Virus record (IMG/VR): IMGVR_UViG_3300005613_000035
Coordinates: 1-64,000 of that record
Length of the DNA: 64,000 bases
Reading direction: 5' to 3' (one strand)
From: a virus
Both the position numbers and the translations under genes were made by a program. Below are positions 1 to 64,000 of this stretch, one piece after another (position 1 is the first letter of the stretch; every line of letters starts with the position of its first letter). The notes under the pieces are model-generated. The model was not told the DNA's origin. It did no database searches and worked only from the letters and a program-made list of their open reading frames with translations.

Positions 1-1
1 A

Positions 2-697
2 AAACAAATGTTCAGACTCGATCCGAATGGAACCAAATATTGCCTTAAAATGGATGTAGAAAAATTTTATCCGTCTATCGATCACGTTATATTAAAACAA
101 ATTTTGGCCAAAAAAATTAAAGATCCAGACGTTTTGTGGTTGTTAGGAAAAATAATAGACTCTACTGATAGCGGTGTTCCTATTGGCAATTATTTAAGCC
201 AATATTTTGGCAATATCTATTTAAACAGTATGGATCATTGGATTAAAGAAAGTTTAAGGTGTCAATATTATATTCGATATTGTGATGATATGGTAATACT
301 GGCAGCAAATAAAAGTAAATTGCATGAAATTCGCAAAAAGATCGAAATTTATTTGATCAATAAATTAAATTTGACACTAAAATCTGATTGGCAAGTATTT
401 CCTGTGGGTATTCGTGGGATTGATTTTTTGGGATATAGGTTTTTCCCTGGATTTACATTGCTTAGAAAATCAACGGCGTTACAATTTAAGCGTAAAATGG
501 TGCGTCTAAAAACCCATTGGCAATATATGGAACCCATTAGCATTGTGAGCACGGTAATGAGTTATTATGGATGGATGAAGCATGCCAATTGCCTTAATTT
601 GTGGCATAGACATATTGATGAAAAGATCAAAAAGATTTTAGCACATGCGTGTGAAAAAGGTGGTTTTAATAATCCATTAGAAAAGAAACCTATATGA
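2..697 (+). CDS. Reverse transcriptase, DGR-type (5'-truncated by window edge)
   Basis: Motifs LKMDVEKFYPSIDH, GVPIGNYLSQYFGNIYL (DGR-type GN..SQ), YIRYCDD and IDFLGY. The frame is open to the window start. Confidence 0.88.
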   Translation, partial: KQMFRLDPNGTKYCLKMDVEKFYPSIDHVILKQILAKKIKDPDVLWLLGKIIDSTDSGVPIGNYLSQYFGNIYLNSMDHWIKESLRCQYYIRYCDDMVILAANKSKLHEIRKKIEIYLINKLNLTLKSDWQVFPVGIRGIDFLGYRFFPGFTLLRKSTALQFKRKMVRLKTHWQYMEPISIVSTVMSYYGWMKHANCLNLWHRHIDEKIKKILAHACEKGGFNNPLEKKPI

Positions 698-1014
698 CAA
701 TAGCATTAGCAGAAAAGCGAAAAAAATGTTTCTCGGACTTTGTTGCTGAACCTGCTGTATTGGATGGTGACAAGATTAAACTTGACTCTATTTTAAATCA
801 GGAGGTTGAAATTGTAGGATATCGTATTGGTGATACCCGTTATTCTAAAAACAAATCTGGAAAATATTTAACTTTGCAAATCAAAATAGGTTCAGAAGTT
901 AATATCGTATTTACTGGATCTGATGTATTAATAAAACAGATAGAAAAATATAAAGATGAAATTCCATTTTATACGACTATCAAAAAGATTAATAGATATT
1001 ATGCTTTAACATAG
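694..1014 (+). CDS. Small protein overlapping RT stop; possible OB-fold/SSB-like DGR-associated protein
   Basis: 4-nt overlap with the RT; beta-rich pattern with VFTGSDVLIKQI motif. Confidence 0.5.
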   Translation: MTIALAEKRKKCFSDFVAEPAVLDGDKIKLDSILNQEVEIVGYRIGDTRYSKNKSGKYLTLQIKIGSEVNIVFTGSDVLIKQIEKYKDEIPFYTTIKKINRYYALT

Positions 1015-1025
1015 GAGGCCTAAAC

Positions 1026-1517
1026 ATGAAAAATAAACAAATAATAGTTATATTATCGTTAGTGTTAGCAGCATTGTGTTTAATGTTTTATGCCCATATT
1101 GCCTTTGCAAAAACAGCGGAATCTAAGACATCTCCTCCAACTCTTCAGCAGATTGCACCAGGAACATATTACTACAATTACAATATTGAAGAGATAGAAA
1201 AAACACCGGAGGGTGGTAAGCCTGAAACGTGGTATCAGTATAGCTATGTTATCATTGAGGGCAAGCCGTCCAAGAAGAAAGTTCTTGATGCTATCGCTGA
1301 AGCTGAGTCCAGCACAACCACGGAAGTAGTGGAGGGCATTGCTGCAGAACGAACTACAGCTCAAGAAAAATTAGCTGAAATATCAGCTATGAATTACACA
1401 CAAATTGATTCTTATATTGAGAATGTTTTCGGGAGTCTCAACACTGCTCAAAAGGCGAGTTTGAAGGAGCTGTATAAATCTGTGCTGGCGCTGATTAAGC
1501 AATTGGATTTAGAGTAA
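1026..1517 (+). CDS. Hypothetical protein with N-terminal signal peptide
   Basis: RBS GGAGG; MKNKQIIVILSLVLAALCLMFYAHIAFA leader. Confidence 0.7.
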   Translation: MKNKQIIVILSLVLAALCLMFYAHIAFAKTAESKTSPPTLQQIAPGTYYYNYNIEEIEKTPEGGKPETWYQYSYVIIEGKPSKKKVLDAIAEAESSTTTEVVEGIAAERTTAQEKLAEISAMNYTQIDSYIENVFGSLNTAQKASLKELYKSVLALIKQLDLE

Positions 1518-1636
1518 AAAACAAGGCAAATTATGGAAATAACACCTGATTATGAGACGTTGGGTCATGAAATATCGTGTCTGTTAAGAGATAGAGATCG
1601 TGAAATTCAAACACTATACTATGAGGAAACCCTCAA

Positions 1637-1862
1637 ATGAAAAAACTAAATACTTTGCCGGGCTGATGACGGGACGTGCTGTGAATGGATTTCCGGCGAT
1701 TTGAAGGACGGGAATCATGAGTGGTATCTAACTGCATTTGATGATTATAGTAATGAGTCAATACCATCAGAAACGGTTTCTATTGTTATAGATAACGTAG
1801 CACCAAACCAACCAGAAAATATAAATATTACACTAAATATTAATATAACTATAAAGAATTAA
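1637..1862 (+). pseudogene. Frameshifted/deleted FN3-like secreted protein gene
   Basis: GAGG RBS and MKKL start close after 9 codons. The +1 frame reads ...DGNHEWYLTAFDDYSNESIPSETVSIVIDNVAPNQP, similar to the FN3 AxDxxGNES motif. Confidence 0.5.
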
Positions 1863-1878
1863 GAATTTAAATAATAAA

Positions 1879-2367
1879 ATGGGAAGAACAAGAAGAACAT
1901 GGAGTGAAGTAATTGAAACTATATTGAGTAGAATCGTAGTAGAACCTGAATCCAACTGTTGGGTTTGGCAAGGTGCAAAACGTAATGGTGGTTATGGTAA
2001 CATAAAACATAGAGGGAAGTCCATTGCTACACATAGAACAATTTGGGAATATTATAATGGTCCTATACCTGATGGCATTCATGTGTTACATAAATGTGAT
2101 AATCCACCTTGTTGCAATCCTGACCACCTGTTCCTTGGTACTCATACTGATAATGTTAGAGATATGGATAATAAAGGAAGGCGTAGGACAGTATGTACTT
2201 ATGGGGAACAACATTACAAAACATCATTAACTCTTAAAGAAGCAATGGCTATTAAAAAAGATTCAAGATTCCAAAGATTAATTGCAAAAGATTATAGAAT
2301 TAGTGAGAGTACAGTAAGTCATATTAAAAATGGGTACACATGGAAACAACTAAGTTGTGTTTCTTAA
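1879..2367 (+). CDS. HNH homing endonuclease
   Basis: CWVWQG, GYG, HR, VLHKCDNPPCCNPDHLFLGTHTDNVRD; C-terminal HTH-like segment. Confidence 0.92.
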   Translation: MGRTRRTWSEVIETILSRIVVEPESNCWVWQGAKRNGGYGNIKHRGKSIATHRTIWEYYNGPIPDGIHVLHKCDNPPCCNPDHLFLGTHTDNVRDMDNKGRRRTVCTYGEQHYKTSLTLKEAMAIKKDSRFQRLIAKDYRISESTVSHIKNGYTWKQLSCVS

Positions 2368-2494
2368 ACAATGGAAATATGATCGACAACACGGCCCCGG
2401 GTATGGTGATTGAATTGAGATTTAAGGGGACCCTTGACATTAATGTGAATTACAAATAAGATAAGATTAGCATTATTTTAGAAGGAGTGATTTA

Positions 2495-2827
2495 ATGGAT
2501 TGTCCAGATCCAGAATGCAGACTTGATTTGATTGAGCGGATTAACGGAAAAGTATCTAAGATGGTGCTTATTTCAGTAATGAGTGCAGTGCTTGCATTTG
2601 GCGGGGGATTTATTCTCTATGCAATGGCAGCTAATAAAAGTCAAACGAATAGTGTTGTAGAAAACAAGAGAGATATCACTATAATTCAAACTGATTTAAA
2701 GCATATCACAAAGGCACAAAACGAAATCAAGGCAACTGTTAAACGTATTGAAGAAAACCAGGTCACAAAAGAAATGATGCATGATATCATACAGGGGATG
2801 AGGGAAGGATCACAACATGGTAATTGA
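2495..2827 (+). CDS. Single-TM coiled-coil protein (holin/XhlA-like)
   Basis: One hydrophobic helix followed by a coiled coil; GGAG RBS. Confidence 0.55.
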   Translation: MDCPDPECRLDLIERINGKVSKMVLISVMSAVLAFGGGFILYAMAANKSQTNSVVENKRDITIIQTDLKHITKAQNEIKATVKRIEENQVTKEMMHDIIQGMREGSQHGN

Positions 2828-4193
2828 TGTAAATCCATTAATGATTAGTGCAAATGATTATTCAGGGACAGACAATGAAAGAATACAGAAGGCTATCAAT
2901 GATGCAGAGTCAATTGGTGGTACTGGGGATTCTGGTCTGATAGGCGGGAAAGTTCTAATACCTGCTGGTAAATGGTATGTTGAAAACTTACAAATAAAAG
3001 AGAGTATCATGTTAGAAGGGGAAGGTGATGGTACTATCTTGTATGGTATGGATAAGAATAAAAGTATTATTTCCATACATTCGGGTGGTGCTCATTATCC
3101 AACAGGAAAGACAACCATACAAAATATGGTATTAGCTTATCCTAACGGTGCAGAATATGGAGTTCCAACAATTTATGTTGCAGGATCTACAGACAAAACC
3201 CGACAATATAATGCCTTCTCAAAGTTTAATAATCTACAAATCCTAAACGCCAGTGTTGGTATACATTTTTATAGAGCAGCATTGTGGTCAGTAGAGGGTT
3301 GCAATTTTGGTGGGTTTTCAATGTATGGCATACACGTTGAAAATTACGCAAACTCTGATAATGGTGATCAAAGTATTTATGGATGTTGCAGATTTCACGG
3401 CAATCTTGGCTCTCTGGCGAGTGTGTTTTACGAATCTGGTGGAGGTCTTAAAATAATTGGGAATAAGTTTTATGGTAATGCAAAGAATAGCCTATGGTTA
3501 CATGGAGAAGAGAGGGCCGATGAAGGTGATAAAGGTAGTGGGGGACTTAATTCTTGGCTAGTAACTGGAAACAGTTTTGAAGGAACGCCTGAAACCGAGC
3601 ATAGTATTTTAATACAAAAGGTTGATTCTGTTATAAATGTTGGTACGATTACAGGGAATGAAATTCAGCATGGAATTTGTATTGACGGAAATCATCCTTC
3701 AGATGTTAGAAACATCCTTATATCAAGTAACAATATGGCAAGCTCCTCAAACAACAGAGTGCCCAAGTCAGCTATAGATATAAGGGGAGCAATGAGAATA
3801 ACTATAAGTTCAAACCACTTTGCACCTTCTGGATCAATAGATACAGGAATTACTATTGATAAAGCCAGCTCAAAAGAAATATCAGTTCTTTCAAATGCTT
3901 TCTTTGGATTTGCGGAAGATAAGAAAGTTGTGGGTTCAGTTGAACCTGTTTGGTGCAAGGGTGACATACTGATTGAAGGCATTTATAAAGCGAAAGGGCA
4001 GGCACCTGGATTCTGGTTAGAGGAAATTGGGGGTTCAGGCGCTTATTTTGTATTGAATCAGGATTGGTTTCAGGTACAACGACGAGCTTTAGGGTTCGGT
4101 GCTTACGAGACTTCACCTATTTTTATTAATATTAAAGCTCCAAGTGCTTCATTACATATTGGGGAGACGGGTCATATCGTAGAGGAGGAATAG
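2817..4193 (+). CDS. Right-handed beta-helix (pectate lyase-like) protein, possible depolymerase/tailspike
   Basis: DNERIQKAIN...GGKVLIPAGKWY...LEGEGDGTIL pectate_lyase_3-type start; repeated GN-x-F strands. Confidence 0.8.
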   Translation: MVIDVNPLMISANDYSGTDNERIQKAINDAESIGGTGDSGLIGGKVLIPAGKWYVENLQIKESIMLEGEGDGTILYGMDKNKSIISIHSGGAHYPTGKTTIQNMVLAYPNGAEYGVPTIYVAGSTDKTRQYNAFSKFNNLQILNASVGIHFYRAALWSVEGCNFGGFSMYGIHVENYANSDNGDQSIYGCCRFHGNLGSLASVFYESGGGLKIIGNKFYGNAKNSLWLHGEERADEGDKGSGGLNSWLVTGNSFEGTPETEHSILIQKVDSVINVGTITGNEIQHGICIDGNHPSDVRNILISSNNMASSSNNRVPKSAIDIRGAMRITISSNHFAPSGSIDTGITIDKASSKEISVLSNAFFGFAEDKKVVGSVEPVWCKGDILIEGIYKAKGQAPGFWLEEIGGSGAYFVLNQDWFQVQRRALGFGAYETSPIFINIKAPSASLHIGETGHIVEEE

Positions 4194-4194
4194 T

Positions 4195-4362
4195 ATGGAC
4201 TGGAAAAATACAATTGACGAAATGGTCCTGGGGTTAGCGATGATGGTTATTTCTTTAGCCGCTATTGTAGTTCTTGGCAAAGAAAGCGTGCCTATTGTAA
4301 CACCAGCAATAACTGCATATGGTATGTATTTAACAAATCGAAAAAAACCAAATGGGGAATAA
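4195..4362 (+). CDS. Small membrane protein, holin-like (55 aa, not in ORF track)
   Basis: MDWKNTIDEMVLGLAMMVISLAAIVVLGKESVPIVTPAITAYGMYLTNRKKPNGE; GGAGG RBS; basic C-terminus. Confidence 0.55.
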   Translation: MDWKNTIDEMVLGLAMMVISLAAIVVLGKESVPIVTPAITAYGMYLTNRKKPNGE

Positions 4363-4375
4363 AGGAGATAGTAAA

Positions 4376-4891
4376 ATGAAAAAATTATTTTCATTAGTGT
4401 TAGTTATGTTTTTTGTAGCTTGTGGTGGCTCTGGAGTTAGTATTTTAGATGATAAAATAAAAGTTTGTGATAATATTCCAGAGGGTAGTTATTCTGTAAT
4501 ATGTGACATTTCCGATGAAATAGGTAGGAGTCCTGAAGATGCTGCCAAGATTTTAAGAATGTCAAATATTGCCGGGTTAGCATCCAATGTTTATACTGCA
4601 CAGCAAGCATTAGATTTTATTAAAGGAATTAAAGGTGACTTACAGGAAGCACAGGGGCTTGAAGGTGGCTTGCTATACTCTGTTATGATTGAATATGTGA
4701 ATGAAAAATATAGTAAATTACCAGATAAAGTAAAACTTTCAATAGCTTTGGCAAGAGAATTTATAGATTTCGACATCAATCTTGTTCCTACTATAAATCT
4801 ACCATTGTCAGATTATGATTTTGAAATGCTTTACATGCATCTTGACGATCAGATTGCTATTGTATCACCGTTTTTGTTATTGATACTATAA
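4376..4891 (+). CDS. Lipoprotein
   Basis: MKKLFSLVLVMFFVA-C lipobox after an AGGAG RBS. Confidence 0.7.
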   Translation: MKKLFSLVLVMFFVACGGSGVSILDDKIKVCDNIPEGSYSVICDISDEIGRSPEDAAKILRMSNIAGLASNVYTAQQALDFIKGIKGDLQEAQGLEGGLLYSVMIEYVNEKYSKLPDKVKLSIALAREFIDFDINLVPTINLPLSDYDFEMLYMHLDDQIAIVSPFLLLIL

Positions 4892-4905
4892 AAGGAAGGT
4901 GAACA

Positions 4906-5211
4906 ATGAAGAGACTAATTTTAATAACTACTATCCTGCTTTTTCTTAGTTCATTTGTGTATGCTGAAAATTCATACAAAGTTATAACTGATACGGATAC
5001 TGTGGATGATATTAGTAATGTTGAGGTTGAAGTAACTACAACTACAGAAAAAAAGATGGTTCAAACGCTTTCTGATATTGATAGGCAGATAGCTAAACAA
5101 CAGGAAAGAATTCTGAAATTACAGAAAACCCTTGAGTACTATGAAGAATTGCGGTTAGATATTGAAGCTGAAGCTAAAAAGGTTAAGTTAAAAGCTAAAA
5201 ACCAGGAGTGA
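4906..5211 (+). CDS. Secreted/membrane-anchored coiled-coil protein
   Basis: Signal peptide ending VYA; C-terminal heptad repeats. Confidence 0.6.
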   Translation: MKRLILITTILLFLSSFVYAENSYKVITDTDTVDDISNVEVEVTTTTEKKMVQTLSDIDRQIAKQQERILKLQKTLEYYEELRLDIEAEAKKVKLKAKNQE

Positions 5212-5229
5212 TGCTAAAGGAAAAAATTC

Positions 5230-6723
5230 ATGATAGATAGTGTTAAAGAAAAGCTAAAAGGCAAGAAAGTAGCTATTTCAGGACATTGGGGAGAGCTTGG
5301 TTGGTTCTTACAATATTACCAACCTCATATGAGGTTTTCAAAGTTTAATAAGTATAAGGATTACGAATTTGTAATTGTTACGGATATGAATAAGCATCCT
5401 TTTATTGAAGACTTTGTAAGTTTTACAATAGGGATGCCGGATTGGTTTTATGATTTAGGACTTGATAGAGATTGTAATGAAGCGGTATTGCCAAATTCAG
5501 AACCTGGATCTTTAACACCTCCTAATGTGTATAGCAGTTTAATTCTTTTTATGAAAGAACTTTGTTCAGAATGTGAAGAATATGAAATGTTGATGCCGTT
5601 AAGAGGGTGTAGCTTCTTAAATAACTTTCAGGGAAAAACGTATTGCAAATATAATAAGGTTAAAGGTATTAGGTCTGACAGACCAATAATTGTTGTTATG
5701 CCTCGTAAGAGGGTGAGAGCACCAAATAGGAACGTACCTGAATTTATTTGGTATGAACTTGTAGAAAAACTTAAAGAAACCTTTTTAGTTATAATTGCTG
5801 GATCTCCTTCTGGAGCATGCCTTCAAAACTACGAGTCTGAAAATGTAGTAAATATTATAAATGTAAAGGACAATATTGAATTAACACTTAAGTACTTAAA
5901 ATCAGCAGTTTGTTCTGTATCGAGTCAGAGTGGTGGTACACATATTAGTTTACTTGCTGTCTGTCCTACATATATTATAGGGCATGAAAAGGATAGGCAC
6001 ACAGTTGAACTTAACAGATTTAATACACCAACTTCGTTTAGGCATGTTCTTGATTATAGAGCTATAGATGCTGATACTATAGTATTAGATTTGCAACAGT
6101 TTATTACAGCTCTTATGCATGAAGGTTGGGTACGAGATGAAATAAACAGACCTTCCTTAAGAACGTTAAGGGATAATAAAGATTTAGTGGGTGTTGAAAT
6201 AGGGGTAGATGCTGGACTTAATTCTTTAAACATGCTTGAAAGCTTGGATATAAAGAAGCTGTACTTGATAGATCCCTATGTATTATACAGAAATTTACTT
6301 AATATTGGTTGTAATGTTTCTGAAGAGCAATGTGTGAAGTTAGAAAAGGAAGCTCATGAACGTTTAAAAGGGTATGAGGATAAAATAGTTTGGGTTAGAG
6401 ATTTATCTGAGAATGCATATGATAAGTTGCCTGACGAACTTGACTTTGTGTATATAGACGGGAACCATAGATACGAGTATGTAAAAAGGGATTTAAAGCT
6501 ATACTATCCAAAAGTAAAGTGTGGTGGTTTAATAGGATGCCACGATTATGATTATCCAGAAACTAAGAAAGGTATTGATGAGTTCTTTGAAGGTTTAAAT
6601 TTAAAAGTTAATTGTATGCGTTGTTCTGATAATCATGATAGAATAGATGCTTGGGTTGTAAAGCCTACATCGTTTGATGAAATTATTATGGATGATGTTG
6701 TAAAACTTAAAGAGTTAATTTAA
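5230..6723 (+). CDS. GT-B (GT9-like) glycosyltransferase fused to class I SAM methyltransferase (Methyltransf_24-like)
   Basis: N-terminal GHWGELG, RNVPEFIW and SQSGGTHI; C-terminal VEIGVDAG, DFVYIDGNH and GGLIGCHDY. Confidence 0.75.
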   Translation: MIDSVKEKLKGKKVAISGHWGELGWFLQYYQPHMRFSKFNKYKDYEFVIVTDMNKHPFIEDFVSFTIGMPDWFYDLGLDRDCNEAVLPNSEPGSLTPPNVYSSLILFMKELCSECEEYEMLMPLRGCSFLNNFQGKTYCKYNKVKGIRSDRPIIVVMPRKRVRAPNRNVPEFIWYELVEKLKETFLVIIAGSPSGACLQNYESENVVNIINVKDNIELTLKYLKSAVCSVSSQSGGTHISLLAVCPTYIIGHEKDRHTVELNRFNTPTSFRHVLDYRAIDADTIVLDLQQFITALMHEGWVRDEINRPSLRTLRDNKDLVGVEIGVDAGLNSLNMLESLDIKKLYLIDPYVLYRNLLNIGCNVSEEQCVKLEKEAHERLKGYEDKIVWVRDLSENAYDKLPDELDFVYIDGNHRYEYVKRDLKLYYPKVKCGGLIGCHDYDYPETKKGIDEFFEGLNLKVNCMRCSDNHDRIDAWVVKPTSFDEIIMDDVVKLKELI

Positions 6724-6788
6724 TGGTTTATGTTCCTTACTGCCAATTAAATGAGAGAATTATCTAAAAGATATTTTGGGGAATTATA

Positions 6789-7388
6789 ATGATACTTCAT
6801 CCAGATTTTACATTTGTACATTTACAAAAAACTGGTGGTAGTTTTGTAGAGGACTTTTTACTAAATAATATTGTAGGCTGTAAGCAAGTTCTGCCGAGAC
6901 ATGTACCTGCAAGAGCTGCTCCTAAAGATATATTTAAGTTTGGTTGTGTTAGAAATCCTTTTGATTGGTATGTTTCTTTGTGGGCATCACATAAGGATGA
7001 GCCAGCCTTTTTTGAAGAAATTATGGATATGGATTTTAAGAAGTTTATGTATAAAACGTTTAATAAAAAATCTGGTATACTACATGATGTGGATTTTGAT
7101 GTATTAACTAATTTAAATATAGGTATGTATACTTATAGATACATGAGGAGTTTTTATTCTTTAGATGGTACATTTTTGTTGAATGCTGTTATAGATATGC
7201 CTTTTATTAAAGAAGGTTTGACAAGAGTTCTTGACTTAAATGAACAACAAATTAATAATTTGAATAGTAAAGCTAAAGTAAATACGTCAGATCATGATGA
7301 TTACAGAACTTATTATGATGACGAATTAATTAAGTTAGTTGAGGAGCGGGATATGTCTATCCTGGATCATTATAATTATGAATTTTAA
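6789..7388 (+). CDS. Sulfotransferase (Sulfotransfer_2-like)
   Basis: FVHLQKTGGS (5'-PSB loop) and VRNPFDWYVS (3'-PB motif). Confidence 0.85.
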   Translation: MILHPDFTFVHLQKTGGSFVEDFLLNNIVGCKQVLPRHVPARAAPKDIFKFGCVRNPFDWYVSLWASHKDEPAFFEEIMDMDFKKFMYKTFNKKSGILHDVDFDVLTNLNIGMYTYRYMRSFYSLDGTFLLNAVIDMPFIKEGLTRVLDLNEQQINNLNSKAKVNTSDHDDYRTYYDDELIKLVEERDMSILDHYNYEF

Positions 7389-8436
7389 AACAGACTGTAA
7401 GTTCTTTAAAGGCAATGTTCCGTGTATTCCAAATAAAAAGTATGATGTGCAATGTGATAATTGTATATATTATGCTCCAGTTGCATATAGAATTCTTATT
7501 ATTAAATTAGCAGCTATAGGTGATGTTATTAGAACAACACCAGTTTTAACAAGGCTTAGAAAATTATATCCAAATGCCTTAATATATTGGTTAACATCAA
7601 CACCTGATATATTACCAGATGAAGTTGATTATAAATTGGAATATTCTTATGAGAATATTCAAGTACTTAAGTCTATACAATTTGATTTATTACTTAATCT
7701 TGATAAATCTGGAGAAGCTTGTTCTGCTACTTATCAGATACCTTCATATAGTAAGCGTGGCTTTACATTGTTAGATGGTAAACCATATCCAATTAATAAA
7801 GCTGCTGAACATAAATATATAACTGGTATATTTGATAGTGTTAGTAAAGCAAACACTAAAAGTTATGTAGAAGAGATATTTGAAATATGTGAAATTGGGG
7901 AGTTTAATAATGAAGAGTATATATTAGACGTTGATACTAAAAATTGTATTGTATTACCATCCAAAAGTTTGGCTAAAGTTATTGGATTAAATACTGGCTG
8001 TAGTGATAGATGGAAATCAAGACTTTGGGATCTTGAAAATTGGGTAGAGTTGGCTGAGAAACTCATAGATAGAAAATATGAAGTTGTGCTGTTAGGTGGA
8101 GAAAATGAAAATATAAATAATAAGTATATTGCTAAAAAAAGTGGCGCAAAATATTTTGGCACGTTTCCAATTAAGGATTTCATTAGTATTGTTAATTTTT
8201 GTGATCTTGTAGTTTCACAAGTTACTTTAGTGGCACATATAGCAATTGCATTAAAGAAAAAATTAGTACTAATGAATAACATTTTTAATAAGCATGAGTT
8301 TTATTTGTATGGACGTGGTAAAATTATAGAACCTGATATTAACTGTAATTGTTTTTATTCTCCTGTATGTAAAAATGACTGTATGAAGTACATAACTGTG
8401 GCTACGGTATTACAAACTATAGGTGAATTGATGTGA
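7378..8436 (+). CDS. GT9 heptosyltransferase-like glycosyltransferase
   Basis: ILIIKLAAIGDVIRTTP, FDLLLNL, HIAIAL; Cys-rich ends. Confidence 0.88.
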   Translation: MNFKTDCKFFKGNVPCIPNKKYDVQCDNCIYYAPVAYRILIIKLAAIGDVIRTTPVLTRLRKLYPNALIYWLTSTPDILPDEVDYKLEYSYENIQVLKSIQFDLLLNLDKSGEACSATYQIPSYSKRGFTLLDGKPYPINKAAEHKYITGIFDSVSKANTKSYVEEIFEICEIGEFNNEEYILDVDTKNCIVLPSKSLAKVIGLNTGCSDRWKSRLWDLENWVELAEKLIDRKYEVVLLGGENENINNKYIAKKSGAKYFGTFPIKDFISIVNFCDLVVSQVTLVAHIAIALKKKLVLMNNIFNKHEFYLYGRGKIIEPDINCNCFYSPVCKNDCMKYITVATVLQTIGELM

Positions 8437-9140
8437 TATTTCATCCTGATTTTTTGTTTGGTCATTTGGAGAAAACTGGTGGTACATTTATAGAGAAATA
8501 TTTAACTACTAATATTCCTAAAGCTAAACATAAAAGAAAAGTAAATAGGCATGATTCATTCTATAATTGTATGCCAGATACAGATGTTTTGAAGTTTGGG
8601 TATATTAGAAATCCATATGATTGGTATGTGTCGTTTTGGGCATTCACACAGAAGCACAGAGTTTATAAATTTTTACTAAATAACTACAGTGGTAATAATG
8701 TAAATATGTTTATAGAAGATTTGTTTAAATCTGACAAAGCAATATGCTACAATACAGATACTGTATTAAAAAGTTCTACTGATATTTTAAGACCTTTTGA
8801 TTTATATGTTTCTAATAAGTTAGACATAGGGCTTCTTACCTATAGATATTTATACATATATTATCATCCTGATGTATTTAAGGATATACAGAACTATAAA
8901 AAGTATAAGATAGTAGATAAAGTATTACAGTTTGAGAATTTGCTGGAAGAATTTGTTACATTTTTTAAAGAGAACCTGTTTGAATTAGATGAAGATAAAA
9001 TATATAAATTGTATAGTATGAAAAAAATTAGAGTTACCAAGCACGATCATTATTCTAAATATTACACTAAAAAAACTATTGATTTAATACAACACAAAGA
9101 TAGAATAATTTTTAAGGAACACAATAATTATGAATTTTGA
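8433..9140 (+). CDS. Sulfotransferase (Sulfotransfer_2-like), paralog of 6789..7388
   Basis: HLEKTGGT, IRNPYDWYVS; shared HPDF start and NYEF end. Confidence 0.85.
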   Translation: MIFHPDFLFGHLEKTGGTFIEKYLTTNIPKAKHKRKVNRHDSFYNCMPDTDVLKFGYIRNPYDWYVSFWAFTQKHRVYKFLLNNYSGNNVNMFIEDLFKSDKAICYNTDTVLKSSTDILRPFDLYVSNKLDIGLLTYRYLYIYYHPDVFKDIQNYKKYKIVDKVLQFENLLEEFVTFFKENLFELDEDKIYKLYSMKKIRVTKHDHYSKYYTKKTIDLIQHKDRIIFKEHNNYEF

Positions 9141-10140
9141 TTCAAGGATTTACAGTTATTACCATGAAATTAAAGAGTTAAATAAAGGTAGGTTTCCGTA
9201 CCCAAGATTTTTAGCCTTATACCCAACTAATACATGCCAGTTTAATTGTATGTTTTGCGATTATAAAGCACTTAATTCTCGTAAGGCAAGACATTTAAAG
9301 GTTGATGAATGGAAATACATATTAGATACTTTTAAGAATAACGGTGGAGAAGGTGTTGGGCTATCTGGTGGTGGTGAACCATTAATGTTGGAATCTATAA
9401 CAGAGCTGTTATTCTATATAAAGAAATTAGGATTAAGTGTTAATTTAATAACTAACGGGTTGAATATAGATAAAAAAAGAAAGCCTAAATTGTATGATGC
9501 TTTAATGGAAACATGCTCTTTTATTAGAGTTTCATTTGAAGCAGGATCTCCAGAAGTATTTAATAAAATCAAGGGTAAGAATTACTTCAATAGAATAATA
9601 GGTAATGTTACAGAGTTTATAAAGGATAAACCAAAAGATTTACAGGTGTCATATAAATATACGATACCTTCATCTTACAGTATAGAAGATATAGAAAATG
9701 CTATATGTATAGCTGATGATGTTGGATTCTATTCTATTCAGTTTAAAGCTGTATGCAATGCTGAAAATAAGTTAACCGAACCTGATAAAAAAGCGTTAAA
9801 GGAGTATATAAGTACTATATCTGCAAATACTACAAACGTGATATGTGACTTAAATACTTATGTTAAAGAAGATGATGGCTGTCTTATATCAGCTATTCAA
9901 ACTTTAATAGATTGTAATGGTGATGTGTACATATGTTGTTATTATACCCATAGAATTAAAGAGCATAGAATAGGGAACGTGTTTGAAACTAAGTTTGAGG
10001 ATATTTGGGGTACATGGAAGCATATAAAGAAAATAGTTGAAGTAGATTGCTCAAAGTGTAATTTGTATGATTGTAGATATATACGGTATGCACATATCAT
10101 GGAAGAAAAAATTAATAACAACTATTTTAGTTTTATTTGA
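9130..10140 (+). CDS. Radical SAM protein with SPASM/twitch domain
   Basis: CQFNCMFC, SGGGEP, ITNG; C-terminal GDVYICC...IGNV...C..C. Confidence 0.92.
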   Translation: MNFDSRIYSYYHEIKELNKGRFPYPRFLALYPTNTCQFNCMFCDYKALNSRKARHLKVDEWKYILDTFKNNGGEGVGLSGGGEPLMLESITELLFYIKKLGLSVNLITNGLNIDKKRKPKLYDALMETCSFIRVSFEAGSPEVFNKIKGKNYFNRIIGNVTEFIKDKPKDLQVSYKYTIPSSYSIEDIENAICIADDVGFYSIQFKAVCNAENKLTEPDKKALKEYISTISANTTNVICDLNTYVKEDDGCLISAIQTLIDCNGDVYICCYYTHRIKEHRIGNVFETKFEDIWGTWKHIKKIVEVDCSKCNLYDCRYIRYAHIMEEKINNNYFSFI

Positions 10141-10152
10141 GGATAAATACAT

Positions 10153-10929
10153 ATGAGAGTTGCATTATGTCTTAGTGGACAAGCCAGAAGTATAGACAAA
10201 TGTTGGCCTACATTTTTAAAGCATATAGTAAATAAAACTGATTGTGATATATTTATGTCTTTTGCAAATGATAGTTCTGCCGGTGCTTTATTTGAAACTA
10301 AAGATTTAAAGTATACTGAGTTAGAATTAATAAAAGATCCAAGTTTAGAGTATTTGTATAGTGTAGCAAGGGGTGATACAACATATATTAAGCATCTTGG
10401 AGTTATGGGAAAAGAATGCACTAACTTAGCTATATTAAGACAGTTATATTTTGTAAATAGGTGTAATAATTTAAAAATAGGCTATGAAAAAAAGAATGGG
10501 TTTGTTTATGATTGGGTTATAAGAAGCAGAGCTGACGTGTTGTTGGGAAGTGACATTCTTGATTTAAGTAAACTATCTAATGAGAATATATATACACCAG
10601 ATACTAATACGCATAAGGGATTAAATGATTTCTTTGCATATGGATCATCAAAAAACATGGATATATACTCAAATAGAATAAATGAAATTAAAGAGATTGA
10701 TTCTCCTCCGTTTCCTTTTTGGAACCCACATGTAGAGTTGGCATATATTTTACACGTTAAGAATAATATTAAAGTAGCACTTCTTCCAATGGATATAAGA
10801 CGAGAAAGGGATTGGAGAGGTAAATATGATAGTAAAATATATGAATATTATGGAAAATATAGTGAGGGTTTAGTAGAAAGAAAGAAAGAAAAAATAGGAA
10901 GAGAAGAAAAAAACAATGAAAGAGTGTAG
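10153..10929 (+). CDS. Putative glycosyltransferase-like protein
   Basis: MRVALCLSGQAR, YDWVIRSRAD and NDFFAYG motifs, seen in viral glycan clusters. Confidence 0.6.
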   Translation: MRVALCLSGQARSIDKCWPTFLKHIVNKTDCDIFMSFANDSSAGALFETKDLKYTELELIKDPSLEYLYSVARGDTTYIKHLGVMGKECTNLAILRQLYFVNRCNNLKIGYEKKNGFVYDWVIRSRADVLLGSDILDLSKLSNENIYTPDTNTHKGLNDFFAYGSSKNMDIYSNRINEIKEIDSPPFPFWNPHVELAYILHVKNNIKVALLPMDIRRERDWRGKYDSKIYEYYGKYSEGLVERKKEKIGREEKNNERV

Positions 10930-11644
10930 TAAATCAATTCAAAGAAGATTACACAACCCAAACTTTTCAAGGGTATACTTTAAAGGTATTGGGATAGATA
11001 TAGGTGGTGGATCAGATCCACTATCTTTTTATGAATATCTATTTCCACTAATAAAAAGTATTAGGGTGTATGATAAAGAAGACGGGGATGCTCAAGTTAT
11101 GAGTGGTGTACAAAGTAACTATTATGATTTTGTACATAGTAGTCATTGTTTAGAGCATTTAGAAGATCCGGTTGAGGGTATTTCAAATTGGTTTAGAATA
11201 CTTAAACCAGATGGGTATTTAATTATTACAATACCAGATGAAGATTTGTATGAGCAGGGTGTGTTCCCAAGTACTTTTAACGCAGATCATAAATGGACAT
11301 TCACTATTTTCAAAGGGTTTTCTTGGAGTACTAAATCTATAAATATTATAGATATTATAAAAGAGTTAGGTACAGAAGCATCAGTTGAGAAGATTGAATT
11401 ATTAAACACTACATATAGACATGGTATTCCAAGGTATGACCAAACACGCCTACCTACTACAGAGTGTGGTATTGAAATAATTATAAGAAAGAGAACACAA
11501 GATGAAATATTTAACAAAAAAAGGGAGTATCCTCAACCTAACATAGATGACCTAAAATATTTTAATCAGTATATTGATGACAACAAGGTACTTAAAGAAT
11601 CTAATAAAATACTACAACCATTTAACAACTACTTGGAAATATAA
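10916..11644 (+). CDS. Class I SAM methyltransferase (Methyltransf_11-like)
   Basis: GIDIGGG, DFVHSSHCLEH, RILKPDG. Confidence 0.88.
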   Translation: MKECSKSIQRRLHNPNFSRVYFKGIGIDIGGGSDPLSFYEYLFPLIKSIRVYDKEDGDAQVMSGVQSNYYDFVHSSHCLEHLEDPVEGISNWFRILKPDGYLIITIPDEDLYEQGVFPSTFNADHKWTFTIFKGFSWSTKSINIIDIIKELGTEASVEKIELLNTTYRHGIPRYDQTRLPTTECGIEIIIRKRTQDEIFNKKREYPQPNIDDLKYFNQYIDDNKVLKESNKILQPFNNYLEI

Positions 11645-11645
11645 T

Positions 11646-12560
11646 ATGAATAAAACTGTAATAATAGTTGGAGTGCTTTTAGATAAATCATCTACTAATG
11701 TGTCAATGGCTAAAGCGTTTATGAAGTTGGGGTTCAAGATTTTACCTATCAATTATAGGTCCATAATTCAGAAGCATGGACATCAGCTCTTTGAAAATTT
11801 GTTGATTGAAACAGTTAAGAAACATACACCAGTCTTAACAATCTTTTGCAAGTGTAATGGTGTTAATCCTGAAATAGTTAAGGAGTGTACTAAGTTTAGC
11901 ACTACTTGGCTTTGGAATCCAGATCCATATCAAACTATAGAACAATGTCCTGAAGTTATAGAGCATATGAAGAATTGTAAATTCTGTTCAAGTACTGGTG
12001 GTGGAACTCATGAAAGGTTTGTAAGAAAGTATGGATTAACTAATAGTTATCATATATTTTGTGGGTTAGATTATGATTTATATAAACCTGTAGAGTCTGT
12101 ACCTGAGTATGAAGCTGATATATCATTTATTGGTAATTCAACACCTGAACGAGACTACTTTAAGAAAGTACTGGAAGCTAAGTATAAAACTAAGTTCTAT
12201 GGTAGTGGATATATAAAATCAGTATATGAGGAAGAGTTTTCTAAGGTTTGTAGTAGTTCAACCTTTATGCTTTCATTAAATACATACAATGATATTCCAG
12301 ATTATTTTAGCAATCGCTTGTTACGGTATATGAATTCAGGTACTTGCGTTCTACATTATGATCCTACTAACACGCTTTACAAATACTTTAAGCATGGTGA
12401 AGAAATATTATTCTTTAGAAGTACCGAAGAATTGTTAGACTTAATAAATAATACTACTTTAGCAAAAGCTGGTAAAATTGCATTATATGGAAGAGAGAAG
12501 GTGTTACGGAATTACACTTGGGAACACACAATTCAAAATATGCTAAATATTGCTGTATAA
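11646..12560 (+). CDS. CgeB-like GT-B glycosyltransferase
   Basis: DISFIGN, FYGSG, FSNRL, G..KVLRNYTW. Confidence 0.85.
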   Translation: MNKTVIIVGVLLDKSSTNVSMAKAFMKLGFKILPINYRSIIQKHGHQLFENLLIETVKKHTPVLTIFCKCNGVNPEIVKECTKFSTTWLWNPDPYQTIEQCPEVIEHMKNCKFCSSTGGGTHERFVRKYGLTNSYHIFCGLDYDLYKPVESVPEYEADISFIGNSTPERDYFKKVLEAKYKTKFYGSGYIKSVYEEEFSKVCSSSTFMLSLNTYNDIPDYFSNRLLRYMNSGTCVLHYDPTNTLYKYFKHGEEILFFRSTEELLDLINNTTLAKAGKIALYGREKVLRNYTWEHTIQNMLNIAV

Positions 12561-12577
12561 CTTAAAGGAAATACAAT

Positions 12578-12868
12578 ATGAATATACCAAGTAAAATAAA
12601 GCTTAGTGGTCATGAAATACAAGTTGATTTTGCAACTACTAAAAGTATGGAAAATATAGGGAGTTTTAATAATTATCATAACTTAATTCGTTTAGAAAAA
12701 GAGGAGGAAACACCTGAAGATAATGTTGCTGAATGTTTTTTACATGAGATTATTGAAGCTATAAAATTTAAGAATAATCTTGTTATAGATCATGTACATT
12801 TATCTGTTTTATCCGAATGTTTATTTCAAGTTTTGAGGGATAATAAACTTTCATTTCACGAGGCTTAA
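12578..12868 (+). CDS. Small phage protein with HE-motif (metallopeptidase-like)
   Basis: CFLHEIIEA. Confidence 0.6.
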   Translation: MNIPSKIKLSGHEIQVDFATTKSMENIGSFNNYHNLIRLEKEEETPEDNVAECFLHEIIEAIKFKNNLVIDHVHLSVLSECLFQVLRDNKLSFHEA

Positions 12869-12876
12869 CTATATAT

Positions 12877-13707
12877 ATGAAAGAACACATTAGTCATGAT
12901 TTTTCAAAAATGGGTGGGTTTATCTTAAATATTGTTCTTGATACTGGTGTTTTGAAATATAGAGGTATTGGTGGAATAAAGATATTAAAAAAGTTTTTCT
13001 ATAGCTTTTTTAGAGGTCTTGGCTACTTTATTACTATTGATGAAGGAGCTATGGATTTAGATATTGCAGACAAAAAGTATTATGCTCCAACATTTATGCC
13101 TTGGATTAAGGATGGATATGGTGATTTTGGTTCTTATTCTAAATGTATTAAAAATCATACTGTAGTTTCACCAGACAGACAATACACTTTATTTACTCTT
13201 GCAAAACAGGCTATTCATATTGATGGTGATTGGGTAGAATGCGGAGTGTATAAAGGTGGCACAGCGATACTTCTTGCTAAAATAATGAAGGGTGCTACAT
13301 TGCATTTGTTTGACACATTTTCTGGAATGCCTGCTACTAATTCTGATATAGATATTATGCAGGAAGGTACTTTTTCTGATTGTTCTTTTGATGAAGTTAA
13401 GAAAGTAATTAGTGAAGTTTGTACTAATGTTAAATATTATAAAGGGGTTATTCCAAACACATTCAATGATTGTGATATAGATAAAATAGCAATAGCTCAT
13501 GTGGACGTAGATTTGTTTGAGTCGGCAATAGATTGTTGTAAATTCATTTATCCAAGATTATCTGCTGGAGGATTTATTGTGTTTGACGATTATGGTTTTG
13601 CAGATTGTCCTGGTGTAAAAAAAGCTGTTGATGAATTCTTTGAGGATAAGCCCGAAGTTCCATTAGTTCTTCAGACAGGTCAAGCAATTATAGTAAAGGT
13701 AGTTTAA
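12877..13707 (+). CDS. TylF/MycF-family O-methyltransferase
   Basis: GDWVECGVYKGG, LFDTFSGMP, HVDVDL, GGFIVFDDY. Confidence 0.92.
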   Translation: MKEHISHDFSKMGGFILNIVLDTGVLKYRGIGGIKILKKFFYSFFRGLGYFITIDEGAMDLDIADKKYYAPTFMPWIKDGYGDFGSYSKCIKNHTVVSPDRQYTLFTLAKQAIHIDGDWVECGVYKGGTAILLAKIMKGATLHLFDTFSGMPATNSDIDIMQEGTFSDCSFDEVKKVISEVCTNVKYYKGVIPNTFNDCDIDKIAIAHVDVDLFESAIDCCKFIYPRLSAGGFIVFDDYGFADCPGVKKAVDEFFEDKPEVPLVLQTGQAIIVKVV

Positions 13708-14384
13708 TGATAGATTTGAATTATGAGTTGTATAAAGAAAGTAATGATTTTATAGAAAGTAAAGTATCTAAAGAATACTGTAAAAACAACACGTATAAAA
13801 ATAAGGTTACATATTTTGCATCCTATATTAAACCTGGTATGACTGTAATAGATGCTGGTGCTTGTGTTGGAGTTTTTACTGTATTGTTTGATAAGTTAGT
13901 ATTACCTAACGGTAGAGTGTATGCATTTGAGCCTGATATTAGTAACTATATAAATCTGGTTAAAAATGTGGGAGATAGCACTACCTCATTTACAAATTCT
14001 GCACTGTCTAATTATCATGGTACTGGTTTTCTTTGTAAATTTAAGGATTATATAGGTTGGCATTATTTAACTGAATCGTCTAAGGAAGATAATGTGTATG
14101 TTACATATATAGATAAGTTTTGTAAGGATAATGGGGTATCTAAAGTTGACCTGATGAAAATAGATGTTGAGGGTGCAGACTTGAAAGTATTACAAGGTGC
14201 TGAAGAAACCATACATAGGAATAAAAACATAAGTATAATTATTGAAATTCATAATGGTGGTAGATTTTTAGAGCAAAAGAATGATGTATTGGAATTCCTT
14301 AGAAATAGGGGATTTACGTTGTATGACTTAAACGATAACTTTAATACTGAAGGTAAGATGTTTGAAGTACTCGCAACAAGATAA
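13707..14384 (+). CDS. FkbM-family methyltransferase
   Basis: VIDAGACVG, YAFEP, MKIDVEGAD. Confidence 0.92.
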   Translation: MIDLNYELYKESNDFIESKVSKEYCKNNTYKNKVTYFASYIKPGMTVIDAGACVGVFTVLFDKLVLPNGRVYAFEPDISNYINLVKNVGDSTTSFTNSALSNYHGTGFLCKFKDYIGWHYLTESSKEDNVYVTYIDKFCKDNGVSKVDLMKIDVEGADLKVLQGAEETIHRNKNISIIIEIHNGGRFLEQKNDVLEFLRNRGFTLYDLNDNFNTEGKMFEVLATR

Positions 14385-14400
14385 TTGAAAGAGAGGTTGT

Positions 14401-14940
14401 ATGCAAAATGATAAGAATTTATGGAATTTTCGTCCAGCTTGGATGCAGTTGGTGTCAAGAAATAATGTAGTTGGATTAGAAGTAGGGGTTGCAAAAGGTA
14501 TAAACGCATATAATATGTTACGATTTTTAGATATTAAAAAGCTATACTTATTAGATCCTTATCTACCACAATCTGAAGTAGCAGATAGCGATGGTGAAAG
14601 ACCTTATGGTGAAGGCAATTATAGACAAGATAAATACAAAGCCGAAAGTTTGTTGAAACCATTTGAGGATAAGATAGAATGGATATTTGAAACGACTGAA
14701 GATGGTATTGGGAAAATATCAGATGAGAGTTTAAGTTTCGTATATATAGATGGATGCCATAAATATGATAGTGTAAAAAAGGATATTAACTTATGTATTC
14801 CAAAGGTTATATTTGGTGGAGTTCTTGGGGGCCATGATTGGAGTTCTTCTCATCCTGGGGTTGTTAATGCTGTTCTTGAAAAGTTTGGTAGGGATAAGAT
14901 TTTCTCATTACATCAAGACTGGTGGATAATTAAAGAATAG
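14401..14940 (+). CDS. Class I SAM methyltransferase (Methyltransf_24-like)
   Basis: LEVGVAKG, FVYIDGCH, GGHDW; paralog of the C-terminal domain of 5230..6723. Confidence 0.88.
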   Translation: MQNDKNLWNFRPAWMQLVSRNNVVGLEVGVAKGINAYNMLRFLDIKKLYLLDPYLPQSEVADSDGERPYGEGNYRQDKYKAESLLKPFEDKIEWIFETTEDGIGKISDESLSFVYIDGCHKYDSVKKDINLCIPKVIFGGVLGGHDWSSSHPGVVNAVLEKFGRDKIFSLHQDWWIIKE

Positions 14941-14944
14941 AAAA

Positions 14945-15979
14945 ATGGAAAATTATAATAAAGATACCGCATTAAAATATATAAAATCTGTGCTGGATTC
15001 TGGCAGTCTTAGTGGAAATGGCATATATACTAAGAAATGTCACAAATGGTTTGAAAAGAATCTTAATTGTAATAAAGCTTTTTTAACAAATTCTTGCACT
15101 TCAGCTATTGAATTAGCAGCTATATTGATGGACTTACAGCCAGATGATGAAATTATAATGCCTTCATTTTCATTTGTATCAGTTGCAAATGCGTTCCTTG
15201 TACATAAATGTAAGATAGTTTTTGTAGATATTAAAGCAAGCACGTTGTGTATTGACGAGAATGAGTTTAAGAAAGCAATAACTAAGAAAACAAAAGCTGT
15301 AGTTCTGGTACATTATGCTGGAGTATCTTGTGATATAGATAAGATTGTTAAGATAGCAAAGAAGAATAATATTATTGTAATAGAAGATGCAGCTCAAGGA
15401 TTTTTAGCTAAGTATAAAGATAGATACTTAGGAACTATTGGTGATTTTGGTGCAATAAGTTTTCATGATACAAAGAATATTACTTGTGGTGAAGGTGGAG
15501 TTCTGCTTGTAAATAATAAGAATTACATAGCCAGAGCAGACATTGTTTGGGAAAAGGGGACTAACAGACAAGAATTCTTACGTGGTGAGATTGATAAGTA
15601 TTCATGGGTTGATATTGGATTATCATTTCCTCCAAGTGAGATTACAGCGGCATTTTTGTACAGTTCCTTACAGATAGCTAAAAAACTAACTAAGAAAAGG
15701 TTAACGCGATGGAATGCGTTATATAAAAAGTATGATAAATTAGGTATGGGTATGATGCCATTTATTCCGAAATACTCAATACATAATGGTCATATATTTT
15801 ATATAATAGCTCCAAGAACTGAAAGGGATACTGTTATTTCTTTGTTAAGAGAGTTATATGTGAATGCTAAGTTTCATTTTGTTCCATTGCATTCATCTAA
15901 GTTTGGAAGAACTATATGTGATTATGATCTTCCTGTAACAGATTTAATAAGTGAGAGTTTAGTTAGAATTCCTTTGTAA
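14945..15979 (+). CDS. rffA: dTDP-4-amino-4,6-dideoxygalactose transaminase (DegT family)
   Basis: VHYAG, IEDAAQG, SFHDTKNITCGEGG, EKGTNR..F.RG..DKYSWVD.G.S typical of RffA/WecE. Confidence 0.9.
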   Translation: MENYNKDTALKYIKSVLDSGSLSGNGIYTKKCHKWFEKNLNCNKAFLTNSCTSAIELAAILMDLQPDDEIIMPSFSFVSVANAFLVHKCKIVFVDIKASTLCIDENEFKKAITKKTKAVVLVHYAGVSCDIDKIVKIAKKNNIIVIEDAAQGFLAKYKDRYLGTIGDFGAISFHDTKNITCGEGGVLLVNNKNYIARADIVWEKGTNRQEFLRGEIDKYSWVDIGLSFPPSEITAAFLYSSLQIAKKLTKKRLTRWNALYKKYDKLGMGMMPFIPKYSIHNGHIFYIIAPRTERDTVISLLRELYVNAKFHFVPLHSSKFGRTICDYDLPVTDLISESLVRIPL

Positions 15980-16011
15980 ACAACGTTTATCATTCTAAAT
16001 AGAAAATAAGT

Positions 16012-16677
16012 ATGGATAGTTTAAAAGATTGTGAGGAGATTCTTGTGTTAGGGGATTCTCATGCTATAGTATTCCTTAATGAAAAGTTTAAAACTACCTT
16101 TAATAACTTTGTTTTCAATGTATGCAAAGTTGGAGGAGCTACTTTATCAGGTATGAAAAATCCTAACACAATTACTCAAGCTATGCCAATTTTTTTAAGG
16201 TGTATCAAAATGTCTAAAGCTATGCAAGTCATTACTCTTATAGGTGAAGTAGATACAGGGTTCTTAATTTGGCATAGTGCTAATAAATATAATATATCAA
16301 TTTCAGAAGCATTAGATAAAGTAGTACAGAATTATATAGAGTTTCTAACTATGCTATCAAATAATTTTAAGGTTATTTGTATTAGTACACCACTTCCTGT
16401 AATAACGGATGGTGCCTATAAGGGTAAGGTTGCAAACGCTCGTAAAACTGTTAAAGCTACTCAAAAACAAAGAATAGAACTAACATTTACACTTAATAAA
16501 ACTATCAAAGAATTCTGTAAAAAAGAACAAATTGTGTTTGTAGATTTAGACATTAAATCATTGGGTAATGATGGATTAATTAAACCAGATTTGTTAAATG
16601 AAGACCCTTGTGATCATCACTATAATTCTGATGTGTATGCAGATTTAATTATTGAAGAATTAAAAAACATTTTATAG
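16012..16677 (+). CDS. SGNH/GDSL-like hydrolase or acyltransferase
   Basis: LGDSHA, GEVD, DHHY. Confidence 0.75.
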   Translation: MDSLKDCEEILVLGDSHAIVFLNEKFKTTFNNFVFNVCKVGGATLSGMKNPNTITQAMPIFLRCIKMSKAMQVITLIGEVDTGFLIWHSANKYNISISEALDKVVQNYIEFLTMLSNNFKVICISTPLPVITDGAYKGKVANARKTVKATQKQRIELTFTLNKTIKEFCKKEQIVFVDLDIKSLGNDGLIKPDLLNEDPCDHHYNSDVYADLIIEELKNIL

Positions 16678-16689
16678 AAAGGGGAGCTA

Positions 16690-17388
16690 TTGGAAAATAG
16701 ATTAGTTGTTACAAGAGCTGATGAGAATATATCAGAGATGACAAGTATTACTCATGAATACTTGAGGAAGTATGCTGATATCTGTAAGGCAGACTTTAAG
16801 GTGCTTGATAGCAATACCTGGCCACACTATCACTATAGGATATTAGAGTTGTACAAGTTGTTTGAAACGTATGATAGAATCTTGTGCTTAGATTCAGATA
16901 TTTTAATACTTAAAACATGTCCTAATATCTTTAAGCTTGTACCAGAAGATTGCATAGGTACTATATATGAAGATAAAGGTAGTAGGCTTGAAGATAGAAG
17001 AAATAGAATAGAGAAAATACAGAAAGAACGTGGTAATGTTGGATGGTATGAGAATTACATTAATACTGGAGTTATAATATTTTCTAAAATACATAGGGAG
17101 TTATTCAATCTTAACAAAGATGAATTATGGATGTCATTAGGATTTGATGATGTGGAATTAGGATTTCAAATTCATAGATTAGGCTATAATGTATATGAGC
17201 TTCCTTGTGAATGGAATTTTATGTCAATGCATAATGAAGGATGGAATCAGAATTCCTCAAGGTTTGATGCATTTATTATACATTATGCAGGGATGGGAAA
17301 TTTCTATGGAAGGCATATAAATAAAAGTAGGTTTGATTTTATAAAGGAAGACTATTTAGTTCTAAAAAAATATGATTTGCTAATATAA
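16690..17388 (+). CDS. GT-A (GT8-like) glycosyltransferase
   Basis: YDRILCLDSD, YINTGV, WN, IIHYAG. Confidence 0.88.
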   Translation: MENRLVVTRADENISEMTSITHEYLRKYADICKADFKVLDSNTWPHYHYRILELYKLFETYDRILCLDSDILILKTCPNIFKLVPEDCIGTIYEDKGSRLEDRRNRIEKIQKERGNVGWYENYINTGVIIFSKIHRELFNLNKDELWMSLGFDDVELGFQIHRLGYNVYELPCEWNFMSMHNEGWNQNSSRFDAFIIHYAGMGNFYGRHINKSRFDFIKEDYLVLKKYDLLI

Positions 17389-17400
17389 GGAATTAAAATA

Positions 17401-18057
17401 ATGATCAATTTAAATGTGGAGGGAACTTGTGGGGATGCATTTACTGTATGCTTAAAACTGTGGGCTATTGATAATGAAGAGATAAAAATTTTCCATAAGA
17501 CTGTACACACACAGTTTTATCCTCAGATTAGGGATATATATGGCCTGAAGAAAAATATAGAGGTAGCGTTTGTAGATAATTTTAATGATAGAGAAGAGTA
17601 CCTTGAACTTTCAGGTGTGCCTTATAAAAATAACCCAGACTCTATGGTTTGGTTCCCTGATTTAAAGTTACCGTATGTTTCAATTTTGGATTACCCATAT
17701 ATAGTGATTTGTCCTCATGCTGGTAGAGAGGATGCTATGGCTCGATCAGTACCTATTAAAACAATAGAGTACATGATAGAAGAAGTATCCCCTATTAAAT
17801 GTATTCTGCTGGGTACAAATAGTACGTATAAAGGTATAAAGAATTGTGAGAATTTAATTGGTGAAACTAATGTTATTGAGGCAATGTCTATAATAAGTGA
17901 TTGTAATGGATTCTGTGGTCCTGAAGGGCTTCTTTGTTTTGTTGCATTAAGCCAGCTAATTCCAAGTGTAATATTTTGGGTTAGATGGCAACCTATAGAA
18001 GCAAGAGTTATAGGGACTCCCTGGCAAGAGCATATTATAGATTTGATAAAAATATAA
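17401..18057 (+). CDS. GT-B (GT9-like) glycosyltransferase
   Basis: GTCGD, YIVICPHAG, ENLIGET, FCGPEG. Confidence 0.72.
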   Translation: MINLNVEGTCGDAFTVCLKLWAIDNEEIKIFHKTVHTQFYPQIRDIYGLKKNIEVAFVDNFNDREEYLELSGVPYKNNPDSMVWFPDLKLPYVSILDYPYIVICPHAGREDAMARSVPIKTIEYMIEEVSPIKCILLGTNSTYKGIKNCENLIGETNVIEAMSIISDCNGFCGPEGLLCFVALSQLIPSVIFWVRWQPIEARVIGTPWQEHIIDLIKI

Positions 18058-18070
18058 TGGGAGAGGATAC

Positions 18071-18742
18071 ATGAAAGTATTTCCGATGGGAACTGTAGCT
18101 GCTGGTGTGAATTATGGTACGATTGATGGAGTACAATGTCCATTTTTTGAGCCTAACTCTAAAGCTTTCAGTCATCCTATTCATTATAGTTTGCAAACTT
18201 TATTTCAGAATCAATCTATACTTACAAGAAAAATAGCTGAGCCAAGTTTATCTATTACATATGAATATACTAACATATATTTTCATGAGTTTTTACAAAT
18301 AAAAGAATGTGTGGCAGACGTAGAGGAAGCTGTTGATACGATATATGTAGTGGATTTATCAGCAGGTACTTTACCAGATTCCATGCCTTCTTGGGTACCT
18401 CATATTGGTTGGACCGGATTATATTCTTCTGTTGCAAATATGAAGGCTAACTATATGTTTCTTAATAATAGTACACAATGGAAAATAGGTGTAGTAAATA
18501 GTATTGTTACAAACACATCTATTCAATTAACTGTTACGGATAATTATGGAGATATGACAGAGGCACAAGCGGCAGTAGTAACAGGTAATGCAAGGACGCA
18601 TATTTATCCTATGTATGAATGCTATATAGTTCCAAACTCATTACAGAACTTTTCTGTTACAGGATATTGGAGTAATAAAGATTCAATGCGTGGCCCAATG
18701 TGGAGTGGTTCTATAAGTTTTACATCTAAATATAGAATATAA
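18071..18742 (+). CDS. Virion-type protein, possibly displaced distal tail (gpM/Dit-like) protein
   Basis: T/S/N-rich; FFEP...TLFQN...RK..PSLSITYEY...EF..I pattern resembles gpM-like Dit proteins. Confidence 0.4.
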   Translation: MKVFPMGTVAAGVNYGTIDGVQCPFFEPNSKAFSHPIHYSLQTLFQNQSILTRKIAEPSLSITYEYTNIYFHEFLQIKECVADVEEAVDTIYVVDLSAGTLPDSMPSWVPHIGWTGLYSSVANMKANYMFLNNSTQWKIGVVNSIVTNTSIQLTVTDNYGDMTEAQAAVVTGNARTHIYPMYECYIVPNSLQNFSVTGYWSNKDSMRGPMWSGSISFTSKYRI

Positions 18743-18753
18743 TAGGTGATAGT

Positions 18754-19443
18754 ATGACAATAGCTATAGTATGTAGCGGTGGTAGATCTGGTACTAATTT
18801 AGCTCTTGAATCTTTAAGAGGAAATCCTTATTTTAAAGTATCAAATGTTATAGAAGATAAGTACGTATTTGTTAGAGAGGAAGAGTTAATAGATAGATAT
18901 TTAACAAAGACAGATGTTGTCTACTGTCCTACATACAAGCATTTTAAACAGTTTATGATTAAAAATAGTAATGCCAATATTATATGGACTGTTAGACATC
19001 CATACGATTGGTGTTTAAGTAAATTGTATAGAGGAAGACCAACAGAAAAAAGTCTTTGGAAATACTCTGCTGATGCTACAATACGTGGTTGCTTAATGGA
19101 TATGAGTTGGATGTATTCTCTTTTAAAAGAGTTGGAGAAAGATTATCCATTAAGAATTATTAGAGTTAGAATGGAAGACCTAATTTTAAATATTGAAACT
19201 GAAACCAAAAGAATTTGTAGACGCCTTTGCATTCTTTGGGATAAAGAAATGATGTATCCATATAAAAGAATGAGAAATAAGGATAAGAAAAAAAGGTATG
19301 GAAATAAGTTAGACACGTCTCAAATAGGGTTATATAAAAATGTAGCTACTGTGTATGATGGATATTTTATGGATAAAATGGAAGCTATAGATTTAATATT
19401 TTCTAAAGTACAACCACTTATAAGAGAATTTAACTATGAGTAG
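18754..19443 (+). CDS. Sulfotransferase (P-loop type)
   Basis: SGGRSGTN, VRHPYD...S, RMEDLI. Confidence 0.8.
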   Translation: MTIAIVCSGGRSGTNLALESLRGNPYFKVSNVIEDKYVFVREEELIDRYLTKTDVVYCPTYKHFKQFMIKNSNANIIWTVRHPYDWCLSKLYRGRPTEKSLWKYSADATIRGCLMDMSWMYSLLKELEKDYPLRIIRVRMEDLILNIETETKRICRRLCILWDKEMMYPYKRMRNKDKKKRYGNKLDTSQIGLYKNVATVYDGYFMDKMEAIDLIFSKVQPLIREFNYE

Positions 19444-19978
19444 AAAACTAATTGTATCGTTAGATACATATTCTTGGGTCAGGTTTGTTGCTGGTACAAT
19501 TATTAGAGATCATATAAATGATTATGAAGTAATAATTGTGCATGAAGATTTAAGACCTATTTTATGGATGAGAAATTTATGTGTGCCGGCTATAATAGAA
19601 CAAAGGCGACATGACTTATATCAAGTAGGAACTACATTAAATATTAAAAAAATAAGTAATTTTAAGTATACATATGGTAATGTCCCAATAAAAAAACTTA
19701 TAACAGAGTTACATTTATATATTATTTTAAATTCCATTAGTGAAGTGTATATTCAAAGTCATGATATTTTAAATATAATATTTAAGGAACTGCAACTTAA
19801 ATATAATTTTAAGCTGTTTATATTTGGTAGTAATACAGATGATGTAATAAAGAAAACAATTCTTACGCAAGATGAGTATAAAGAAAAAATAGAGTTAAGA
19901 AAATTATTGGTAGGAATTCATACAAAAGAAGATAGAGATGTATATACCACTATAGAACGATTTACAGGGGGGAGTTAA
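19436..19978 (+). CDS. Hypothetical protein, degenerate PIG-L/LmbE-like fold
   Basis: AGTIIR..DYEVIIV and KEKIEL...ERF resemble PIG-L termini; the HPDD motif is absent. Confidence 0.4.
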   Translation: MSRKLIVSLDTYSWVRFVAGTIIRDHINDYEVIIVHEDLRPILWMRNLCVPAIIEQRRHDLYQVGTTLNIKKISNFKYTYGNVPIKKLITELHLYIILNSISEVYIQSHDILNIIFKELQLKYNFKLFIFGSNTDDVIKKTILTQDEYKEKIELRKLLVGIHTKEDRDVYTTIERFTGGS

Positions 19979-21007
19979 TTGGAATTTACACATTTAAACT
20001 CGTATTTTAGTATGTTCACTGATGAGGATCTAAAAAAAGAGTATAGTTTTACAAGTGATTTAGATACAGGGGATGCACTTGCTACACCATGCTCCGTAAC
20101 TATTCTAAATTCTAATGGTGTGGATAAATCTGCAACTATGATTGCAAGTGTTACTGTTAATTCTCCTACTATATCCTTTATTGTACAAGATCCTCCAGTA
20201 GCAGACACATATGAAATTAAGATAGCATGTCCTACTGATAATGCCAGAACTCATGTTAAAAAAGTAGTTTGTGATGTGTATAATTCTACAGACTTAGTAA
20301 CCTATATAGCAGGACCTACGTCTAATAGCTATGTTACACTTAAAGAAAGCAATGATTATGTTCGTGAAGTGCGGGGGCATATATCTACTTGGGACACACT
20401 TAGCAATGCCGGTAAAAAATATTTACTTATAGAAGCAGCAAGGGATATAGATAAATTCAATTTTATTGGTAAGAAATACTATGACAACCAAGCATTGGAA
20501 TTTCCACGTGATGATCATGATAATATTACTGGAAATTGTGCTACACCTATAACTCTTTCAAGTTTTAAAAATACTTCTTTTACATCAGATACTTATGGTG
20601 CTTATCGTAGTAATACAGATTATTGGGAGTATGGTACAGTGCATATGACTGCTGCAACGGCTCTTGGGGATATTAGAAATATATCTAATAGTAATATTAC
20701 TACAGACGTAATTACCACTACGGAAGATTTTTCTGCTACTCCTACAGAGAACACAACTTTTATAGCTTTTGATCCACTTGATACTAAGCTGAAGAATGCT
20801 CAAGTAATTCAAGCACTCCATATTTTAGATACAGATGGTGGAGGTGCATTGCAGAAGTACCGAAGTGCTGGTGCAAAGAGTGTTCAAATAGGGGATGTTG
20901 AAGTAGCTTTTTCTGGTACCAGTACAATGTCAAGAGGTGTCTCGTCTAAAGCAAAACAGTTATTAAGTCAATTTATAGAACGCTATCGTCGTGTTCAAAG
21001 AGCTTAA
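19979..21007 (+). CDS. Head-tail adaptor (DnaT-like) with extra N-terminal and inserted domains
   Basis: SNSYVTL..., FIGKKY..QALEFPR, VQIGDVEVAF. Confidence 0.7.
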   Translation: MEFTHLNSYFSMFTDEDLKKEYSFTSDLDTGDALATPCSVTILNSNGVDKSATMIASVTVNSPTISFIVQDPPVADTYEIKIACPTDNARTHVKKVVCDVYNSTDLVTYIAGPTSNSYVTLKESNDYVREVRGHISTWDTLSNAGKKYLLIEAARDIDKFNFIGKKYYDNQALEFPRDDHDNITGNCATPITLSSFKNTSFTSDTYGAYRSNTDYWEYGTVHMTAATALGDIRNISNSNITTDVITTTEDFSATPTENTTFIAFDPLDTKLKNAQVIQALHILDTDGGGALQKYRSAGAKSVQIGDVEVAFSGTSTMSRGVSSKAKQLLSQFIERYRRVQRA

Positions 21008-21018
21008 GGAATTATTAA

Positions 21019-21189
21019 ATGAAAATAAATCTTGATACTAAAATTTATGATGAGGTTGACATTAAGAAAATGAAGAGGAATTTAAGGGACGCATTTAAAG
21101 AAAAAGATAGTGATGTTAAGGTACATACACCAATATCTCCAAGTAAAAAAAGAATAAGTAGGAAGAGGAGGGCGTTATGTCATCATTAG
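21019..21189 (+). CDS. Small basic hypothetical protein (56 aa, not in ORF track)
   Basis: AAGGA RBS; MKINLDTKIYDEVDIKK...RISRKRRALCHH. Confidence 0.4.
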   Translation: MKINLDTKIYDEVDIKKMKRNLRDAFKEKDSDVKVHTPISPSKKRISRKRRALCHH

Positions 21190-21494
21190 TAGCTGGACTT
21201 TTAAACCAGACTATTGACACTATCTATAGTACAAGTAGTAGTGGGTATGGGGATAAGACTGAAACTATTTTGTACACAAATATTCCATGCAGATGGCAAG
21301 AAATTTCTGTATTAAATGTTGATGCTGCTGGTGAGAAGATAGACTATGAAGTTAAAATATGGTTGCTTCCAGATATAACTATAAATAAAAATTTCAGAGT
21401 ATTGAAAGGCTCTAAGAAATATATAGTTGAGGACGTTTCCTATAAATATGATCTTGATGGTAATGCAGACCATATAGAATGTTATTTAAAGTAG
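21177..21494 (+). CDS. Head-closure/stopper protein
   Basis: GYG..., IPCRW, DLDG..DHIECYL; position after adaptor. Confidence 0.7.
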   Translation: MSSLVAGLLNQTIDTIYSTSSSGYGDKTETILYTNIPCRWQEISVLNVDAAGEKIDYEVKIWLLPDITINKNFRVLKGSKKYIVEDVSYKYDLDGNADHIECYLK

Positions 21495-21503
21495 GTTATA
21501 TAA

Positions 21504-22241
21504 TTGTTAAAACTTGATATAAAATCTAAATATCTATCGGATAAAATAACACCTTCAATATACCAAGACTCAGGTCCTCCTACGTTATTGAAAGGTAAGG
21601 GCGGTGTTTTTGCTACTAGAATTGAGCAAGCAGGTCTACCTGAAACACAAGAGGTGCTTGGTAAATTTGGGAAAGCAATAAGCATATATGCAGCAAGAGC
21701 TATATCCCTTGTTACAATTGATTTATTAGCTAATGCACAACCGAGAGTACCTGTTGATACCGGTGAGCTACGTGAGAGCGGTGTAGCTACTTTAAAAATG
21801 GGTAGAGGTGGTAAAACATATATAGGTATTGGTCATGCAGATGGAACAATAGAAGCAAGATTAGGCAATGTTACTAAAAGTAAGCTTAAGAATGTTAGAA
21901 CTTTACGAGCAGAAGTATCATATAGAAGATTGAATGAAGAAGGTGCTGATATTGCGTTATGGGCACATGAAGATTTATTACCCTATTCGTCTTCCCAACA
22001 TCCAAGAGCGAGAACTTTAGGTACTGGTCCTAAGTATTTAGAAATACCTTGGATAGAAAAAGCTGCTGAATATATCAGGTTTATAAATGATGAAGTTGCA
22101 GGATTAACAATGAAACATAATATTGCACTTATATCTAAGATGCAGCAGACAAGGACAGGTAAATATAAAGTGAATTATGTAGATTTAAATATAGATAAAA
22201 TTCAGGTAGAAGGATACTATCCTCCTGGTTGGAAACATTAA
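21504..22241 (+). CDS. Neck protein (HK97 gp10-like)
   Basis: AQPRVPVDTGELRESG, A..AHE, GPKYLEIP. Confidence 0.75.
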   Translation: MLKLDIKSKYLSDKITPSIYQDSGPPTLLKGKGGVFATRIEQAGLPETQEVLGKFGKAISIYAARAISLVTIDLLANAQPRVPVDTGELRESGVATLKMGRGGKTYIGIGHADGTIEARLGNVTKSKLKNVRTLRAEVSYRRLNEEGADIALWAHEDLLPYSSSQHPRARTLGTGPKYLEIPWIEKAAEYIRFINDEVAGLTMKHNIALISKMQQTRTGKYKVNYVDLNIDKIQVEGYYPPGWKH

Positions 22242-22259
22242 TGAATAGGCGGTAACATA

Positions 22260-22670
22260 ATGGCTAACACGATATGTAATAATGTTGCATCATATTTAAC
22301 TGATCTTGGAGCTACTCATGCTGTATGTTCAGCATTAGGAGATACTTTAACATTTGCAGAGAATTTATTTATAGGTATAAGTCCTGCTACTGATATAGAT
22401 ACTATAGCTATATTACCTTATGGTGGGTCACCACCTAATATGGATAATATACGACAGGAAGCATCTATACAAATTAGAACAAAAACGGATTCGAGGTATC
22501 GCGGGTTAGGTTTACAACAAGAAATTATAAATTTTTTACACACAAAGGAGATAGTTGGGGTAGGAAAAATATTTGCTAAACAAAGTGTTCCAATATTGTT
22601 TGATGTTCTTGAATCTGGAGAGCACACTGTGATGGTCTCAAATTTTGATATAAAATATATAAAAGTGTAG
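22260..22670 (+). CDS. Tail terminator / minor capsid-3-like protein
   Basis: NLFIG..P, YGGSPP, SIQIR, NF; position before tube. Confidence 0.72.
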   Translation: MANTICNNVASYLTDLGATHAVCSALGDTLTFAENLFIGISPATDIDTIAILPYGGSPPNMDNIRQEASIQIRTKTDSRYRGLGLQQEIINFLHTKEIVGVGKIFAKQSVPILFDVLESGEHTVMVSNFDIKYIKV

Positions 22671-22698
22671 AAAGTAAATAAAAAGAGGATTAATATTT

Positions 22699-23886
22699 AT
22701 GAAAGACTATAATGCATTAATTACAAAAGATGGTAAGCCAATAAAAATTCTAATAGCAAGTAAGCATCAGTGTATCAGATGTATTAGAATTGCTGAAGCG
22801 TTAAAATCAGTGGGATATGAGGTTGATGCCCTAACGAATAAGATATCCTACGGTACAGAGATATTTGATAAGGTGTATTATTGGGGAACAGAACAACAGT
22901 TTAAGAATCAAATATATAGTCTAAAAGGCAAACACCAGATTTTAGAATGGGAAAATGAACCGGACACTCCTGTAAGCTGGGCTGCTGAAATGGCAGATAG
23001 AGATAAAACAAAAATCATATATAATGTACATGATGCTGACACAATTCGCCGTGGTTTATCACCTCTTGACGAACGACGAGCGTATATCAATTCTGACGCT
23101 GTAATTTATGTTAGCAAACCAATACAAAAGATTTGTACAGAGTTGCATGAAATAAAAAAACCTACAATAGTATTATACAATTACGGTACAAAGAGTATGC
23201 TGGAAAATACAAAAGTAGATTGGGATACAGTACAAAATAGACCACAAACATTAGTGTATGAAGGTGGAATAAATCCAATAGGGAATACACCAGACATCCA
23301 GCAGATGAACGTAATTTTTAAATATAGAAATTTATTTCCAATATTCCAACAATTAATACAACAAGGCAATGAGGTGCATGCATACGCTGGGAATAGTGAT
23401 GCATACGAAACTGGGCAATATACGGGTGTTGTTCTTCACCCGCCTACAAAGTTTGACCAGTTGTTAAAAGAACTTACAAAGTTTAAATATAATTTACTTG
23501 TATTTAATAATGAAGATGGAAAGCAAGATCAGGTGAATTATACCACGCCAAACAAACTTTGGGATGCGTTGATTGCTGGAGTGCCATCAATTGCATGCTG
23601 GTGTAAAGAAACCGAAAAGTACGTTAAAAAGCACGATATTGGTTGGTGCTTCACGAGCATCAAGAGTATAGGCAACTGCTCTGGGATAGATCCTGAGTAC
23701 ATGGAAAAACTGGAGAATGTACGCAGGAAAAGGGAGGAATTAATATTTGAAAATCAGGTTTGTCTGCTTGAAAACTTGTACGCTGAAATATTAGGCGTTG
23801 AGAAGAAAGATATTCCTCTGAAGTTGCAAAAACAATTAAGGTTTGAATATGGAGATGAAGCGATAGATAAATCCATAAGACCTTAA
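22699..23886 (+). CDS. GT-B (GT4-like) glycosyltransferase
   Basis: IYNVHD, IYVS, LVYEGG, PNKLWDALIAGVP. Confidence 0.85.
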   Translation: MKDYNALITKDGKPIKILIASKHQCIRCIRIAEALKSVGYEVDALTNKISYGTEIFDKVYYWGTEQQFKNQIYSLKGKHQILEWENEPDTPVSWAAEMADRDKTKIIYNVHDADTIRRGLSPLDERRAYINSDAVIYVSKPIQKICTELHEIKKPTIVLYNYGTKSMLENTKVDWDTVQNRPQTLVYEGGINPIGNTPDIQQMNVIFKYRNLFPIFQQLIQQGNEVHAYAGNSDAYETGQYTGVVLHPPTKFDQLLKELTKFKYNLLVFNNEDGKQDQVNYTTPNKLWDALIAGVPSIACWCKETEKYVKKHDIGWCFTSIKSIGNCSGIDPEYMEKLENVRRKREELIFENQVCLLENLYAEILGVEKKDIPLKLQKQLRFEYGDEAIDKSIRP

Positions 23887-23917
23887 TTTGTATTAGATAG
23901 ATAGGTGGTGAAAAACT

Positions 23918-24499
23918 ATGAGTAGCAAAGGAACAATAGATAGTGATAACTATACCATCGGGGGTGGCATGCTGTACTATAATGCCACAATTGGTGCCCA
24001 AGAATGTTTAGCAACTACAACTTTTTGGACTGCACACAATAACCTCGGTAACGTAGTGTCTGCTGAAATCTCACCCGATCTTTCCTATGTTGAACACTGG
24101 AAATCTAAGAACGGGAAGAGGGTAAAAGATAAAGAGGTGGTAAATACCGCCGCTATTAATATTACGTTTACCTTTGATGAGATGAATCAGGATAACCTTA
24201 GACGCTTTCTGTTTGGTACTAACTCCTCAGCATCTAAATTCACTGTGTTGGATAACACTTTGGAGGAAGGTTGTGGGCAGTTGGTGCTGGAAACAGCAGT
24301 AGGCCAGAACATGATATATAGGTTTCCAAAATGTTCACTAAGACCTGATGGAGCGTTAACCTTAAATCCTGAGTCTTGGCATGAGGGTTCATTCACCATA
24401 AATGTGGTTGAATACATTTCTGGGGATCATACTAATGCCACACTTAATGCAACCTGGTTAACCATGCCTTTTGGTGAGGTTGACACGGCTGAATTTTAG
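23918..24499 (+). CDS. Major tail tube protein
   Basis: NYTIGGGMLY, LGNV, EH, TFTFDE...NL..FLFG; synteny. Confidence 0.8.
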   Translation: MSSKGTIDSDNYTIGGGMLYYNATIGAQECLATTTFWTAHNNLGNVVSAEISPDLSYVEHWKSKNGKRVKDKEVVNTAAINITFTFDEMNQDNLRRFLFGTNSSASKFTVLDNTLEEGCGQLVLETAVGQNMIYRFPKCSLRPDGALTLNPESWHEGSFTINVVEYISGDHTNATLNATWLTMPFGEVDTAEF

Positions 24500-24501
24500 T
24501 G

Positions 24502-24530
24502 TTGACTCTTTGTAAGTAGTGTGTTATACT
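24502..24530 (+). promoter_or_regulatory. Sigma70-type promoter for the endonuclease gene
   Basis: TTGACT-17 bp-TATACT with extended -10 TG. Confidence 0.75.
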
Positions 24531-24533
24531 GTA

Positions 24534-24567
24534 ATAATATGGGGGGAAATTATTCCTCCCATATTAT
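24534..24567 (+). promoter_or_regulatory. 15-bp hairpin abutting the RBS
   Basis: ATAATATGGGGGGAA/TTCCTCCCATATTAT (one G-U pair); GGAG at 24571, ATG at 24582. Confidence 0.7.
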
Positions 24568-24581
24568 ACAGGAGATTAAAT

Positions 24582-26774
24582 ATGAAGCATACAATTGAGT
24601 TCATCAGGTCAGAATTTGAGAAGGAAGGGTATCAGCTTTTATCTACAGAATATATAGGAGCACATGATAAGTTAGATTGTATTTGTCCGGTAGGGCATAA
24701 GATTAAGATAACTTGGCACTCGTTTAGAAAGGGGCACAGATGTCCTGAATGTTTTGGTACTAAGAGGTACGATATAGATTTTGTTAGGCAAGAGTTTGAA
24801 AAAGAAGGATACAAGCTTTTAACGAAAGGGTATAAAAACAACAAGCAAAAGATTGAATACATTTGTTCTAATGGTCATAGGAACGAAACTACATTTCATG
24901 CTTGGTTATTAGGAACAAGATGTCCTGACTGTTATAATTTAGTTAGGGGAGAAAGTCAAAAGTTTGATATTGAATATATACGAGATGCTTTTAAGAAGGA
25001 AGGATATCAGTTATTAACTAAAAAGTATATTGGGTGCAAACAGAAGCTCAATTATATTTGTCCTAATGGCCATAGAAATTCAATGATTTGGGGTAGCTTT
25101 CAACAAGGTCATAGATGTCCTGATTGCTATAATAATACTCGTAAGGGTTTTACAAAAATGGTTACAGAAAGTATTCGAGAAGAATTTAATAAAGAAGGAT
25201 ATACCTTATTAACTAAAGAATACAGGAATACAAAACAGAAATTAAGATATATTTGTCCAAATGGCCATGAAAGAACTATTACATATGATAGTTGGCGAGC
25301 AGGATCAAGATGTAAGCTATGTGTAAATAAAAATGTAAGACATACCATTGAATATGTTAGAGCTGGATTTGAAGAAGCCGGCTATATATTGTTAACTAAA
25401 GAGTATAAGAACTGCTCACAAAAGTTGGAGTATATATGTACTGAAGGTCATACTAATAGTATGTCTTGGAATGCTTGGAGAAAAGGAGCGAGATGTCCTG
25501 ACTGTTATAATTTAGTCCGGCAATATGCAGGAAGACTTACAATAGACTTTGTAAAACAAGAATTTGAGAATGAGGGATACACACTTTTATCTACAGAATA
25601 TAGTGGAGCGCATGATAAATTAAAGGTTTTGTGTCCTGAAGGTCATGAGATAGAACTAAGATATTATTCTTTTAAACAGGGTAATAGATGCCCAATATGT
25701 TTTAATGAAGTTAGAGGAGCATCTCAAAGATTAAATATTGACTTTATAAAACAGGAGTTTAATAAAGATGGCTATCAGCTATTAACAAAGGTATATAAAA
25801 ATAATACAACAAAGTTAAAGTATATTTGTCCTAAAGGACATTATGGAAATATAACTTGGAATGCTTGGAAGAGTGGCTGTAGATGTAATAAATGTTGTAT
25901 TGTTCATTCAAAAGCTGAGAATGAAATATTTGAGTTTGTTAAAGCATATTTTCCAGATGCAATACAGGGCGATAGAACAATAATAAGTCCATTTGAACTT
26001 GATATAGTAATATCTTCAAAGCTGTACGCCATAGAATATTGTGGTTTATTTTGGCATTCTGAGTCTCAGCGTAAAGACAAGAGGTATCATCTGAACAAGT
26101 TAGAATTATGTAATAATAAGGGTTATAATTTAATTACAATTTTTGAGGATGAATGGCTACACAAAAGAAATATAGTAGAGAGTAGGCTTAAAGCTATATT
26201 AGATGTACAGGATGCTGTACGAATATATGCACGAAAATGTACAATAAAAGAAGTTAGTGCTACTGTTAAGAACGAGTTTTTAAATAAATACCATATACAA
26301 GGTGCTGACAGCTCAAGCATAAAACTTGGTGCATATTATAACAATGAGTTAGTATCCATAATGACATTCAGTAAGCCATCATTATCTAAGGGATATAAAA
26401 ACTATGTTGAAGGTACGTATGAGCTAAGCAGGTTTTGTTCTCATCCAGAATATACAGTATTAGGTATTGCGGGTAAGTTGTTAAAATATTTTACCAGAAA
26501 CTATAACTATACAGAAATATACAGTTACAGTGATAGGAGATGGTCTATAGGTAATCTGTATAACAAGTTAGGGTTTACATTTATACATAGTACAAGTCCA
26601 AATTATTGGTATGTTGTGGGAGATACAAGAAAGCACAGGTTTTTATTCAGGAAATCTGAGCTTTATAAAAAGTTAGAAGTGTTTGATCCAGAATTATCAG
26701 AGTCACAAAATATGGCTAATGCTGGCATCAACAGAATATTTGATTGTGGTAATCATAAATGGAGTTATACATAA
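24582..26774 (+). CDS. Free-standing homing-endonuclease-like protein: 7 zinc-ribbon repeats + Vsr/DUF559-like nuclease + Hef/GNAT-like domain
   Basis: 7x C-x-x-GH...G.RCxxC; ELDI...IEYCG.FWH...IFEDEW; IYARKC...ELSRFC...YSDRRWS...IFDCG. Confidence 0.8.
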   Translation: MKHTIEFIRSEFEKEGYQLLSTEYIGAHDKLDCICPVGHKIKITWHSFRKGHRCPECFGTKRYDIDFVRQEFEKEGYKLLTKGYKNNKQKIEYICSNGHRNETTFHAWLLGTRCPDCYNLVRGESQKFDIEYIRDAFKKEGYQLLTKKYIGCKQKLNYICPNGHRNSMIWGSFQQGHRCPDCYNNTRKGFTKMVTESIREEFNKEGYTLLTKEYRNTKQKLRYICPNGHERTITYDSWRAGSRCKLCVNKNVRHTIEYVRAGFEEAGYILLTKEYKNCSQKLEYICTEGHTNSMSWNAWRKGARCPDCYNLVRQYAGRLTIDFVKQEFENEGYTLLSTEYSGAHDKLKVLCPEGHEIELRYYSFKQGNRCPICFNEVRGASQRLNIDFIKQEFNKDGYQLLTKVYKNNTTKLKYICPKGHYGNITWNAWKSGCRCNKCCIVHSKAENEIFEFVKAYFPDAIQGDRTIISPFELDIVISSKLYAIEYCGLFWHSESQRKDKRYHLNKLELCNNKGYNLITIFEDEWLHKRNIVESRLKAILDVQDAVRIYARKCTIKEVSATVKNEFLNKYHIQGADSSSIKLGAYYNNELVSIMTFSKPSLSKGYKNYVEGTYELSRFCSHPEYTVLGIAGKLLKYFTRNYNYTEIYSYSDRRWSIGNLYNKLGFTFIHSTSPNYWYVVGDTRKHRFLFRKSELYKKLEVFDPELSESQNMANAGINRIFDCGNHKWSYT

Positions 26775-26775
26775 T

Positions 26776-27138
26776 ATGAAACTTAGAATTATGAAGACTG
26801 ATGGGTTTGAGGATGCTGTAATTTATGAAGCTGCCTGTGCATGCGGGGATAAAAGTCATAATTTAACACTTTGGTTTGAAAAAGACAAAGCTTATTCTAA
26901 CATGATCTTCTTAACTGTTTATCAAGATTTAAAATGGTCATCTGATTGGCAGATTGGTGTTATTTTTAGAATATGGAGGAGAATAAAAGCTGCGTTAAGA
27001 ATTTTATTTATAGGTTATGTTGAGGTTGATAGTGAATTTATATTTGAAGGAAAAGAGCAGATTGATGATTTCATAGCTGCATTGCAGGAAGGTAAAAAAG
27101 AAATAGGGGGGAGTAAGTATGGAGAAAGTGGCGTGTAA
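26776..27138 (+). CDS. Hypothetical protein
   Basis: ORF with CACG..H motif. Confidence 0.65.
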   Translation: MKLRIMKTDGFEDAVIYEAACACGDKSHNLTLWFEKDKAYSNMIFLTVYQDLKWSSDWQIGVIFRIWRRIKAALRILFIGYVEVDSEFIFEGKEQIDDFIAALQEGKKEIGGSKYGESGV

Positions 27139-27310
27139 GAATTGTAAATGTATGGGTATTCCAGGTACAAAGTGTAGGTGTTGTAGTAATAAAATACCCG
27201 ATTTAGCGGTTGAAGAGAATACGTATTTAAAAGAGGAAGAAATAGTAGAGGAAGAAATAGTAGAGGAAGAAGTGTTGGAAGAAGAGAAAGATAACATATA
27301 TTTCAAATAA
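27119..27310 (+). CDS. Small Cys-rich, acidic-tailed protein
   Basis: CKNC..C..CRCC; EEEIV repeats from a 15-bp tandem repeat. Confidence 0.55.
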   Translation: MEKVACKNCKCMGIPGTKCRCCSNKIPDLAVEENTYLKEEEIVEEEIVEEEVLEEEKDNIYFK

Positions 27311-27324
27311 AAGGAATTAGACAC

Positions 27325-27750
27325 ATGACAGATAAAAAGAAAAATAAGAAAAGTGAGGAAGAGGTTTTATTCCCAGAAGCTAAATTTGGTGGATTTGAAG
27401 TTAAGCCTTGGTCATTCGGGATACTGTTTGAAATTTCTGGTTTGTTAGATGAGGTTTTAGAAAAAGTAGAAGAGAAGGGTTTGTTTGATATGTTTAATAG
27501 TGATACTATATCTTATCTATCAATGGTTAAAGTATTCACTATAGCTAGCCCGCAAATATTGAAAATCATATCAATAACTCTTAATGAAGATGAAGAGAAG
27601 ATTAAAGAACTTAGTATGGAAGATGGAATTAATATTGCTATTGAAATCACACGGCAGAATTGGACCATCTTAAAAAACGTATTGACCCCAGTGTTCCTGG
27701 GGGTTCAAGAAAAAATAGGGGAACTACCAAACGAAGAAAAACCCAGCTAA
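27325..27750 (+). CDS. Tail assembly chaperone (gpG-like)
   Basis: Lies between tube and tape measure; overlaps a -1-frame ORF. Confidence 0.8.
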   Translation: MTDKKKNKKSEEEVLFPEAKFGGFEVKPWSFGILFEISGLLDEVLEKVEEKGLFDMFNSDTISYLSMVKVFTIASPQILKIISITLNEDEEKIKELSMEDGINIAIEITRQNWTILKNVLTPVFLGVQEKIGELPNEEKPS

Positions 27751-28097
27751 CTCTTGCTAATATATTTACAACGCTTTTACAAAATAATATTGGTGAGTCC
27801 CTCCAAGATTTAAAATACAATTTTACAATAGACCAGATATACCTGTTTTATGAAAAGTGTAAACAGACGGAGTTGGATAATAATAGAATGCAGGCTATTA
27901 TTCAATCAAGAGTACGCTATTGTTTTTCACCATCTTATAACAAGACAGAACCAAGAAAGAAGTCTAGAGACTGGAAAAAGTTTATGGATAGCTTAGATTG
28001 GGATAAAATAAGTAAGAAGCATGAGAAACCAGATCCAAAAGTATTGAAGTCTGTATTTATGGGGTTTGGTATACCAGTCAAGAAAAAGGGTGTGTAA
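27660..28097 (+). CDS. Tail assembly chaperone frameshift extension (gpT-like)
   Basis: In the -1 frame relative to the chaperone, lacks a good RBS, ends just before the tape measure. Confidence 0.72.
   Translation: MDHLKKRIDPSVPGGSRKNRGTTKRRKTQLTLANIFTTLLQNNIGESLQDLKYNFTIDQIYLFYEKCKQTELDNNRMQAIIQSRVRYCFSPSYNKTEPRKKSRDWKKFMDSLDWDKISKKHEKPDPKVLKSVFMGFGIPVKKKGV
27672..27708 (+). promoter_or_regulatory. -1 programmed frameshift site with stimulatory hairpin
   Basis: A AAA AAC heptamer at 27672-27678, followed by CCCCAG-tgttc-CTGGGG hairpin. Confidence 0.72.
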
Positions 28098-28103
28098 TAG
28101 TAT

Positions 28104-31100
28104 ATGACAACTAATGTTGGTGGCGTATCTATAGGTATCTTTGCGGATGTCCGTAGTCTTAGAGATGGTGTTAAGACTTCCATTGCTGAGCTTGATAGTT
28201 TTAGGAAGAGACTAAACAAGATTAGGCTAGCTGGTGCTATAACAGGAGATCCATTCTCAGCTACTAAAAAGTATATGAAGGAAGCTACGGCTGGGTTGAA
28301 TAGGGTATTTTCTAAATGGTCTGATAATGTATCCGCTACTGAAAATAAAATGAGTAGGATAGCTAAAGCATCTGCGAGAAATGCTGAAAGTGTTATCAAA
28401 GACTTTGGTAAAATTACTACTCATATTGAAGCTTCTGGCAACAAGCTTGAAGCTTGGGTTGACATATTAAAGAAAGTACAGCAAGGCTCCCCCAATATGG
28501 CTAAATTGGTGGAGAAAGATACTGGTATACTAAGTAAAACAGGCAGCCCTTTAATGGGGGCTGCTTGGCAAAAAAAGTTAAAAGCAGACCCTGAAGCTCA
28601 AAAATCATTTCAAGAATTTATAAATAGCTTTAAAGGTTTTACTAGAACTGCGGATGCAATTGTATCAGATTTTGAGAAGAAGATGCAGCATAAAACTGGT
28701 GTAACTTATGCACAGTTTAAAGCATTCTTAGCTAATATGAGTGCTGAAATAACTTCTTCCCCTCTCATAGCAGAATTAGAAGCTATGACTGGAAAAATAG
28801 CAAAAAGTTTTAAGGTAGATGCTGCTTTTAGAACTGCACAAAGAATGATTACTGCGTCAGATCCTAAAATAGTAGAAGAAGAAAGAATTGGTAGGCTTCA
28901 GGATTTAAGAGAAAAAGAATTAAAGTTAAGTGCTGAGATAAAAGCTGGTATTAAAGTAAGAGAGAATAAGTTAGCTCTTGTTAGAAACTTATTGGAAAAG
29001 GAAAAAGAAGGTGGCGTAATAAGCGAGGGGCAGCGTGCCTTTTTAAGAGAGCAAGCTGCTGCTGAAAGAGCACTTATAAACCAGAAAGAATTAAGGATAG
29101 AGCAACACAAGAAAGAAACTGCTGAGGTTAATAAGTTAAGTAAAGCCTTGGAGTATACCGCTGCCAGGGAAGCTCGAAGAAAAGGTGTTAGTGTTAGTGG
29201 TGAAGCGCTTCCACCTAAAGAGATGATAACAGGAGAGCCTAATAGAATACTGCAAGAAAGAGTAAAGTTAATTCTTGCTTCAAGACTTGAGATAGGTAAA
29301 GCAAAAGAAGCAATAAGCCAGAACTTCCAAATAGAAAAAAACAGATTAGTTGTTATACAAGCATTAAATAGATTAAAAAAAGCTGGTGTAGAAATATCAA
29401 AAGGGGAGATACTGGCTCAAGAATTAGCGAGCAAGCAAGCTAAGTATAAGGAAGAAATAGCTGATGCTTCAAATATTATTAAGGCTCGTGAACGTCAGGT
29501 AGCTACTTTAAATAAACTTACAGTAGCTGAAACCAAACTTAGAACCGAGATAAAAGCTGGTATTAAAGTAAGAGAGAATAAGTTAGCTCTTGTTAGAAAT
29601 TTACAAACCAGAGAAAAAGAGGGTGGAAGATTAAACGAAGAGCAGGCCGACTTCTTGAAAAGTCAGGCTGCTACTGAAAGAGCACTTATAAACCAGAAAG
29701 AATTAAGGATAGAGCAACACAAGAAAGAAGTTGCAGCACTTAAAAAAGTAAGAGTTGAGTTAGAGCTTACAGATGCTATTAAAGGTAAGCAGGCAGGATT
29801 TAAAGCAAGAGGTATTACACCTACAAGACAACTTTCAACTGAGGATACTACAAGTGTTTATAAGAAAAGTGCAGATTTAATAAAGTCTGCTAATCAAGAA
29901 ATAGCTAAAGCATATAAGTTAATAGAAAAGAACTTTAATGTTGAGAAGAACAGACTTGTCATCATACGTAAGTTGAATGAATTAAAGGGGTATGGTGTAA
30001 GAATATCAAAAGCTGAATTGCAGGCACAAACAAAATTATATAACAAAGATACCTACACAAGAGAATTAAAGGATGCAGGAGATTTAAATAAAGCCCGTGA
30101 AAGACAAGTAGCTACATCAGAAAAGCTTGTTATAGCTGAAGCTAAGCTAAGAGCTGAAAGAAAAGTTGGTATTGGTGTTCAAGAGTTTAGGAATAACCTT
30201 GCAAAAATTTATCAGCAGCGGCAGGCGAACGGTGAAGTACTGTTAAATAAAGAAGTAGCAGCTTTAAATAAATACAATAAGTCCCTTAAACGAGGAGGAT
30301 TTTTATCTAAAGATTGGTTTAAGCAAAGGGCAGGATGGTTTATTCAGCTACGAGCGTTCTGGGGAATTTATAGAGCGGCATCAGAAGCATTCACGGCTGT
30401 TAAGAAGTTTGAAGAAGAGCTTAAGAATTTACAAGCTGTAACAAAATCTACAAGTGCTCAGCTAGCAAACATGAAGGATATTTCAATTGCTCTTGGTAAA
30501 ACAATGTCAGTTGAGCTTACAACTATAGCTAGTGGTATGGTTAAGTTAGGACAAGCAGGTTTAGATGTTGTTGAAACCTCAAGTGCTATAAAGGATGTAA
30601 CTACACTAGCTGTTGCTACTATGACAGATATGACTACAGCAAGTGATTTAGTAACAACAGCTATGAAAGCTTGGGGCGAAGAAACTGATGATACAGCTCT
30701 TGTAGTAGATATACTTGCAAATACTGTAAACAGATCAAAAGTTACAATTGATGGATTATCTACAGCACTTCAGTATGTAACTGGTGTTGCACCACAGGTT
30801 GGTATGTCGTTCAAGGAAACTTCTGGTGTAATTGGTATACTTGCTAATCAAGGTATAAAATTAAGTAAAGTAGGTACAGGATTAAGATCGTTATTAGGGG
30901 AATTGCTAAGACCATCTAAAAGATTCACGTCAGAATTACACAAGGTAGGTCTTACCTTGAGTGATATAGATGTTAAAACTAGAGGATTTACTTCTGTACT
31001 CGAAGATTTACAGGCTAGTGGATTTGATGCAACCAGTGCATTTAAAGGTTTGGATCGTAGAGCTGCGTCTGCTATTTCAGCTCTTATTTCACAAGCTGGA

Positions 31101-34100
31101 AGTGTAAGAGAGTTTTCTGAATCTTTATCTGACGCTGGTTCTGCAGCTACTATGGCGTCAACTCAAATGGAATCCTTGAATAGTAAGATAACTATTACAA
31201 AAAATAAAATAAATATTCTTGCATCACAGATATACGATTTTGCTACACCTCTTATGAAGTTGGGTACTGATGTATTAGGGGGAGTTGTTACAGGTCTTAC
31301 AGAAATGGATTCTAAGATTGTACATGTTATAAGTACATTAACTACTGGTGGTATTATACTATTAATTTCTGGTTTAACATATTGGTTATACTCATCAATT
31401 AAAGCATTCTACATATTTTCAGTAGGAGTAGGTAACGCTACAACTGTACTTGGCTTTTTTGCAATAGGATTAACAAAAGTAAGAGAAGTACTTGCATTCT
31501 TAGTTACAGGTCCTGGTGCTATTATAGGTATATCAGTTGCTCTTCTTGTTACATTAGTAGCACATATTGCAAAGTCAACTTATGCGTTAAGTGACTTAGC
31601 TAAGAAAGCAGTAGAAAGTAGAAATAAATTTTACAAACTTAATGCTGAGTATGAAAACTTTAAGGATCTAACTGAAAAGTATACTAAAGCAGTAAAGGAG
31701 CACAATTATGAGCAAGCAAGAAAAATTGCTGCTATGGATAAAGAACTTAATAGTATACATTTACTTGGATTAGAAGAAGACGAACAGATAAAGAGAATTA
31801 AAAAGATAACAGAATTAAAGAAAGAATTATCTGAACAGCAGCTAAGATCTGCACGTGAAAACGAAGCTGCAATGGCAAATTTAACAGCAAGCCAGGCTTT
31901 ACAAGATGTTACAGGAATAACACCATCAGCGGAATCTACGGACGTATACGGTGTAAGTGGAACTCCAGCACGTTCTTTAGATGAGAGAAGAGCTGATGCA
32001 GATAAGAAATTACAGAGAGTATTTGCTACTATGCGAAACTCTGCTGATGTTATTATAAGTAAGAATAAAGATGTTAGTGTAAGTGTTAAAGATATTATAC
32101 TTCAGTTAAAGATAGCAGGATATTCTTATGATACTATAAAAGAAGCTGCTATTGTGGCAGGAAGTGCTGAAAGAAATAGGTTTATTGAGTTTGAAGACTA
32201 TTTAAAAGAACAGCTTAAGATACAAGAGGTGCTTAATACAAAAGCTAGAGAGTGGAAAAAGATTGCGGAAGAAGTAGATAAGATAGATAAAGCAGGCGGT
32301 GTTAAAAAAGGTCAGGATTTAACGTATATTTTAGATTTAATGGTAGACGCTAATGTAGAACTACAAAACTTTAAGAAAAATTATAGTGGTCTTTTTAAGA
32401 AACTAAAAAAAGGATTTAAAGACGATCCCCAAACTGCTCTCAAATTTTCTAAAGCAGTAACGGAAACTTTAGGTAAAACTACTATGGAGACTGTTACTGA
32501 AATAAAAGAAATGTTTAAAAAATCTAAGATTTTGGAACCATTTCTTGGGGATATGGAAAAAGCTAAGGCATCTTTAGTAACACTTGTTAGAGCGTTTAGA
32601 CTTAATAGTCTTCAAGAAGCTTTAGGGGGATTTTTAGATGCCAAATCAGTAGATGATATGAATGTAAAGATAGCTCAGTTTGCTGAAAAAGTAGAGTTAA
32701 TAGGTAAAAAGAGAATAGGTGTAGAGAGTGAAATAACAGCAATACTTAAAGAAGCAGCCGGATTATTAAAAGGATATGGATTAACATCTAAACAAATAAT
32801 TGAAATTGAAAAGTTAAGAGCTGAAGCTATTAGAAAAACACGTATAGAATATAGCAAAACATTAGATATAGAAAACAGAGGACTCCAAGCTAGTATTGAC
32901 AAATTTAGAGGTGTTAATGAATTTGAAAGAAAAAGGACAGAGCTTAGAGCTAAATTTTTAGAGGATGAAATGAAAGCTCAAGATGCTATTGGCGTTCTTG
33001 AGGAAAAGAAGAGCAGAACACCACAGGAAGAGGATAATTTAAAAAGAGCAAAAGATAACATAAATCTTCTTAGACTTAATAATTCCTTAGCAGAAGAAAG
33101 AATAACAATTGAGGAAGAAATATATAGAATACGTGATAAAACTGAAGCTAAGCTGATAGAAAATACTAAAAAGCGTATTCAACTTGAAATAGATGAGCCT
33201 ACTAATAAGCTTGCTATGATAGAACTTGAGAAGGAAGCTATAGATTTAAAGCTTAAGGAATCCTATTTAATACAAGACCTTGAAATTACAGGTAAAGAAC
33301 AGTATGATCTTCAGAAAGATATAAATAAACTTGAGGCTGATAAATTAAAGATACGTGAAAAGCAGAAACGTGCAGCAAGTATTATGTATGACATAACTGG
33401 TAGAATGAAAGACCAGATGCAGAACTTTCATGACATTATGACAGAGGTTGGTGTAATGTTTGCTACTGGTATGGCATCAGGTCTTGGTAGTACAATGTCT
33501 GACTTTGCTGGTGGATTTCAAGAGCAGCAACAAGAGGTTAAAAATCTTAAGGGTGAGTTAGCAGATTTAGATAATGAATACCAGGACGCTCTATCTGATG
33601 GAAACATGGAGAGAGCACAGGAAATAGCGGATGAAATGGCTAGACTCCGTAAAAATATTGATGATCTTGAAGATCCAATACATAATTTAAAGGAAGCGTT
33701 TAAGGATTTCTTTAAAAGTTTGATTGATGATATACGAGCTGCTTTAAGTCAATGGATTGCTATGCAAGCTGTTATGGGTATTGTTAACTCAGTTGCTGGT
33801 GCTTGGCAAAATCCAGGTTATACAGGGGGTAATTTTTCGCCGTACGTGGCAGCACATGGTGGCGTTTTACCAAGAATAGATGCGTTTCAGAGCTTTAGCT
33901 CTGGTGGACTTACAGGGAACCCAACCCTTGCATTGTTAGGTGATAACAAAAGTGGTAGAGAACTGGTAATTCCTGAAGAGAATATTCAAAAGGATAGCGT
34001 TCATGGTTATACTCGTGCTACTGATAATAAACAACCAATTAATGTAATTAATGTTTTAACGAAAGATGATATTGTTGGTGTTATGAGTGGGGCATCAGGA

Positions 34101-34175
34101 GAGCGAGTAATTTTAAATACTATAGGTAAGGATCTTAGGTCTAATGGTCCAATATCAAAAAGATTAAGAGTGTAG
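28104..34175 (+). CDS. Tape measure protein (TP901-type core)
   Basis: 2023 aa helical; LGQAG, ALQYV..VA, LANQGIK.SK.GTGLR; C-terminal AHGG/SGG motifs. Confidence 0.95.
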   Translation: MTTNVGGVSIGIFADVRSLRDGVKTSIAELDSFRKRLNKIRLAGAITGDPFSATKKYMKEATAGLNRVFSKWSDNVSATENKMSRIAKASARNAESVIKDFGKITTHIEASGNKLEAWVDILKKVQQGSPNMAKLVEKDTGILSKTGSPLMGAAWQKKLKADPEAQKSFQEFINSFKGFTRTADAIVSDFEKKMQHKTGVTYAQFKAFLANMSAEITSSPLIAELEAMTGKIAKSFKVDAAFRTAQRMITASDPKIVEEERIGRLQDLREKELKLSAEIKAGIKVRENKLALVRNLLEKEKEGGVISEGQRAFLREQAAAERALINQKELRIEQHKKETAEVNKLSKALEYTAAREARRKGVSVSGEALPPKEMITGEPNRILQERVKLILASRLEIGKAKEAISQNFQIEKNRLVVIQALNRLKKAGVEISKGEILAQELASKQAKYKEEIADASNIIKARERQVATLNKLTVAETKLRTEIKAGIKVRENKLALVRNLQTREKEGGRLNEEQADFLKSQAATERALINQKELRIEQHKKEVAALKKVRVELELTDAIKGKQAGFKARGITPTRQLSTEDTTSVYKKSADLIKSANQEIAKAYKLIEKNFNVEKNRLVIIRKLNELKGYGVRISKAELQAQTKLYNKDTYTRELKDAGDLNKARERQVATSEKLVIAEAKLRAERKVGIGVQEFRNNLAKIYQQRQANGEVLLNKEVAALNKYNKSLKRGGFLSKDWFKQRAGWFIQLRAFWGIYRAASEAFTAVKKFEEELKNLQAVTKSTSAQLANMKDISIALGKTMSVELTTIASGMVKLGQAGLDVVETSSAIKDVTTLAVATMTDMTTASDLVTTAMKAWGEETDDTALVVDILANTVNRSKVTIDGLSTALQYVTGVAPQVGMSFKETSGVIGILANQGIKLSKVGTGLRSLLGELLRPSKRFTSELHKVGLTLSDIDVKTRGFTSVLEDLQASGFDATSAFKGLDRRAASAISALISQAGSVREFSESLSDAGSAATMASTQMESLNSKITITKNKINILASQIYDFATPLMKLGTDVLGGVVTGLTEMDSKIVHVISTLTTGGIILLISGLTYWLYSSIKAFYIFSVGVGNATTVLGFFAIGLTKVREVLAFLVTGPGAIIGISVALLVTLVAHIAKSTYALSDLAKKAVESRNKFYKLNAEYENFKDLTEKYTKAVKEHNYEQARKIAAMDKELNSIHLLGLEEDEQIKRIKKITELKKELSEQQLRSARENEAAMANLTASQALQDVTGITPSAESTDVYGVSGTPARSLDERRADADKKLQRVFATMRNSADVIISKNKDVSVSVKDIILQLKIAGYSYDTIKEAAIVAGSAERNRFIEFEDYLKEQLKIQEVLNTKAREWKKIAEEVDKIDKAGGVKKGQDLTYILDLMVDANVELQNFKKNYSGLFKKLKKGFKDDPQTALKFSKAVTETLGKTTMETVTEIKEMFKKSKILEPFLGDMEKAKASLVTLVRAFRLNSLQEALGGFLDAKSVDDMNVKIAQFAEKVELIGKKRIGVESEITAILKEAAGLLKGYGLTSKQIIEIEKLRAEAIRKTRIEYSKTLDIENRGLQASIDKFRGVNEFERKRTELRAKFLEDEMKAQDAIGVLEEKKSRTPQEEDNLKRAKDNINLLRLNNSLAEERITIEEEIYRIRDKTEAKLIENTKKRIQLEIDEPTNKLAMIELEKEAIDLKLKESYLIQDLEITGKEQYDLQKDINKLEADKLKIREKQKRAASIMYDITGRMKDQMQNFHDIMTEVGVMFATGMASGLGSTMSDFAGGFQEQQQEVKNLKGELADLDNEYQDALSDGNMERAQEIADEMARLRKNIDDLEDPIHNLKEAFKDFFKSLIDDIRAALSQWIAMQAVMGIVNSVAGAWQNPGYTGGNFSPYVAAHGGVLPRIDAFQSFSSGGLTGNPTLALLGDNKSGRELVIPEENIQKDSVHGYTRATDNKQPINVINVLTKDDIVGVMSGASGERVILNTIGKDLRSNGPISKRLRV
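28935..29729 (+). repeat. 612-bp-period internal duplication in tape measure
   Basis: Identical blocks 28935-28987/29547-29599 and 29062-29117/29674-29729. Confidence 0.9.
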
Positions 34176-34184
34176 GAGAATAGT

Positions 34185-34889
34185 ATGACTCAAGATATAA
34201 CTGCAACATTTTTAAAAGAAGCTGTAAAGAGAGATGGTATATCTATTGCAGATATGTACGTATTAAATGCATCTATATCTCCAGGTTGGGACCCTATATA
34301 TTTTATATCTTACAACCAGAATATAATGGGTTGGGAAATGAATGCGACTGGTGATTTAGTAAATTCTGCAACTTTATATACCGGATTACCTATAACTCGT
34401 GATGCTATTAAAGGAGGAACTTCAGGAGAAGTACCAGAGCTTACAATATCTGTACCTAATGTTGACAGAACCATAGAGAGTTATATACAAAACTATGATA
34501 ACTTAAGGGGTCGTGATTTTTATATACTAACTGGATTTACAAAGCATTTACCTTCAGGAGCTTCAGCAGGACATATAGGTTCAGTTCCTGATAGATTTGC
34601 AATGATGAAGGAAAAGCTATTTATTGATAGCACTACCTCTAATGCTGAAGTAGTTTCGTTCTCGTGTAAACCAAAGTTTTTAATAAAGAATAAAGTTCTC
34701 CCTGGACGAACATTTTCAAGAGAGTGCCAGTGGGTGTATGCTTCAGCAGAATGTGGTATTACAAACGCAACTCTACTCGCTTCCTACCCATCTTGTAACA
34801 AATCATTAGATAATTGTATTATAAGAAAAAATAAAAGTAGGTTCGGCGGATTTCCTGGAATTCCAAATAAGGCAATCATTGTAATATGA
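34185..34889 (+). CDS. Tail tip protein L-like (hub) with Cys cluster
   Basis: LPGR...CQW....EC...CNKSLDNC...RFGGFP. Confidence 0.85.
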   Translation: MTQDITATFLKEAVKRDGISIADMYVLNASISPGWDPIYFISYNQNIMGWEMNATGDLVNSATLYTGLPITRDAIKGGTSGEVPELTISVPNVDRTIESYIQNYDNLRGRDFYILTGFTKHLPSGASAGHIGSVPDRFAMMKEKLFIDSTTSNAEVVSFSCKPKFLIKNKVLPGRTFSRECQWVYASAECGITNATLLASYPSCNKSLDNCIIRKNKSRFGGFPGIPNKAIIVI

Positions 34890-35284
34890 CCTTTTCAAAA
34901 TATATTAATATACCATATAAGCATAAAGGAGATACTTTCAAGAGCTGTGATTGTTTAGGTCTTGTAAAGTTAATTTTAAGAGAAGAAAGTAATATATTCT
35001 TGCCTGAATTTTGGTATGTAGAATGCTGGAAAGATGGGGATAACTATTTTACGGATAATATAGGAAGCGTAAGCACTAAAAAAGTTAAGCCTCCATATAA
35101 AAAATTAGATGGTCTCCTGTTTTATGACGAAAAGAGAAAGTATGTAAAGCATATAGGTTTATACATTGGTAATAGCAGATTTATACATACATATAGAAAG
35201 AATTCTTCAAGAGTTGATAAGTTAGGTGGATATTGGTCATCAAGATTGTATGAAGCTGTACGATATACAGGAAAAAGGGGATAA
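34886..35284 (+). CDS. NlpC/P60 tail protein (gpK-like)
   Basis: DCLGLV, HIGLYIG, FIH. Confidence 0.9.
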   Translation: MTFSKYINIPYKHKGDTFKSCDCLGLVKLILREESNIFLPEFWYVECWKDGDNYFTDNIGSVSTKKVKPPYKKLDGLLFYDEKRKYVKHIGLYIGNSRFIHTYRKNSSRVDKLGGYWSSRLYEAVRYTGKRG

Positions 35285-35290
35285 ACTATA

Positions 35291-38200
35291 ATGGCGTATG
35301 TATCATTTAGAAATGCATTAGACGAAACATCAGAATTCATACAGATAGATAAAAAATATTTATTAGATGCTGCATATGAATATGCCCGCATTTCTGATGA
35401 TAGTATAAATACTTTTATTTTAAATAAAAGAGTAGTACTCTTTCTAAATGATGAAGTTGTACCAATAAATTCCTGGAATTCCAGAAAAGTATATGATGAT
35501 GACTATATTATAATAGTACCAGAACTTGAAGGTGGTAGCTTGGGTGGGTTTCTGCAAATAGTTGCTGGTGTTGTTATTGGTGTGACAACAGGACGTTGGG
35601 ACATTGCTGCCGCTATGATTCTTAGTGGGGCATTAGGAGTAGTATCTAATCTATTGTTCCAACCAGATTTACCAACAAGTCAAGTAGGTGGGAGTAGATC
35701 AACACAAACATACAATTGGTCTGGTATAAAAACTATAGCTAGATCTGACACCCCAATTCCTGTTGTTTATGGGACACATGCTGTAGGTGGAAATGTATTA
35801 TCTTTATACACAGATGTAACACATGATGTGTCATATCTTAATATGTTAATTGCACTATGTGAAGGTGAAATAGAAGGTATTTGTCAAGAGTTTGATCATA
35901 CTGAAATATGCACAACATCTGATAAAACAGGTTTTAAGGTTAAAGTATTACAGGAAGATGAAGTTTCTGGTGTGAACACTGCGGCTAAAGTTATAACTCC
36001 TGCTGATTGTACAGGATTAACAAAAGCTGCCGGTACATTAACTATAGAATTAAAATGCAGTGATCCAACAGCTTTTGAAAGTAAAGTATTAAGAGCAGCA
36101 GAAGTTTCGAGTACTCAATGGCCATCTACAACTTTTACACCTGTGGATTGCACCGGACTAACAAAAGCTAACGGAAAGTTTACTATAGAGCTTAAATGTA
36201 GCAGCCCTGATGCTCTTACATGCTTTACAGCAATAGAGGTTACAAGTTCTGGATCTTATTCTTCCGAAATGTGGTATCACGAATTAACTGAGGAAGATAT
36301 AGAGCTTGTGAGTTCTACATATAGGGTATTTAGCTGGTCTATGGATGATTGGGTAACTAAAGGTGGAGAACTTGATGTTACTGAGATAGATTATATAAGA
36401 TGGTATACATCTGACTTACTTGATAACTGTCTGCTATCTTGGAGAAATGCAAGGGTATCTTGGGCAGATTATGAAGCTTTTACATCTCCTACCTATATTG
36501 AACTTACAAGCTCTGGAGCGCCAGATACTGAAGAATGGTATTATGAGTTAACTTCAACTGATCTTGCTATGCTAAGCTCATCTTATACTACATTCAGTAT
36601 TTCAATGGAAGACTGGGTTACACAAGGTGGAGAACTTGATGTTACTGAGATAGATTATGTAAGGTGGTACACTGCTGACGCATTAGGTTTAACATTATAT
36701 TGGAGGAATGCAAAGGTATCTTGGACAGATGTTGATGACCCTTACGTTTCTCCAGCAATATATATAGACGATCAACCATTACGCTTTTATGATGAACTTG
36801 AATGGTGGTATAGAAAGGGAGTTAATTTACCAGATAGTACTAAGAGTGATTATGATCCGAGTTACCAGAATAGAATTCCTAATTTTGACAGCATTAAAGT
36901 CCAATATGATGATGGTAGAACTGTACCAGCAGCTCCTCGTCATATTGAATATATAACTACAAAGCCTGTTGACATGCTTATTCTTCATTTCTACACACCA
37001 CAATTATATGATGCAAGTGGTGGAAGCTTTAAAGATAAAGAAATAAGATTTAAAATATCCTATTCAACAGATGGAGAAACCTATTCAGATGCAAGTCCTC
37101 TTATAAAAAATACGTATGAACCTTTATTAACTGCTGTTGATGACTGGAATACAGTATACTGCACTTGTGATAATTATATAAACAGCCAATACAAATATAC
37201 ACCATCAGACTCGTACACTATAAAAGTACTAAATAATAATTCTAACACAGACGACTTTGGATTAAAACATTTTGATATTTTTATAAATGTTATGAATTCT
37301 AATGGGGACATACTTATAAATAATCAAAGGATAGTAAATACTTTATGGATGTATAAAGGTATTGATTTTACATACTTTCCTGTTTTTGAATATGAGATTG
37401 GTCTTCATTTTGATGTTCCTGTTGGTGCAGAATATATAGTATCTTCAGAAATAGCCCAAGAAATAGGAACAGAAGTAAGTATAGAAGGTAAAACAAAAAC
37501 TGGGTTATGGAGATCTATATACCTAGATTTCACTACGTTTGGTCTACCTGGTAGAGAGGTATACTACATAAAGATGTATAGAACTGATGGTGGTGCTTCT
37601 ACTGAACTTACTATTGCTAACGATCTTGAGCTAAATTCAGTAGTTGAGACTGTATATGGGGAATATATTTATCCAAATACTGCTTTATTAGGTTTAAGAA
37701 TTAAAGCAACTGAGCAAATATCTGGATCTCCACCTAATGTAGTAACTATATTGAAGGGTACAAAGATAGAAGTGCCTGATCTATCAGAGGACGATGACTT
37801 TATAGATTGTTATTGGGATGATGTACAGGAAAGATGGGAGTGTGAAGGTAGCGAAAGAACTTGGGATGAAGTTACTACAACAACAGAATATTGTAATAAT
37901 GCAATACTTTGTGTGCGGGATTTATTATTATCCTCAAGATATGGATTAGGAGATTACTATACAGCATCAGATTTTGATACTCCAGAAATTATTACTGCAA
38001 TAAAAGAATGCCACAAGTACTTTGATCCTTTTGATGCAGAAGAATATTTAAGTTGGTGGAGTACGGGGACTGATAATGACTGGCTTACTTGGTGGGGTAT
38101 TAGTGACAGCACTCCTGAACCTTTAAGAAGTGGTGTATCGTATGATGCATCTGCTAGAACTGTAACTGTAGATTATACTAATTGCGGTAGTTTTGTAATG

Positions 38201-40741
38201 TGGTTTACTTCTGCAATAACATTAAAGACAGGACAAACGTATGATTTCAAGTTAACATTATCAAGTACAACTAATGCTGTAAACTTTAGAATAATTGGTA
38301 GGCGTGAAACAGATAAGGTTTGGATTTCGTCTGTAACAGAATATTCTAAAACAAATGGTACACACACTCTGACTTTTTTATGTCCTGTCGGTGACTTTTA
38401 TGCATTAGGTTTAATAATAACTCCAAGCTATCACTGTATTCATGATTATACAATAGATGAAATATCTTTAACCAGAACATCTAAAGAGCACTATCATACT
38501 TGGAATGGAGTTGTAGAAAGCGGGCAATCGGCATTAACAGTATTATTAGAAATGTGCGAGTCGTTCAGGTGTTGGCCTATCTGGTATTCTGAAAAACTAA
38601 ACTTTGTAATAGATAGAGATACAACACCTATTCAAACAGTATCTATAGGAGATACTAAGGATTTCACACAGTCATTTACACCATTATCTGAAATACCTTA
38701 TATGGCTACTGCTCAATTTACAGATGAGAGTAGGCAATATGAATTAAGATCTATAATTTCCAGGTCTCCAATTACAGATTTAATTAAGGTAACTGAAAAA
38801 ACTGTTGGTCTAAAAGGTATAACTTCTATGGCTAAAGCTCAAAGAGAGCTAATATTTAAGCATAATAAAGCTACCAATTGTACTCGTAATATTTCATTTA
38901 AGTGCGGTCTAAATTTAATACATGGAGCACCTGGAGATATTATAAATGTTCAGAACGACTTACCACAATGGGGTTATGGTGGAAACATAATTGGGTACAC
39001 TTCTACACAGATTGTAATAGACTCCTCCTATACATTTACTAACACAGCTACTACAACTATAGAATACCAGGATTTAAGAAGTTCCCCATGTACAGCTACT
39101 ATAGTTAATCCTGGTTTTGGTGTTAGTACGCAAGTTTTGTCTATAGTAACATTAACAGGCAGTCCTTGTGATATGGCTTCTTTTTCTATAAACACTTCTG
39201 GCTATGAGTCTAGATCGTTTAGAATGGTACAAATAAATAGAACTGATGTAAACGAAGTTGAAATACAGGGACTAGAACATATACCAGCTATGTACGAAGA
39301 AGCAACTTTAACAAAATTCACATACCCCCCATATCCAGTACCTATAGATCCATATTCTATACCTAAAGCTCCTACAAGAATAAGTGTAGTTCAAGCAGGG
39401 TCAAGTACTGGATTTATAGTATCAGCTAAGCCAGACCCGTCTGATGTGCATGTGAAAGACATAGTTGTACAGATATGTGTTGAATTTATAGAAGGCCCTA
39501 TTCCCGGACCTCCTTGTAAATTTGAGACTATTGGAATTATACCTGTTGGTACAGATAGTATTACATATATGAATCCAGCATTAAAATTTAATGTATATTA
39601 CCCTTTCAGATTATTTTGTAGAACAGCATATAAGAGTGGCCCATATGCAGGAGCTAATGGAATGCTGACACAAAATTCATCAATTCCTGATTTATTTCCA
39701 CCTACTGGATTATGTATAAAAGGCGGTGCACCTAGTTCAAATACATTTTATGGCAAGGATGTAACTATAATTTGGAATTCTGTTTCATATAGAGGAGTTT
39801 CGGCGGAAGTACAGGGGTATAAAGTTGAAGTGTATTACATGGACAGCTTTATGGAAACAATATCACAAGATTGGGAAACAGGTGCTATAACTATAATAAC
39901 TAATTTTGGTAGTGGATTTTCTGGGATTGATCCTACCAGATTACTAAGAACATCTATTGTAAGTACTGAAGAATATACTTACACTTATGAGATGAATAAG
40001 AGTGACACTGGTGATACTGCTATAGATACTATTGTATTCGTTTTAAGAACCATACTTACTAACAATATGGAATCTGAAAATTATAGTTTTATAGTTGTAC
40101 GAAATGGAAATCCAGATCCTGTAACAGGATTGACAGCTACTGCCGGTATAAATTTAGTCAGAGCTTCTTGGAATCCAAACTCTGAGTCAGACTTAGCTAA
40201 CTATTATTGTGAAACTAAAGCGGGTCAGGGAAGTTGGTCTGGAAGCTATACAACAGATGTTTCATATACGAGGTATTTAACTAGTACAGAAATAGATAAC
40301 AATGTAGCTACTATATTTTTTAAGGTAACTCCCTTTGATGTATATGGTAACAATGCAGCAATTTCAGAAACGTATGCTGAAGTTTTGGATAACTCTTCTA
40401 CAGCTAAAAAGACTTTAGTTAGACATGGAGATAATATGTTATCCTCATACGAATTTGTAGCTACAGATCTAAATAAAATACATGTATTTATAAACGCACC
40501 GTTATGTGATTTAACTTTACCTATAGGTACTGTAAATGATGCTGGGGCATGGATTCAAATAAGAAAAAAGGGTGGTGGAGGTCTTGATATAAAGAGATCA
40601 GGTGCTAACACTATTCTAAATGATGTAGCTACTCATGTTACAAATACAGCAACGGATATTTGGTCTTATATTGATTTAGTTATGGAGAATGCAACAGTTT
40701 GGGGTGCTCAAGGTATGCTTGGTAAATGGGATGCTACATAG
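35291..40741 (+). CDS. Central tail tip protein (gpI+gpJ fusion) with inserted carbohydrate-binding-like and FN3 domains
   Basis: PELEGG ubiquitin-like gpI end, PIPVVYG, LCEGEI, YPNTALLG, C-terminal FN3. Confidence 0.88.
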   Translation: MAYVSFRNALDETSEFIQIDKKYLLDAAYEYARISDDSINTFILNKRVVLFLNDEVVPINSWNSRKVYDDDYIIIVPELEGGSLGGFLQIVAGVVIGVTTGRWDIAAAMILSGALGVVSNLLFQPDLPTSQVGGSRSTQTYNWSGIKTIARSDTPIPVVYGTHAVGGNVLSLYTDVTHDVSYLNMLIALCEGEIEGICQEFDHTEICTTSDKTGFKVKVLQEDEVSGVNTAAKVITPADCTGLTKAAGTLTIELKCSDPTAFESKVLRAAEVSSTQWPSTTFTPVDCTGLTKANGKFTIELKCSSPDALTCFTAIEVTSSGSYSSEMWYHELTEEDIELVSSTYRVFSWSMDDWVTKGGELDVTEIDYIRWYTSDLLDNCLLSWRNARVSWADYEAFTSPTYIELTSSGAPDTEEWYYELTSTDLAMLSSSYTTFSISMEDWVTQGGELDVTEIDYVRWYTADALGLTLYWRNAKVSWTDVDDPYVSPAIYIDDQPLRFYDELEWWYRKGVNLPDSTKSDYDPSYQNRIPNFDSIKVQYDDGRTVPAAPRHIEYITTKPVDMLILHFYTPQLYDASGGSFKDKEIRFKISYSTDGETYSDASPLIKNTYEPLLTAVDDWNTVYCTCDNYINSQYKYTPSDSYTIKVLNNNSNTDDFGLKHFDIFINVMNSNGDILINNQRIVNTLWMYKGIDFTYFPVFEYEIGLHFDVPVGAEYIVSSEIAQEIGTEVSIEGKTKTGLWRSIYLDFTTFGLPGREVYYIKMYRTDGGASTELTIANDLELNSVVETVYGEYIYPNTALLGLRIKATEQISGSPPNVVTILKGTKIEVPDLSEDDDFIDCYWDDVQERWECEGSERTWDEVTTTTEYCNNAILCVRDLLLSSRYGLGDYYTASDFDTPEIITAIKECHKYFDPFDAEEYLSWWSTGTDNDWLTWWGISDSTPEPLRSGVSYDASARTVTVDYTNCGSFVMWFTSAITLKTGQTYDFKLTLSSTTNAVNFRIIGRRETDKVWISSVTEYSKTNGTHTLTFLCPVGDFYALGLIITPSYHCIHDYTIDEISLTRTSKEHYHTWNGVVESGQSALTVLLEMCESFRCWPIWYSEKLNFVIDRDTTPIQTVSIGDTKDFTQSFTPLSEIPYMATAQFTDESRQYELRSIISRSPITDLIKVTEKTVGLKGITSMAKAQRELIFKHNKATNCTRNISFKCGLNLIHGAPGDIINVQNDLPQWGYGGNIIGYTSTQIVIDSSYTFTNTATTTIEYQDLRSSPCTATIVNPGFGVSTQVLSIVTLTGSPCDMASFSINTSGYESRSFRMVQINRTDVNEVEIQGLEHIPAMYEEATLTKFTYPPYPVPIDPYSIPKAPTRISVVQAGSSTGFIVSAKPDPSDVHVKDIVVQICVEFIEGPIPGPPCKFETIGIIPVGTDSITYMNPALKFNVYYPFRLFCRTAYKSGPYAGANGMLTQNSSIPDLFPPTGLCIKGGAPSSNTFYGKDVTIIWNSVSYRGVSAEVQGYKVEVYYMDSFMETISQDWETGAITIITNFGSGFSGIDPTRLLRTSIVSTEEYTYTYEMNKSDTGDTAIDTIVFVLRTILTNNMESENYSFIVVRNGNPDPVTGLTATAGINLVRASWNPNSESDLANYYCETKAGQGSWSGSYTTDVSYTRYLTSTEIDNNVATIFFKVTPFDVYGNNAAISETYAEVLDNSSTAKKTLVRHGDNMLSSYEFVATDLNKIHVFINAPLCDLTLPIGTVNDAGAWIQIRKKGGGGLDIKRSGANTILNDVATHVTNTATDIWSYIDLVMENATVWGAQGMLGKWDAT
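35940..36730 (+). repeat. Nested duplicated ~135-aa module in tail tip protein
   Basis: DCTGLTKA..TIELKCS occurs twice, then GGELDVTEIDY..WRNA.VSW twice; AGCTTTT at 36070 and 36475. Confidence 0.85.
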
Positions 40742-40752
40742 GAGGCTATAAT

Positions 40753-43434
40753 ATGTTTAAGAGATATACAATATTTATAATGTTGCTTGTATTTGGGTGC
40801 GTGACTACAGCGTATGGTCTTAATTTAGAAGTTGGAAAGACTTCATTCTTTAGACTTAAAGAAGACTCTTATGCTGGAAACTTTGATATACATGAAATAG
40901 ATGGGCTTTATGGTATTACAGATTCAACTTATATTGATATGGGAACAGGTAATGCAATATCAATAGGAACACCTGGAGATATAAATTTTGAATCAACTGC
41001 TGATGGCTTCAATTTTAATATGGATAATGATGCCGGGGATGATTTCATTATTGATATTACAAATTTTAAGCTTGTAGTTGAAGGGGATTCAGGTGAGGTA
41101 GGTATAGGATTAGAGGAACCAGCTTCATTACTTCATATTTATGCTGGAGAAAGTAATACATTAGCACATGATAATACCATTGTACAAATAGAAAACGATG
41201 ACCATTGCTATATTTCGATGTTAATACCAAATGATGGGGATAAATGGGCTGGAGTTATTGTAGGTGATGAAGATGATAATGATAGTGGTGGCTTCATATA
41301 TAATACTACAGATGATTTATTAGACTTTTATGCTGGCGGTACTAAAATAGTTGAAGTAACAGCTACTGATTTGACTATAAATGGTGAAGCTAAATTAGAT
41401 GCTTATACTAGTATGGGGTCTGATAATGCATCCCTTGCTACTAAGTACTATGTGGATAATAATAGTGGTTCCGGTGATTCATGGGGGGATGCTGTAGATT
41501 CCGACATCCTGCCAACCGGAAATGACAATACTTATGACCTTGGGAGCGAAGCAGCTTCGTTTGCGGATGTTTGGTGGGATGGTACAGGGCACGGAGCGTT
41601 GACAGGCAATGTAACGGGCAATTGTTCAGGCTCTTCGGGATCATGTACCGGCAATGCAGCTACCGTAACCAACGGGGTTTATACCACTGACAATTTAGGG
41701 GCTTTAGCTTCTACAACATCTGCTCAATTAGCCGGGGTCTTGTCAGATGAGACAGGAGCTGAACTAGTTGTTTTCTCCAGCGAGCCAATATTTAAGAATG
41801 TCGCGGAGGCTGCCTCATCTATTTACATCATAGGGAACGGATCAACCAAGGATGCTTATGTTGTATTAGTTGACACCGATGGCAATGGTTGGGAGTTTCA
41901 AAATGATGATTCAGAAGATGAGCTTGTATTGCTAAACGCAGCTTCTGAAGTAGGGACTCAAAGGTTTACTTTTACCAAGGACGGAAATTTGATTTTCGGT
42001 GGGGCTACACCAGACGAACATGAATTAACTTTTGTCATTACCGATCCAACGGATACAAGAACAGTAACATTTGATGATAATAATGTCAATTTTAGTGACA
42101 CAACTGAAGATTATGTTTTGACTTACAATGCTTCTACCAGGACATGGGCAGGGGAGGCTTCATCGGGTGGAGGTAGTATGAACGATCTTGTTGACGACCT
42201 AACCCCTCAGCTTGGTGGCGACTTAGATCTTAATGGACACGGCATAACTTATTCCGGTGATGTTGACATTGAATCAACCGGGGCCGGGGTAAACATAAAT
42301 TTACACTCTGATGCGGGGGACGACTTTGCTGTTGACACATCTAAGTTTCTTGTGAGCGGTGACACTGGATATATAGGTGCTGGAACGGCTGACCCTGAAT
42401 ATGCTATTCATTATAAAGGTGGTGAATTTGATGATCCACTCTTAATGCTTGAAACTACTAAAGAAAATGGACAATGTTCTATGGCGTTTAAAAATGATGC
42501 TCAAACATGGGTTATTAAAATGAAGTCGTCAGACCAATTAGCATTTTATGACGCTACCAATTCAAAAACTCCATTAGAAATTACGCCATCTACTCAATTA
42601 GCCGAATTTGGCGGTAACGTCGGCATAGGTGTAACCCCCGAAGAACTCCTTCATGTAAAAGACACGAGCGCAAACTCTGACCCCGCCATACAGCTTGAAA
42701 ACGATGCTGCAAAGTTTAAATGGACAGTTTACGGGTCTGATTCTGACCAACTTAAATTGCAATGGTGGCAAGGATCATACTGGTCTGATATATACGAAGC
42801 AACAGATAATCAAATTGAAGTGGGAGAAGTAGCACTATACAATCAAACTTCAGCTCCAACAATGTTTTTTAATGCTCATTATGATCCAGTCTCAGCAAGA
42901 AATGAGTTTATAACAACAGATTCAGCATTTGGCACATGGCATGATCAAACAAACGATAAATATGTTATTGGGTATGCTTCAGGATCAGCAGGTGCTCTTA
43001 TAACTCCTACAAACGGATTTGAATTAGACACATCAGGTAATGTAACTATTCCTAGTTCTTTAAGTGCTGGTCTTACAAATTATATAACAAGTACTTTAAA
43101 TGACACTGTAACAGCTCATGTTATGTTAAGTAAAGAGTTAAGAAATACTATAATTTCAAATTACGGATCAACAACTGATAATCACTATAATTTTATGGCT
43201 CGTGAAGCAGGTTGGAATGTCACTTTTATTAAAGAGAACGACTCATATGATATGTATTTAGAACCAAATGGTAGTGAAAACTGGTGGTTTAGAACTAATG
43301 GTTTAACATATGAACAAGTTGGTGCTGGCGTAAGTATTAAAAATATAACTTCGGGAAGATCTGAAATTTTTGTGTATTCTACTACAACAGGTGTTTATTG
43401 TAGCGGTGATGCAAATTGGGAGATTGGCTCATAA
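40753..43434 (+). CDS. Tail fiber-like protein with N-terminal signal peptide
   Basis: GxVGIG..P...LH fiber repeats, ATKYYVD, DLTPQLGGDLDLNG. Confidence 0.78.
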   Translation: MFKRYTIFIMLLVFGCVTTAYGLNLEVGKTSFFRLKEDSYAGNFDIHEIDGLYGITDSTYIDMGTGNAISIGTPGDINFESTADGFNFNMDNDAGDDFIIDITNFKLVVEGDSGEVGIGLEEPASLLHIYAGESNTLAHDNTIVQIENDDHCYISMLIPNDGDKWAGVIVGDEDDNDSGGFIYNTTDDLLDFYAGGTKIVEVTATDLTINGEAKLDAYTSMGSDNASLATKYYVDNNSGSGDSWGDAVDSDILPTGNDNTYDLGSEAASFADVWWDGTGHGALTGNVTGNCSGSSGSCTGNAATVTNGVYTTDNLGALASTTSAQLAGVLSDETGAELVVFSSEPIFKNVAEAASSIYIIGNGSTKDAYVVLVDTDGNGWEFQNDDSEDELVLLNAASEVGTQRFTFTKDGNLIFGGATPDEHELTFVITDPTDTRTVTFDDNNVNFSDTTEDYVLTYNASTRTWAGEASSGGGSMNDLVDDLTPQLGGDLDLNGHGITYSGDVDIESTGAGVNINLHSDAGDDFAVDTSKFLVSGDTGYIGAGTADPEYAIHYKGGEFDDPLLMLETTKENGQCSMAFKNDAQTWVIKMKSSDQLAFYDATNSKTPLEITPSTQLAEFGGNVGIGVTPEELLHVKDTSANSDPAIQLENDAAKFKWTVYGSDSDQLKLQWWQGSYWSDIYEATDNQIEVGEVALYNQTSAPTMFFNAHYDPVSARNEFITTDSAFGTWHDQTNDKYVIGYASGSAGALITPTNGFELDTSGNVTIPSSLSAGLTNYITSTLNDTVTAHVMLSKELRNTIISNYGSTTDNHYNFMAREAGWNVTFIKENDSYDMYLEPNGSENWWFRTNGLTYEQVGAGVSIKNITSGRSEIFVYSTTTGVYCSGDANWEIGS

Positions 43435-46394
43435 TGAAAAATATATTTAAAAATACAATATGCATACTAATATATTGTCTACTACTTGTCTTTTTTAATT
43501 CTACAGCTAATGCAGGATTTAACTTCTACAATTCTGGGCTAAGTATTCCATACTTAGATATTCCAGATGGAAAAGATACTGTTGGAGGAACTACATATTG
43601 GAAAGCAGAGTTTACAAGTAGTAGTTTTATTAATGCTGCTGGAGAAGAATACGTTTATTTTGTGAATAACGTTGAACCAAAATCCAATGTATATCTAAAT
43701 ATTAGGGAAACAGATAGTTCTTGGAGATATACTGATAGTCTTTTAGTAGTGCCTTCTACTTCTTTACCTGCATACGGCGGTGCTTCTGGTGGTTACTGTT
43801 CATTAGGAGATGTCTTATATAGCAGTTCAGCTATATTTAAAGCACCAACTGGAACGTATTATAAATATGTAATGTACTTAATACACCAACCTATGTGTTG
43901 TATTCCAGGATCAATGGGCGGATTATTTGCTTCATTTTCTAATAATGGTATAGATTGGGTAACTGATCCTGCAACAAGCGCATTTTGGGAAGTAACATAT
44001 ACCGGCTGTCCTACTGTTACTTGTTTTTCTAGTCATAACATTATAGAAGTTGAGGGTATTGGTGCTGTTACTGATGGGTCAGTAATAAAAATAGTTTATA
44101 TTACAGGAGAAGTAGCAGAATATGCTGATAGCGAACATGAAACTATGGCATATATTTTAACAAGCACTGTTGCATCCCCAACATCCTTTACTCGATCAGC
44201 AACTCAAGTATCGGAAAAAGGGATATATGCACCGAATCATCCAGATATTAATTTTGATTATAAATACTTTATTAACATGGGTATGGCATATGATGATGTA
44301 AATGATTATTTTTATATAGGAAGAGCTATGCCCTATGGTGCAGATCCCTTTGGTGGTTCAGGGTATCCAACTACTTGTCAACCTAGTTGTCTAACAGGCA
44401 CTTCAACATATCCTACTAGAATTCAAATTTATAGAATGGGTTCTATAACTTCAGTATCAAATATAGACACTATTCTTACAGGGGCATGGGAACCTATTGT
44501 TGATATTGGTAATAAAGGCGGGTATAAATCTGGTGTAGGATGCTCTCAACTTGAACTCCAAACAGGTCAAAAAAACGTTAATTTAGATTTAGAAACTATA
44601 AATTTTCTTAGAGATGGATATGGAAATTTACATTCAAAAGGTGAAGTTAAGGTAGCAACAGCTCATTCTGGCTATAACATGACAGGTACTGATTGTTCAG
44701 TAGACGATGTAGAATATTTTGGATTTGTTGTTAGCGCTAGAGAAAGTGCTGGGGATTTTATTGAAGATGTTTATGATTATTGTAACTTTGTTGATGTTGG
44801 GTCAGCAAGTACTGATCCTACTACTAGAGCTAATAATGATGTAATTTTAATTGCTAAAGCTGCTAGTTACGGGTTAAAAACAGTACTTCATCTTGAAACA
44901 TTATTATTTAATTATACTCTTAATCCAGATGGTACAGTATATTCAGTAAGTAGGAGAGCAGATTATACAACTCGATGGGCTACTTATGCCTCCATTATAG
45001 CGCCTTATATAGATAACATTTTAATGTTTATGGTTAGTGATGAACCATATAATACTGGTTGTCACACAGCTACTGTTCCAGTATCTGAAGCAACTATGAA
45101 AACATGGTTAGAGTCTATGCCTACTTTAATTAAAGCAACTTTTTCAGATGCAAAACTAGGACAAGTTTATGCGTATCCTTCTATGCTAACTGGGTATAGT
45201 ACAAATCCAGCAACTTCTAGAAATACAAGTTTTGAAATTCCTGATGGATATGATTACGTTGGATTTATTATGCTATATCCATCCTTTAGAGCAAGCGGTT
45301 ATTATTCAGCTACTAAACATGCTGGTTTTGAAGCAGATTATCATACCATAGGTTCATATTTTTTAGATGAGGTATCATATTATCATAAATTAATTGTTGT
45401 TCCTGGGTCTTTTTATTACAATAGTACACCAGTACCACAATCTGAATTAGTAGAAGATGGGGAGTTCTTTGTTGAACTTGCAGAAAATGATGATACAATT
45501 AAAGTTGTTGCACCCTTTCTTTATGCAACTTATGATGGTAAAACTGGAGTTGAAAATCTATCTACAGTTAGAACTTATTGGCAAACTGCTGGTCCTGAAT
45601 TATTACATAAAAAAGACACTTTTCATGAAGGAGTTTATAGATTTAAACTAAGTGATTGTGACTATAATTCAGGTATAGATTTCACACAGTATTCTAGTTG
45701 TATGGGTGCTTGGTATATGGTAAGTAATTATTCTCCAAGTTATCCTGCGTATGAGCCAGACCAATCAGGTGAAGGTGGTATACTATATAATACAAGTACT
45801 ATTTCAAATTCTTCTACTGTTCCTTACAATTATTCAGGAACTAGTAGACTATGGAATGCTACAGAATGCTTATGGCACGAAGATGGTAAAAGCACTGATA
45901 TTTCAGGATCAACTATGTCATTTTTTGCTTGGATTAAATTCACATCTGACCCAAGTGATCAAGCAACTGTTGTTGCTAAATGGTCAACTTTAGCAGGTCA
46001 ATGGCAATATTCTTTCATGCATTATCATGCTGCAAATGCAATGGTAGCTTTCATATCGAATGATGGATCAAGTGTTACATATGCTCAAGGAGCTACAGAT
46101 CTTGCAGATGATACTGACTGGCATCATGTTGGATTTGTAGTTGATGGTTCTAACATAACTGTATATGTTGATGGTTGGGTAGATTCCAACGGTGCGTTAA
46201 ATCCAAAAGCATATTCTGGCGGTATATTTAATGGTAACGATAATTTTACAATAGGTTGTGCCAGTGATCAAAGTAGGGAACCGTTTCCTGGATATATAGA
46301 TGATGTAATTATATTTGATACTGCACTAACTCCTACTGAAGTGTACGAATTATACTATAGAGGAACTTCAGGTAACAAAGGTGGAGATGATTAA
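43434..46394 (+). CDS. Multidomain protein: signal peptide, beta-rich domain, GH-like TIM barrel, C-terminal LamG
   Basis: SDEPY in the barrel; WIK, WHHVGFV, YVDG and GYIDDVIIFDTALT LamG motifs. Confidence 0.75.
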   Translation: MKNIFKNTICILIYCLLLVFFNSTANAGFNFYNSGLSIPYLDIPDGKDTVGGTTYWKAEFTSSSFINAAGEEYVYFVNNVEPKSNVYLNIRETDSSWRYTDSLLVVPSTSLPAYGGASGGYCSLGDVLYSSSAIFKAPTGTYYKYVMYLIHQPMCCIPGSMGGLFASFSNNGIDWVTDPATSAFWEVTYTGCPTVTCFSSHNIIEVEGIGAVTDGSVIKIVYITGEVAEYADSEHETMAYILTSTVASPTSFTRSATQVSEKGIYAPNHPDINFDYKYFINMGMAYDDVNDYFYIGRAMPYGADPFGGSGYPTTCQPSCLTGTSTYPTRIQIYRMGSITSVSNIDTILTGAWEPIVDIGNKGGYKSGVGCSQLELQTGQKNVNLDLETINFLRDGYGNLHSKGEVKVATAHSGYNMTGTDCSVDDVEYFGFVVSARESAGDFIEDVYDYCNFVDVGSASTDPTTRANNDVILIAKAASYGLKTVLHLETLLFNYTLNPDGTVYSVSRRADYTTRWATYASIIAPYIDNILMFMVSDEPYNTGCHTATVPVSEATMKTWLESMPTLIKATFSDAKLGQVYAYPSMLTGYSTNPATSRNTSFEIPDGYDYVGFIMLYPSFRASGYYSATKHAGFEADYHTIGSYFLDEVSYYHKLIVVPGSFYYNSTPVPQSELVEDGEFFVELAENDDTIKVVAPFLYATYDGKTGVENLSTVRTYWQTAGPELLHKKDTFHEGVYRFKLSDCDYNSGIDFTQYSSCMGAWYMVSNYSPSYPAYEPDQSGEGGILYNTSTISNSSTVPYNYSGTSRLWNATECLWHEDGKSTDISGSTMSFFAWIKFTSDPSDQATVVAKWSTLAGQWQYSFMHYHAANAMVAFISNDGSSVTYAQGATDLADDTDWHHVGFVVDGSNITVYVDGWVDSNGALNPKAYSGGIFNGNDNFTIGCASDQSREPFPGYIDDVIIFDTALTPTEVYELYYRGTSGNKGGDD

Positions 46395-46397
46395 AGA

Positions 46398-46757
46398 GTG
46401 ATACATATAAAAGATAGTTTAGTATTAGTGTCGCTTTTTCAAGTTAAGTATGACACAACTCTAGTTAATATTTTGACAGAATTGGATATTAAATATCCAG
46501 ATCACGTAGTTATTACTTGTGGCTATAGAAAGGGGGATAAAGGTGTTCATGGTAGTATTCCATGTAGAGGTGTAGATATTAGATCCTGGGTTTTCAAAAA
46601 CCCAGTTTCTGTGTGTAACTATATTAACTCAAATTGGGAGTATGACTTCAACCGTCCTGAAAAATTTGTAGCTCTATTACATACTGCAGGATCAGGTACA
46701 CACATCCACCTACAAACTCATCCAAATACAAGGCGTAGGCTTCAATGGGCTATTTAA
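46398..46757 (+). CDS. Peptidase M15-like endolysin
   Basis: ITCGYR, H-x(7)-DIR, HIHLQ. Confidence 0.75.
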   Translation: MIHIKDSLVLVSLFQVKYDTTLVNILTELDIKYPDHVVITCGYRKGDKGVHGSIPCRGVDIRSWVFKNPVSVCNYINSNWEYDFNRPEKFVALLHTAGSGTHIHLQTHPNTRRRLQWAI

Positions 46758-46779
46758 AGTAGTTTAAGGAGATAATACA

Positions 46780-47832
46780 ATGAAAAGAATTATAGTAGTA
46801 CTAAGTGTTTTTGTAATGTCAGCTAGTTGTTATGCTTTAAATTGGGATTATACAGAAAATAAAACGAAGTTCTGTAGTCACGGTACAAACATTAAACATT
46901 TTGGATTCATTAAAAGCGGAAGACCTCCAGTTTCTATAGAAAATGTATCTAGGTATACTGATTGGGTAGATGTTGGTGATAATAGTATTACAGATCCTGT
47001 TGAAAGAGCACAGTCTGATCTTAATACAATTATTGAAGCTTCAAGTTATAATTTAAAATCTGTAGTGCAGGTGGATGAAATCTTCTTTGAGTACCTTTTT
47101 AATGGAGATACTTTTGAAGGTGTTGTGTTACGCAGTAATTATATTGATAGATGGCTTGTGTACTCAGATATTATTGCACCAAATATAGATGATATACTCA
47201 TGTTTCTTACGTTAGATGAACCATATTGGGCAGGGTGTGGGGCAGCAGGAAGTCCAGTACAGGAAACAACTATGAAGGAATGGCTTGAAAGTGTTGCAGC
47301 ATGTATAAAAACTACATTTCCAACTGTTAAGTTAGGACAAGTGTATGCTTATGTATCTATGCTAGAAAATTATTCGTCAAATCCAACATCTCCTAAAAGT
47401 GAAACATTCTCTATACCAGAAGGATATGACTATGTTGGATTTGATATGTTTTATAGTTCATTTAGAGCTAATGGCTATTATGAAGTAGAAAAATATGCTG
47501 GATTTATATCTGATTTTACAACATTATATACTTATTTTAAGAATGTAGTTAGTGGAGCACACAAGTTAATAATCATACCCGGATCTTTTTACCATGATTT
47601 TTTTGAAGTATCAGAAGCAGAGCTACTTCAGGATGCATATTTCTTTATGGATCTGGCAAGAAATGATCCACAAATTGAAGTACTTGCACCATTCTTATAT
47701 AAAACTTGTTATAACATGGTAGGTATTGAAGATTTATACTTTGTAGATACTTATTGGAAACATATTGGAAAGCAGATTTTACATTGCATTCCAAGTCCTA
47801 TATATATGATACTAATGTACTTATCCGATTAA
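46780..47832 (+). CDS. Secreted GH-like protein, paralog of the central domain of 43434..46394
   Basis: Signal peptide; shared DEPY, LGQVYAY, IP.GYDYVGF, PGSFY and APFLY motifs. Confidence 0.75.
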   Translation: MKRIIVVLSVFVMSASCYALNWDYTENKTKFCSHGTNIKHFGFIKSGRPPVSIENVSRYTDWVDVGDNSITDPVERAQSDLNTIIEASSYNLKSVVQVDEIFFEYLFNGDTFEGVVLRSNYIDRWLVYSDIIAPNIDDILMFLTLDEPYWAGCGAAGSPVQETTMKEWLESVAACIKTTFPTVKLGQVYAYVSMLENYSSNPTSPKSETFSIPEGYDYVGFDMFYSSFRANGYYEVEKYAGFISDFTTLYTYFKNVVSGAHKLIIIPGSFYHDFFEVSEAELLQDAYFFMDLARNDPQIEVLAPFLYKTCYNMVGIEDLYFVDTYWKHIGKQILHCIPSPIYMILMYLSD

Positions 47833-47866
47833 TGACAAACAAAATAAATAGCTGGAGGAATATATA

Positions 47867-48610
47867 ATGATTTATTCAACAGGGTCTATAACTATTAAGA
47901 TAGGATCAGCATCTGTAAAAGGTGATACAGGTACTGAAGATTTCGTAACATACGCAGCAGCCGGTTATTTAATTAAACCTACTAATGAATCTACCTTTTA
48001 TGAAATAGGAGCTATCAATAGTGCTACAAGATTAACACTTACATCAAGGTATTCTAATTCTTTGTATAGAACTGCAAGAAGTGAGAATGTTGCTACTATG
48101 ACAGCTACACAATTAAGTAGTGGCACGCTAGATTACAATCCTGTATTACAAAACTATGTTACTATAAACGCTTCTGTCGAGAAATTTTCAGATAATGGTG
48201 CTGGAATACTTGTTGGAAACGCATCAGGAACTGGTACTGTTGATTATGATACAGGCGTGTGGACTATTACTTTAGGTACTACGTTAGCTACTGAAATTGT
48301 AGTATCCGCCTCATATTTATCAGGGGATACTAGAACTGCTGTTGGCTACCAAATAGTCACAGATTACACACCAAATAATAACTTTCCTGAAATGGCTTTG
48401 AGTGACGCTAACCTTCCTCATATTTATACTAAAGGTGTTAGACTTATTGATAATTTAATAAATGAGGATAGAGTAAGAATTGCTGAAGTTACTGCAACAC
48501 CTACAGAAGAATTAGGGTATGGTAAACTATTTGTAAAAGATAATAAATTATACTATCAGGCGTACTCCGCAAATGCTACTATTTATTCTATTGATATGAC
48601 AGCTATTTAG
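47867..48610 (+). CDS. Tail fiber/virion accessory protein
   Basis: YSTGSITI...VKG fiber-type N-terminus; DNGAGIL.G..GTVDY.TG motif. Confidence 0.65.
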   Translation: MIYSTGSITIKIGSASVKGDTGTEDFVTYAAAGYLIKPTNESTFYEIGAINSATRLTLTSRYSNSLYRTARSENVATMTATQLSSGTLDYNPVLQNYVTINASVEKFSDNGAGILVGNASGTGTVDYDTGVWTITLGTTLATEIVVSASYLSGDTRTAVGYQIVTDYTPNNNFPEMALSDANLPHIYTKGVRLIDNLINEDRVRIAEVTATPTEELGYGKLFVKDNKLYYQAYSANATIYSIDMTAI

Positions 48611-48613
48611 ATG

Positions 48614-48648
48614 ATCTGAGTAGCTCCTAATAGAGCTACTCAGATTTT
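48614..48648 (+). terminator. Intrinsic terminator at convergence of the two transcription units
   Basis: Perfect 13-bp stem ATCTGAGTAGCTC/GAGCTACTCAGAT, 6-nt loop, T-run. Confidence 0.8.
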
Positions 48649-48656
48649 GGTGTGTG

Positions 48657-48947
48657 CTATTCTGTGTTAAATTTTCTATATAATAATGGATTAGTGTCAA
48701 CAAATAAATACGGAAATTTTTTCCTCGCTTCTTCATATAAATATTTGATAATAATGCAACCTTCTTTTGTAGGCTTAAATTCTGGGTGCGTAATGTATAT
48801 TATAAACCCGCGAAGCTCCAATACATTATAAGCACCCATAACATTACAATTATTAAAACGTATCATATTACTAATTTTTATATCTTTAAACTTTGTGTTT
48901 TCATCTACAATAAATTCGTAGGGTATTACTATACCTATCATCCTCAT
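48657..48947 (-). CDS. Hypothetical protein
   Basis: Last ORF of the minus-strand unit. Confidence 0.55.
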   Translation of the reverse strand: MRMIGIVIPYEFIVDENTKFKDIKISNMIRFNNCNVMGAYNVLELRGFIIYITHPEFKPTKEGCIIIKYLYEEARKKFPYLFVDTNPLLYRKFNTE

Positions 48948-49182
48948 TTTTCATATCCTCTTTTTTTCTGTTTCCATTTTCCATTCTTCAAACCCTTCTC
49001 TAATTATCCTCATTTCTTTATGCCTATCTCTATCATACTCCTTCCTGTTTTTCATTACTTTAGTATTTGATGCTTTAGGTATTCGGATTGGTATTTTATT
49101 CCTAATATTTCTACTCTTGCCCATCCTACTCTCCTTATATTGTTTATTATTTTCATTTGAATGCGGCTATCACCTTTACCTC

Positions 49183-49217
49183 ACACATAAATTTAATCTG
49201 TAAATAATTTTATCTTT
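49183..49217 (-). repeat. Second copy of HD-gene 3' segment (33/35 identical to 49834-49868)
   Basis: Both copies encode KDKIIYRLNLCV; the two differences are synonymous. Confidence 0.85.
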
Positions 49218-49231
49218 TCTCAAACTGGTTT

Positions 49232-49401
49232 GTTATGCCCCTCACCACGACTTATCAGCTTAGTACAAAACAGAATTTGCGTAGCCTCTGCCCTACGCTC
49301 GTACCCATGCAAGAGGGCGATAATCCTCCTGTTCGGAATGAAATCTTGCATATACAAATCATTCCGTTACCTCGGCATTGCGTGTTTCTTAGGGGCATAA
49401 C
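49232..49401. ncRNA. Candidate structured RNA closed by 11-bp inverted repeat
   Basis: GTTATGCCCCT/AGGGGCATAAC, internal 8-bp and 6-bp hairpins, loop complementarities, elevated GC. Confidence 0.5.
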
Positions 49402-49425
49402 TATTCACCAAATACCTTTTCTATA

Positions 49426-49728
49426 TTAGTTTTCAGGTCCAGGATTGAAAGCTACATCTTCGCATGTTCCATACGTTCCTAAAAATAATGTGCCGTAATC
49501 AATCTCTAAAAGAAGACCTGCTGATATAAGATAAGATAAAAATTGATATTCCCTAAAAGCATATGCTCTCTTTTGGTCTTGATGTTTTTCTAAATACTTA
49601 GATAGTTTTTTCATTGGATAAAAATCTTGCAATGCAACAAAAAAACCGATTACGGTATAATCTGAGTATTCCCCTTTTTCCACAGAAATTAATTTTCCTG
49701 CTTTGACCATTTTTTCTTTATTTACCAT
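49426..49728 (-). CDS. Hypothetical protein
   Basis: ORF with GAGGGG RBS; GEYSDY motif. Confidence 0.65.
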   Translation of the reverse strand: MVNKEKMVKAGKLISVEKGEYSDYTVIGFFVALQDFYPMKKLSKYLEKHQDQKRAYAFREYQFLSYLISAGLLLEIDYGTLFLGTYGTCEDVAFNPGPEN

Positions 49729-49796
49729 TTAAAATACCCCTCTTTTTATGCTTTCCTGTATTTGGTTTACTTTGTTAGCCCATTTATTATTTTCCT

Positions 49797-50297
49797 TTAA
49801 TTGTTGAGACTATGACTTTCAAAACGTTTTTCTACACATAAGTTTAATCTATAAATAATTTTATCTTTGTTATATTCAACTTTTTGCTCTGGGTTTCTTC
49901 CCATCTTGTCAAAACGGGCTAACTGAACTAACTCTGATAACCAAGGATGCTCTACTAATGTTTTCACCTTTGAAAGTTTTCTCATATTGCCTAAAAGGTA
50001 ATACCAAATTCTCATATGATTCTCAATCAACCATAATGATTTCACACTGAGATAAGGTTTTAACATATTGACACCTATCTTTTCGTGCCCCAAACTATTT
50101 TCTATCTTACCAACATCATGCATCATAGCAGCAAGTATCAAATCAGTATCTATAGTTTCTCTAAAGGCACAATATAAAGTTTGAAGAGAATGGGTGAATA
50201 CGTCCCCTTCTGGGTGGTAATCTCCTTTTTGTTTGACTCCTTGGCATTGCTCAAGAATTGTAAATAAAGGGTTCATGAAATCATTAGTAAAAATCAC
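49797..50297 (-). CDS. HD-domain phosphohydrolase
   Basis: YHPEGDVFTH, MMHDVGK, GHE, NHMR, D.MGR. Confidence 0.88.
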   Translation of the reverse strand: MIFTNDFMNPLFTILEQCQGVKQKGDYHPEGDVFTHSLQTLYCAFRETIDTDLILAAMMHDVGKIENSLGHEKIGVNMLKPYLSVKSLWLIENHMRIWYYLLGNMRKLSKVKTLVEHPWLSELVQLARFDKMGRNPEQKVEYNKDKIIYRLNLCVEKRFESHSLNN

Positions 50298-50605
50298 AAT
50301 ACATAATCCTCAATAGTTTTGATAACGAATTGATCCCAAAATCTTCTGTCAATTTTAGGTGGAAGTTTGCTGATTTTAGACAATTCTTCTACCTCACTCG
50401 TGTTCTTAGCAATACTACCTTTTTTAGTTTGAATATTGTGACTTTTTGGTACTCGATTTAAAAGTATTTGTTCTTTCGTTGGAAGAAAAATGCCTTTAAA
50501 ATCCTGATCTGAATTTTCATCATCAGTCCCATATAGATGTGACCCAAATCTCATATTGACTATTATATTTAATTTTCTTGTTTGTGTTAGATTGGTTATC
50601 TTCAT
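50294..50605 (-). pseudogene. Pol-beta-type nucleotidyltransferase with large internal in-frame deletion
   Basis: FGSHLYGT...SDQDFKGIF N-terminus joined directly to S.LP..ID..F C-terminus; only 103 aa. Confidence 0.6.
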
Positions 50606-50637
50606 TTATCTACCTTTTAATATTTTTTGAGTTCATG

Positions 50638-50970
50638 TTATTTCCTTTTGATGCTTATTTCTGGAATAATGTTTACAGAAAATTTAACAGCTTTGCAAAA
50701 TAGAGGCCAAAAGACTTTTGCTGTAAAATTAATAATAATAAATTTAGCTAACCAAACTATTATGAAAATAGGCCAAAATAGGTAAACGGCTAAAACACTA
50801 AAAAATATATCAACGTAATCAAGAAATACATGCTTATTGCCTGTCAAAATAAATTCAAATGTTCTTGGAGCTACATGTTTTAAAACAATACTTCCCATAA
50901 CAACTGATAAAATTCCAAATGTTATCCAGAAAAATACAGATCCTAATACACCAAACATAAAACTAAACAT
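50638..50970 (-). CDS. Membrane protein
   Basis: Two or three hydrophobic helices. Confidence 0.7.
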   Translation of the reverse strand: MFSFMFGVLGSVFFWITFGILSVVMGSIVLKHVAPRTFEFILTGNKHVFLDYVDIFFSVLAVYLFWPIFIIVWLAKFIIINFTAKVFWPLFCKAVKFSVNIIPEISIKRK

Positions 50971-51058
50971 GATTTACCCCCTTTTCCTTTTGTTTTAGAT
51001 TCTTTATACTGTTAATAGTTCTTGTTGCTCAACTTTTATGGTACATAATGCTCGGCAT

Positions 51059-53902
51059 CTATATCTCACATGCTCCTCCAATACAAGCAAATTCTTGTGA
51101 CCCAGTTGTTGTGTCATTTTTTTCATACTCTATTAATTTATCAAAATCAATATTTATGTTTTTAGATAATTCTTCATAAGTTTCTTCGTCTATCTCTTCA
51201 AACGGAGCTAACTGATAAATTCCAGTATCATACGGTAAAAAGGATAAGCCACATACTATATTCCAATTTTTATAAATCCAAGATGCAACCTCTAACCATT
51301 CATCTTTTTTTACATAAATAGTGCAGCTAGGATTATGTTCACACCAGTATTCCTTTAACATTTTCCAGTATTCTAATTGTTGTAATGCAGTTACAGAGTC
51401 TTTCATTAATGATTCTTTTGGTGATTTCATATAAAAATCAAATACGAAAGTTGTCGCACTATCTATTGTCTCTCCTATTTCTGGGGCATATTTAATATTC
51501 TGATCTATCAGAAATTTTGATATTGGATCAAACGAATTTAATCTTATTCTTCTTATGTAATATGGGGCATATCTTGGATGTATTCCAGAAGAGCAACCTA
51601 CTAATTGTGAAACGGTTCCACTAGGCTTTACACATGTTATTGCTGCTGGCATTTTTATACCTAAGATTCCAGACCATCTTTTTGCAGTTTCTATAGCTTC
51701 CTCTTTCATTTCATACAACCACTTTTTAGAAGTTTTATTTACAGTATTAAGTATTGGATGATCAGCAAGTCCTGTTAAACTAACACCTAACAGTCTTTCA
51801 TCCTTACAGTTATCCTTATATCTTTTACTTATAAAATTAAAATCTGTTAAAGTTGATTGTATACAACCTAAGATTGTAGCATATTTGACTTTTTCTTTTA
51901 TATCTTCCTTTCCATCTTTTGGACGTAGTATAACTTCAGATAGATTACAAAATTGTTTAGGTCTTAATATTATTTCCCCGCAGTTATGTGCTATAACTCC
52001 ATTAACAACTCCCCAATGAGTTTTAGATTCTGAAAAATCAAAAACTTCCTCTTCTCTTAAATACTTTACTGCTCTAACAGTAATACTTTTTGATAAGATT
52101 GCTTTTCTTAGCTTTTCTTGCTTATATTTTTGTGCAAAGCTAATTAACTCTGAGAATTTTACAATGGATTCAAAATTACTAACATTTACATCATAACTCT
52201 GTTTGCTATTATAAACACCATTATGATGTTTTACATCATGTGATTTATTTGTTGTAATATAACTTTTTATTTCCCTATCATTTAATTCTTTAACAAGCTG
52301 ATTCGCTAAAACTTTACTAGTGGTTTTATAGGCAATTCTTCCAACACTTTCAATAACTGATCCATTAGCTGAAAACAAACCAGATAAAAAATCATCAGTA
52401 ATTTTTATATTGCTTGGCAACCTTTTATCTTCATAAGATAAAGGTTCTAATTTATATTCTAAAGCAATTTTTTTAGCTTCTCTATTGTAATTTCTGCCAT
52501 ATTCTATACCAAGTAGTTTTGCTACATCTAAATCATTTTTACCTATGTGAACTTCCATTCCTTTATGTATTTTAGAGTTTAATCTTTTTACACTACCATC
52601 CCCAAGAATAAATCCAGCATAAAAGTCGTTTCTGTTAAAGGTATTTTTAACATTAAAAAAAGGCATTAATCGCTTTCCCTTTAAATCTTTGGCTAAACAC
52701 GAAGAACCATCATTAAGTTTAAATTCGTGGTTTTCTGTACATTTAATGCTCTCCTTTTTTCCCGTGAAAACAATTTTGTACACGGGTTTTATACCAGTAC
52801 TCCAGATTCTTCCCTTTGAAATTTCACCCTTTTCATTTATTAAATTGACATTCTCTAACTTTGATAATTCATCAAATCTTTTATAACCAGTTTCAGTTAG
52901 TAATTGCATATCTTTAGTAAAACAAGGGTTGCTCCCAAATTTATGATCCGGGTCTCTTCTACCATTTTTAGCTACTGTATATTTTACTGCTGTCCTATTA
53001 AATATTCCCCTCTCCCCACATTTTGATTCTATAAGTTTCTTCCACTCATCTATAAACTTTATTATATCTGGTTTTATATTGTATACAGCAGAATTATTAG
53101 CTAATCTTCTTTGAGTATTATGCCTCCAAAATTCCCCTACTTTAGCTCTTGACATACTATCATCAGATAAATCAGATAGACTGACGCAAGCAGAGCGTCT
53201 GACCCCACCAGATACTATAGATGCAGCTATATGACATATTATATCATGACATTCAATAGGATATAGCTGTCTACCAACAGCTCCCATTACTATTTTTTTT
53301 GTATTCTCTAATAAAGAAATTAAAGGAGCTGGGCCACTAGCCCTACCCCCAAACGTTTTTAATATAGATCCTTCTAGTCTTAGCTTTGATACATCATACT
53401 TAAAATTTTTTCCTTTATATAAGTTTTTTAAGTATCTATTATAACCATCTGCCCATCCTTTTTTTGAATCTGAAAAGATAATAACATCATCACAATCTTC
53501 TATTTTGGTAGGAAGTTTTGGTAGCTTACATATTTCATCTTGTTCTACAGAAAATCCTACACCAGTTCCACACATTAGTATATATAGTATTTCTGAAAAT
53601 ACTTTGATGTTATCAACAGATACAAAGCAACAATTATAAGCTGCTATGTTGTCTTTATCTAAAGCTTTTCCTGCTGTCCAAAATGCTCTCATAGATGGTG
53701 CTATCTTAACATCCATAATAAATTCACAAGCTTTTTCAAATTCTTCTTTTGCTTTTTTATCTTTTATTCTTTTAATTAAAAAACTTTTATATCTCTCTAC
53801 AGATTCTTTCCAGTCCTCTCTTCTCAACACATTCTGAAGCCATCTTGCATAAAATATCTTATATATTAATTTTTGATACAACTTATTATTATCCACAAAC
53901 AC
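51059..53902 (-). CDS. nrdJ: Class II (AdoCbl-dependent) ribonucleotide reductase with intein
   Basis: PSMR, YNC, GTGVGFS, SGGVRRSA, NP/CGEI, FCNLSE, TCVKPSGTVS, C-terminal CIGGACEI. Confidence 0.93.
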   Translation of the reverse strand: MFVDNNKLYQKLIYKIFYARWLQNVLRREDWKESVERYKSFLIKRIKDKKAKEEFEKACEFIMDVKIAPSMRAFWTAGKALDKDNIAAYNCCFVSVDNIKVFSEILYILMCGTGVGFSVEQDEICKLPKLPTKIEDCDDVIIFSDSKKGWADGYNRYLKNLYKGKNFKYDVSKLRLEGSILKTFGGRASGPAPLISLLENTKKIVMGAVGRQLYPIECHDIICHIAASIVSGGVRRSACVSLSDLSDDSMSRAKVGEFWRHNTQRRLANNSAVYNIKPDIIKFIDEWKKLIESKCGERGIFNRTAVKYTVAKNGRRDPDHKFGSNPCFTKDMQLLTETGYKRFDELSKLENVNLINEKGEISKGRIWSTGIKPVYKIVFTGKKESIKCTENHEFKLNDGSSCLAKDLKGKRLMPFFNVKNTFNRNDFYAGFILGDGSVKRLNSKIHKGMEVHIGKNDLDVAKLLGIEYGRNYNREAKKIALEYKLEPLSYEDKRLPSNIKITDDFLSGLFSANGSVIESVGRIAYKTTSKVLANQLVKELNDREIKSYITTNKSHDVKHHNGVYNSKQSYDVNVSNFESIVKFSELISFAQKYKQEKLRKAILSKSITVRAVKYLREEEVFDFSESKTHWGVVNGVIAHNCGEIILRPKQFCNLSEVILRPKDGKEDIKEKVKYATILGCIQSTLTDFNFISKRYKDNCKDERLLGVSLTGLADHPILNTVNKTSKKWLYEMKEEAIETAKRWSGILGIKMPAAITCVKPSGTVSQLVGCSSGIHPRYAPYYIRRIRLNSFDPISKFLIDQNIKYAPEIGETIDSATTFVFDFYMKSPKESLMKDSVTALQQLEYWKMLKEYWCEHNPSCTIYVKKDEWLEVASWIYKNWNIVCGLSFLPYDTGIYQLAPFEEIDEETYEELSKNINIDFDKLIEYEKNDTTTGSQEFACIGGACEI
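51983..52924 (-). mobile_element. Intein (314 aa) with LAGLIDADG endonuclease
   Basis: Starts CFTKDMQLLT, ends NGVIAHN followed by Cys+1; AGFILGDGS and SGLFSANGS blocks. Confidence 0.93.
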
Positions 53903-53910
53903 GCCTCCTT

Positions 53911-54816
53911 TTAATAGCTATAACCATATCTTCTATACATAATAGCTCTGTACCAACTTGTCCACCAAGCTCTATCTTTCTGGGCACGTGCATTACAGCT
54001 ATAACATCCTGTTATCAAGTTTGATGGATGGCAATTTTTTTTGTCATTATCTATATGCATTATACATAATGGTAAATGGTAACTTGTTTTCCAGCAGTTA
54101 GGATTAAGACATTTGTGTCCGTCTCTTATTTTTATATCTTCTTTGTACTCCTTGTCTGTCCAAACTTCACAATAAGGTTCCCAAGACGCGCCATTTTTCC
54201 AATTTGGGTGGTCCTCTCCTATTTTAAAAACCCCTCCATTTTTCTCTAATGAACATAGTGGACATCTATGTTTTTGTTTAAAACTATCCCAGCACATCAT
54301 GAATTTATGCCCTTTGTCACATTCAAACTTTAATTTTTCTCCAGAATTTATATATTCTTTTGATAGTAATTTATATCCTATTTCTTCAGCATTCCTCTTT
54401 ATATGATCTATAGTTAATCTTATATTTCCAGCACATTTTGCACATCTCTGCCCTTGCTGGAAATGTCCCCAAGTCATAAGAAACTTATGCCCTTTATCAC
54501 ACTTGAATTTTAGTTTAGTTGAATTATTTGTGTATTTTTCTGATAAGCATACATAACCATCAGCAACTTCTCTTGTTTTCTGCTTTACATAGTCTATTGT
54601 CAATCTTTGAGAATTGCCTCGTGTTTTACTATAACATTTATAGCATCTTTCCCCCCTCTGAAAATTATTCCAGGTAACTTTATATTGGTGACCTTTCATA
54701 CACTCGACTTTTAACTTTGTACTAGAATTCTTATACTCTTTTGATAATAATTTATATCCTTCCTTTTCTATTTTATTTTTTATATAATCATATGTTAAAC
54801 GTTTAGTACAGCTCAT
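53911..54816 (-). CDS. HNH homing endonuclease with 3 zinc-ribbon repeats
   Basis: 3x C.KGH...RCxxC; HPNWK.G; RDGHKC..C...HID..K.N...NLIT.C..CN. Confidence 0.85.
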   Translation of the reverse strand: MSCTKRLTYDYIKNKIEKEGYKLLSKEYKNSSTKLKVECMKGHQYKVTWNNFQRGERCYKCYSKTRGNSQRLTIDYVKQKTREVADGYVCLSEKYTNNSTKLKFKCDKGHKFLMTWGHFQQGQRCAKCAGNIRLTIDHIKRNAEEIGYKLLSKEYINSGEKLKFECDKGHKFMMCWDSFKQKHRCPLCSLEKNGGVFKIGEDHPNWKNGASWEPYCEVWTDKEYKEDIKIRDGHKCLNPNCWKTSYHLPLCIMHIDNDKKNCHPSNLITGCYSCNARAQKDRAWWTSWYRAIMYRRYGYSY

Positions 54817-54831
54817 CTCATCCCACCTTTT

Positions 54832-55044
54832 TTAGAATTCAAGTTTCATAAGCATCTTAGCTGCTGTATATATAAAATAAGCTACGCTAAATATGCATGG
54901 TGCCCATATAATGTTTGTAATCTGATCGTCTAATAGTTTATAGAGCAAGTATCTTTTTGCAACTTTTTCTGCTTGTTCTGACGTAAGATTAATGTCAAAC
55001 GACTTAACAATTTTTGAAACTTCTTTTAATTTTTCAGCATTCAT
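54832..55044 (-). CDS. Hypothetical protein with C-terminal TM
   Basis: AGGAG RBS. Confidence 0.6.
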   Translation of the reverse strand: MNAEKLKEVSKIVKSFDINLTSEQAEKVAKRYLLYKLLDDQITNIIWAPCIFSVAYFIYTAAKMLMKLEF

Positions 55045-55210
55045 TTTTTACTCTCCTTTCTTAATTATAAGGCATGCAAGTGCTACAATAATACCAAGAA
55101 TTATTTCCATAATAAGAACAAACGGTAATAAGCATGCAATAATACCTGTAGAATAATCATTCTCATTGTTATGCGTTTTACCCTCCATATTGTGTCTCCT
55201 TTTAGTTTGA

Positions 55211-56206
55211 TTATTTTCTTATCCCTTTTAATAGTATTTCAATCGTCCAGGTTTTGTCCTCAAATTCAATATCAACCTTCTTGAATGTTTGATTTGATAC
55301 GGAACCCCCAATCGTTGCACCTGGCTCTGTTGATGTTGCTGAACAATTTACATTATTGTTGTCTATATTAGACACATCAATAGTAGTAGTAGCAAGATCA
55401 GAAAAGTCTAAAACGATATCATCATGATACCAAAAATATCCTTGGATACCAACAGGTTGAATATATTCCCGCTTTTTTTCAAGCCTAAACTCAACTTTTA
55501 TCAACCCATTTTCTGCACGGCCAGGATCATCAACTTCAGGGTTGTTAAGCGGTACAAACTTAAACCGTTTTCCTTCAGTTAGTGATTCTGTTATGAAACG
55601 CTCCAAGATAACTTCCGAGTTTGCATTGATTACTAAGTCACCAAATGATGAGATTGGTGAACCATCAATTGTGACTTTAGCTGCTGCTTTCCTATCGTTT
55701 TTGTTTTTCAGTATGATCTTATATTCAGAATCAAATGGTATCACAGCAACGCCATCAATTTCTTTGATGGGATTGCCATCAAGAATGACATTGCAAACAA
55801 ATTCCCCAACTTTCTCATACCTGGGCATGCTTCTTGCGTAAGAAATGCTACAAAAAAGAAAAATTATTGTGATGATACTTAGTGACTTTTTCATTTTTTT
55901 TATCTCCCTCCTGTTATTCCCTCTATTATTTACATAGAAATTTAGCAGAACGCCCTCTTTTGCATCCCATAATATTTCTTGTAATATTTGTTTTAATGTA
56001 CATGGTTTTTCCTTAGCAATAGACATAGCGTGTAAAATTATCTTTTCTTTAGTAATTGGATCTATAGAACTTTTGTTTTGTTGTCCAGCAAGAATCATAA
56101 TTTTGTTAATTAATTTCTCTAATTCTGCTTGTTCTCTTACCTGTCTCCTTAAAAACGGATAGTTGGACATAGCATGAAATTTTATTGCTTGCTCTAAAAA
56201 CTTCAC
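55211..56206 (-). CDS. Hypothetical; probably a read-through of two genes, with an internal start at 55894 for a secreted beta-sandwich protein
   Basis: GGAGGGAG RBS before MKKSLSIITIIFLFCSISYA. Confidence 0.6.
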   Translation of the reverse strand: MKFLEQAIKFHAMSNYPFLRRQVREQAELEKLINKIMILAGQQNKSSIDPITKEKIILHAMSIAKEKPCTLKQILQEILWDAKEGVLLNFYVNNRGNNRREIKKMKKSLSIITIIFLFCSISYARSMPRYEKVGEFVCNVILDGNPIKEIDGVAVIPFDSEYKIILKNKNDRKAAAKVTIDGSPISSFGDLVINANSEVILERFITESLTEGKRFKFVPLNNPEVDDPGRAENGLIKVEFRLEKKREYIQPVGIQGYFWYHDDIVLDFSDLATTTIDVSNIDNNNVNCSATSTEPGATIGGSVSNQTFKKVDIEFEDKTWTIEILLKGIRK

Positions 56207-56240
56207 TTTGTACTTCCTTTTTTAAAATAGGTTTTTATAT

Positions 56241-56612
56241 TTATGTTGAATGTTTTTTAATCCACTCTTTCATTTCTGGAACAACATAAAAACAGTTATT
56301 TTCAAGAAATCTTGCCATGTTTTTGCTTATATTGTTTTTTATTTTAAATGCAACTTCTCTTGCTCTTGGCCCAAAGTATCTATCACATTTTTTGCAAATA
56401 TATATTTCACCATCTGGATCAAATGGATAAATAAAATCAGGTTTTCTACCACAAAAATCACACATAGAGCCTTCAGCCCCCTTTTCTATACAATCATTAC
56501 ATTTTGTCCACGCTTTATGAATTTCTCTTAATTCATCAGTTATATCCTCCTTTTTATAAACAATTTTAAAACACCAATCACATATTATATTACCATCTTT
56601 TGTATACGACAT
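56241..56612 (-). CDS. Cys-rich (4x CxxC) zinc-finger protein
   Basis: CDWC, CNDC, CDFC, CKKC. Confidence 0.7.
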   Translation of the reverse strand: MSYTKDGNIICDWCFKIVYKKEDITDELREIHKAWTKCNDCIEKGAEGSMCDFCGRKPDFIYPFDPDGEIYICKKCDRYFGPRAREVAFKIKNNISKNMARFLENNCFYVVPEMKEWIKKHST

Positions 56613-56614
56613 AG

Positions 56615-57106
56615 TTACTCCTTTATATTTACATTACTGGCGTTATCCTCTACTTTTTTAGGAACATCCTTTATCTTTTTAGTATTGGTCTTCTCATCTA
56701 TTTTTTTAGGTGCATCAGCTTTCTTAGGTACTATAACATTAGCTTCAAAACTTTTATTAAGTTCATCAACAAGAGATCTCATAGCATATATAGTTAAGGG
56801 TATACCTCTTTGTATATCAAAGAAGTTTTGTAGGCTATTTAATACTTTGGTTTGAACTTCTGGTTTATATGCTCCTCCATCAGATTTTTCCAAGGTATTA
56901 TTTTTAAATATACCACCAATTTCATTAACAATAGCTCTCATAGCGTATGTAGTTAGCTTAACTTCATGCTGTTCTAACCAAAAGTTTTGAATACTAGTTA
57001 AAACTTGTTGTTTAATATCACCCTTATCCTCTGCATTTACTACTGATACAAACGAAAAACAAATACAAATTACTGCAATAATACTTACTCTCATAATAAT
57101 TTTCAT
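56615..57106 (-). CDS. Secreted protein with two ~45-aa internal repeats
   Basis: Signal peptide; VL.S.QNF...LT.YAMR..V.E occurs twice. Confidence 0.7.
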   Translation of the reverse strand: MKIIMRVSIIAVICICFSFVSVVNAEDKGDIKQQVLTSIQNFWLEQHEVKLTTYAMRAIVNEIGGIFKNNTLEKSDGGAYKPEVQTKVLNSLQNFFDIQRGIPLTIYAMRSLVDELNKSFEANVIVPKKADAPKKIDEKTNTKKIKDVPKKVEDNASNVNIKE

Positions 57107-57110
57107 AGTT

Positions 57111-57566
57111 TTAGATCTCCTCTTTAAAATTTTTAGTTTTTAGGTCTTTAAGGTTGTTATCCTCTTGTTTTAAAAAATCATCATACCAGATTCTATATGA
57201 ATCTTCTGGCCTATCATAAGTTGATGCCTCTATAAATTTGGCTACTTGCGAAAAAGATTTGAATCTATGAAGCACTCCGGGTTTAATTTGAAAAGAATCA
57301 CCAACATTTAAAAACATAGATTTTATTTTACAGTCTGAATCTACTTTCTCTAATAATAAAATTCCAGATATAACAAAAAAGGTCTCTGTTTTCTGCAAGT
57401 GGTAATGAAATTTTCCGCCTGAAGAAAATTTATTATTTGTACATACTAAAAGTTTACCACAATAGTTTGCCTCTCGATCATTCTCAAATACTATTTCATA
57501 CCCCCAGTCTTTCATAATCTTTTGTTGTTGCAATAGTACCTCCTTTTTATTAACAGTTGGAATCAT
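57111..57566 (-). CDS. Cupin (sugar isomerase-like)
   Basis: KDWGYE, YCGKLL, HYH..K.ETF, PGVLHRF, EAST...DSYR. Confidence 0.82.
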   Translation of the reverse strand: MIPTVNKKEVLLQQQKIMKDWGYEIVFENDREANYCGKLLVCTNNKFSSGGKFHYHLQKTETFFVISGILLLEKVDSDCKIKSMFLNVGDSFQIKPGVLHRFKSFSQVAKFIEASTYDRPEDSYRIWYDDFLKQEDNNLKDLKTKNFKEEI

Positions 57567-57850
57567 TTACCATATTTGTGTTTCTCAAGTATTTTGATAG
57601 CAGAATTTAATTCTGACCTACCCCAAAAACAAGATACACCTGCGGCTTTTCTAAGTCTTTCAGATGCTAAGTAGTTAATAATAATGTCCTTGGCTATTTT
57701 TAAGACCCAAATGCTGATACATGACCAGCAAGTCCCAAAAATAATAGTTGGAAGATATTGTAAAATTATCCACCAAATACAAAGCTCTTTTGTGGATTCA
57801 CCAACCTGTTCTAACATTGTAATCATTTCTCTTACTATCTCTATGTCCAT
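57563..57850 (-). CDS. Membrane protein
   Basis: Central hydrophobic helix; GGAG RBS. Confidence 0.6.
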   Translation of the reverse strand: MDIEIVREMITMLEQVGESTKELCIWWIILQYLPTIIFGTCWSCISIWVLKIAKDIIINYLASERLRKAAGVSCFWGRSELNSAIKILEKHKYGK

Positions 57851-57925
57851 AACAGTCTCCTTTTTATTAATAAATATAACGTTTTTAATTAGCCACCCAG
57901 CTTTTGGATACTACCTTTGATAGCC

Positions 57926-59041
57926 TCATACTATAAGTTTCTCCATGTGCTCTCTAATTTCACCCCAATTTCCCACTCTAAGAATACCAGAATTGGCTCT
58001 AACATGTTGGTTCCAGGGTTTATCAAATAAAAAGCAGGATGCTCTGGTATTCCTATACACATCTTCAACTATTGATCCTCTATCCTCCACCAAAAATTTA
58101 ATGTCATACTCGTTAATAACATCTGCTTTTGTTTTACCTTCTTCTCCATCACAAAAAGATAAGGAATAAAAAATTCCTAATTTGTTTAATAGCTTACAAG
58201 TTACATTTTTAAACCTTTCATCCCTCCCAGTAATAAAATGAATGCGAGTTCCTTTAGATGCTAACCATAGTATAGTTTCTACAGCGCCATCTATAAATTT
58301 AAGGTTATCACTATCTTCAATTACTAACTCTATTGCAGCCCTTTCAACCTCCTTGTCAATATGAAGACATTTATATATGTCATACCTTTTTATACGATGT
58401 ACAGAGAATACTTCATTATAAAACCTACCTATAAGGGATATTATGGAAGGTATTGTAGTAACAATACAATCGTCTATATCAATTCCAAAGCTAATATTTG
58501 ATTGATGTAGCTTGGTTTTAAATTCTACAGCACACTCCTTTAGATCTTCAATAGTTCCTATATTGTCTATTATAAAATCATAGTTGTAATCCTCAACGTT
58601 TTTGTCAGAATCATTATTAGGTATAGCTATGTTAGGCTTATGTATCAACAAAGTCTTACACACACTTTCAAATCTATAATTTACATGAGATACAAGTTTT
58701 TTTATTTCTTCGGGTTCTCTACAATGTATGAATATAAAAACCGAATTATAGTTAGTTACTACATACTCTGCCTGTAGAACATGCTCTATATATTCAAAAG
58801 TTGCCCAACAAGGCCCCTCATTATACTCAACCCATAATTTTTTAATGTCCGATAAAAATTTTCTATATTTGTCATTTTTTATTGGGCCAGGTACGAGTTC
58901 TCTAACTGCTTTCTTTACTTTGTTGATAGTAGAGAATTCATATACAACCTCATTATTAGAACATATGTTCTCGAATAGCTCTACAAATGTGTCTTTACCA
59001 GCATTAGCACTTCCGTTTATGATTATTACATAGCTTTTCAC
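57926..59041 (-). CDS. P-loop (dNMP kinase-like) domain fused to HAD 5'(3')-deoxyribonucleotidase
   Basis: INGSANAGKDT, HCREP.E; then GIDIDDCI, ITGR, VEDR, PWN. Confidence 0.85.
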   Translation of the reverse strand: MKSYVIIINGSANAGKDTFVELFENICSNNEVVYEFSTINKVKKAVRELVPGPIKNDKYRKFLSDIKKLWVEYNEGPCWATFEYIEHVLQAEYVVTNYNSVFIFIHCREPEEIKKLVSHVNYRFESVCKTLLIHKPNIAIPNNDSDKNVEDYNYDFIIDNIGTIEDLKECAVEFKTKLHQSNISFGIDIDDCIVTTIPSIISLIGRFYNEVFSVHRIKRYDIYKCLHIDKEVERAAIELVIEDSDNLKFIDGAVETILWLASKGTRIHFITGRDERFKNVTCKLLNKLGIFYSLSFCDGEEGKTKADVINEYDIKFLVEDRGSIVEDVYRNTRASCFLFDKPWNQHVRANSGILRVGNWGEIREHMEKLIV

Positions 59042-59056
59042 TTAGTTATCCTCCTA

Positions 59057-59227
59057 TTATTCTTTCTCATCTATAACATCAAGTAATTCTTTAAATTCTT
59101 TTGTTATTATCAATCTAACATCATCAATATCTATACAACCATTGTTAAAATCAAACTGATATCTGATGAATTTAGATATCATTTTATTTATATGATTATA
59201 AATATTTATATTATGATCTATGTCCAT
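59057..59227 (-). CDS. Small hypothetical protein (56 aa, not in ORF track)
   Basis: Open frame filling the gap, directly after the promoter. Confidence 0.35.
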   Translation of the reverse strand: MDIDHNINIYNHINKMISKFIRYQFDFNNGCIDIDDVRLIITKEFKELLDVIDEKE

Positions 59228-59239
59228 AGAATTTCCTGT

Positions 59240-59268
59240 AGTATACTCTATTAAATACTATTTGTCAA
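59240..59268 (-). promoter_or_regulatory. Sigma70-type promoter
   Basis: TTGACA-17 bp-TATACT on the minus strand. Confidence 0.72.
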
Positions 59269-59641
59269 GTGCTTTTAATAGCCTTTTGTATATTTCTAAA
59301 AAGTTATCTAAATCCATTATTATTACAGGGTCAACATGATTCTTCTTGCAGATTAATGCCCAATATCTTCCTGCTTCCTGGTTCAATTTTGCTTGCTTTA
59401 TCCATGTTAATACTGACCATTTTTCCTGATTCTTGCATTCAATATCTAATAGAATTAATTGTTTAGCTTTACCATACAGCTTTATATCACGTCCTGCCTG
59501 CCCCATTTCTCGTGATTCTATCTCCTTATCTTTACCCCAAGAAATACCTGTAAGTTCTGATAATTTTTTACATACAAGTTTTTGAAGGTTACGCCCCTTT
59601 GCTTTCCTGCTTTTAATTGATATACTTTTCTTTTTAGCCAT
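59258..59641 (-). CDS. Holliday junction resolvase-like PD-(D/E)xK nuclease
   Basis: KAKGRNLQ, MGQAGRDI, IECKNQE. Confidence 0.82.
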   Translation of the reverse strand: MAKKKSISIKSRKAKGRNLQKLVCKKLSELTGISWGKDKEIESREMGQAGRDIKLYGKAKQLILLDIECKNQEKWSVLTWIKQAKLNQEAGRYWALICKKNHVDPVIIMDLDNFLEIYKRLLKALDK

Positions 59642-59660
59642 ACATTCCTCTTTAACTAAA

Positions 59661-60086
59661 TTATTTAAGCCTCCAATTTATTGGACTATCTGGAGTATAA
59701 AAGTTGAAGAGTTGGTGTTTATGGAATCCCCCACTTTTGAAAGGCGTACATAATAAGTCTTTCAAAATAGTTGATATTTCAGGAATCGTTTCTTTATATG
59801 TCTGCTTTCCTACCCTACTATCTGATAATAATAGCCATTCTTCTGGGTCTATGTCTGGTATATCCACAGCTTCAAGTTCGTGTTCCTCAATTCGGATAAG
59901 AGCAAGAGGGAACGCGTAAGTATAGCAGTTCCATTCTTCATCCCACATAGAATTTTCAATTGGACGAGGTGGAATATTCTGTGCCCAATCATGAAGAATC
60001 TTGACCATTTGGCAGCGCCGAAACTTTGGTTCTCGCATATTATCGTCCCTCACGGTTGCGTCTTTTATATTTTGGTCTTTTATCAT
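59661..60086 (-). CDS. Hypothetical protein
   Basis: ORF in the minus-strand run. Confidence 0.55.
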   Translation of the reverse strand: MIKDQNIKDATVRDDNMREPKFRRCQMVKILHDWAQNIPPRPIENSMWDEEWNCYTYAFPLALIRIEEHELEAVDIPDIDPEEWLLLSDSRVGKQTYKETIPEISTILKDLLCTPFKSGGFHKHQLFNFYTPDSPINWRLK

Positions 60087-60151
60087 GTTTATGCTATTGC
60101 CTTTTAGATTTGTTATATAGATTTAACATTCCGATGTTATGATGGTAGTTC

Positions 60152-60337
60152 TCAATCTTTCCATAAAGCTAAATCCTGGATAATAAAATCAATTTGGTCG
60201 TCCTTACCACCTTTAATATGGACTTCATCCTCTTCTTGGTTTAATGGGACAATTTCCAAAAAAGCTCCATGCGTCATAAAAACGTTCTCGATATCTTTTT
60301 TTAAATCCTTTTCAAATTGATTTAATTTTTTTGCCAT
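60152..60337 (-). CDS. Hypothetical protein (cassette-like)
   Basis: Starts right after GTTAGGAGG, which is both a core site and the RBS. Confidence 0.65.
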   Translation of the reverse strand: MAKKLNQFEKDLKKDIENVFMTHGAFLEIVPLNQEEDEVHIKGGKDDQIDFIIQDLALWKD

Positions 60338-60348
60338 ATTTCAACGCC

Positions 60349-60468
60349 TCCTAACGTTTTAAATAAGCGGGTCCACGGTTTTTTCACAGGGACCGAACCC
60401 TGACCGCCCAACCGTAAAACGTCTTGAGACCCGCTTGTGTTCCGCACAAATGCAGCGGCTTGTTAGTC
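60349..60468 (-). mobile_element. attC-like integron recombination site (120 bp)
   Basis: GACTAAC-AAGCC-GCTGCA ... AAGCGGGTC/GACCCGCTT stem ... AAAAC-GTTAGGA. Confidence 0.72.
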
Positions 60469-60663
60469 ATTAAACATAAATAATGACCCTTCATCATCGT
60501 TCCTTGGATCATATTCTTTCCAGTCATTTCGCTTCTGACCTTCTATTGGAACCCTTTCCTTTAAGGGTATTGTATGATTTTTCCAATGTTTTATTTCTGG
60601 AGTGGATTCACGATATATTGCACTCCGAACGTGACAACATTTTACTACGCTTTCAAAATCCAT
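60463..60663 (-). CDS. Hypothetical protein carried on an integron-type cassette
   Basis: AGGAG RBS; stop codon lies inside the GACTAAC inverse core. Confidence 0.75.
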   Translation of the reverse strand: MDFESVVKCCHVRSAIYRESTPEIKHWKNHTIPLKERVPIEGQKRNDWKEYDPRNDDEGSLFMFND

Positions 60664-60693
60664 AATTAATTTCTCCTATGACTAACGTTTTAA

Positions 60694-60993
60694 TCAGCGG
60701 TGCATCGCTATTGCCATACAACCCTCATGGTTGACCTCAGGGCCTTGACCACAGATTTTACACTGGCTTTCCGCATCTGGGGAATTCAAATATAATTTGG
60801 CAAATACCGGACACCATCGTTTCATAACCTCATACGTTTCCGGCGCAAATGTATTATCATCCTCACCATATAACCTTCCAACCAATATAAGTATATCAGA
60901 TTTCAATTCGCGCATTTTGTCCTGACAATCGAAAATATGATCATCCTTTTCGTCATGTGTCTTGCCAACAAAATTCCGATCTTCAAGTTCCAT
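60694..60993 (-). CDS. Hypothetical protein (cassette-like)
   Basis: Starts after GTTAGGAGGC; ends in an attC-like right arm. Confidence 0.65.
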   Translation of the reverse strand: MELEDRNFVGKTHDEKDDHIFDCQDKMRELKSDILILVGRLYGEDDNTFAPETYEVMKRWCPVFAKLYLNSPDAESQCKICGQGPEVNHEGCMAIAMHR

Positions 60994-61024
60994 TCTAAGC
61001 CTCCTAACATGGAATTAACGGGCT

Positions 61025-61381
61025 TTAGTCCTTGTTAAATTCCAATTCGCAATCATTACAGTTCATATAGGTCATCTGGCATAGATCAGATGTCGAAGGT
61101 ATAGTTATTGACGACCCATAATCTCTGGGCTTCAATTCATATTGTCCTTGGTCAGGATCGGCGCGATACCCAAATTCTACCTCAGGTATCTGCAACTCGG
61201 TTACTGTTCCGGCGTCTATGTCCATGCAGTATAATTGTCCGGTGTACTCGTTTGATAACTCATTAAACTTCCAAAGCATAACAGTAGCGGCCTCCGGTGA
61301 ACCTACATGCTTCACAAGTGGTTGAAAGTCAATGTCTGATCCCCCTCCGTTTAAAAACATTAGTAGAATGAATATTTTCAC
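61025..61381 (-). CDS. Hypothetical protein
   Basis: AGGAGG RBS; higher GC. Confidence 0.6.
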   Translation of the reverse strand: MKIFILLMFLNGGGSDIDFQPLVKHVGSPEAATVMLWKFNELSNEYTGQLYCMDIDAGTVTELQIPEVEFGYRADPDQGQYELKPRDYGSSITIPSTSDLCQMTYMNCNDCELEFNKD

Positions 61382-61459
61382 TTTTTACCTCCTTATTTTA
61401 TCCATTTTATAAACCAACCATAAATAACAGCTTGTCGTTCCATATAACATCTCTACCAC

Positions 61460-61900
61460 TCATCCCGAAGTATCTCGATATTCCAATGTACCTCCAGTTA
61501 TCGGTATTATCATCCTCTTCCAAAACTCTGCCCACCTTCCAGAATTAAACCAGACTTGTTCTACTCCTAACTTATTAGGCAATCCAAGAGTGAATGCACC
61601 CATACCATCAAATTCTTCTAAAAAGCTTTCCTTTGTAAATCTATTAAGTGGACAAAGAAAATTTAAGCAACTTTTTGCACGGTCACAAACTCCAGATTTT
61701 GGTGCTACATTTATAGTAACCACCATAAGCATATTCTTATAATCCTTTGGGGTTACGCCAAAAATTAATTCACTGTAACTACAAATTCCATAATAAAATT
61801 TGGAATATACGGTTTCAGGCTTGAATATGCACTGGCCATTAACCCATGTAACACTGGCAGAAATTGAATCTGGTAATATTATATTTTTTTCATGTGCCAT
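61460..61900 (-). CDS. Hypothetical protein
   Basis: GGGAG RBS; C..C..CP motif. Confidence 0.65.
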   Translation of the reverse strand: MAHEKNIILPDSISASVTWVNGQCIFKPETVYSKFYYGICSYSELIFGVTPKDYKNMLMVVTINVAPKSGVCDRAKSCLNFLCPLNRFTKESFLEEFDGMGAFTLGLPNKLGVEQVWFNSGRWAEFWKRMIIPITGGTLEYRDTSG

Positions 61901-62074
61901 TTATAACTCCCTTTTTATCTTCTTTAATAACGATCTTCATACTACCTTTTATATACCAAAGTTTTATAGACAGTTCTGTATCTCCCTCTCCAAAAAATTT
62001 AATGTAATCTGATGATAAACACACAGTTTTATTCATTAGCAACTATCTGATCCTTTGTATTGAAACATATTGTT

Positions 62075-63967
62075 TTAATTCCTATTGGCTATCCTTGATA
62101 CACCATCTTCCATACTAACTTCTATAACATTTGAAAATGAGTCTGCTATACCTAAATCATGTGATATAACAAATATAGTATCTAACTCATTAGCTTTATT
62201 TTTTAGTAGCCGTATCACATCCTGTTTTCCATTTTCATCAAGGCTGAGTTCAAGAATTTCGTCAAGGAAGAGAAAGCTAAAACGACCTAATAAAGAATTG
62301 AAAGCAATCTTATCAGCAATTGCAACTCTTTGTCTTTGGCCTCCTGAAAATGACCAATAATCCGTTATTGTTTTATCAGGGCTGAATACTTTGTAGCTCA
62401 CCTTTTCTCTTACATCCCCAGATTTTGTTTGTGCTTGGGAATCTATACTTACACATAAGTTATCAGATATACTACTTAATATAGAATTGGTAGCTATTTC
62501 AACACTCTCTAAAAAAGTTTCAGCCCTCATATTTGGAATCCCAGATTTACCAAAAGCTATTTTAAAGAATTTGTAGTACTTCAAATCTTCATATAATTCT
62601 TTCAACTCTTTCTTCAAGACATCCAACTCTAATTTCTTACTATCTTTTGCTTTATGTTTATCATTTATTAACTTAATGTATGGATTTTCTTCGCTTTTTA
62701 TTTCTTTTATTCTATTCAAGCACTCCTGTATTTTTTCCTCCTTAACTTCAATTTTATATTCAATTTGTTTTATAGAGCTGACTACATTAGTTATTATATC
62801 TTGCTTGCTTTTAATACGTTTCTCTTCCTCCCTAATAGACTCTTTAAAATCCATATTACAATATTGAATTGCATCTATACTGTCCAGCTCGTGAGACAAC
62901 TCCTCACATGTATACCAGAGTTTGTCATATTCCCCCTCTGCTTTTTTCAGAATAGTATTATATTGCTGACATGTATCTCTACTGTTTTCTTCCAACTTAT
63001 CACAGAATACATGAAGCACAGGACATGTATAATTGCTTATAGTGTCTAAGTCTTCCTTTATTCTATCTATTTCAGATGATATTCTTGACATTTTAATCTT
63101 TATATCAGTTATTTCTTTATTATATTCTTTGTGTTTATCTGAATCATATGGCTTTATTAAACCTTGTAACTTAGCTATGTTATCATTAATACTATTAATA
63201 TCTTTTTTAGCTTGCTTTTTATTCGCAACAAGCTTATTTATAATATGTGTAAAATCTTCAGTCTCTATTTCTTTAATTTCTTTATTTATATTTTCAATCT
63301 TCAGCTTGTTATTTGCAATCCATTCTTTCTTATTATTCTCCAACTCTAATGTCTCATCTACAATATCTTTAATGAACTCTTTTATATATTCTATCTTTAT
63401 ATTAATGTCATGTATATTAGTATTAGTTTCTTCTATCTTATTCTTTGCTGCTGTATAGTATGTGTGATACTTATGTAAGTCTAATGCATCATATATAATT
63501 TTCTTGCGGTCACTTTCCTTAGCTTCGGGAAATGAAGGAGAACTCTGTGAAAAGATGGTGCTGATACCTAATATATCTTTGTTAATTCCAAAATATTTAT
63601 TTATATTCTTTTGAGTTTCCCGACGATCTGATTCTGTATGTGCTTCTTCATTATTATTTATAGAAAATATAGTTTTATTTCCATATGTCTTATGTTCCCG
63701 ATACTTTAATATTTTAATTTCATTATCACCATGTTGAAATACACAACCAAGCTCACAGTTTCCTTCTTTATTGAACGAAAATTCTCCCAGATCGTTTAAT
63801 TCGGATGTAGTGTCTGTAAGTAAGTATTCAATAGCGAGTCGAATGGTTGTCTTCCCAAACCCATTTTTGGCAGCTATAAGTACCAAACCCAAAGTATCTA
63901 TATCTTTTAGATGAAAGTCTTTGTAAGACCTGAAATTTTTGAACCACAACTCTTTTAGAACAAACAT
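62075..63967 (-). CDS. SbcC/Rad50/T4 gp46-like recombination ATPase
   Basis: KNFRSY, Walker A KNGFGKTT, coiled coil with CPVL..C hook, FSGGQRQR, FLDE, SH. Confidence 0.92.
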   Translation of the reverse strand: MFVLKELWFKNFRSYKDFHLKDIDTLGLVLIAAKNGFGKTTIRLAIEYLLTDTTSELNDLGEFSFNKEGNCELGCVFQHGDNEIKILKYREHKTYGNKTIFSINNNEEAHTESDRRETQKNINKYFGINKDILGISTIFSQSSPSFPEAKESDRKKIIYDALDLHKYHTYYTAAKNKIEETNTNIHDINIKIEYIKEFIKDIVDETLELENNKKEWIANNKLKIENINKEIKEIETEDFTHIINKLVANKKQAKKDINSINDNIAKLQGLIKPYDSDKHKEYNKEITDIKIKMSRISSEIDRIKEDLDTISNYTCPVLHVFCDKLEENSRDTCQQYNTILKKAEGEYDKLWYTCEELSHELDSIDAIQYCNMDFKESIREEEKRIKSKQDIITNVVSSIKQIEYKIEVKEEKIQECLNRIKEIKSEENPYIKLINDKHKAKDSKKLELDVLKKELKELYEDLKYYKFFKIAFGKSGIPNMRAETFLESVEIATNSILSSISDNLCVSIDSQAQTKSGDVREKVSYKVFSPDKTITDYWSFSGGQRQRVAIADKIAFNSLLGRFSFLFLDEILELSLDENGKQDVIRLLKNKANELDTIFVISHDLGIADSFSNVIEVSMEDGVSRIANRN

Positions 63968-64000
63968 TATTTAATCCTTTCTCTTTAAAAAATTTACACC

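Follow-up and report, generated by a model that had tools for sequence, protein, structure and literature searches.

A rare family of putative structured RNAs with a pseudoknotted core, located between phage genes

A 170-nt element encoded by an AT-rich, uncultured phage belongs, judging from sequence comparison, to a small, rare and apparently uncatalogued family of structured RNAs in phages that measure ~150–175 nt, and the fold proposed for this family is well supported by the covariation of its predicted pairings. The element lies in a stretch of 64,000 nucleotides, i.e., positions 1 to 64,000 of IMG/VR virus record IMGVR_UViG_3300005613_000035, which is referred to here as the window. Its folded body runs from 49401 to 49232 on the minus strand and is followed by a 13-nt 3' tail, AAACCAGUUUGAG, with which it forms a conserved module at 49219–49401. 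That the sequences described below represent a real structured RNA family is very likely. The best explanation overall for the element, albeit a tentative one, is that it is a family member that folds into a self-contained, pseudoknotted, gene-like RNA, and our best guess for its role is that of a stable, self-contained RNA gene.

The element stands out from its surroundings by a G+C content of 47% vs. 31% in the adjoining 1.5 kb on each side, in agreement with its description as GC-rich in an earlier note on this DNA. On the minus strand, its folding energy is -60.0 kcal/mol (z-score of -4.0), and none of 200 shuffled sequences folded as well; the value for the plus strand is -45.8 kcal/mol (z-score of -3.3). 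The earlier note had favored the minus strand as the sense strand. Consistently, the sense fold is lower in energy than the antisense fold in all five known members of the family, and the helices contain six G-U pairs on the sense strand vs. a single C-A mismatch, which would be a G-U pair on the opposite strand. Open reading frames (ORFs) on the same strand tile all five loci, and the promoter-like sequence upstream of the L010 copy described below has this orientation as well. The sense strand is the minus strand of the window, and the element is read together with the surrounding leftward genes.

Pattern scans of other viral and metagenome contigs yielded four more distinct versions, and pairwise identity across the five ranges from 54 to 77%. 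Besides the copy in the window (49226–49401, minus strand), which is present in identical form in L008, versions were found in L007 (1178–1354; the same sequence is also present in L006), L009 (2450–2620), L010 (2415–2567), and L011 (2460–2623). The family thus numbers five distinct sequences, four of which were ascertained with patterns derived from the element itself. Covariance models matched over their full length in the window, L007, and L009. Comparison with L007 defined the edges of the module: similarity begins at the first base of the closing stem P1 and stops at ...AAACCA(G/A)UU(U)GAG, and the flanks beyond these points are unrelated.

Common to all five versions are the closing stem P1, a hairpin, P3, the loop of which forms a pseudoknot, a second hairpin, P5, and a 7-bp helix, P4. 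P1 comprises 8–11 bp. In the window, it is formed by GUUAUGCCCCU (49391–49401; element positions 1–11) and AGGGGCAUAAC (49232–49242; positions 160–170), which pair perfectly over 11 bp and correspond to the terminal inverted repeat noticed earlier. In L009, P1 contains one compensatory change and one change from U-A to U-G, and in L010 and L011 its strands have wholly different sequences, which still pair. A shorter helix, P2, pairs CACG (49381–49384; positions 18–21) with CGUG (49246–49249; positions 153–156). Its counterparts are CCAGG/CCUGG in L007 and CUGG/CCAG in L009, with both sides changed in two of four pairs. P2 was not found in L010 and L011, where local hairpins are present instead.

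The behavior of the termini bears on the possibility that the element acts at the DNA level, either as an attC-like cassette site or as a miniature inverted-repeat transposable element. An attC site carries, on the top strand, an R'' box (RYYYAAC) at its 5' end and an R' box (GTTRRRY) at its 3' end, usually measures 57–141 bp, and shares the boxes, but not its variable interior, with related sites. The termini of the window copy, GTTATGC...GCATAAC, had been read as integron core and inverse-core boxes, so that the element might be a cassette-borne RNA. Like attC sites, the element is an imperfect palindrome that directly follows a small gene, and the window copy ends in GTT.../...AAC-like sequences. 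A mobile element would fit with the perfect 11-bp terminal inverted repeat, the G+C content, which is foreign to the surrounding genome, and the location of the element, together with an upstream gene for a 100-aa protein, between two 35-nt direct repeats. However, the order of the boxes is reversed relative to attC on both strands, each box has one mismatch to the consensus given above, and, at 170 bp, the element exceeds the usual size. Furthermore, the termini in L010 (GACAAUCG/CGAUUGUC) and L011 (GGUGGGAG/CUCCCACC) are unlike those in the window; the invariant parts are UACGAG, GGCAGAGG, and CAAA, all in the interior. Because the termini differ completely in these two homologues, the element is not an attC site, and its ends behave as a covarying RNA helix and not as conserved recombination boxes. 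Whereas an attC site forms a single, long imperfect hairpin with unpaired, extrahelical bases on the strand that recombines, the structure supported by covariation branches into P1 to P5 and is pseudoknotted, with G-U pairs on one strand only. Neither does the copy number, which is one in each of the four viral records that were searched whole, fit an attC array or a miniature transposable element, and covariance models detected no extra copy in 31 loci with homologues of the neighboring HD gene, in 23 loci with chance matches, or in 10 further viral records, nine of which were picked because they contain an HD homologue. Nor does any target-site duplication directly abut the termini. A DNA-level function is, therefore, largely refuted and has become very improbable, which corrects a potentially misleading integron reading.

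Hairpin P3 (49334–49366) pairs 49366–49359 with 49341–49334, i.e., the hairpin CGGAATGA/TCATTCCG located earlier at 49334–49341/49359–49366. Its stem measures 8, 6, 5, 6, and 4 bp in the five members, and the sequences differ. The loop contains the 5' strand of the pseudoknot, UAUGCAAGA (49344–49352; positions 50–58), the partner of which, UCUUGCAUG (49306–49314; positions 88–96), is located a few nucleotides 5' of the invariant UACGAG. The complementarity of loop segment TCTTGCAT (49344–49351) to ATGCAAGA (49307–49314), which the earlier note had proposed as the first of two pseudoknots, is kept with different sequences in all five members, where the helix measures 7–9 bp. Both sides have changed in six of its nine pairs, and its versions include CUGUCAG/CUGACAG, CUGUGAG/CUCACAG, AUCACGU/GCGUGAU, and CGCAUGG/CCAUGCG. 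P5 (49279–49298), which had also been recognized before as GCGTAG/CTACGC (49279–49284/49293–49298), consists of GCGUAG-GGCAGAGG-CUACGC. It has 6 bp in every member, with both sides changed in four of the six pairs, and encloses the invariant loop GGCAGAGG at 49285–49292. The flanks are invariant as well: the P5 stem begins with the last G of UACGAG and is closed by the C of CAAA.

P4 connects AACAGGA (49327–49333; positions 69–75), directly 5' of an invariant GG(A/C)UU, with UUCUGUU (49269–49275; positions 127–133), directly 3' of CAAA. The unpaired motif GGAUUA (49321–49326), which has the form GG(A/C)UU(A/U) in all five members, is located within the internal loop between P4 and P5. The register of P4 is identical in the five members, 34 of its 35 cells are paired, and both sides have changed in six of seven pairs. 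The discovery of P4 alters the double pseudoknot that had been drawn earlier. Its second pseudoknot, between P5-loop segment GGCAGAG and UUCUGUU, can be drawn in only one of the five members, i.e., the window copy, whilst in all five the strand equivalent to UUCUGUU pairs instead with the 7 nt preceding GG(A/C)UU. Even so, the core remains a pseudoknot, with P4 and the first pseudoknot helix crossing each other.

MAFFT did not align P3 and the pseudoknot in register across the five members and, therefore, model-guided alignments (A9 and A10) and explicit coordinates were used. The fit of A10 included P1, P2, the pseudoknot, and P5, and the counts for these helices thus lean towards the model. 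In this alignment, 96.8% of the cells are paired vs. 73.3% in shuffles, and both sides have changed in 24 of the 37 pairs vs. 9.5 in shuffles, a number reached in none of 500 shuffles. Slid controls on the same alignment gave 29–49% paired cells and 4–8 pairs with changes on both sides. P4 constitutes an unbiased test, since the alignment model treated its columns as unpaired. RNAalifold applied to A10 predicted P1, the pseudoknot helix, and P5. Two P1 cells are unpaired in A10 because Infernal shifts P1 of L011 relative to the 8-bp P1.

Several known motifs were considered for parts of the structure and rejected. A k-turn beside P5 would require partner bases that sit in P4. P5 was flagged as a terminator in the window copy alone, and the tail of the other members is not U-rich. 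A tRNA-like 3' CCA end is contradicted by the presence of AAACCA after P1 in only three of the five members, and a CsrA-type GGA sponge by the conservation of just one GGA motif. A hammerhead or pistol core was rejected by eye.

The possibility that the element is a small protein gene or, alternatively, a functionless G+C-rich island that arose by chance is scarcely credible. Although four frames of 47–58 codons are open in the window copy, no frame is open through all five members, and the longest stop-free stretches vary by frame and member. The 47-codon ORF on the minus strand of the window, for example, ends after 19 codons in L007 and after 10 codons in L009. Substitutions are compensatory for pairing, not synonymous, and the element has been conserved in phage contexts that are unrelated to one another. 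As each frame is broken in at least some members and the pairings covary, the earlier suggestion of a non-coding RNA is borne out.

The statement in the earlier note that the element could not be matched to a known family also holds. A search of the complete window with the 4227 covariance models of Rfam 15 gave no matches at the gathering score. With E-values up to 10, only two chance matches were obtained in the region 49000–49650, both off the element, and with E-values up to 1, the four homologous loci gave a single weak and unrelated match, which is located elsewhere in L010. ARAGORN detected no tRNA or tmRNA genes in the window or in L007, L009, L010, and L011. When the sequences of the window, L011, and L010 were compared by blastn with 50,697 phage records, either no matches or matches at chance level (E-values of about 7–8) were found. 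The exact terminal-repeat pattern was absent from the viral contigs, and the strict version of this pattern, the sole one applied there, was absent from species-representative genomes of bacteria and archaea. A relaxed P5 pattern with variable stem length hit 32 loci in viral contigs, of which only three already known ones contained the stem and the others were chance hits; a degenerate terminal pattern retrieved the L009 contig again and nothing else. Also beside relatives (50% identity; L004 and L005) of the 100-aa protein encoded upstream of the window copy, the element is absent.

In all five contexts, the element is flanked by genes on the same strand, and its G+C content is 6–16 points above that of the flanks. 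It starts 4–37 nt past the stop codon of the upstream gene in four of the five members. The element sits amid small accessory genes and genes for nucleotide metabolism. A functional link with the neighboring nucleotidyltransferase and HD genes was considered and rejected: L008 carries the identical RNA without these genes, and none of the 31 loci and 10 whole viral records mentioned above contains the RNA. Within 2.5 kb, no protein is common to the five contexts.

The distance to the next gene differs between the members. In L009, L010, and L011, the start codon is located 20, 20, and 18 nt, respectively, past the end of P1 and is preceded by a ribosome-binding site. In the window, the nearest downstream gene starts after 107 nt, with a gene remnant in between, and in L007 after 404 nt; the fold is intact in both. 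The short distances suggest that the element could be a cis-acting leader or intercistronic regulator, i.e., a portable 5' untranslated module that would control the translation or stability of the next gene. It would then consist of a domain that binds a small ligand, in a riboswitch-like manner, or a protein, followed by the 3' tail and a Shine-Dalgarno sequence. L010 and L011 have the sequence AAC(C)UUAU(U)AGGAGGAA, comprising tail and Shine-Dalgarno sequence, in common up to the start codon, even though their downstream proteins are unrelated. In addition, the element in L010 terminates a leader of ~600 nt that starts at a near-consensus promoter, a sigma-70-like sequence with an 11/12 match on the same strand, 435 nt upstream. 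Such a role is also compatible with the abundance of invariant, unpaired nucleotides in the junctions and loops, which is typical of ligand- or protein-binding RNAs. However, the genes downstream in the five contexts are mutually unrelated, and two of the five lineages have no ORF start within 100 nt, unlike a riboswitch, which would be expected at a constant position in the 5' UTR of genes with related functions. Moreover, a P1 of 8–11 bp that is rich in G+C would be unusually stable for a switching helix. A conserved alternative pairing, with a terminator or an anti-Shine-Dalgarno sequence, was not seen, and ad hoc candidates could be drawn by eye in L010 and L011 only. A spacing of 18–20 nt is also the minimum room that a Shine-Dalgarno sequence takes up in a tightly packed phage genome. 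Altogether, a leader function appears rather unlikely.

A self-contained RNA is the reading we prefer, and that it acts specifically as a free-standing molecule is a possibility that we advance with caution. In the predicted compact fold, a stable P1 brings both RNA ends together, the P3 loop docks on the large internal loop between P4 and P5 to form the pseudoknot, the invariant AAA links P5 to P4, and three invariant unpaired motifs, i.e., GG(A/C)UU, UACGAG, and the P5 loop GGCAGAGG, are displayed. The element would behave as a small RNA gene, comparable to the tRNA genes located between phage protein genes, and would be made within a polycistronic transcript. The closed ends and the knotted core may protect the RNA, which might bind a protein or another partner of the phage or its host by its invariant loops. 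The occurrence as a single copy in four of four records, with sharp edges, unrelated flanks, and no common neighbor protein, speaks for a free-standing RNA, as do the raised G+C content in all five members and the intact fold in the two lineages in which no gene starts nearby downstream. The length and G+C content of P1 also suggest a static scaffold rather than a switching stem. On the other hand, neither a promoter nor a terminator of its own was found; around the window copy, promoter-like sites number 13 vs. 11.8 expected from shuffles, and no U-tract follows P1. Also, the start codon at 18–20 nt after P1 in three of the five members suits a cis-acting leader at least equally well.

The location between genes could also mean that the element represents a novel catalytic RNA, self-cleaving or other, which would process the polycistronic transcript between two genes. 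Several small classes of self-cleaving ribozymes are scattered between unrelated phage genes, and, likewise, the element is intergenic in unrelated contexts without a conserved neighbor, starts shortly after the upstream stop codon in most members, and contains a few dozen invariant nucleotides in a core that is compact and pseudoknotted. Nevertheless, no Rfam 15 ribozyme matched at the E-values used (up to 10 for the window, up to 1 for the four homologues), the topology is, by eye, unlike the consensus structures of the HDV-like, glmS, twister, pistol, and hammerhead ribozymes, and the sequence points to no cleavage site. Besides, most conserved RNAs with complex folds are not ribozymes. Hence, we consider self-cleavage or another catalytic activity distinctly improbable. 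In a broader formulation, the family would be a new functional RNA class, carried by phages as a portable unit between genes, the core of which either senses a ligand or is catalytic, as in a ribozyme for self-cleavage or processing. GG(A/C)UU, UACGAG, GGCAGAGG, and AAA would then constitute an active or binding site around the docking of the P3 loop on the P4/P5 internal loop. Such a core is doubtful.

Several known RNAs show similarities to the family. SAM-I, THF, twister, and glmS are examples of pseudoknotted riboswitch aptamers or ribozymes that dock the loop of a hairpin on a junction or an internal loop. Like them, the present family has a closing P1 and a multi-helix junction, pairs the loop of a hairpin with one strand of an internal loop, and contains unpaired purines that are invariant, among them the AAA linker beside the pseudoknot. 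Its size of ~150–175 nt is that of the larger classes. It differs from them in that it matches none of them in Rfam 15 by sequence or structure and lacks a conserved downstream gene family, and its P1 is far more stable than the typical switching P1. HDV-like ribozymes, which have a nested double pseudoknot with P1/P1.1/P2 nesting, are comparable in their compact fold with crossing helices and their scattered, context-independent distribution. In contrast, the family described here has one pseudoknot helix, which crosses P3 and P4, without P1/P1.1/P2 nesting, is twice as long, and has no Rfam match.

The phi29-type pRNA (RF00044) is a phage RNA of ~170 nt, the ends of which form a closing helix and the function of which needs loop complementarity. 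Complementary loops of 4 nt pair between pRNA molecules, and the gene is located next to the packaging genes, at the genome end of small podoviruses. Our element is similarly phage-encoded, about 170 nt long and closed by an end helix, and it also features loop complementarity. However, this complementarity comprises 7–9 bp between a hairpin loop and an internal loop within one molecule, although, on sequence alone, intermolecular pairing would be possible. Also, the phages that carry the family have genomes of at least 41–81 kb, and at least one of them encodes a long tail tape-measure protein. Membership of RF00044 is not supported: there is no Rfam match, and the genes around the element are, as stated above, small accessory and nucleotide-metabolism genes.

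New classes of riboswitches and ribozymes have come from RNAs with complex folds, i.e., those that combine several helices and a pseudoknot with many invariant unpaired bases, and phages have been poorly mined for such RNAs. Small and rare as the family is, its fold could be defined at the base-pair level from five sequences. As a discrete unit of ~180 nt, the element travels among unrelated phages and is thereby well suited for a test at the bench. Were it a stable, trans-acting RNA, it would join the small number of phage RNAs known to act on the host, and a leader function would make it a portable module for the control of translation.

A comparative-genomics study on IMG/VR reported 10,006 candidate structured RNAs of phages (Fremin, Bhatt & Kyrpides 2023; PMC10690425). 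The family resembles these candidates in being intergenic and covarying, without an Rfam match, and located on uncultured viral contigs. Some of those candidates are found within 25 bp upstream of genes, as are three of the five members here. Within the tables of supplementary files 3, 4, 5, and 6 of that study, three of our contig numbers and the sequence GGCAGAGG are absent. Many of the cataloged candidates are terminators or tRNA-like, whereas the present family has a six-helix pseudoknotted fold.

Finally, direct repeats surround the window copy. A second copy of 35 nt from the 3' end of the coding sequence of the HD-domain gene is located at 49183–49217 on the minus strand, right after the RNA tail, and is not part of the RNA. 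It is identical to 49834–49868 at 33 of 35 positions, and none of 100 shuffles gave any match. The two copies enclose a segment of 616 bp that contains the element and the upstream gene for the 100-aa protein. Both copies translate to KDKIIYRLNLCV, and the two differences between them are synonymous.

All four complementarities claimed in the earlier note are present in the window's copy of the element (49232-49401): an 11-bp terminal repeat (49232-49242/49391-49401), an 8-bp hairpin (49334-49341/49359-49366), an 8-nt match between the loop of this hairpin and another strand (49344-49351/49307-49314), and a 6-bp hairpin (49279-49284/49293-49298). The G+C content of the element is 47% vs. 31% in its flanks. 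Both strands beat shuffled sequence in folding, with the minus strand clearly ahead: its fold of -60.0 kcal/mol (z -4.0) was equaled or bettered by none of 200 shuffles, and that of the plus strand (-45.8 kcal/mol, z -3.3) by one of 200.

A blastn search of the element against 50,697 phage records gave no match. Rfam 15 gave none either: a search of the whole window yielded nothing at gathering scores, and a local one at E up to 10 yielded nothing on the element itself. ARAGORN predicted no tRNA or tmRNA for it. Pattern scans yielded more. A query made of the terminal repeat and a gap of 130-160 nt led to three metagenome contigs: L008, whose copy is identical to that of the window, and L006 and L007, which share a single diverged version. 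The conserved block of helix P5, used as a pattern, led to the viral contig L009, and the same block with its stem unconstrained led to L010 and L011, plus a chance match, L012. There are, therefore, five distinct versions, with pairwise identities of 54-77%; the four homologs of the window's copy likewise had no Rfam match and no ARAGORN tRNA or tmRNA. A looser scan returned, beyond the known members, chance matches only, and bacterial genomes, for which the strict terminal pattern was the sole effective query, returned 0 matches.

When compared by explicit coordinates, all five versions have the same architecture, which bears out the closed multi-stem fold proposed in the earlier note. The closing helix P1 (8-11 bp), the hairpin P3 (4-8 bp) and P5 (6 bp, with the invariant 8-nt loop GGCAGAGG) are present in all five members, and P2 (4-5 bp) is found in the window, L007 and L009 only. 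The first pseudoknot of the earlier note, in which the P3 loop pairs over 7-9 bp with a strand ending a few nt 5' of an invariant UACGAG, is also formed in all five, with arms that differ in each lineage: AUGCAAGA/UCUUGCAU, CUGUCAG/CUGACAG, CUGUGAG/CUCACAG, AUCACGU/GCGUGAU, and CGCAUGG/CCAUGCG. By itself, a complementary 7-mer at any upstream position occurs in 5-11% of the shuffles per sequence; among the members, it is always present and lies without exception inside the P3 loop. A further helix, P4, was discovered by seeking a pairing partner for the conserved GGAUUA region. The 7 nt directly 5' of an invariant GG(A/C)UU pair with the 7 nt directly 3' of an invariant CAAA, in an identical register in all members and with 34 of 35 cells paired: AACAGGA/UUCUGUU in the window, GACAUGA/UCGUGUC in L007, GGCGUGA/UCACACC in L009, UAAUACA/UGUAUUA in L010, and UUGUUGG/CCAACAA in L011. 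P4 and the pseudoknot helix cross each other, which makes the core truly knotted. The second pseudoknot suggested earlier did not withstand the comparison: the strand at the UUCUGUU position is a partner for the loop GGCAGAGG in the window's copy only, and this strand belongs to P4. The internal loop between P4 and P5 is lopsided, with 28 nt on its 5' side and the invariant AAA alone on its 3' side, and P3, through its loop, docks on the 28-nt side.

As MAFFT lost the register of P3 and the pseudoknot, alignments guided by covariance models built from the window's copy were used, with P3 nested in model R1 and the pseudoknot in R2. On the resulting alignment of the five versions (A10) with P4 added, 96.8% of 155 cells are paired vs. 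73.3% in shuffles. Counted over five sequences only, and with A10 fitted to P1, P2, the pseudoknot and P5, 24 of 37 pairs are changed on both sides vs. 9.5 in shuffles (0 of 500 shuffles), i.e., 6/11 in P1, 2/4 in P2, 6/9 in the pseudoknot, 6/7 in P4, and 4/6 in P5. P4 was absent from the alignment model, and its covariation is, therefore, an independent check. When, as a control, the 3' partners were slid by 1-3 columns, pairing fell to 29-49%, with 4-8 pairs changed on both sides. A10 does not cover the 3' arm of P4 in L010, for which a script was used in the count, and the Infernal placement of P1 in L011 is shifted relative to the 8-bp helix set by coordinates. RNAalifold recovered P1, the pseudoknot helix and P5 from A10.

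The preference for the minus strand, also put forward in the earlier note, holds. In all five members, the sense-strand fold is better than the antisense fold by 5-14 kcal/mol, and the helices contain six sense-strand G-U pairs vs. one C-A mismatch, which would be G-U on the opposite strand. ORFs on the strand of the element tile all five loci, and L010 has a same-strand promoter match (11/12, with TG extension) at a distance of 435 nt upstream. Within the element, no reading frame is uninterrupted in all five members.

The termini had also been read as integron core boxes. In the window, they run GTT...AAC on both strands, which is opposite to the order of the boxes in an attC site. Furthermore, the terminal helix of L009 contains a compensatory change, and the termini of L010 and L011 are unrelated in sequence and yet still paired. 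Exactly one copy was found in each of four viral records searched whole, including a complete 41.5-kb genome with terminal repeats, and none in 31 loci around homologs of the nearby HD-domain gene, 23 chance loci or 10 other viral records. Thus, with covarying, non-conserved ends and single-copy occurrence, the termini form an RNA helix and are not an attC site or transposon ends. A copy of the 11-nt terminal arm with one mismatch (GTTACGCCCCT) at 59588-59598 is within chance expectation, as at least three matches were found in 4 of 100 shuffles.

The window, which covers the initial 64 kb of a viral record of 81 kb with an estimated completeness of 56%, derives from an AT-rich tailed phage. 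A plus-strand structural module extends up to 48610 and is followed by a minus-strand module from 48657 onward. In the latter, a 100-aa gene without assigned function (49426-49728) ends 24 nt before the element, and a 57-aa gene (48951-49124) starts 107 nt after it. Further upstream on the same strand are genes for an HD-domain phosphohydrolase, a short nucleotidyltransferase (50294-50605), and a B12-dependent (class II) ribonucleotide reductase with an intein (51059-53902). Within 2.5 kb, no protein is common to the five contexts; the neighbors comprise small hypothetical genes and various enzymes related to nucleotides. The similarity between the window and L007 extends from the first base of P1 to 13 nt past P1. 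These findings are consistent with a discrete RNA module moving between unrelated phages. A self-contained stable RNA is the favored reading because the closing helix is long and G+C-rich, the boundaries are sharp, gene association is lacking, and the fold is intact even without a near downstream gene. Nearly as likely is a cis-acting leader: P1 ends 20, 20, and 18 nt before the next start in L009, L010, and L011, respectively, and the latter two have the tail and a Shine-Dalgarno sequence in common. In L007, this distance is 404 nt. Upstream, the stop codon lies 37, 4, and 6 nt before P1 in L007, L009, and L011, and L010 has a long non-coding leader without a stop nearby. The element may also be a ribozyme.

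In L010 (1952-2414), the leader is preceded by a sigma-70-type promoter close to consensus (TTGACA, 17 nt, TG-n-TATACT); its ~430 nt of non-coding sequence contain three terminator-like hairpins, the last ending 10 nt before the element. Two of these hairpins share the motif G(C/U)AGGUGA(A/G)AGCCCUGC, which presumably resembles boxB-type antitermination hairpins. In L007, a terminator-like hairpin, GTGGGCTGCGGCTCAC followed by TTTT (1156-1171), is located directly upstream of the element, and the ~400 nt downstream are without a convincing ORF.

With no Rfam match and no published description of such an RNA found in a full-text literature search, the element is rated as a new family and fold within a known kind, i.e., phage-borne structured RNAs of unassigned function. 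It may be among the 10,006 unnamed candidates of an IMG/VR-wide screen (Fremin et al., 2023; PMC10690425), although the three contig numbers and the GGCAGAGG motif are absent from the readable tables of that study.

The surroundings of the element in the window have been rearranged. A 35-nt direct repeat (49183-49217 and 49834-49868; 33/35 identical, both differences synonymous) encloses a 616-bp segment that contains the 100-aa gene and the RNA. Both copies encode KDKIIYRLNLCV. The upstream copy belongs to the HD-domain gene, of which it is the 3' coding end; the downstream copy directly follows the tail of the RNA, ends in …CVR-stop, and is a truncated remnant, since HD homologs continue beyond KDKIIYRLNLCV. 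The pair resembles a scar left by recombination or insertion. Over 2.7 kb (47001-49748), L008 and the window share 99.9% identity, and over 50638-50983 they share 94%. L008 lacks an 889-bp segment with the nucleotidyltransferase and HD genes (49749-50637), yet retains the 35-nt remnant. The boundaries of this segment are the stop codon of a 110-aa gene on one side and, on the other, a position 20 nt upstream of the 100-aa gene; the module has been cleanly gained or lost. For the 103-aa, RlaP-like nucleotidyltransferase, matches are confined to an N- and a C-terminal piece of a much longer gene in relatives; in related phages, ~650-850 bp separate the two pieces, both of which are upstream of the HD gene. 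The gene in the window thus looks like an internally deleted remnant. Considering the gap in L008, the 35-nt remnant and the shortened nucleotidyltransferase, the RNA lies at a junction prone to recombination and has no functional tie to the nucleotidyltransferase or HD genes.

Elsewhere in the window, the intein in the ribonucleotide reductase gene carries a LAGLIDADG homing-endonuclease domain. Two proteins consist of repeated CapR-homology zinc-ribbon-like units: the one encoded at 24519-26774 is the source of a 6-copy, ~190-nt DNA repeat family (D1/D5), and that at 53911-54816 matches a PHROG annotated as HNH endonuclease.

Follow-up and report, generated by a model that had tools for sequence, protein, structure and literature searches.

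Near one end of the DNA analysed here (the window; 64,000 nt, positions 1 to 64,000 of IMG/VR record IMGVR_UViG_3300005613_000035), three consecutive small genes on the minus strand begin just downstream of related motifs that carry GTTAG. The locus raises the question whether these junctions stem from integron cassettes taken up by a phage or whether they belong to a different kind of repeat. Our data indicate that it is probably a short, decaying cassette array of the integron type (SALIN/CALIN-type) residing in a phage, with no integrase gene in the record.

Setting and gene content of the locus

The record comprises 81,188 nt of an uncultured phage, was obtained by metagenome assembly and has an estimated completeness of 56%. 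The locus is situated in its early/accessory region. As had been predicted, it is GC-richer than its surroundings, values of 0.36-0.40 being found in intervals of the region 59501-61500 and of approximately 0.28-0.33 in the flanks. Phage genes lying on the same strand adjoin this block on both sides.

None of the five small proteins matched Pfam or PHROG, and a protein atlas provided low-confidence function leads alone. The family of the 99-aa protein consists of 10 members with variable C-termini and was not found in species-representative genomes, while for the 61-aa protein one near-identical protein only was detected. Since GTTAG bounds the 99-aa gene on both sides, it was regarded as a cassette-like unit. 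The 66-aa gene is the cargo of the sole cassette with both boundaries remaining, a unit of 331 nt between direct repeats. PF00589 yielded no match in the whole 81-kb record, the positive controls having responded, and a tyrosine recombinase is thus absent from this 56% complete sequence. A search for tRNA genes was negative, and the idea that the GC-rich spacer is tRNA-like was therefore dropped; as an RNA, the spacer folds unremarkably (z -1.5). The features of the locus are compiled in Table 1.

Table 1. Sites and genes of the locus (R1, R2: covariance models)
Feature	Position	Strand	Remarks
118-aa orphan gene, first of the GC-richer block	61025..61381	minus	ORF; no Pfam/PHROG match
Site A, possible collapsed attC	61004..61039	minus	R2 11.7 bits, E 0.4 in 7 kb (61013-61040)
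99-aa gene	60694..60993	minus	ORF; GTTAG at both ends
Site B, predicted attC right arm (L'-spacer-R', 60700-60682)	60680..60736	minus	R1 13.4 bits; R2 12.3 bits
66-aa gene, putative cassette cargo (cassette 60685-60355)	60463..60663	minus	ORF; conserved family
Site C, predicted near-complete attC	60349..60468	minus	120 nt, both arms
61-aa gene	60152..60337	minus	starts 14 nt past the R' core of site C

Two of the junctions share a long word

All four stretches named in the original prediction, the motifs at sites A, B and C and a further element at 60142-60112, were located on the minus strand exactly at the predicted positions. The claim that the three junction motifs are related held firmly for sites B and C and weakly for site A. 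By scanning both strands of the 81,188-nt record, the pattern CCGCT[GT]ATT[TA]+AAACGTTAG was found in two copies, at 60700 (site B) and 60370 (site C). The shared word has a length of 19-20 nt and spans 60700-60682 in B and 60370-60351 in C. When the 45-nt upstream regions were compared in 5778 pairs, B-C ranked 8th, whereas A-C and A-B came 162nd and 3148th, respectively. For a degenerate 20-mer with up to three mismatches, 0.02 occurrences were expected by chance in the window; this ungapped search matched site C alone. Sites A and C have GTTAGGAGGC in common. The word GTTAGGAGG occurs twice (61008 and 60355) versus 0.33 expected occurrences, and two were reached in 5 of 100 shuffles. Its recurrence is mildly unusual at most, and the greater part of the word is a Shine-Dalgarno sequence. 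In IMG/VR the B/C motif had no exact match, nor did the attC core word match anything in IMG/VR or in genomes.

Site C is predicted to be a near-complete attC

The original prediction assumed that left arms had been eroded, leaving mere junctions. This is not the case at site C, which by its sequence is a near-complete attC with both arms. Its R'' box CTAAC (60466-60462) contains the TAA stop codon of the 66-aa ORF and is followed by a 17-nt hairpin insertion (60458-60442), L'' (60436-60428), a variable middle, L' (60373-60365), a 9-nt spacer and R' GTTAGGA (60355-60349). L'' and L' form a perfect 9-bp pair around a 54-nt middle that folds into further stems, AAGCGGG of L'' pairing over these 9 bp with the flank of L'. 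The consensus of R'' is RYYYAAC. That of R' reads G|TTRRRY (Qi et al. 2023, PMC9892861), and the AAC/GTT triplets of the attC cores are conserved according to Cury et al. (2016). Each of the two cores of site C (GACTAAC ... GTTAGGA) agrees with the consensus at six of seven positions, and CTAAC and GTTAG are complementary over 5 bp. Thus, the site possesses inverse R cores, an L''/L' repeat around a variable middle and a position immediately after an ORF on the same strand, the stop of this ORF lying inside R'' and the next ATG 14 nt past GTTAG.

The left arm of site C harbors CTAACAAG, with the stop codon of the ORF within it (P at that distance 0.0022). For the 9-nt inverted partner a chance of 0.0013 was calculated, and the left-arm features together have a chance of approximately 3e-6, provided that they are independent. 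In a MAFFT alignment the left arm fell on the consensus of the attC family described below, with a gap of 16 nt. The bottom-strand fold gave a z of -2.7. When the window was searched together with L097 and L070 by use of model R2, site C was the sole match, as it was for the record as a whole, and covered the full model on the gene strand alone (17.7 bits; E 0.19 for 83.5 kb, 0.016 for a local search of 7 kb). The narrow model R1 did not recover any part of its left arm. Site C also departs from the canonical attC: its spacers are unequal (25 nt including the 17-nt hairpin on the left, 9 nt on the right), its L stem is perfect and lacks bulged bases, and in the minimum-energy fold the R box remains without a pairing partner. 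A canonical site on the metagenomic contig L091 does show the expected bulges. The unpaired central spacers (UCS), which in attC sites are short and about equally long left and right, and the extrahelical bases (EHB) of the L box have a role in strand choice. Both are named as attC features in the legend of Fig. 2 of Cury et al. (2016).

Site B and perhaps site A are more strongly reduced

Judged by its letters, site B is an attC reduced mainly to the right arm. It has GTTAGTC as R' and overlaps the 99-aa gene at the stop codon, its left arm being at most vestigial, with GTCAAC (60735-60730) as a weak R'' candidate and an L pairing of 3+3 bp. Local searches gave E-values of 0.1-0.3 for this site (0.29 with R2). 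Site A may, weakly, represent a third, collapsed attC. It consists of TTTAAC-AAG over the end of the 118-aa ORF, a diverged stretch resembling a right arm and a GTTAG fused to the Shine-Dalgarno sequence of the 99-aa gene. Its cores read TTTAAC ... GTTAGGA, and an inner L''/L' repeat was not found between them.

The stretch 60142-60112, which had been interpreted as a collapsed element as well, could not be confirmed. Neither covariance model matched it at E<=10 with the filters switched off, its first heptamer misfits RYYYAAC, and the record contains, both strands taken together, 23 instances of the loose pattern NNNNAAC-N6-10-GTTRRRY. The element looks like a chance product. Nor did the models match anything in the spacer following the 61-aa gene.

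IntegronFinder retains attC sites at E<1 (Cury et al. 2016), and by default IntegronFinder 2 calls a CALIN where at least two attC sites lie less than 4 kb apart on one strand. With our own models, site C was recovered at E<1 in a search of the whole record and sites B and A in local searches of 7 kb. These models were self-built and are not those of IntegronFinder or HattCI. According to the tool itself, their E-values are rough. The scores within the window are weak (C 17.7, B 12-13 and A 11.7 bits) compared to the 27-80 bits of true array sites (R1), and the share that the right arm contributes to them is circular, because the models were built from contigs fished by the right-arm motif of the window.

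A widespread attC family has the shared word as its right arm

The exact B/C pattern was present on 63 metagenome contigs. Model R1, which was built from 9 short sites, matched over the motif at E<=1 in 43 of them, 42 times at full model length and once cut by the contig end (L047). About 36 further model matches (table count) lie elsewhere in the same contigs, which are thus cassette arrays; L091, for example, contains four motif sites within 2.9 kb. An alignment of 29 sites, for which 33 distinct listed sites were available, disclosed the invariant positions AAC...CCGCT.ATT..AAAACGTTAG and a conserved left arm TAACAAg.AAAT.AAG. From this sequence comparison we concluded that the B/C word represents the L'-spacer-R' portion, and thus the right arm, of attC sites belonging to a widespread family. 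The predicted attC ancestry of the junctions was thereby corroborated, since this right arm is invariant in many attC sites of metagenomes. The locus likewise agrees with a small cassette array, the record containing no integrase.

A crude score of arm complementarity was too noisy to class the metagenome matches, and a strict left-arm regular expression, which accepted 19 of 66 matches, was too narrow; classing was therefore redone from the flanks and the covariance model. Inspection by eye was imperfect, for it dropped 21 of the 63 loci, of which three (L042, L066 and L055) later matched the model, and one later run took 40 loci picked among those with matches. In 596 Gb of genomes, 20 copies of the exact motif were detected versus a chance estimate of approximately 26, and by eye 8-9 of the 20 were attC-like. 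Hence, the motif alone proves nothing.

The gene content of a related contig changes partly at the cores

Phage records resembling the locus were not obtained by blastn of 3.1 kb or by tblastn of a family member. Within IMG/VR, no usable relative of the locus was reached through the dNMP-kinase/HAD gene, the SbcC-like ATPase, the 99-aa protein or its family alignment. A contig of another metagenome (L070), however, has the 118-aa and 99-aa genes, site B and the attC core in common with the window at 84-92% identity. Identity within the 118-aa gene is 84% over 267 nt from the 5' end, whereas its 3' end and the spacer show no relationship (24%). For the block 61006-60681 it amounts to 84% (273/326), or to 95% (273/287) if a 39-nt indel is disregarded.

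The prediction that gene content breaks at G^TT could be examined at the four breakpoints between the window and this single relative, and it was partly borne out. Site B is identical through GTTAG, and right past it the sequences diverge, an unrelated 76-aa gene replacing the 66-aa gene in L070. At site A, homology restarts at TAGGAGG, 1 nt inside G|TT. The two other breakpoints lie around the core of site C and do not coincide with G^TT: in L070 both R boxes of this site are lost, whereas the inner L''-L' part remains, and the sequence past the core is unrelated to the 61-aa gene. As far as can be read from the sequence, the breakpoint at site B fits recombination by an integrase at G|TT.

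Relatives of the 66-aa gene lie beside attC sites in other phages

The 66-aa family was represented by 15 proteins in one search and by 31 loci in another; at most of the loci it is a phage gene without an adjoining attC. In L009, a member resides between two of five evenly spaced attC matches (E 4e-5 to 1.5e-3) of a sequence family different from that of the window, and the repeat flanking the gene is the L'' part of successive attC sites. The phage contig L027 carries a member directly before an attC match, again of differing sequence. Altogether, the family adjoins attC sites in three phage contigs that are unrelated to one another (GC 33%, 43% and 55%), each time with attC sites of another sequence family. 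Beside its array, one of these contigs encodes an Xer-like recombinase, not IntI. The broader model R2, run over 277 kb of other phage loci, matched L027 and L009 only; this run covered 27 of the 32 loci L002-L033, L005, L012, L020, L024 and L029 having been left out as duplicates or fragments.

Weighing of other explanations

The repeated word might be a regulatory signal of the phage that recurs ahead of consecutive early genes, e.g., a conserved ribosome-binding context, a translational operator, a promoter/stem-loop cassette resembling the PeSL of T4 or an RNase site, and its likeness to attC arms would then be coincidental. It would suit this explanation that the junction motifs lie 11-18 nt upstream of start codons, that two of them include a Shine-Dalgarno sequence, and that in L006 three consecutive small genes, the first of them a member of the 66-aa family, share a junction word with a Shine-Dalgarno sequence at a locus where no attC match was obtained. 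However, the word is present at only 2 of about 108 gene starts of the record, the usual context there being an A-rich AAGGAGG. Promoter-like sites were not enriched (18 vs 12.8 +/- 4.4), neither these nor terminator-like sites were found at the junctions, and Rfam gave chance-level matches alone with no fitting family. A coincidence is improbable also in view of the dozens of bacterial-type attC sites that have this very word as right arm together with matching left arms, and of the left arm possessed by site C itself.

Regarding the 19-20-nt direct repeats that bound the 331-nt unit around the 66-aa gene, a target duplication or a recombination scar left by transposition, homing or illegitimate recombination at microhomologies has to be considered, the more so as a 19-nt perfect direct repeat flanks the gene of the same family in L006 without an attC. 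A target duplication would not be expected to produce a letter-perfect arm of an attC family, plus a left arm and an L box on one side. Moreover, the corresponding repeat in L009 belongs to attC sites, and in the unit of the 66-aa gene neither a transposase nor a homing-endonuclease gene was detected by Pfam and PHROG. We consider this origin very unlikely. Still slightly less credit is due to an artefact, i.e., chance similarities or a chimera in which phage DNA was joined to that of a bacterial integron. The GC-richer block within a metagenome assembly would be compatible with a chimera, but in the independent contig L070 site B and the attC core, together with the genes of the 118-aa and 99-aa proteins, are linked to other genes, the block is flanked by same-strand phage genes on both sides, and the low joint chance of the left-arm features of site C, for which independence was assumed, argues against mere coincidence.

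Proposed origin of the array

Under the preferred explanation, an integron-type cassette array in decay, the 66-aa gene and site C would constitute one cassette, delimited on the left by G|TTAG of site B and on the right by the attC with R''/L''/L'/R'. A second unit would be formed by the 99-aa gene, whose attC has been cut mainly to the right arm at site B, and site A perhaps is a third, collapsed site. An integron-type tyrosine recombinase may have acted in trans, supplied by the host or encoded on the missing 44% of the phage. It would fold the bottom strand of attC and recombine at G|TT, placing the cassettes head to tail, each with its own Shine-Dalgarno sequence, so that downstream genes start a few bases past the GTTAG core. 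Such an adjacency of GTTAG and the next gene is ordinary for cassettes, because the next ORF of bacterial arrays begins 8-30 nt past GTTAG and L039 and L062 likewise read GTTAGGAGG. Subsequent decay probably proceeded by deletions and insertions within the hairpins, affecting the left arm of B, the interior of A, site C by its 17-nt insertion and the R boxes in L070, and could have turned mobile cassettes into ordinary fixed phage genes. The sequences themselves show that the motifs descend from attC sites, that the genes are laid out as cassettes, that the window and L070 are mosaically related and that the 66-aa gene returns beside attC sites in other phages, whereas the catalyst of insertion, any present activity of site C and the fixation of genes through decay are matters of inference. 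In the same way, the erosion of left arms may have fixed cassettes, and GTTAGGAGG may serve as crossover site and Shine-Dalgarno sequence at once.

Together, the locus and L070 offer a series of states in which a site keeps both arms, its right arm or its inner L''-L' part or, perhaps, has collapsed. Provided that scars of this kind are recognisable, integron-type recombination could account for some of the unexplained mosaicism of small genes in phages. That one family of small phage genes recurs with three attC families is of interest for the making of cassettes and for their exchange between phages and bacteria. A wider generalisation, namely that phages regularly use attC-type recombination to gain small accessory genes and fix them afterwards by hairpin decay, is possible, if rather doubtful. 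If it were true, either different hosts or phages would rebuild cassettes around one and the same ORF, a point that touches the question of cassette origin, or attC sites would be homogenised to the resident array after transfer. The junctions of GTTAG and Shine-Dalgarno sequence at A and B would then be scars of this route which standard attC finders pass over.

Comparison with known systems

Environmental sedentary chromosomal integron arrays (e.g., L091, L065, L057 and L053) carry the same attC family; MAGs of Ectothiorhodospiraceae and other Gammaproteobacteria are among the carriers. They agree with the phage in the identical right arm CCGCTKATT(N)AAAACGTTAG, in the left arm TAACAAG.AAAT.AAG-CGGAC and in the order of an ORF followed by an attC on the same strand. 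Their sites measure 55-102 nt, show the canonical fold (z -5.5 for a site of L091) and score 27-80 bits, whereas those of the phage are degraded. A search of these arrays for the cassette proteins of the phage was negative.

Phage morons and mosaic regions of small genes have reportedly been described by Hendrix and colleagues. Morons are defined by a promoter and a terminator of their own. As in this locus, they are small accessory genes of foreign composition between backbone genes that vary among close relatives; unlike in morons, the boundaries here are derived from attC, and no promoter or terminator signal stands out.

According to Loot et al. (bioRxiv 10.1101/2022.09.11.507474), a SALIN comprises a CDS and a single attC, with neither an integrase nor a further att site in the vicinity. 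The 66-aa ORF and site C correspond to this if B and A, as scored by our own model, are counted as remnants; a complete integron would have intI, attI and the promoter Pc beside the array, and the record lacks a tyrosine recombinase. Loot et al. propose domestication through deletion of attC hairpins by replication slippage, which matches the decay series seen here and in L070. The SALIN data they present concern bacterial chromosomes with GWT insertion sites unlike att sites, whereas here the left boundary is an attC right arm. This points to an insertion of the attC x attC kind, with an older cassette as target, and less to an attG event.

Phage CALINs with attC sites recombinable by IntI1 are reported in section 3.4 of Qi et al. 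(2023, PMC9892861), and GTTRRRY motifs at the boundaries as well as mosaicism are also described there for phage CALINs. Like the locus studied here, these CALINs consist of co-oriented small genes that are separated by attC sites and encode cargo of unknown function, and their contigs lack intI. The sites of Qi et al. were assayed for recombination, while ours were predicted by our own covariance models and not by IntegronFinder or HattCI. Compared to the CALINs reported there, the present locus retains one near-complete site with a 17-nt insertion and otherwise right arms or less. Integron cassettes in phages are thus already known, and a single instance is unsurprising to the specialist. 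The locus adds a documented phage cassette case in a decayed state that standard attC finders might well miss.

Genomic setting of the locus

The 81,188-nt IMG/VR virus record, the first 64 kb of which constitute the window (GC content approximately 33%), carries virion genes on the plus strand and, from about 48.5 kb, a long run of small genes on the minus strand. Here, five small genes encoding proteins of 118, 99, 66, 61 and 141 aa lie between the genes of an SbcC-like ATPase and a PDDEXK/RusA-like nuclease (see Table). As had been predicted, this block is richer in GC (0.36-0.40) than both flanks (0.28-0.33). Searches of Pfam and PHROG gave no match for any of the five proteins, and a tyrosine recombinase was not found in the 81-kb record, which is estimated to be 56% complete.

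Table. Features of the locus and of the contigs compared with it
Feature	Position	Strand	Description
SbcC-like ATPase gene	62075-63967		one flank of the locus
PDDEXK/RusA-like nuclease gene	59258-59641		other flank of the locus
Site C	60468-60349	minus	5' to 3' on the gene strand: CTAAC (enclosing the TAA stop of the 66-aa gene), AAG, 17-nt hairpin, AACAC, AAGCGGGTC, 54-nt middle with further stems, GACCCGCTT, 9-nt spacer, GTTAGGA
118-aa gene, 5' part			84% identity to L070
118-aa gene, 3' end and spacer			unrelated to L070
TAGGAGG via 99-aa gene to GTTAG of site B	61006 to 60682		84% identity to L070; 95% excluding the 39-nt in-frame indel
66-aa gene slot			different, unrelated 76-aa gene in L070
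Inner attC part	60437-60364		92% identity to L070
Sequence past the core			unrelated to L070
In-frame indel, 39 nt	~60943-60981	minus	near the 5' end of the 99-aa gene
Membrane-protein gene remnant	61407-61459	minus	intact in L070 (885-1076)
Weak model match	57874-57925	minus	ahead of gene 57563-57850
L009 array region	L009:4861-7763		five attC-model matches, one strand
L027 matches	L027:1801-8647		five attC-model matches
L091 array	L091:178-2491		four attC sites
L006 locus	L006:5960-6420		66-aa family member between direct repeats
L007 locus	L007:5940-6330		66-aa family gene with GC-rich flanks

Motifs at the gene junctions

The original prediction had placed three related motifs ahead of the genes for the 99-aa (site A), 66-aa (site B) and 61-aa (site C) proteins, the letters and coordinates of which were confirmed in the sequence. 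The pattern CCGCT[GT]ATT[TA]+AAACGTTAG (the B/C word) has two copies in the entire record, one at each of sites B (60700) and C (60370); a search of both strands found no other. GTTAGGAGG was found only at sites A (61008) and C (60355), with 0.33 occurrences expected, a count that was also reached by five of 100 shuffles and is hence just mildly unusual. Among 5778 pairs of 45-nt upstream regions drawn from a crude gene set, the pair B-C ranked 8th in similarity, A-C 162nd and A-B 3148th. Hence, B and C are clearly related, as claimed; site A is tied to C mainly by its ribosome-binding site.

An attC family behind the B/C word

An exact-pattern scan of the metagenome collection for the B/C word yielded 63 contigs. 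In 596 Gb of genomes, 20 occurrences were detected against approximately 26 that we would expect by chance, and by eye only eight or nine of the 20 resemble attC sites. By our own estimate, tens of chance occurrences of a word of this size are expected in collections that large. Since chance predicts similar numbers, the count alone is uninformative. Most of the metagenome matches, however, are preceded at a distance of 30-80 nt by TAAC-AAg.AAAT.AAG-CGGAC, in which an inverse core is followed by a spacer and then by an inner repeat that can pair with the CCGCT part. In an alignment of 29 metagenome sites AAC, CCGCT, ATT and AAAACGTTAG were invariant; these sites have the anatomy of an integron attC (R''-spacer-L''-variable middle-L'-spacer-R'). 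Of the 63 contigs, 43 gave a match over the motif with a covariance model trained on nine short sites (R1; E<=1). This match spans the full model length in 42 of them and is cut by the contig end in L047. The model also disclosed about 36 more sites without the exact word elsewhere in the same contigs (own count of the table). Several contigs contain five to seven sites and L091 has four motif sites in 2.9 kb; the next ORF begins 8-30 nt past GTTAG. The R1-matched contigs are cassette arrays. From the flanks, the R1 matches and the array layout we therefore concluded that the B/C word is the right arm (L'-spacer-R') of a widespread attC family, whose carriers include MAGs of Ectothiorhodospiraceae, other Gammaproteobacteria, a deltaproteobacterium and a cyanobacterium. 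GTTAGGAGG was also read in two metagenome contigs (L039 and L062). In L091, about 100 nt of near-identical sequence precede each of the four sites, and this array seems to hold paralogous cassettes.

Sites A, B and C

MAFFT matched the left arm of site C to the consensus of the family, accommodating the insertion by a gap of 16 nt. The chance of finding its 8-mer at that distance is about 0.002 and that of the perfect 9-nt inverted partner about 0.001, both features being independent of the word used for fishing. When the whole record and L070, a relative of the locus, were searched with a broader model built from 56 sites (R2), site C was the sole match; it lies on the gene strand and spans the complete model. 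It scored no more than 17.7 bits, with E 0.19 for the 83.5 kb searched and 0.016 for 7 kb. Both models are home-made, their right arm is circular as regards the window, and their E-values are rough. The narrow R1 did not recover the left arm of site C at all. As single-stranded DNA, the bottom strand of site C folds better than shuffles (z -2.7), with the L box and the middle paired, an L stem devoid of bulged bases and the R box unpaired in the minimum-energy fold; a canonical L091 site gave the expected fold (z -5.5). We read site C as a true attC by descent that is atypical in design.

Site B is a right arm, and its L' encloses the stop of the 99-aa gene. In both models, GTTAGTC of this site is paired with a GTCAAC that lies 50 nt upstream within the ORF; the scores were 12-13 bits (local R1/R2 searches, E 0.1-0.3). 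The inner repeat of site B is down to a 3+3-bp vestige. At site A, TTTAACAAG at the end of the 118-aa ORF is followed by a diverged right-arm-like stretch and by GTTAG fused to the Shine-Dalgarno sequence; with 11.7 bits (E 0.4, R2) it is a possible attC remnant. The Shine-Dalgarno sequence, for which a double use as crossover site had been suggested, lies immediately past the core, where a cassette normally has its own ribosome-binding site, and does not constitute a special signal with two uses. Nor could the predicted "collapsed" element at 60142-60112 be upheld: neither model reports it, and the record contains 23 instances of the loose pattern to which it conforms. A weak model match at 57874-57925 (8.7 bits, E 2), ending in ATTAAAAACGTTAT, is probably due to chance.

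Comparison with L070

L070, a 2246-nt contig from a different metagenome recovered via the motif scan, was the sole relative compared. In the alignment, segments similar to the locus alternate with unrelated ones as in a mosaic, and the comparison shows that the arrangement did not arise through misassembly. The breakpoint at site B lies immediately past the invariant GTTAG, the point where the cassettes in the 29-site alignment start to differ, and that at site A 1 nt inside G|TT. Neither of the two breakpoints around the core coincides with a GTT, and both R boxes are lost in L070. Thus, the anticipated change of gene content at GTT was borne out in L070 at site B and, within 1 nt, at site A, but not at the core.

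Some further differences were noticed. Owing to the 39-nt indel, the L070 version of the 99-aa protein has 86 aa; a small membrane-protein gene is reduced in the window to a remnant by a deletion and a frame change, and the 146-aa gene upstream has no counterpart in L070. P0023 (135 aa), from another assembly, combines an N-terminal part like the 76-aa cassette protein (L070 1738-1968) with the conserved core of the 99-aa family, indicating that these neighbouring small genes occur fused too.

The 66-aa family

Fifteen proteins of this family were found, in which CHVRSA is invariant; the closest members end with SLFMFND. Its loci, 28 in IMG/VR and three in bacterial genomes (two Rhodobacterales, one Marinobacter MAG), vary in GC content from 28 to 64%. 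Applied to 27 of the loci (277 kb), R2 with default filters gave matches in L009 and L027 only and detected no site in the other 25. With filters off, L009 (IMG/VR, GC 55%) revealed five sites on the gene strand, spaced by approximately 330-350 nt (E 4e-5 to 1.5e-3). With their ACAAC...GTTGT cores, these sites represent another sequence family, and the 66-aa homologue resides exactly between the last two. A convergent Xer-like tyrosine recombinase gene (PF00589+PF02899) is located 375 nt past the array; its product, with 41.7 bits, falls far below the IntI cut-off of 265 bits. A 13-nt "direct repeat" flanking the homologue turned out to be the L'' part of these attC-type sites. Upstream, a DnaB-like helicase gene was seen.

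The phage contig L027 carries genes for NinB, a replisome organizer and a terminase. Its matches lie between co-oriented small genes, all on the opposite strand (reversed cassettes). One directly follows the 66-aa homologue; this site, in contrast to the other four, was part of the R2 training set. Counting the window, this small gene thus has attC-type sites as neighbours in three phage contigs that are unrelated to one another.

In L006, a family member lies between copies of a 19-nt perfect direct repeat including the Shine-Dalgarno sequence, with an 11-nt third copy at the next gene start. This region gave no attC-model match and may reflect a different insertion route for the same gene. 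The GC-rich stretches in L007 (219-kb viral contig, 39% GC) look by eye like an imperfect inverted repeat of about 29 nt.

Origin of the locus and known precedents

Sites B and C descend from attC, and the locus has the layout of cassettes, with an ORF, an attC and the next ORF a few bases past GTTAG, on one strand throughout. At the GTTAG of site B, the cargo differs between the locus and L070. We suggest that the 66-aa cassette entered an older right arm (site B) at its G|TT through an integron-type recombinase that acted in trans. If the left side of B were joined to the right side of C, a plain 99-aa/61-aa junction would result. The hairpins would since have been undergoing loss through deletion and insertion.

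According to Qi et al. (2023, PMC9892861), phage genomes, including those of virulent phages, contain integrons and 17 CALINs, and IntI1 recombined five of six tested phage attC sites with attI1. IntegronFinder 2 needs two attC sites before it calls a CALIN, and concedes that a lone site can be real; single cassettes are named SALINs by Loot et al. (bioRxiv 10.1101/2022.09.11.507474). In view of these publications, the locus is a further, degraded case of a kind already described. What it adds is modest: a series of decay states, a cargo that differs in the sister contig L070 at the R' core, and one phage gene family beside three different attC families. The hairpin decay envisaged here parallels that proposed by Loot et al. 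for genome-inserted cassettes.

Follow-up and report, generated by a model that had tools for sequence, protein, structure and literature searches.

A probable eroded integron-type gene cassette in a large phage genome without a visible integron integrase

Integron parts have been reported from phages before. In a screen of 10,705 phage genomes Qi et al. (2023; PMC9892861) describe such parts in 21, including 17 CALINs, attC clusters lacking an integrase that are defined in that article by at least two predicted attC sites of at least 20 bits each. According to the same source, five of the six phage attC sites assayed recombined with attI1 through IntI1, the core consensus is 5'-G|TTRRRY-3', and illegitimate or off-target recombination at GTTRRRY-like motifs is raised as a route into phages (PMC9892861). 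Integron integrase has also been reported to insert cassettes outside of att sites (bioRxiv 10.1101/2022.09.11.507474), and T4-type phages are described as carriers of promoter-stem-loop (PeSL) cassettes (PMC2839356, PMC4122927).

The locus described here lies in a window of 64,000 nucleotides, the first 64 kb of an 81,188-bp IMG/VR virus record (IMGVR_UViG_3300005613_000035) that is estimated to be 56% complete. The record has a G+C content of 33% and encodes a ribonucleotide reductase, an SbcC-like nuclease subunit, a DNA methyltransferase and very large proteins; a DNA match was not found in the phage collection. The unit under study comprises 345 bp on the minus strand (60349-60693). A first-pass annotation, made from the sequence, had described it as a complete integron-type gene cassette, and every sequence feature listed there is indeed present on the minus strand: the 9-mer at the start, the ribosome-binding site, the 66-aa open reading frame (ORF66), the stop codon within ATGACTAAC, the 120-nt spacer and the terminal GTTAGGA. 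On the evidence presented below, the unit is probably an eroded and presumably immobile cassette of the integron type residing in a large phage without a visible integrase.

The window keeps a 5' boundary G|TTAGTCAT, a complementary inverse core over the stop codon, a spacer, L'', an inner stem and a GTTAG end. The boundary reads TTAAAAC-G|TTAGTCAT (60678-60693, minus strand) and includes the remainder of R', the 9-mer GTTAGTCAT (60686-60678). This 9-mer is the exact reverse complement of ATGACTAAC (60470-60462), which contains the TAA stop of ORF66, and the 5' boundary is therefore complementary at 9 of 9 positions to the R'' of its own unit, as is the rule for cassettes. On the minus strand the upstream gene ORF99 (60694-60993), which ends with CCGCTGA, is followed by TTAAAACGTTAG, TCAT, AGGAG and the ATG of ORF66; the leader of ORF66 (60664-60677) carries the Shine-Dalgarno motif AGGAG (60677-60673) nine nucleotides ahead of the start codon, and the gene itself occupies 60463-60663. 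The absence of a promoter noted in the first-pass annotation agrees with a consensus scan of 57000-64000, in which no signal was outstanding and the number of matches stayed at chance level (39 versus 34.5 expected).

The unit is flanked by an exact 12-bp direct repeat, TTAAAACGTTAG, with copy 1 at 60693-60682 and copy 2 at 60362-60351 on the minus strand. These two exact copies are the only ones in the window, and the 10-nt core of the repeat, AAAACGTTAG, has two occurrences in the 81-kb record. If one indel is allowed, the repeat becomes longer and reads CCGCTGA / CCGCTTAT, that is CCGCT(G/T)A(T)TTAAAACGTTAG, so that the end of ORF99 forms the start of the extended repeat. The last codons of ORF99, which copy 1 overlaps, are kept in a homolog with 91% identity, a point that speaks against the interpretation as an eroded cassette. 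Copy 2 is followed on the minus strand by GGAGG and then by the downstream gene ORF61. Taken singly, direct repeats of 12 nt and inverted matches of 9 nt are weak evidence, because in an A+T-rich genome such as this neither is rare: the window contains about 17 different direct repeats of at least 12 nt within 500 bp, where about 7 would be expected by our own composition estimate (not the output of a tool), and a leader/stop inverted match of at least 9 nt is found at 2 of the 105 genes of the record. The arrangement resembles PeSL cassettes as described in PMC2839356 and PMC4122927 in that small accessory genes of large lytic phages are flanked by short repeats that can mediate gain and loss. 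Unlike in PeSL cassettes, the repeat is present in only two copies in 81 kb, no promoter was read in it and integron core motifs are present; a multi-copy repeat consisting of promoter and stem-loop and flanking variable open reading frames was not found.

The spacer behind ORF66 comprises 120 nt (60468-60349, minus strand) and ends with ATTTAAAAC-GTTAGGA. Its length lies within the 57-133 nt of the genuine attC sites used as controls, in keeping with the size range that the first-pass annotation had named as a hallmark. R'' GACTAAC (60468-60462), which holds the TAA stop, AAGCC (60461-60457) and L'' GCTGCAT (60456-60450) together form an intact 5' attC half (60450-60468), as judged from a half-site matrix, the fit to the consensus of model R3 and a 15-mer of phage contig G305, all introduced below. 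In DNA folds this half is followed by an inner 9-bp stem, AAGCGGGTC (60436-60428) / GACCCGCTT (60373-60365), around a branched G+C-rich centre (60365-60436, minus strand); upon alignment to positions 2335-2457 of locus L026, stem and centre correspond to the second stem and the variable centre of a long attC of G305. The 3' end (60349-60364, minus strand) consists of ATTTAAAAC (60364-60356) and R' GTTAGGA (60355-60349). The consensus of R'' is RYYYAAC; R'' GACTAAC and R' GTTAGGA contain the AAC and GTT triplets, each deviates from the consensus by one letter, and 5 of 7 positions pair.

What the spacer lacks is the L' arm between the inner stem and the 3' spacer. Nothing pairs with L'' GCTGCAT, either in the sequence or in the folds, and an L''/L' helix with an extrahelical base is absent. 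The attC of G305 has, behind its second stem, the L' arm GTGAGC, 5 nt of spacer and then R'; the window has ATTTAAAAC-GTTAGGA immediately after GACCCGCTT of the inner stem. L' is lost at the point, just after GACCCGCTT, where the direct repeat begins. The first-pass annotation had called the L''/L' pairing imperfect, which pointed in the right direction and understated the case, since L'' has no L' partner at all.

As DNA, the spacer folds better than shuffled sequences (z = -2.8 for both strands), none of 200 shuffles being as good for the minus strand and 2 of 200 for the plus strand; as RNA it does not (z = -1.4). Its G+C content, at 0.59 over 80 nt versus a mean of 0.33, peaks higher than anywhere else in the window. 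The pairing probability of R'' and R' on the bottom strand amounts to 0.41, and this parameter was rejected as a test for attC because the value lies inside the 0.22-0.98 range of genuine sites and does not discriminate. The spacer contains no tRNA and has no Rfam match above the gathering score, the sole match at E ≤ 10 reaching 14.5 bits versus a gathering score of 80. Further copies of the spacer are absent from the 81-kb record, and a 20-mer from it has no match in IMG/VR.

Covariance models for attC were derived from control integrons. A search of 301 genomes for IntI returned only one broken gene, and this fragment led to class-1 plasmids, a Tenderia plasmid and a Gemmatirosa megaplasmid, in which 16 control attC sites were marked by eye behind annotated cassette genes. 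The first model, R1, with R and L helices set by hand, was built from seven class-1 sites, because a MAFFT alignment of all 11 training sites misaligned four of them. It recovered six of nine held-out sites (aadA1, 69.7 bits; dfrA17, 30.6; aac(6')-IIc, 30.4; Tenderia c1, 27.7; aadA5, 26.9; dfrA27, 18.4), missed arr-3, ereA2 and Tenderia c6, and detected 23 sites at even spacing in the Gemmatirosa array. For R2 the model was rebuilt from 36 genuine attC sites. R3 consists only of phage and metagenome matches in the vicinity of ORF66 homologs (30 matches, 24 distinct) and reciprocally finds 34 genuine integron attC sites at E ≤ 0.01. An alignment of the phage and metagenome sites, fitted to the model, shows 86% pairing, and 12 of its 17 pairs include compensatory changes; the L''/L' helix of these sites is 91% paired. 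The genuine sites listed score 18-82 bits.

None of the three models reported anything at 60349-60468 when the whole window was searched on both strands with filters off at E ≤ 10. At this cut-off R1 gave 12 matches (best 11.1 bits) and R2 gave 11 (best 10.9 bits), all of them elsewhere than at the unit. When the search was restricted to 60300-60720, R2 yielded 4.4 bits, and R3 aligned exactly to 60349-60468 with 5.4 bits and with non-standard pairs flagged in the R and L boxes. The site appears to be attC-derived and lacks L'. A further attC was not detected in the 81-kb record (no R2 hit at E ≤ 0.1), nor was a PF00589 tyrosine recombinase at E ≤ 1 in the entire 81,188 bp of this approximately 56%-complete record, which bears out the earlier statement that the window contains no IntI. 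Neither a nearby integrase nor two or more close attC sites, as would mark an integron or a CALIN, were thus found in it. The covariance-model check that the first-pass annotation had proposed, performed here on the whole window with R1, R2 and R3, gave no reported match at the site. Of the designation as a complete integron-type cassette, the type is upheld by homologous cassettes with a like boundary rule (see below) and by the 5' half that fits the consensus, and the completeness is not, given 4.4 and 5.4 bits, the missing L' arm and the position of the site as the only attC-like one in 81 kb.

Because no covariance model reports the site, the term attC-derived rests on half-site likeness and context. 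Ungapped half-site matrices were prepared from 23 columns at either end of the 36 genuine attC sites. Among 127,956 positions the 5' half of the window site ranks second to third and the 3' half first to second. Compared with random 23-mers of the composition of the spacer, the score of the 5' half corresponds to P = 2e-5, and that of the 3' half was reached by none of 400,000; the 3' matrix is a weak tool in that genuine phage attC sites score between -14 and 19.7 with it. Nowhere else in the 81-kb record do two such half-sites follow one another in the correct order, and by our own arithmetic from the ranks about 0.002 such pairs are expected there. The 5' half also fits the consensus of the R3 family. 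A 25-base pattern, TAACAAGCCGCTGCA-N(3-9)-GGAACACAAG, is common to the window and a 123-nt model-positive attC; this attC is present twice in G305, and no further IMG/VR contig contains the pattern. The 15-mer common to the window and the attC of G305 has, by itself, an E-value of 0.029 in a small database.

Compared with canonical cassettes, both in class 1 plasmid arrays and in the sedentary-type Gemmatirosa array, the unit agrees in its promoterless small open reading frame, its G|TT... 5' boundary complementary to its own inverse core, the stop codon inside R'', the spacer and L'' in register and a site length within the range. It differs in that an L''/L' helix with extrahelical base is absent, that the gap between R box and inner stem measures 25 nt on one side and 9 nt on the other, that the site scores 5 bits, and that attI, IntI and a neighbouring attC are missing. 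The phage CALINs described in PMC9892861 are similar in presenting cassette signatures in a phage contig without integron integrase and GTTRRRY-type cores at the boundaries. In contrast to them, the window is devoid of any model-passing site, and its single site without L' marks it as a decayed remnant and not as a CALIN.

A link to integrons is provided by the cargo gene. Homologs of ORF66 were collected from 28 IMG/VR loci, 3 of about 185,000 species genomes and 116 metagenome stretches, 80 of which were kept, resulting in 111 homolog loci. Fourteen homologs share 53-73% identity with ORF66, and all of these have 64-66 aa. The C-terminus LFMFND is invariant in the family, and the F-N-D-stop ending partly forces the stop-codon motif of ORF66. 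A match that would indicate a function was found neither in Pfam, PHROG, PADLOC and NCBIfam nor in a PDB profile search or the protein atlas. Single-protein locus searches with ORF66, ORF99 and the SbcC-like gene returned no relatives. Synteny with the neighbours in the window is absent from the 28 IMG/VR and 80 metagenome loci apart from three exceptions, namely the SbcC-like gene in L029 and one unrelated open reading frame each in L021 and L070.

Elsewhere, genes of the ORF66 type reside in canonical, attC-bounded cassettes. Adjacent attC model hits were obtained in 6 of 111 homolog loci (L008, L026, L060, L061, L062 and L072), corresponding to 2 of 28 IMG/VR loci and 4 of 80 metagenome loci, and homologs are hence sometimes flanked by such sites. 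L008 carries six co-oriented attC sites (R2), one with 44.1 bits just upstream and one with 35.7 bits just downstream of the homolog. In L026, R2 finds four sites with the default filters, or eight once the filters are switched off; they lie on the strand opposite to the homolog gene, and the flanking attC scores 43.4 bits. With filters off, an attC is present on each side of the homolog in L060 (29.7 and 25.3 bits) and in L072 (35.1 and 20.6 bits). The contigs of L008 and L026, G304 and G305, are those of true phages, with terminase, portal, major head and tail proteins, a DnaB-like helicase and an Erf-like annealing protein, and represent new full examples of phage attC arrays. Integron integrase was not found over the cut-off in G304 or G305, nor in the three bacterial genomes that encode an ORF66 homolog.

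The homologs in the four metagenome loci L060, L061, L062 and L072 are among the closest relatives (62-65% identical to ORF66) and share one layout: G|TTATCA..GGAGG..ATG at the start, a TGA stop inside TGATAAC, which is complementary to the start at 7 of 7 positions, and then the cassette's own attC. The corresponding start/inverse-core pair is GTTGTAT/ATACAAC in L008 and GTTAGTC/GACTAAC in the window, which obeys the same rule as the homolog cassettes with different letters. A 7/7 match with the heptamer over the stop codon occurs in 4 of 111 homolog loci, and these are exactly the four model-positive metagenome loci. No adjacent attC hit was obtained in 105 of the 111 loci, including that of the closest relative (L058, 73% identity), where the next gene follows directly, and the ORF66 family therefore lives mostly outside of cassettes. 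Transfer between integrons and phages may have run either way. A naive scan of L046 and L047 for AAC...GTT hairpins did not isolate real sites.

Among the alternatives to an eroded cassette, a complete and still active attC cassette, open to excision and insertion by an integron integrase of the host, is very improbable. Such a cassette would be in line with a core and inverse core complementary at 9 of 9 positions, the AAC and GTT triplets, a length of 120 nt within the genuine 57-133 nt, an R-box pairing probability of 0.41 inside the genuine range and the finding that phage attC sites are recombinable by IntI1 in the assays of PMC9892861. It is contradicted by region-only scores of 4.4 (R2) and 5.4 bits (R3) versus 18-82 bits for genuine sites, by the absence of the site at E ≤ 10 from the whole-window searches with R1, R2 and R3 despite filters being off, by an L'' GCTGCAT without a partner, and by a record that contains neither a second attC nor a tyrosine recombinase. 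The same negative models could be taken to indicate a chance resemblance, that is an ordinary small phage gene without any past in integrons, next to a structured intergenic element such as a terminator, a regulatory hairpin or a small RNA. Repeats as long as those seen here are common, the invariant F-N-D-stop largely determines the stop-codon motif, and a stem with TTATTT behind it is reminiscent of a terminator. We consider this improbable, as no Rfam family scores above its gathering score, a tRNA is absent, the RNA fold is no better than those of shuffles, the half-sites rank high in the right order and spacing (about 0.002 expected per record), the 25-base pattern is shared with a validated attC, and homologs are found in canonical cassettes of like layout.

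A sub-question that stands beside the interpretation as an eroded cassette is whether the unit arrived by integrase or, with no integron integrase at work in this phage, through template switching or short-homology recombination that copied it from another phage or from an integron array. The left crossover would then have been at GTTAG and the right one at CCGCT, with L' cut off and the intervening 19-20 nt of backbone duplicated. We regard such copying as possible and the less likely course. The repeat begins exactly where the attC loses its continuation after GACCCGCTT, and duplicated leaders exist at other homologs: the homolog of L005 is flanked by an 18-nt duplicated leader without a GTT core, and in L003 and L004 an 11-nt repeat of the end of the homolog gene is present. 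By the integron mechanism, a duplication of 12-20 nt is not expected from a G|TT crossover. Repeat-mediated shuffling of small phage genes is, moreover, known from the systems described in PMC2839356 and PMC4122927. On the other hand, the left boundary is placed as in canonical cassettes and agrees with its own inverse core at 9 of 9 positions, as would the product of an integrase, and neighbouring attC sites of one array can end in near-identical 10-20 nt, as observed in L008, which would give such a repeat without any duplication. An empty site, which would read CCGCTGATTAAAACGTTAGGAGGC, or the pattern of the ORF99 end was not found in IMG/VR. Insertion by integron integrase outside of att sites, as reported in bioRxiv 10.1101/2022.09.11.507474, would explain a lone cassette at a GTT site in an integron-free genome; unlike the situation in the window, it should result in a right junction with a complete attC and in no target duplication of 12-20 nt.

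For the eroded cassette we propose that the unit came from an integron array and that its left junction may still resemble the product of a G|TT crossover, while the right side would have been remodelled where the direct repeat (CCGCT..TTAAAACGTTAG) begins. This remodelling could have occurred by short-homology recombination with the phage backbone, or the right side could stem from two neighbouring, later decayed attC sites that belonged to one family and, like those of L008, were nearly identical at the 3' end. The substrate of integron integrase is a folded bottom strand, bound where the R and L boxes are paired. Since the window site has no L box, its bottom strand cannot form a two-box hairpin, and the unit is therefore probably fixed in place. 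A site of this kind should be inert, and the copy in the window most likely is; some residual folding of the bottom strand is possible, the R''/R' pairing probability of 0.41 being within the genuine range. Today, ORF66 is probably an ordinary early gene, read through from upstream, the structured G+C-rich spacer may serve as a weak terminator or as an RNA stabiliser, and the old R' core GTTAGGAGG would now act as the ribosome-binding site of the next gene.

The ORF66 family links canonical integron cassettes, attC arrays in true phage contigs and ordinary early regions of phages. Its copies, at different stages of erosion, would make the flow of genes between phages and integrons concretely traceable and offer a way to recognise former cassettes once the hairpin is gone. 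No new mechanism is shown by these observations: phage-borne attC sites are already published (PMC9892861), and the statement of the first-pass annotation that integrons are rare in phages is fair as far as frequency is concerned, while the phenomenon itself is on record in that article.

Remains of further cassettes may be present around the unit. ORF61 (60152-60337, minus strand, ATG at 60337) is possibly the next eroded cassette; the R' core GTTAGGAGG (60347-60355, minus strand) doubles as its Shine-Dalgarno leader. ORF61 is an orphan with a single match of 98% identity that is listed without a source, as is the marking of a protein encoded by the window itself. The leader of ORF99 reads GTTAGGAGGC (61008-60999, minus strand), and a family alignment search of IMG/VR with ORF99 found no relatives. 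The 81 kb contain two instances of GTTAGGAGG(C), both in front of a start codon, namely in the leaders of ORF99 (61008) and ORF61 (60355). The 10-mer GTTAGGAGGC, which ends the window spacer, is also the R' of the homolog's attC in L072. GTTAG is found in the -35 to -3 leader region of 4 of 105 genes, three of which are the consecutive ORF99, ORF66 and ORF61; by our own combinatorial estimate the chance of such clustering is about 0.002. We tentatively suggest, as a possibility that we hold to be somewhat doubtful, that 60110-61050 with ORF99, ORF66 and ORF61 represents the remains of a cassette array taken from an integron by a large phage of the lytic type. Recruitment as Shine-Dalgarno leaders (GTTAGGAGG) would have preserved the GTTAGG-type R' cores while the hairpins decayed. 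In that case, phages would regularly and traceably draw orphan 'early' genes from integron cassettes, and canonical, half-eroded and fully erased copies of the ORF66 family would form a decay series. Small TAAC...GTTA palindromes are in addition present after ORF118 and ORF61, with model scores at chance level.

The window carries five copies of the octamer TAAAACGT, three of them inside 340 bp at the putative eroded integron cassette whose cargo is the 66-aa gene ORF66 (60663-60463, minus strand). The third copy (60415-60422, plus strand) lies within the spacer, the attC-like stretch of 120 nt on the 3' side of ORF66 (60468-60349, minus strand), on the opposite strand, and pairs in the RNA fold with the 3' boundary repeat of the cassette (60362-60351). 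Short TAAC...GTTA palindromes directly follow ORF118 and ORF61, the latter being the gene downstream of ORF66, at 61010-61045 and 60121-60142, respectively (minus strand; GGAATTTAAC..GTTAATTCC and TAACAT..ATGTTA). With R3, the attC covariance model built from phage and metagenome sites, one of the two scores 9.8 bits with E = 7.5; the palindromes could be collapsed attC remnants or could have arisen by chance.

The closest homolog of ORF66 (locus L058, 2426-2640, 73% identity) is devoid of any attC trace, and the ribosome-binding site of the next gene directly abuts its stop codon. This locus represents the fully 'domesticated' end of the apparent decay series. Other homologs are flanked by leader duplications that lack any GTT core. 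In L005 (3960-4215) the repeated unit is 18 nt long and takes in the ribosome-binding site; in L003 and L004 (4185-4290) it consists of 11 nt from the end of the coding sequence. These duplications hint that the ORF66 gene family also moves via short-homology events. In L069, a putative tRNA gene, recognized by eye from its acceptor and T-arm pattern, is located immediately 3' of the ORF66 homolog (approximately 1195-1275).

Two further phage contigs with ORF66 homologs contain several attC sites each. IMGVR_UViG_3300048835_000859 (locus L008), which also encodes terminase, portal, head and tail proteins, has small open reading frames amid six co-oriented and very similar attC sites of 22-44 bits (20843-23292 of the record). 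The same contig bears a generic tyrosine recombinase frame that reaches 28.6 bits on the IntI model, which is below the cut-off of that model; the frame is convergent with the array, with some 400 bp between its end and the last attC site. In IMGVR_UViG_3300014656_000073 (loci L026 and L057) at least eight model-positive attC sites are present, no tyrosine recombinase was found on the contig, and the ORF66 homolog is oriented opposite to the attC strand. Two near-identical copies of a 123-nt attC site, inverted relative to each other, are separated by about 8.7 kb, one on the plus strand of L057 (3673-3795) and the other on its minus strand (12446-12562).

The control locus L047, from plasmid 1 of the gemmatimonadote Gemmatirosa kalamazoonensis (phylum Gemmatimonadota; NZ_CP007129.1, a record unannotated in the collection), carries a large integron array of the sedentary type: 23 evenly spaced attC matches occupy a single strand at 13406-24424 of the locus, with an IntI-like gene upstream of them.
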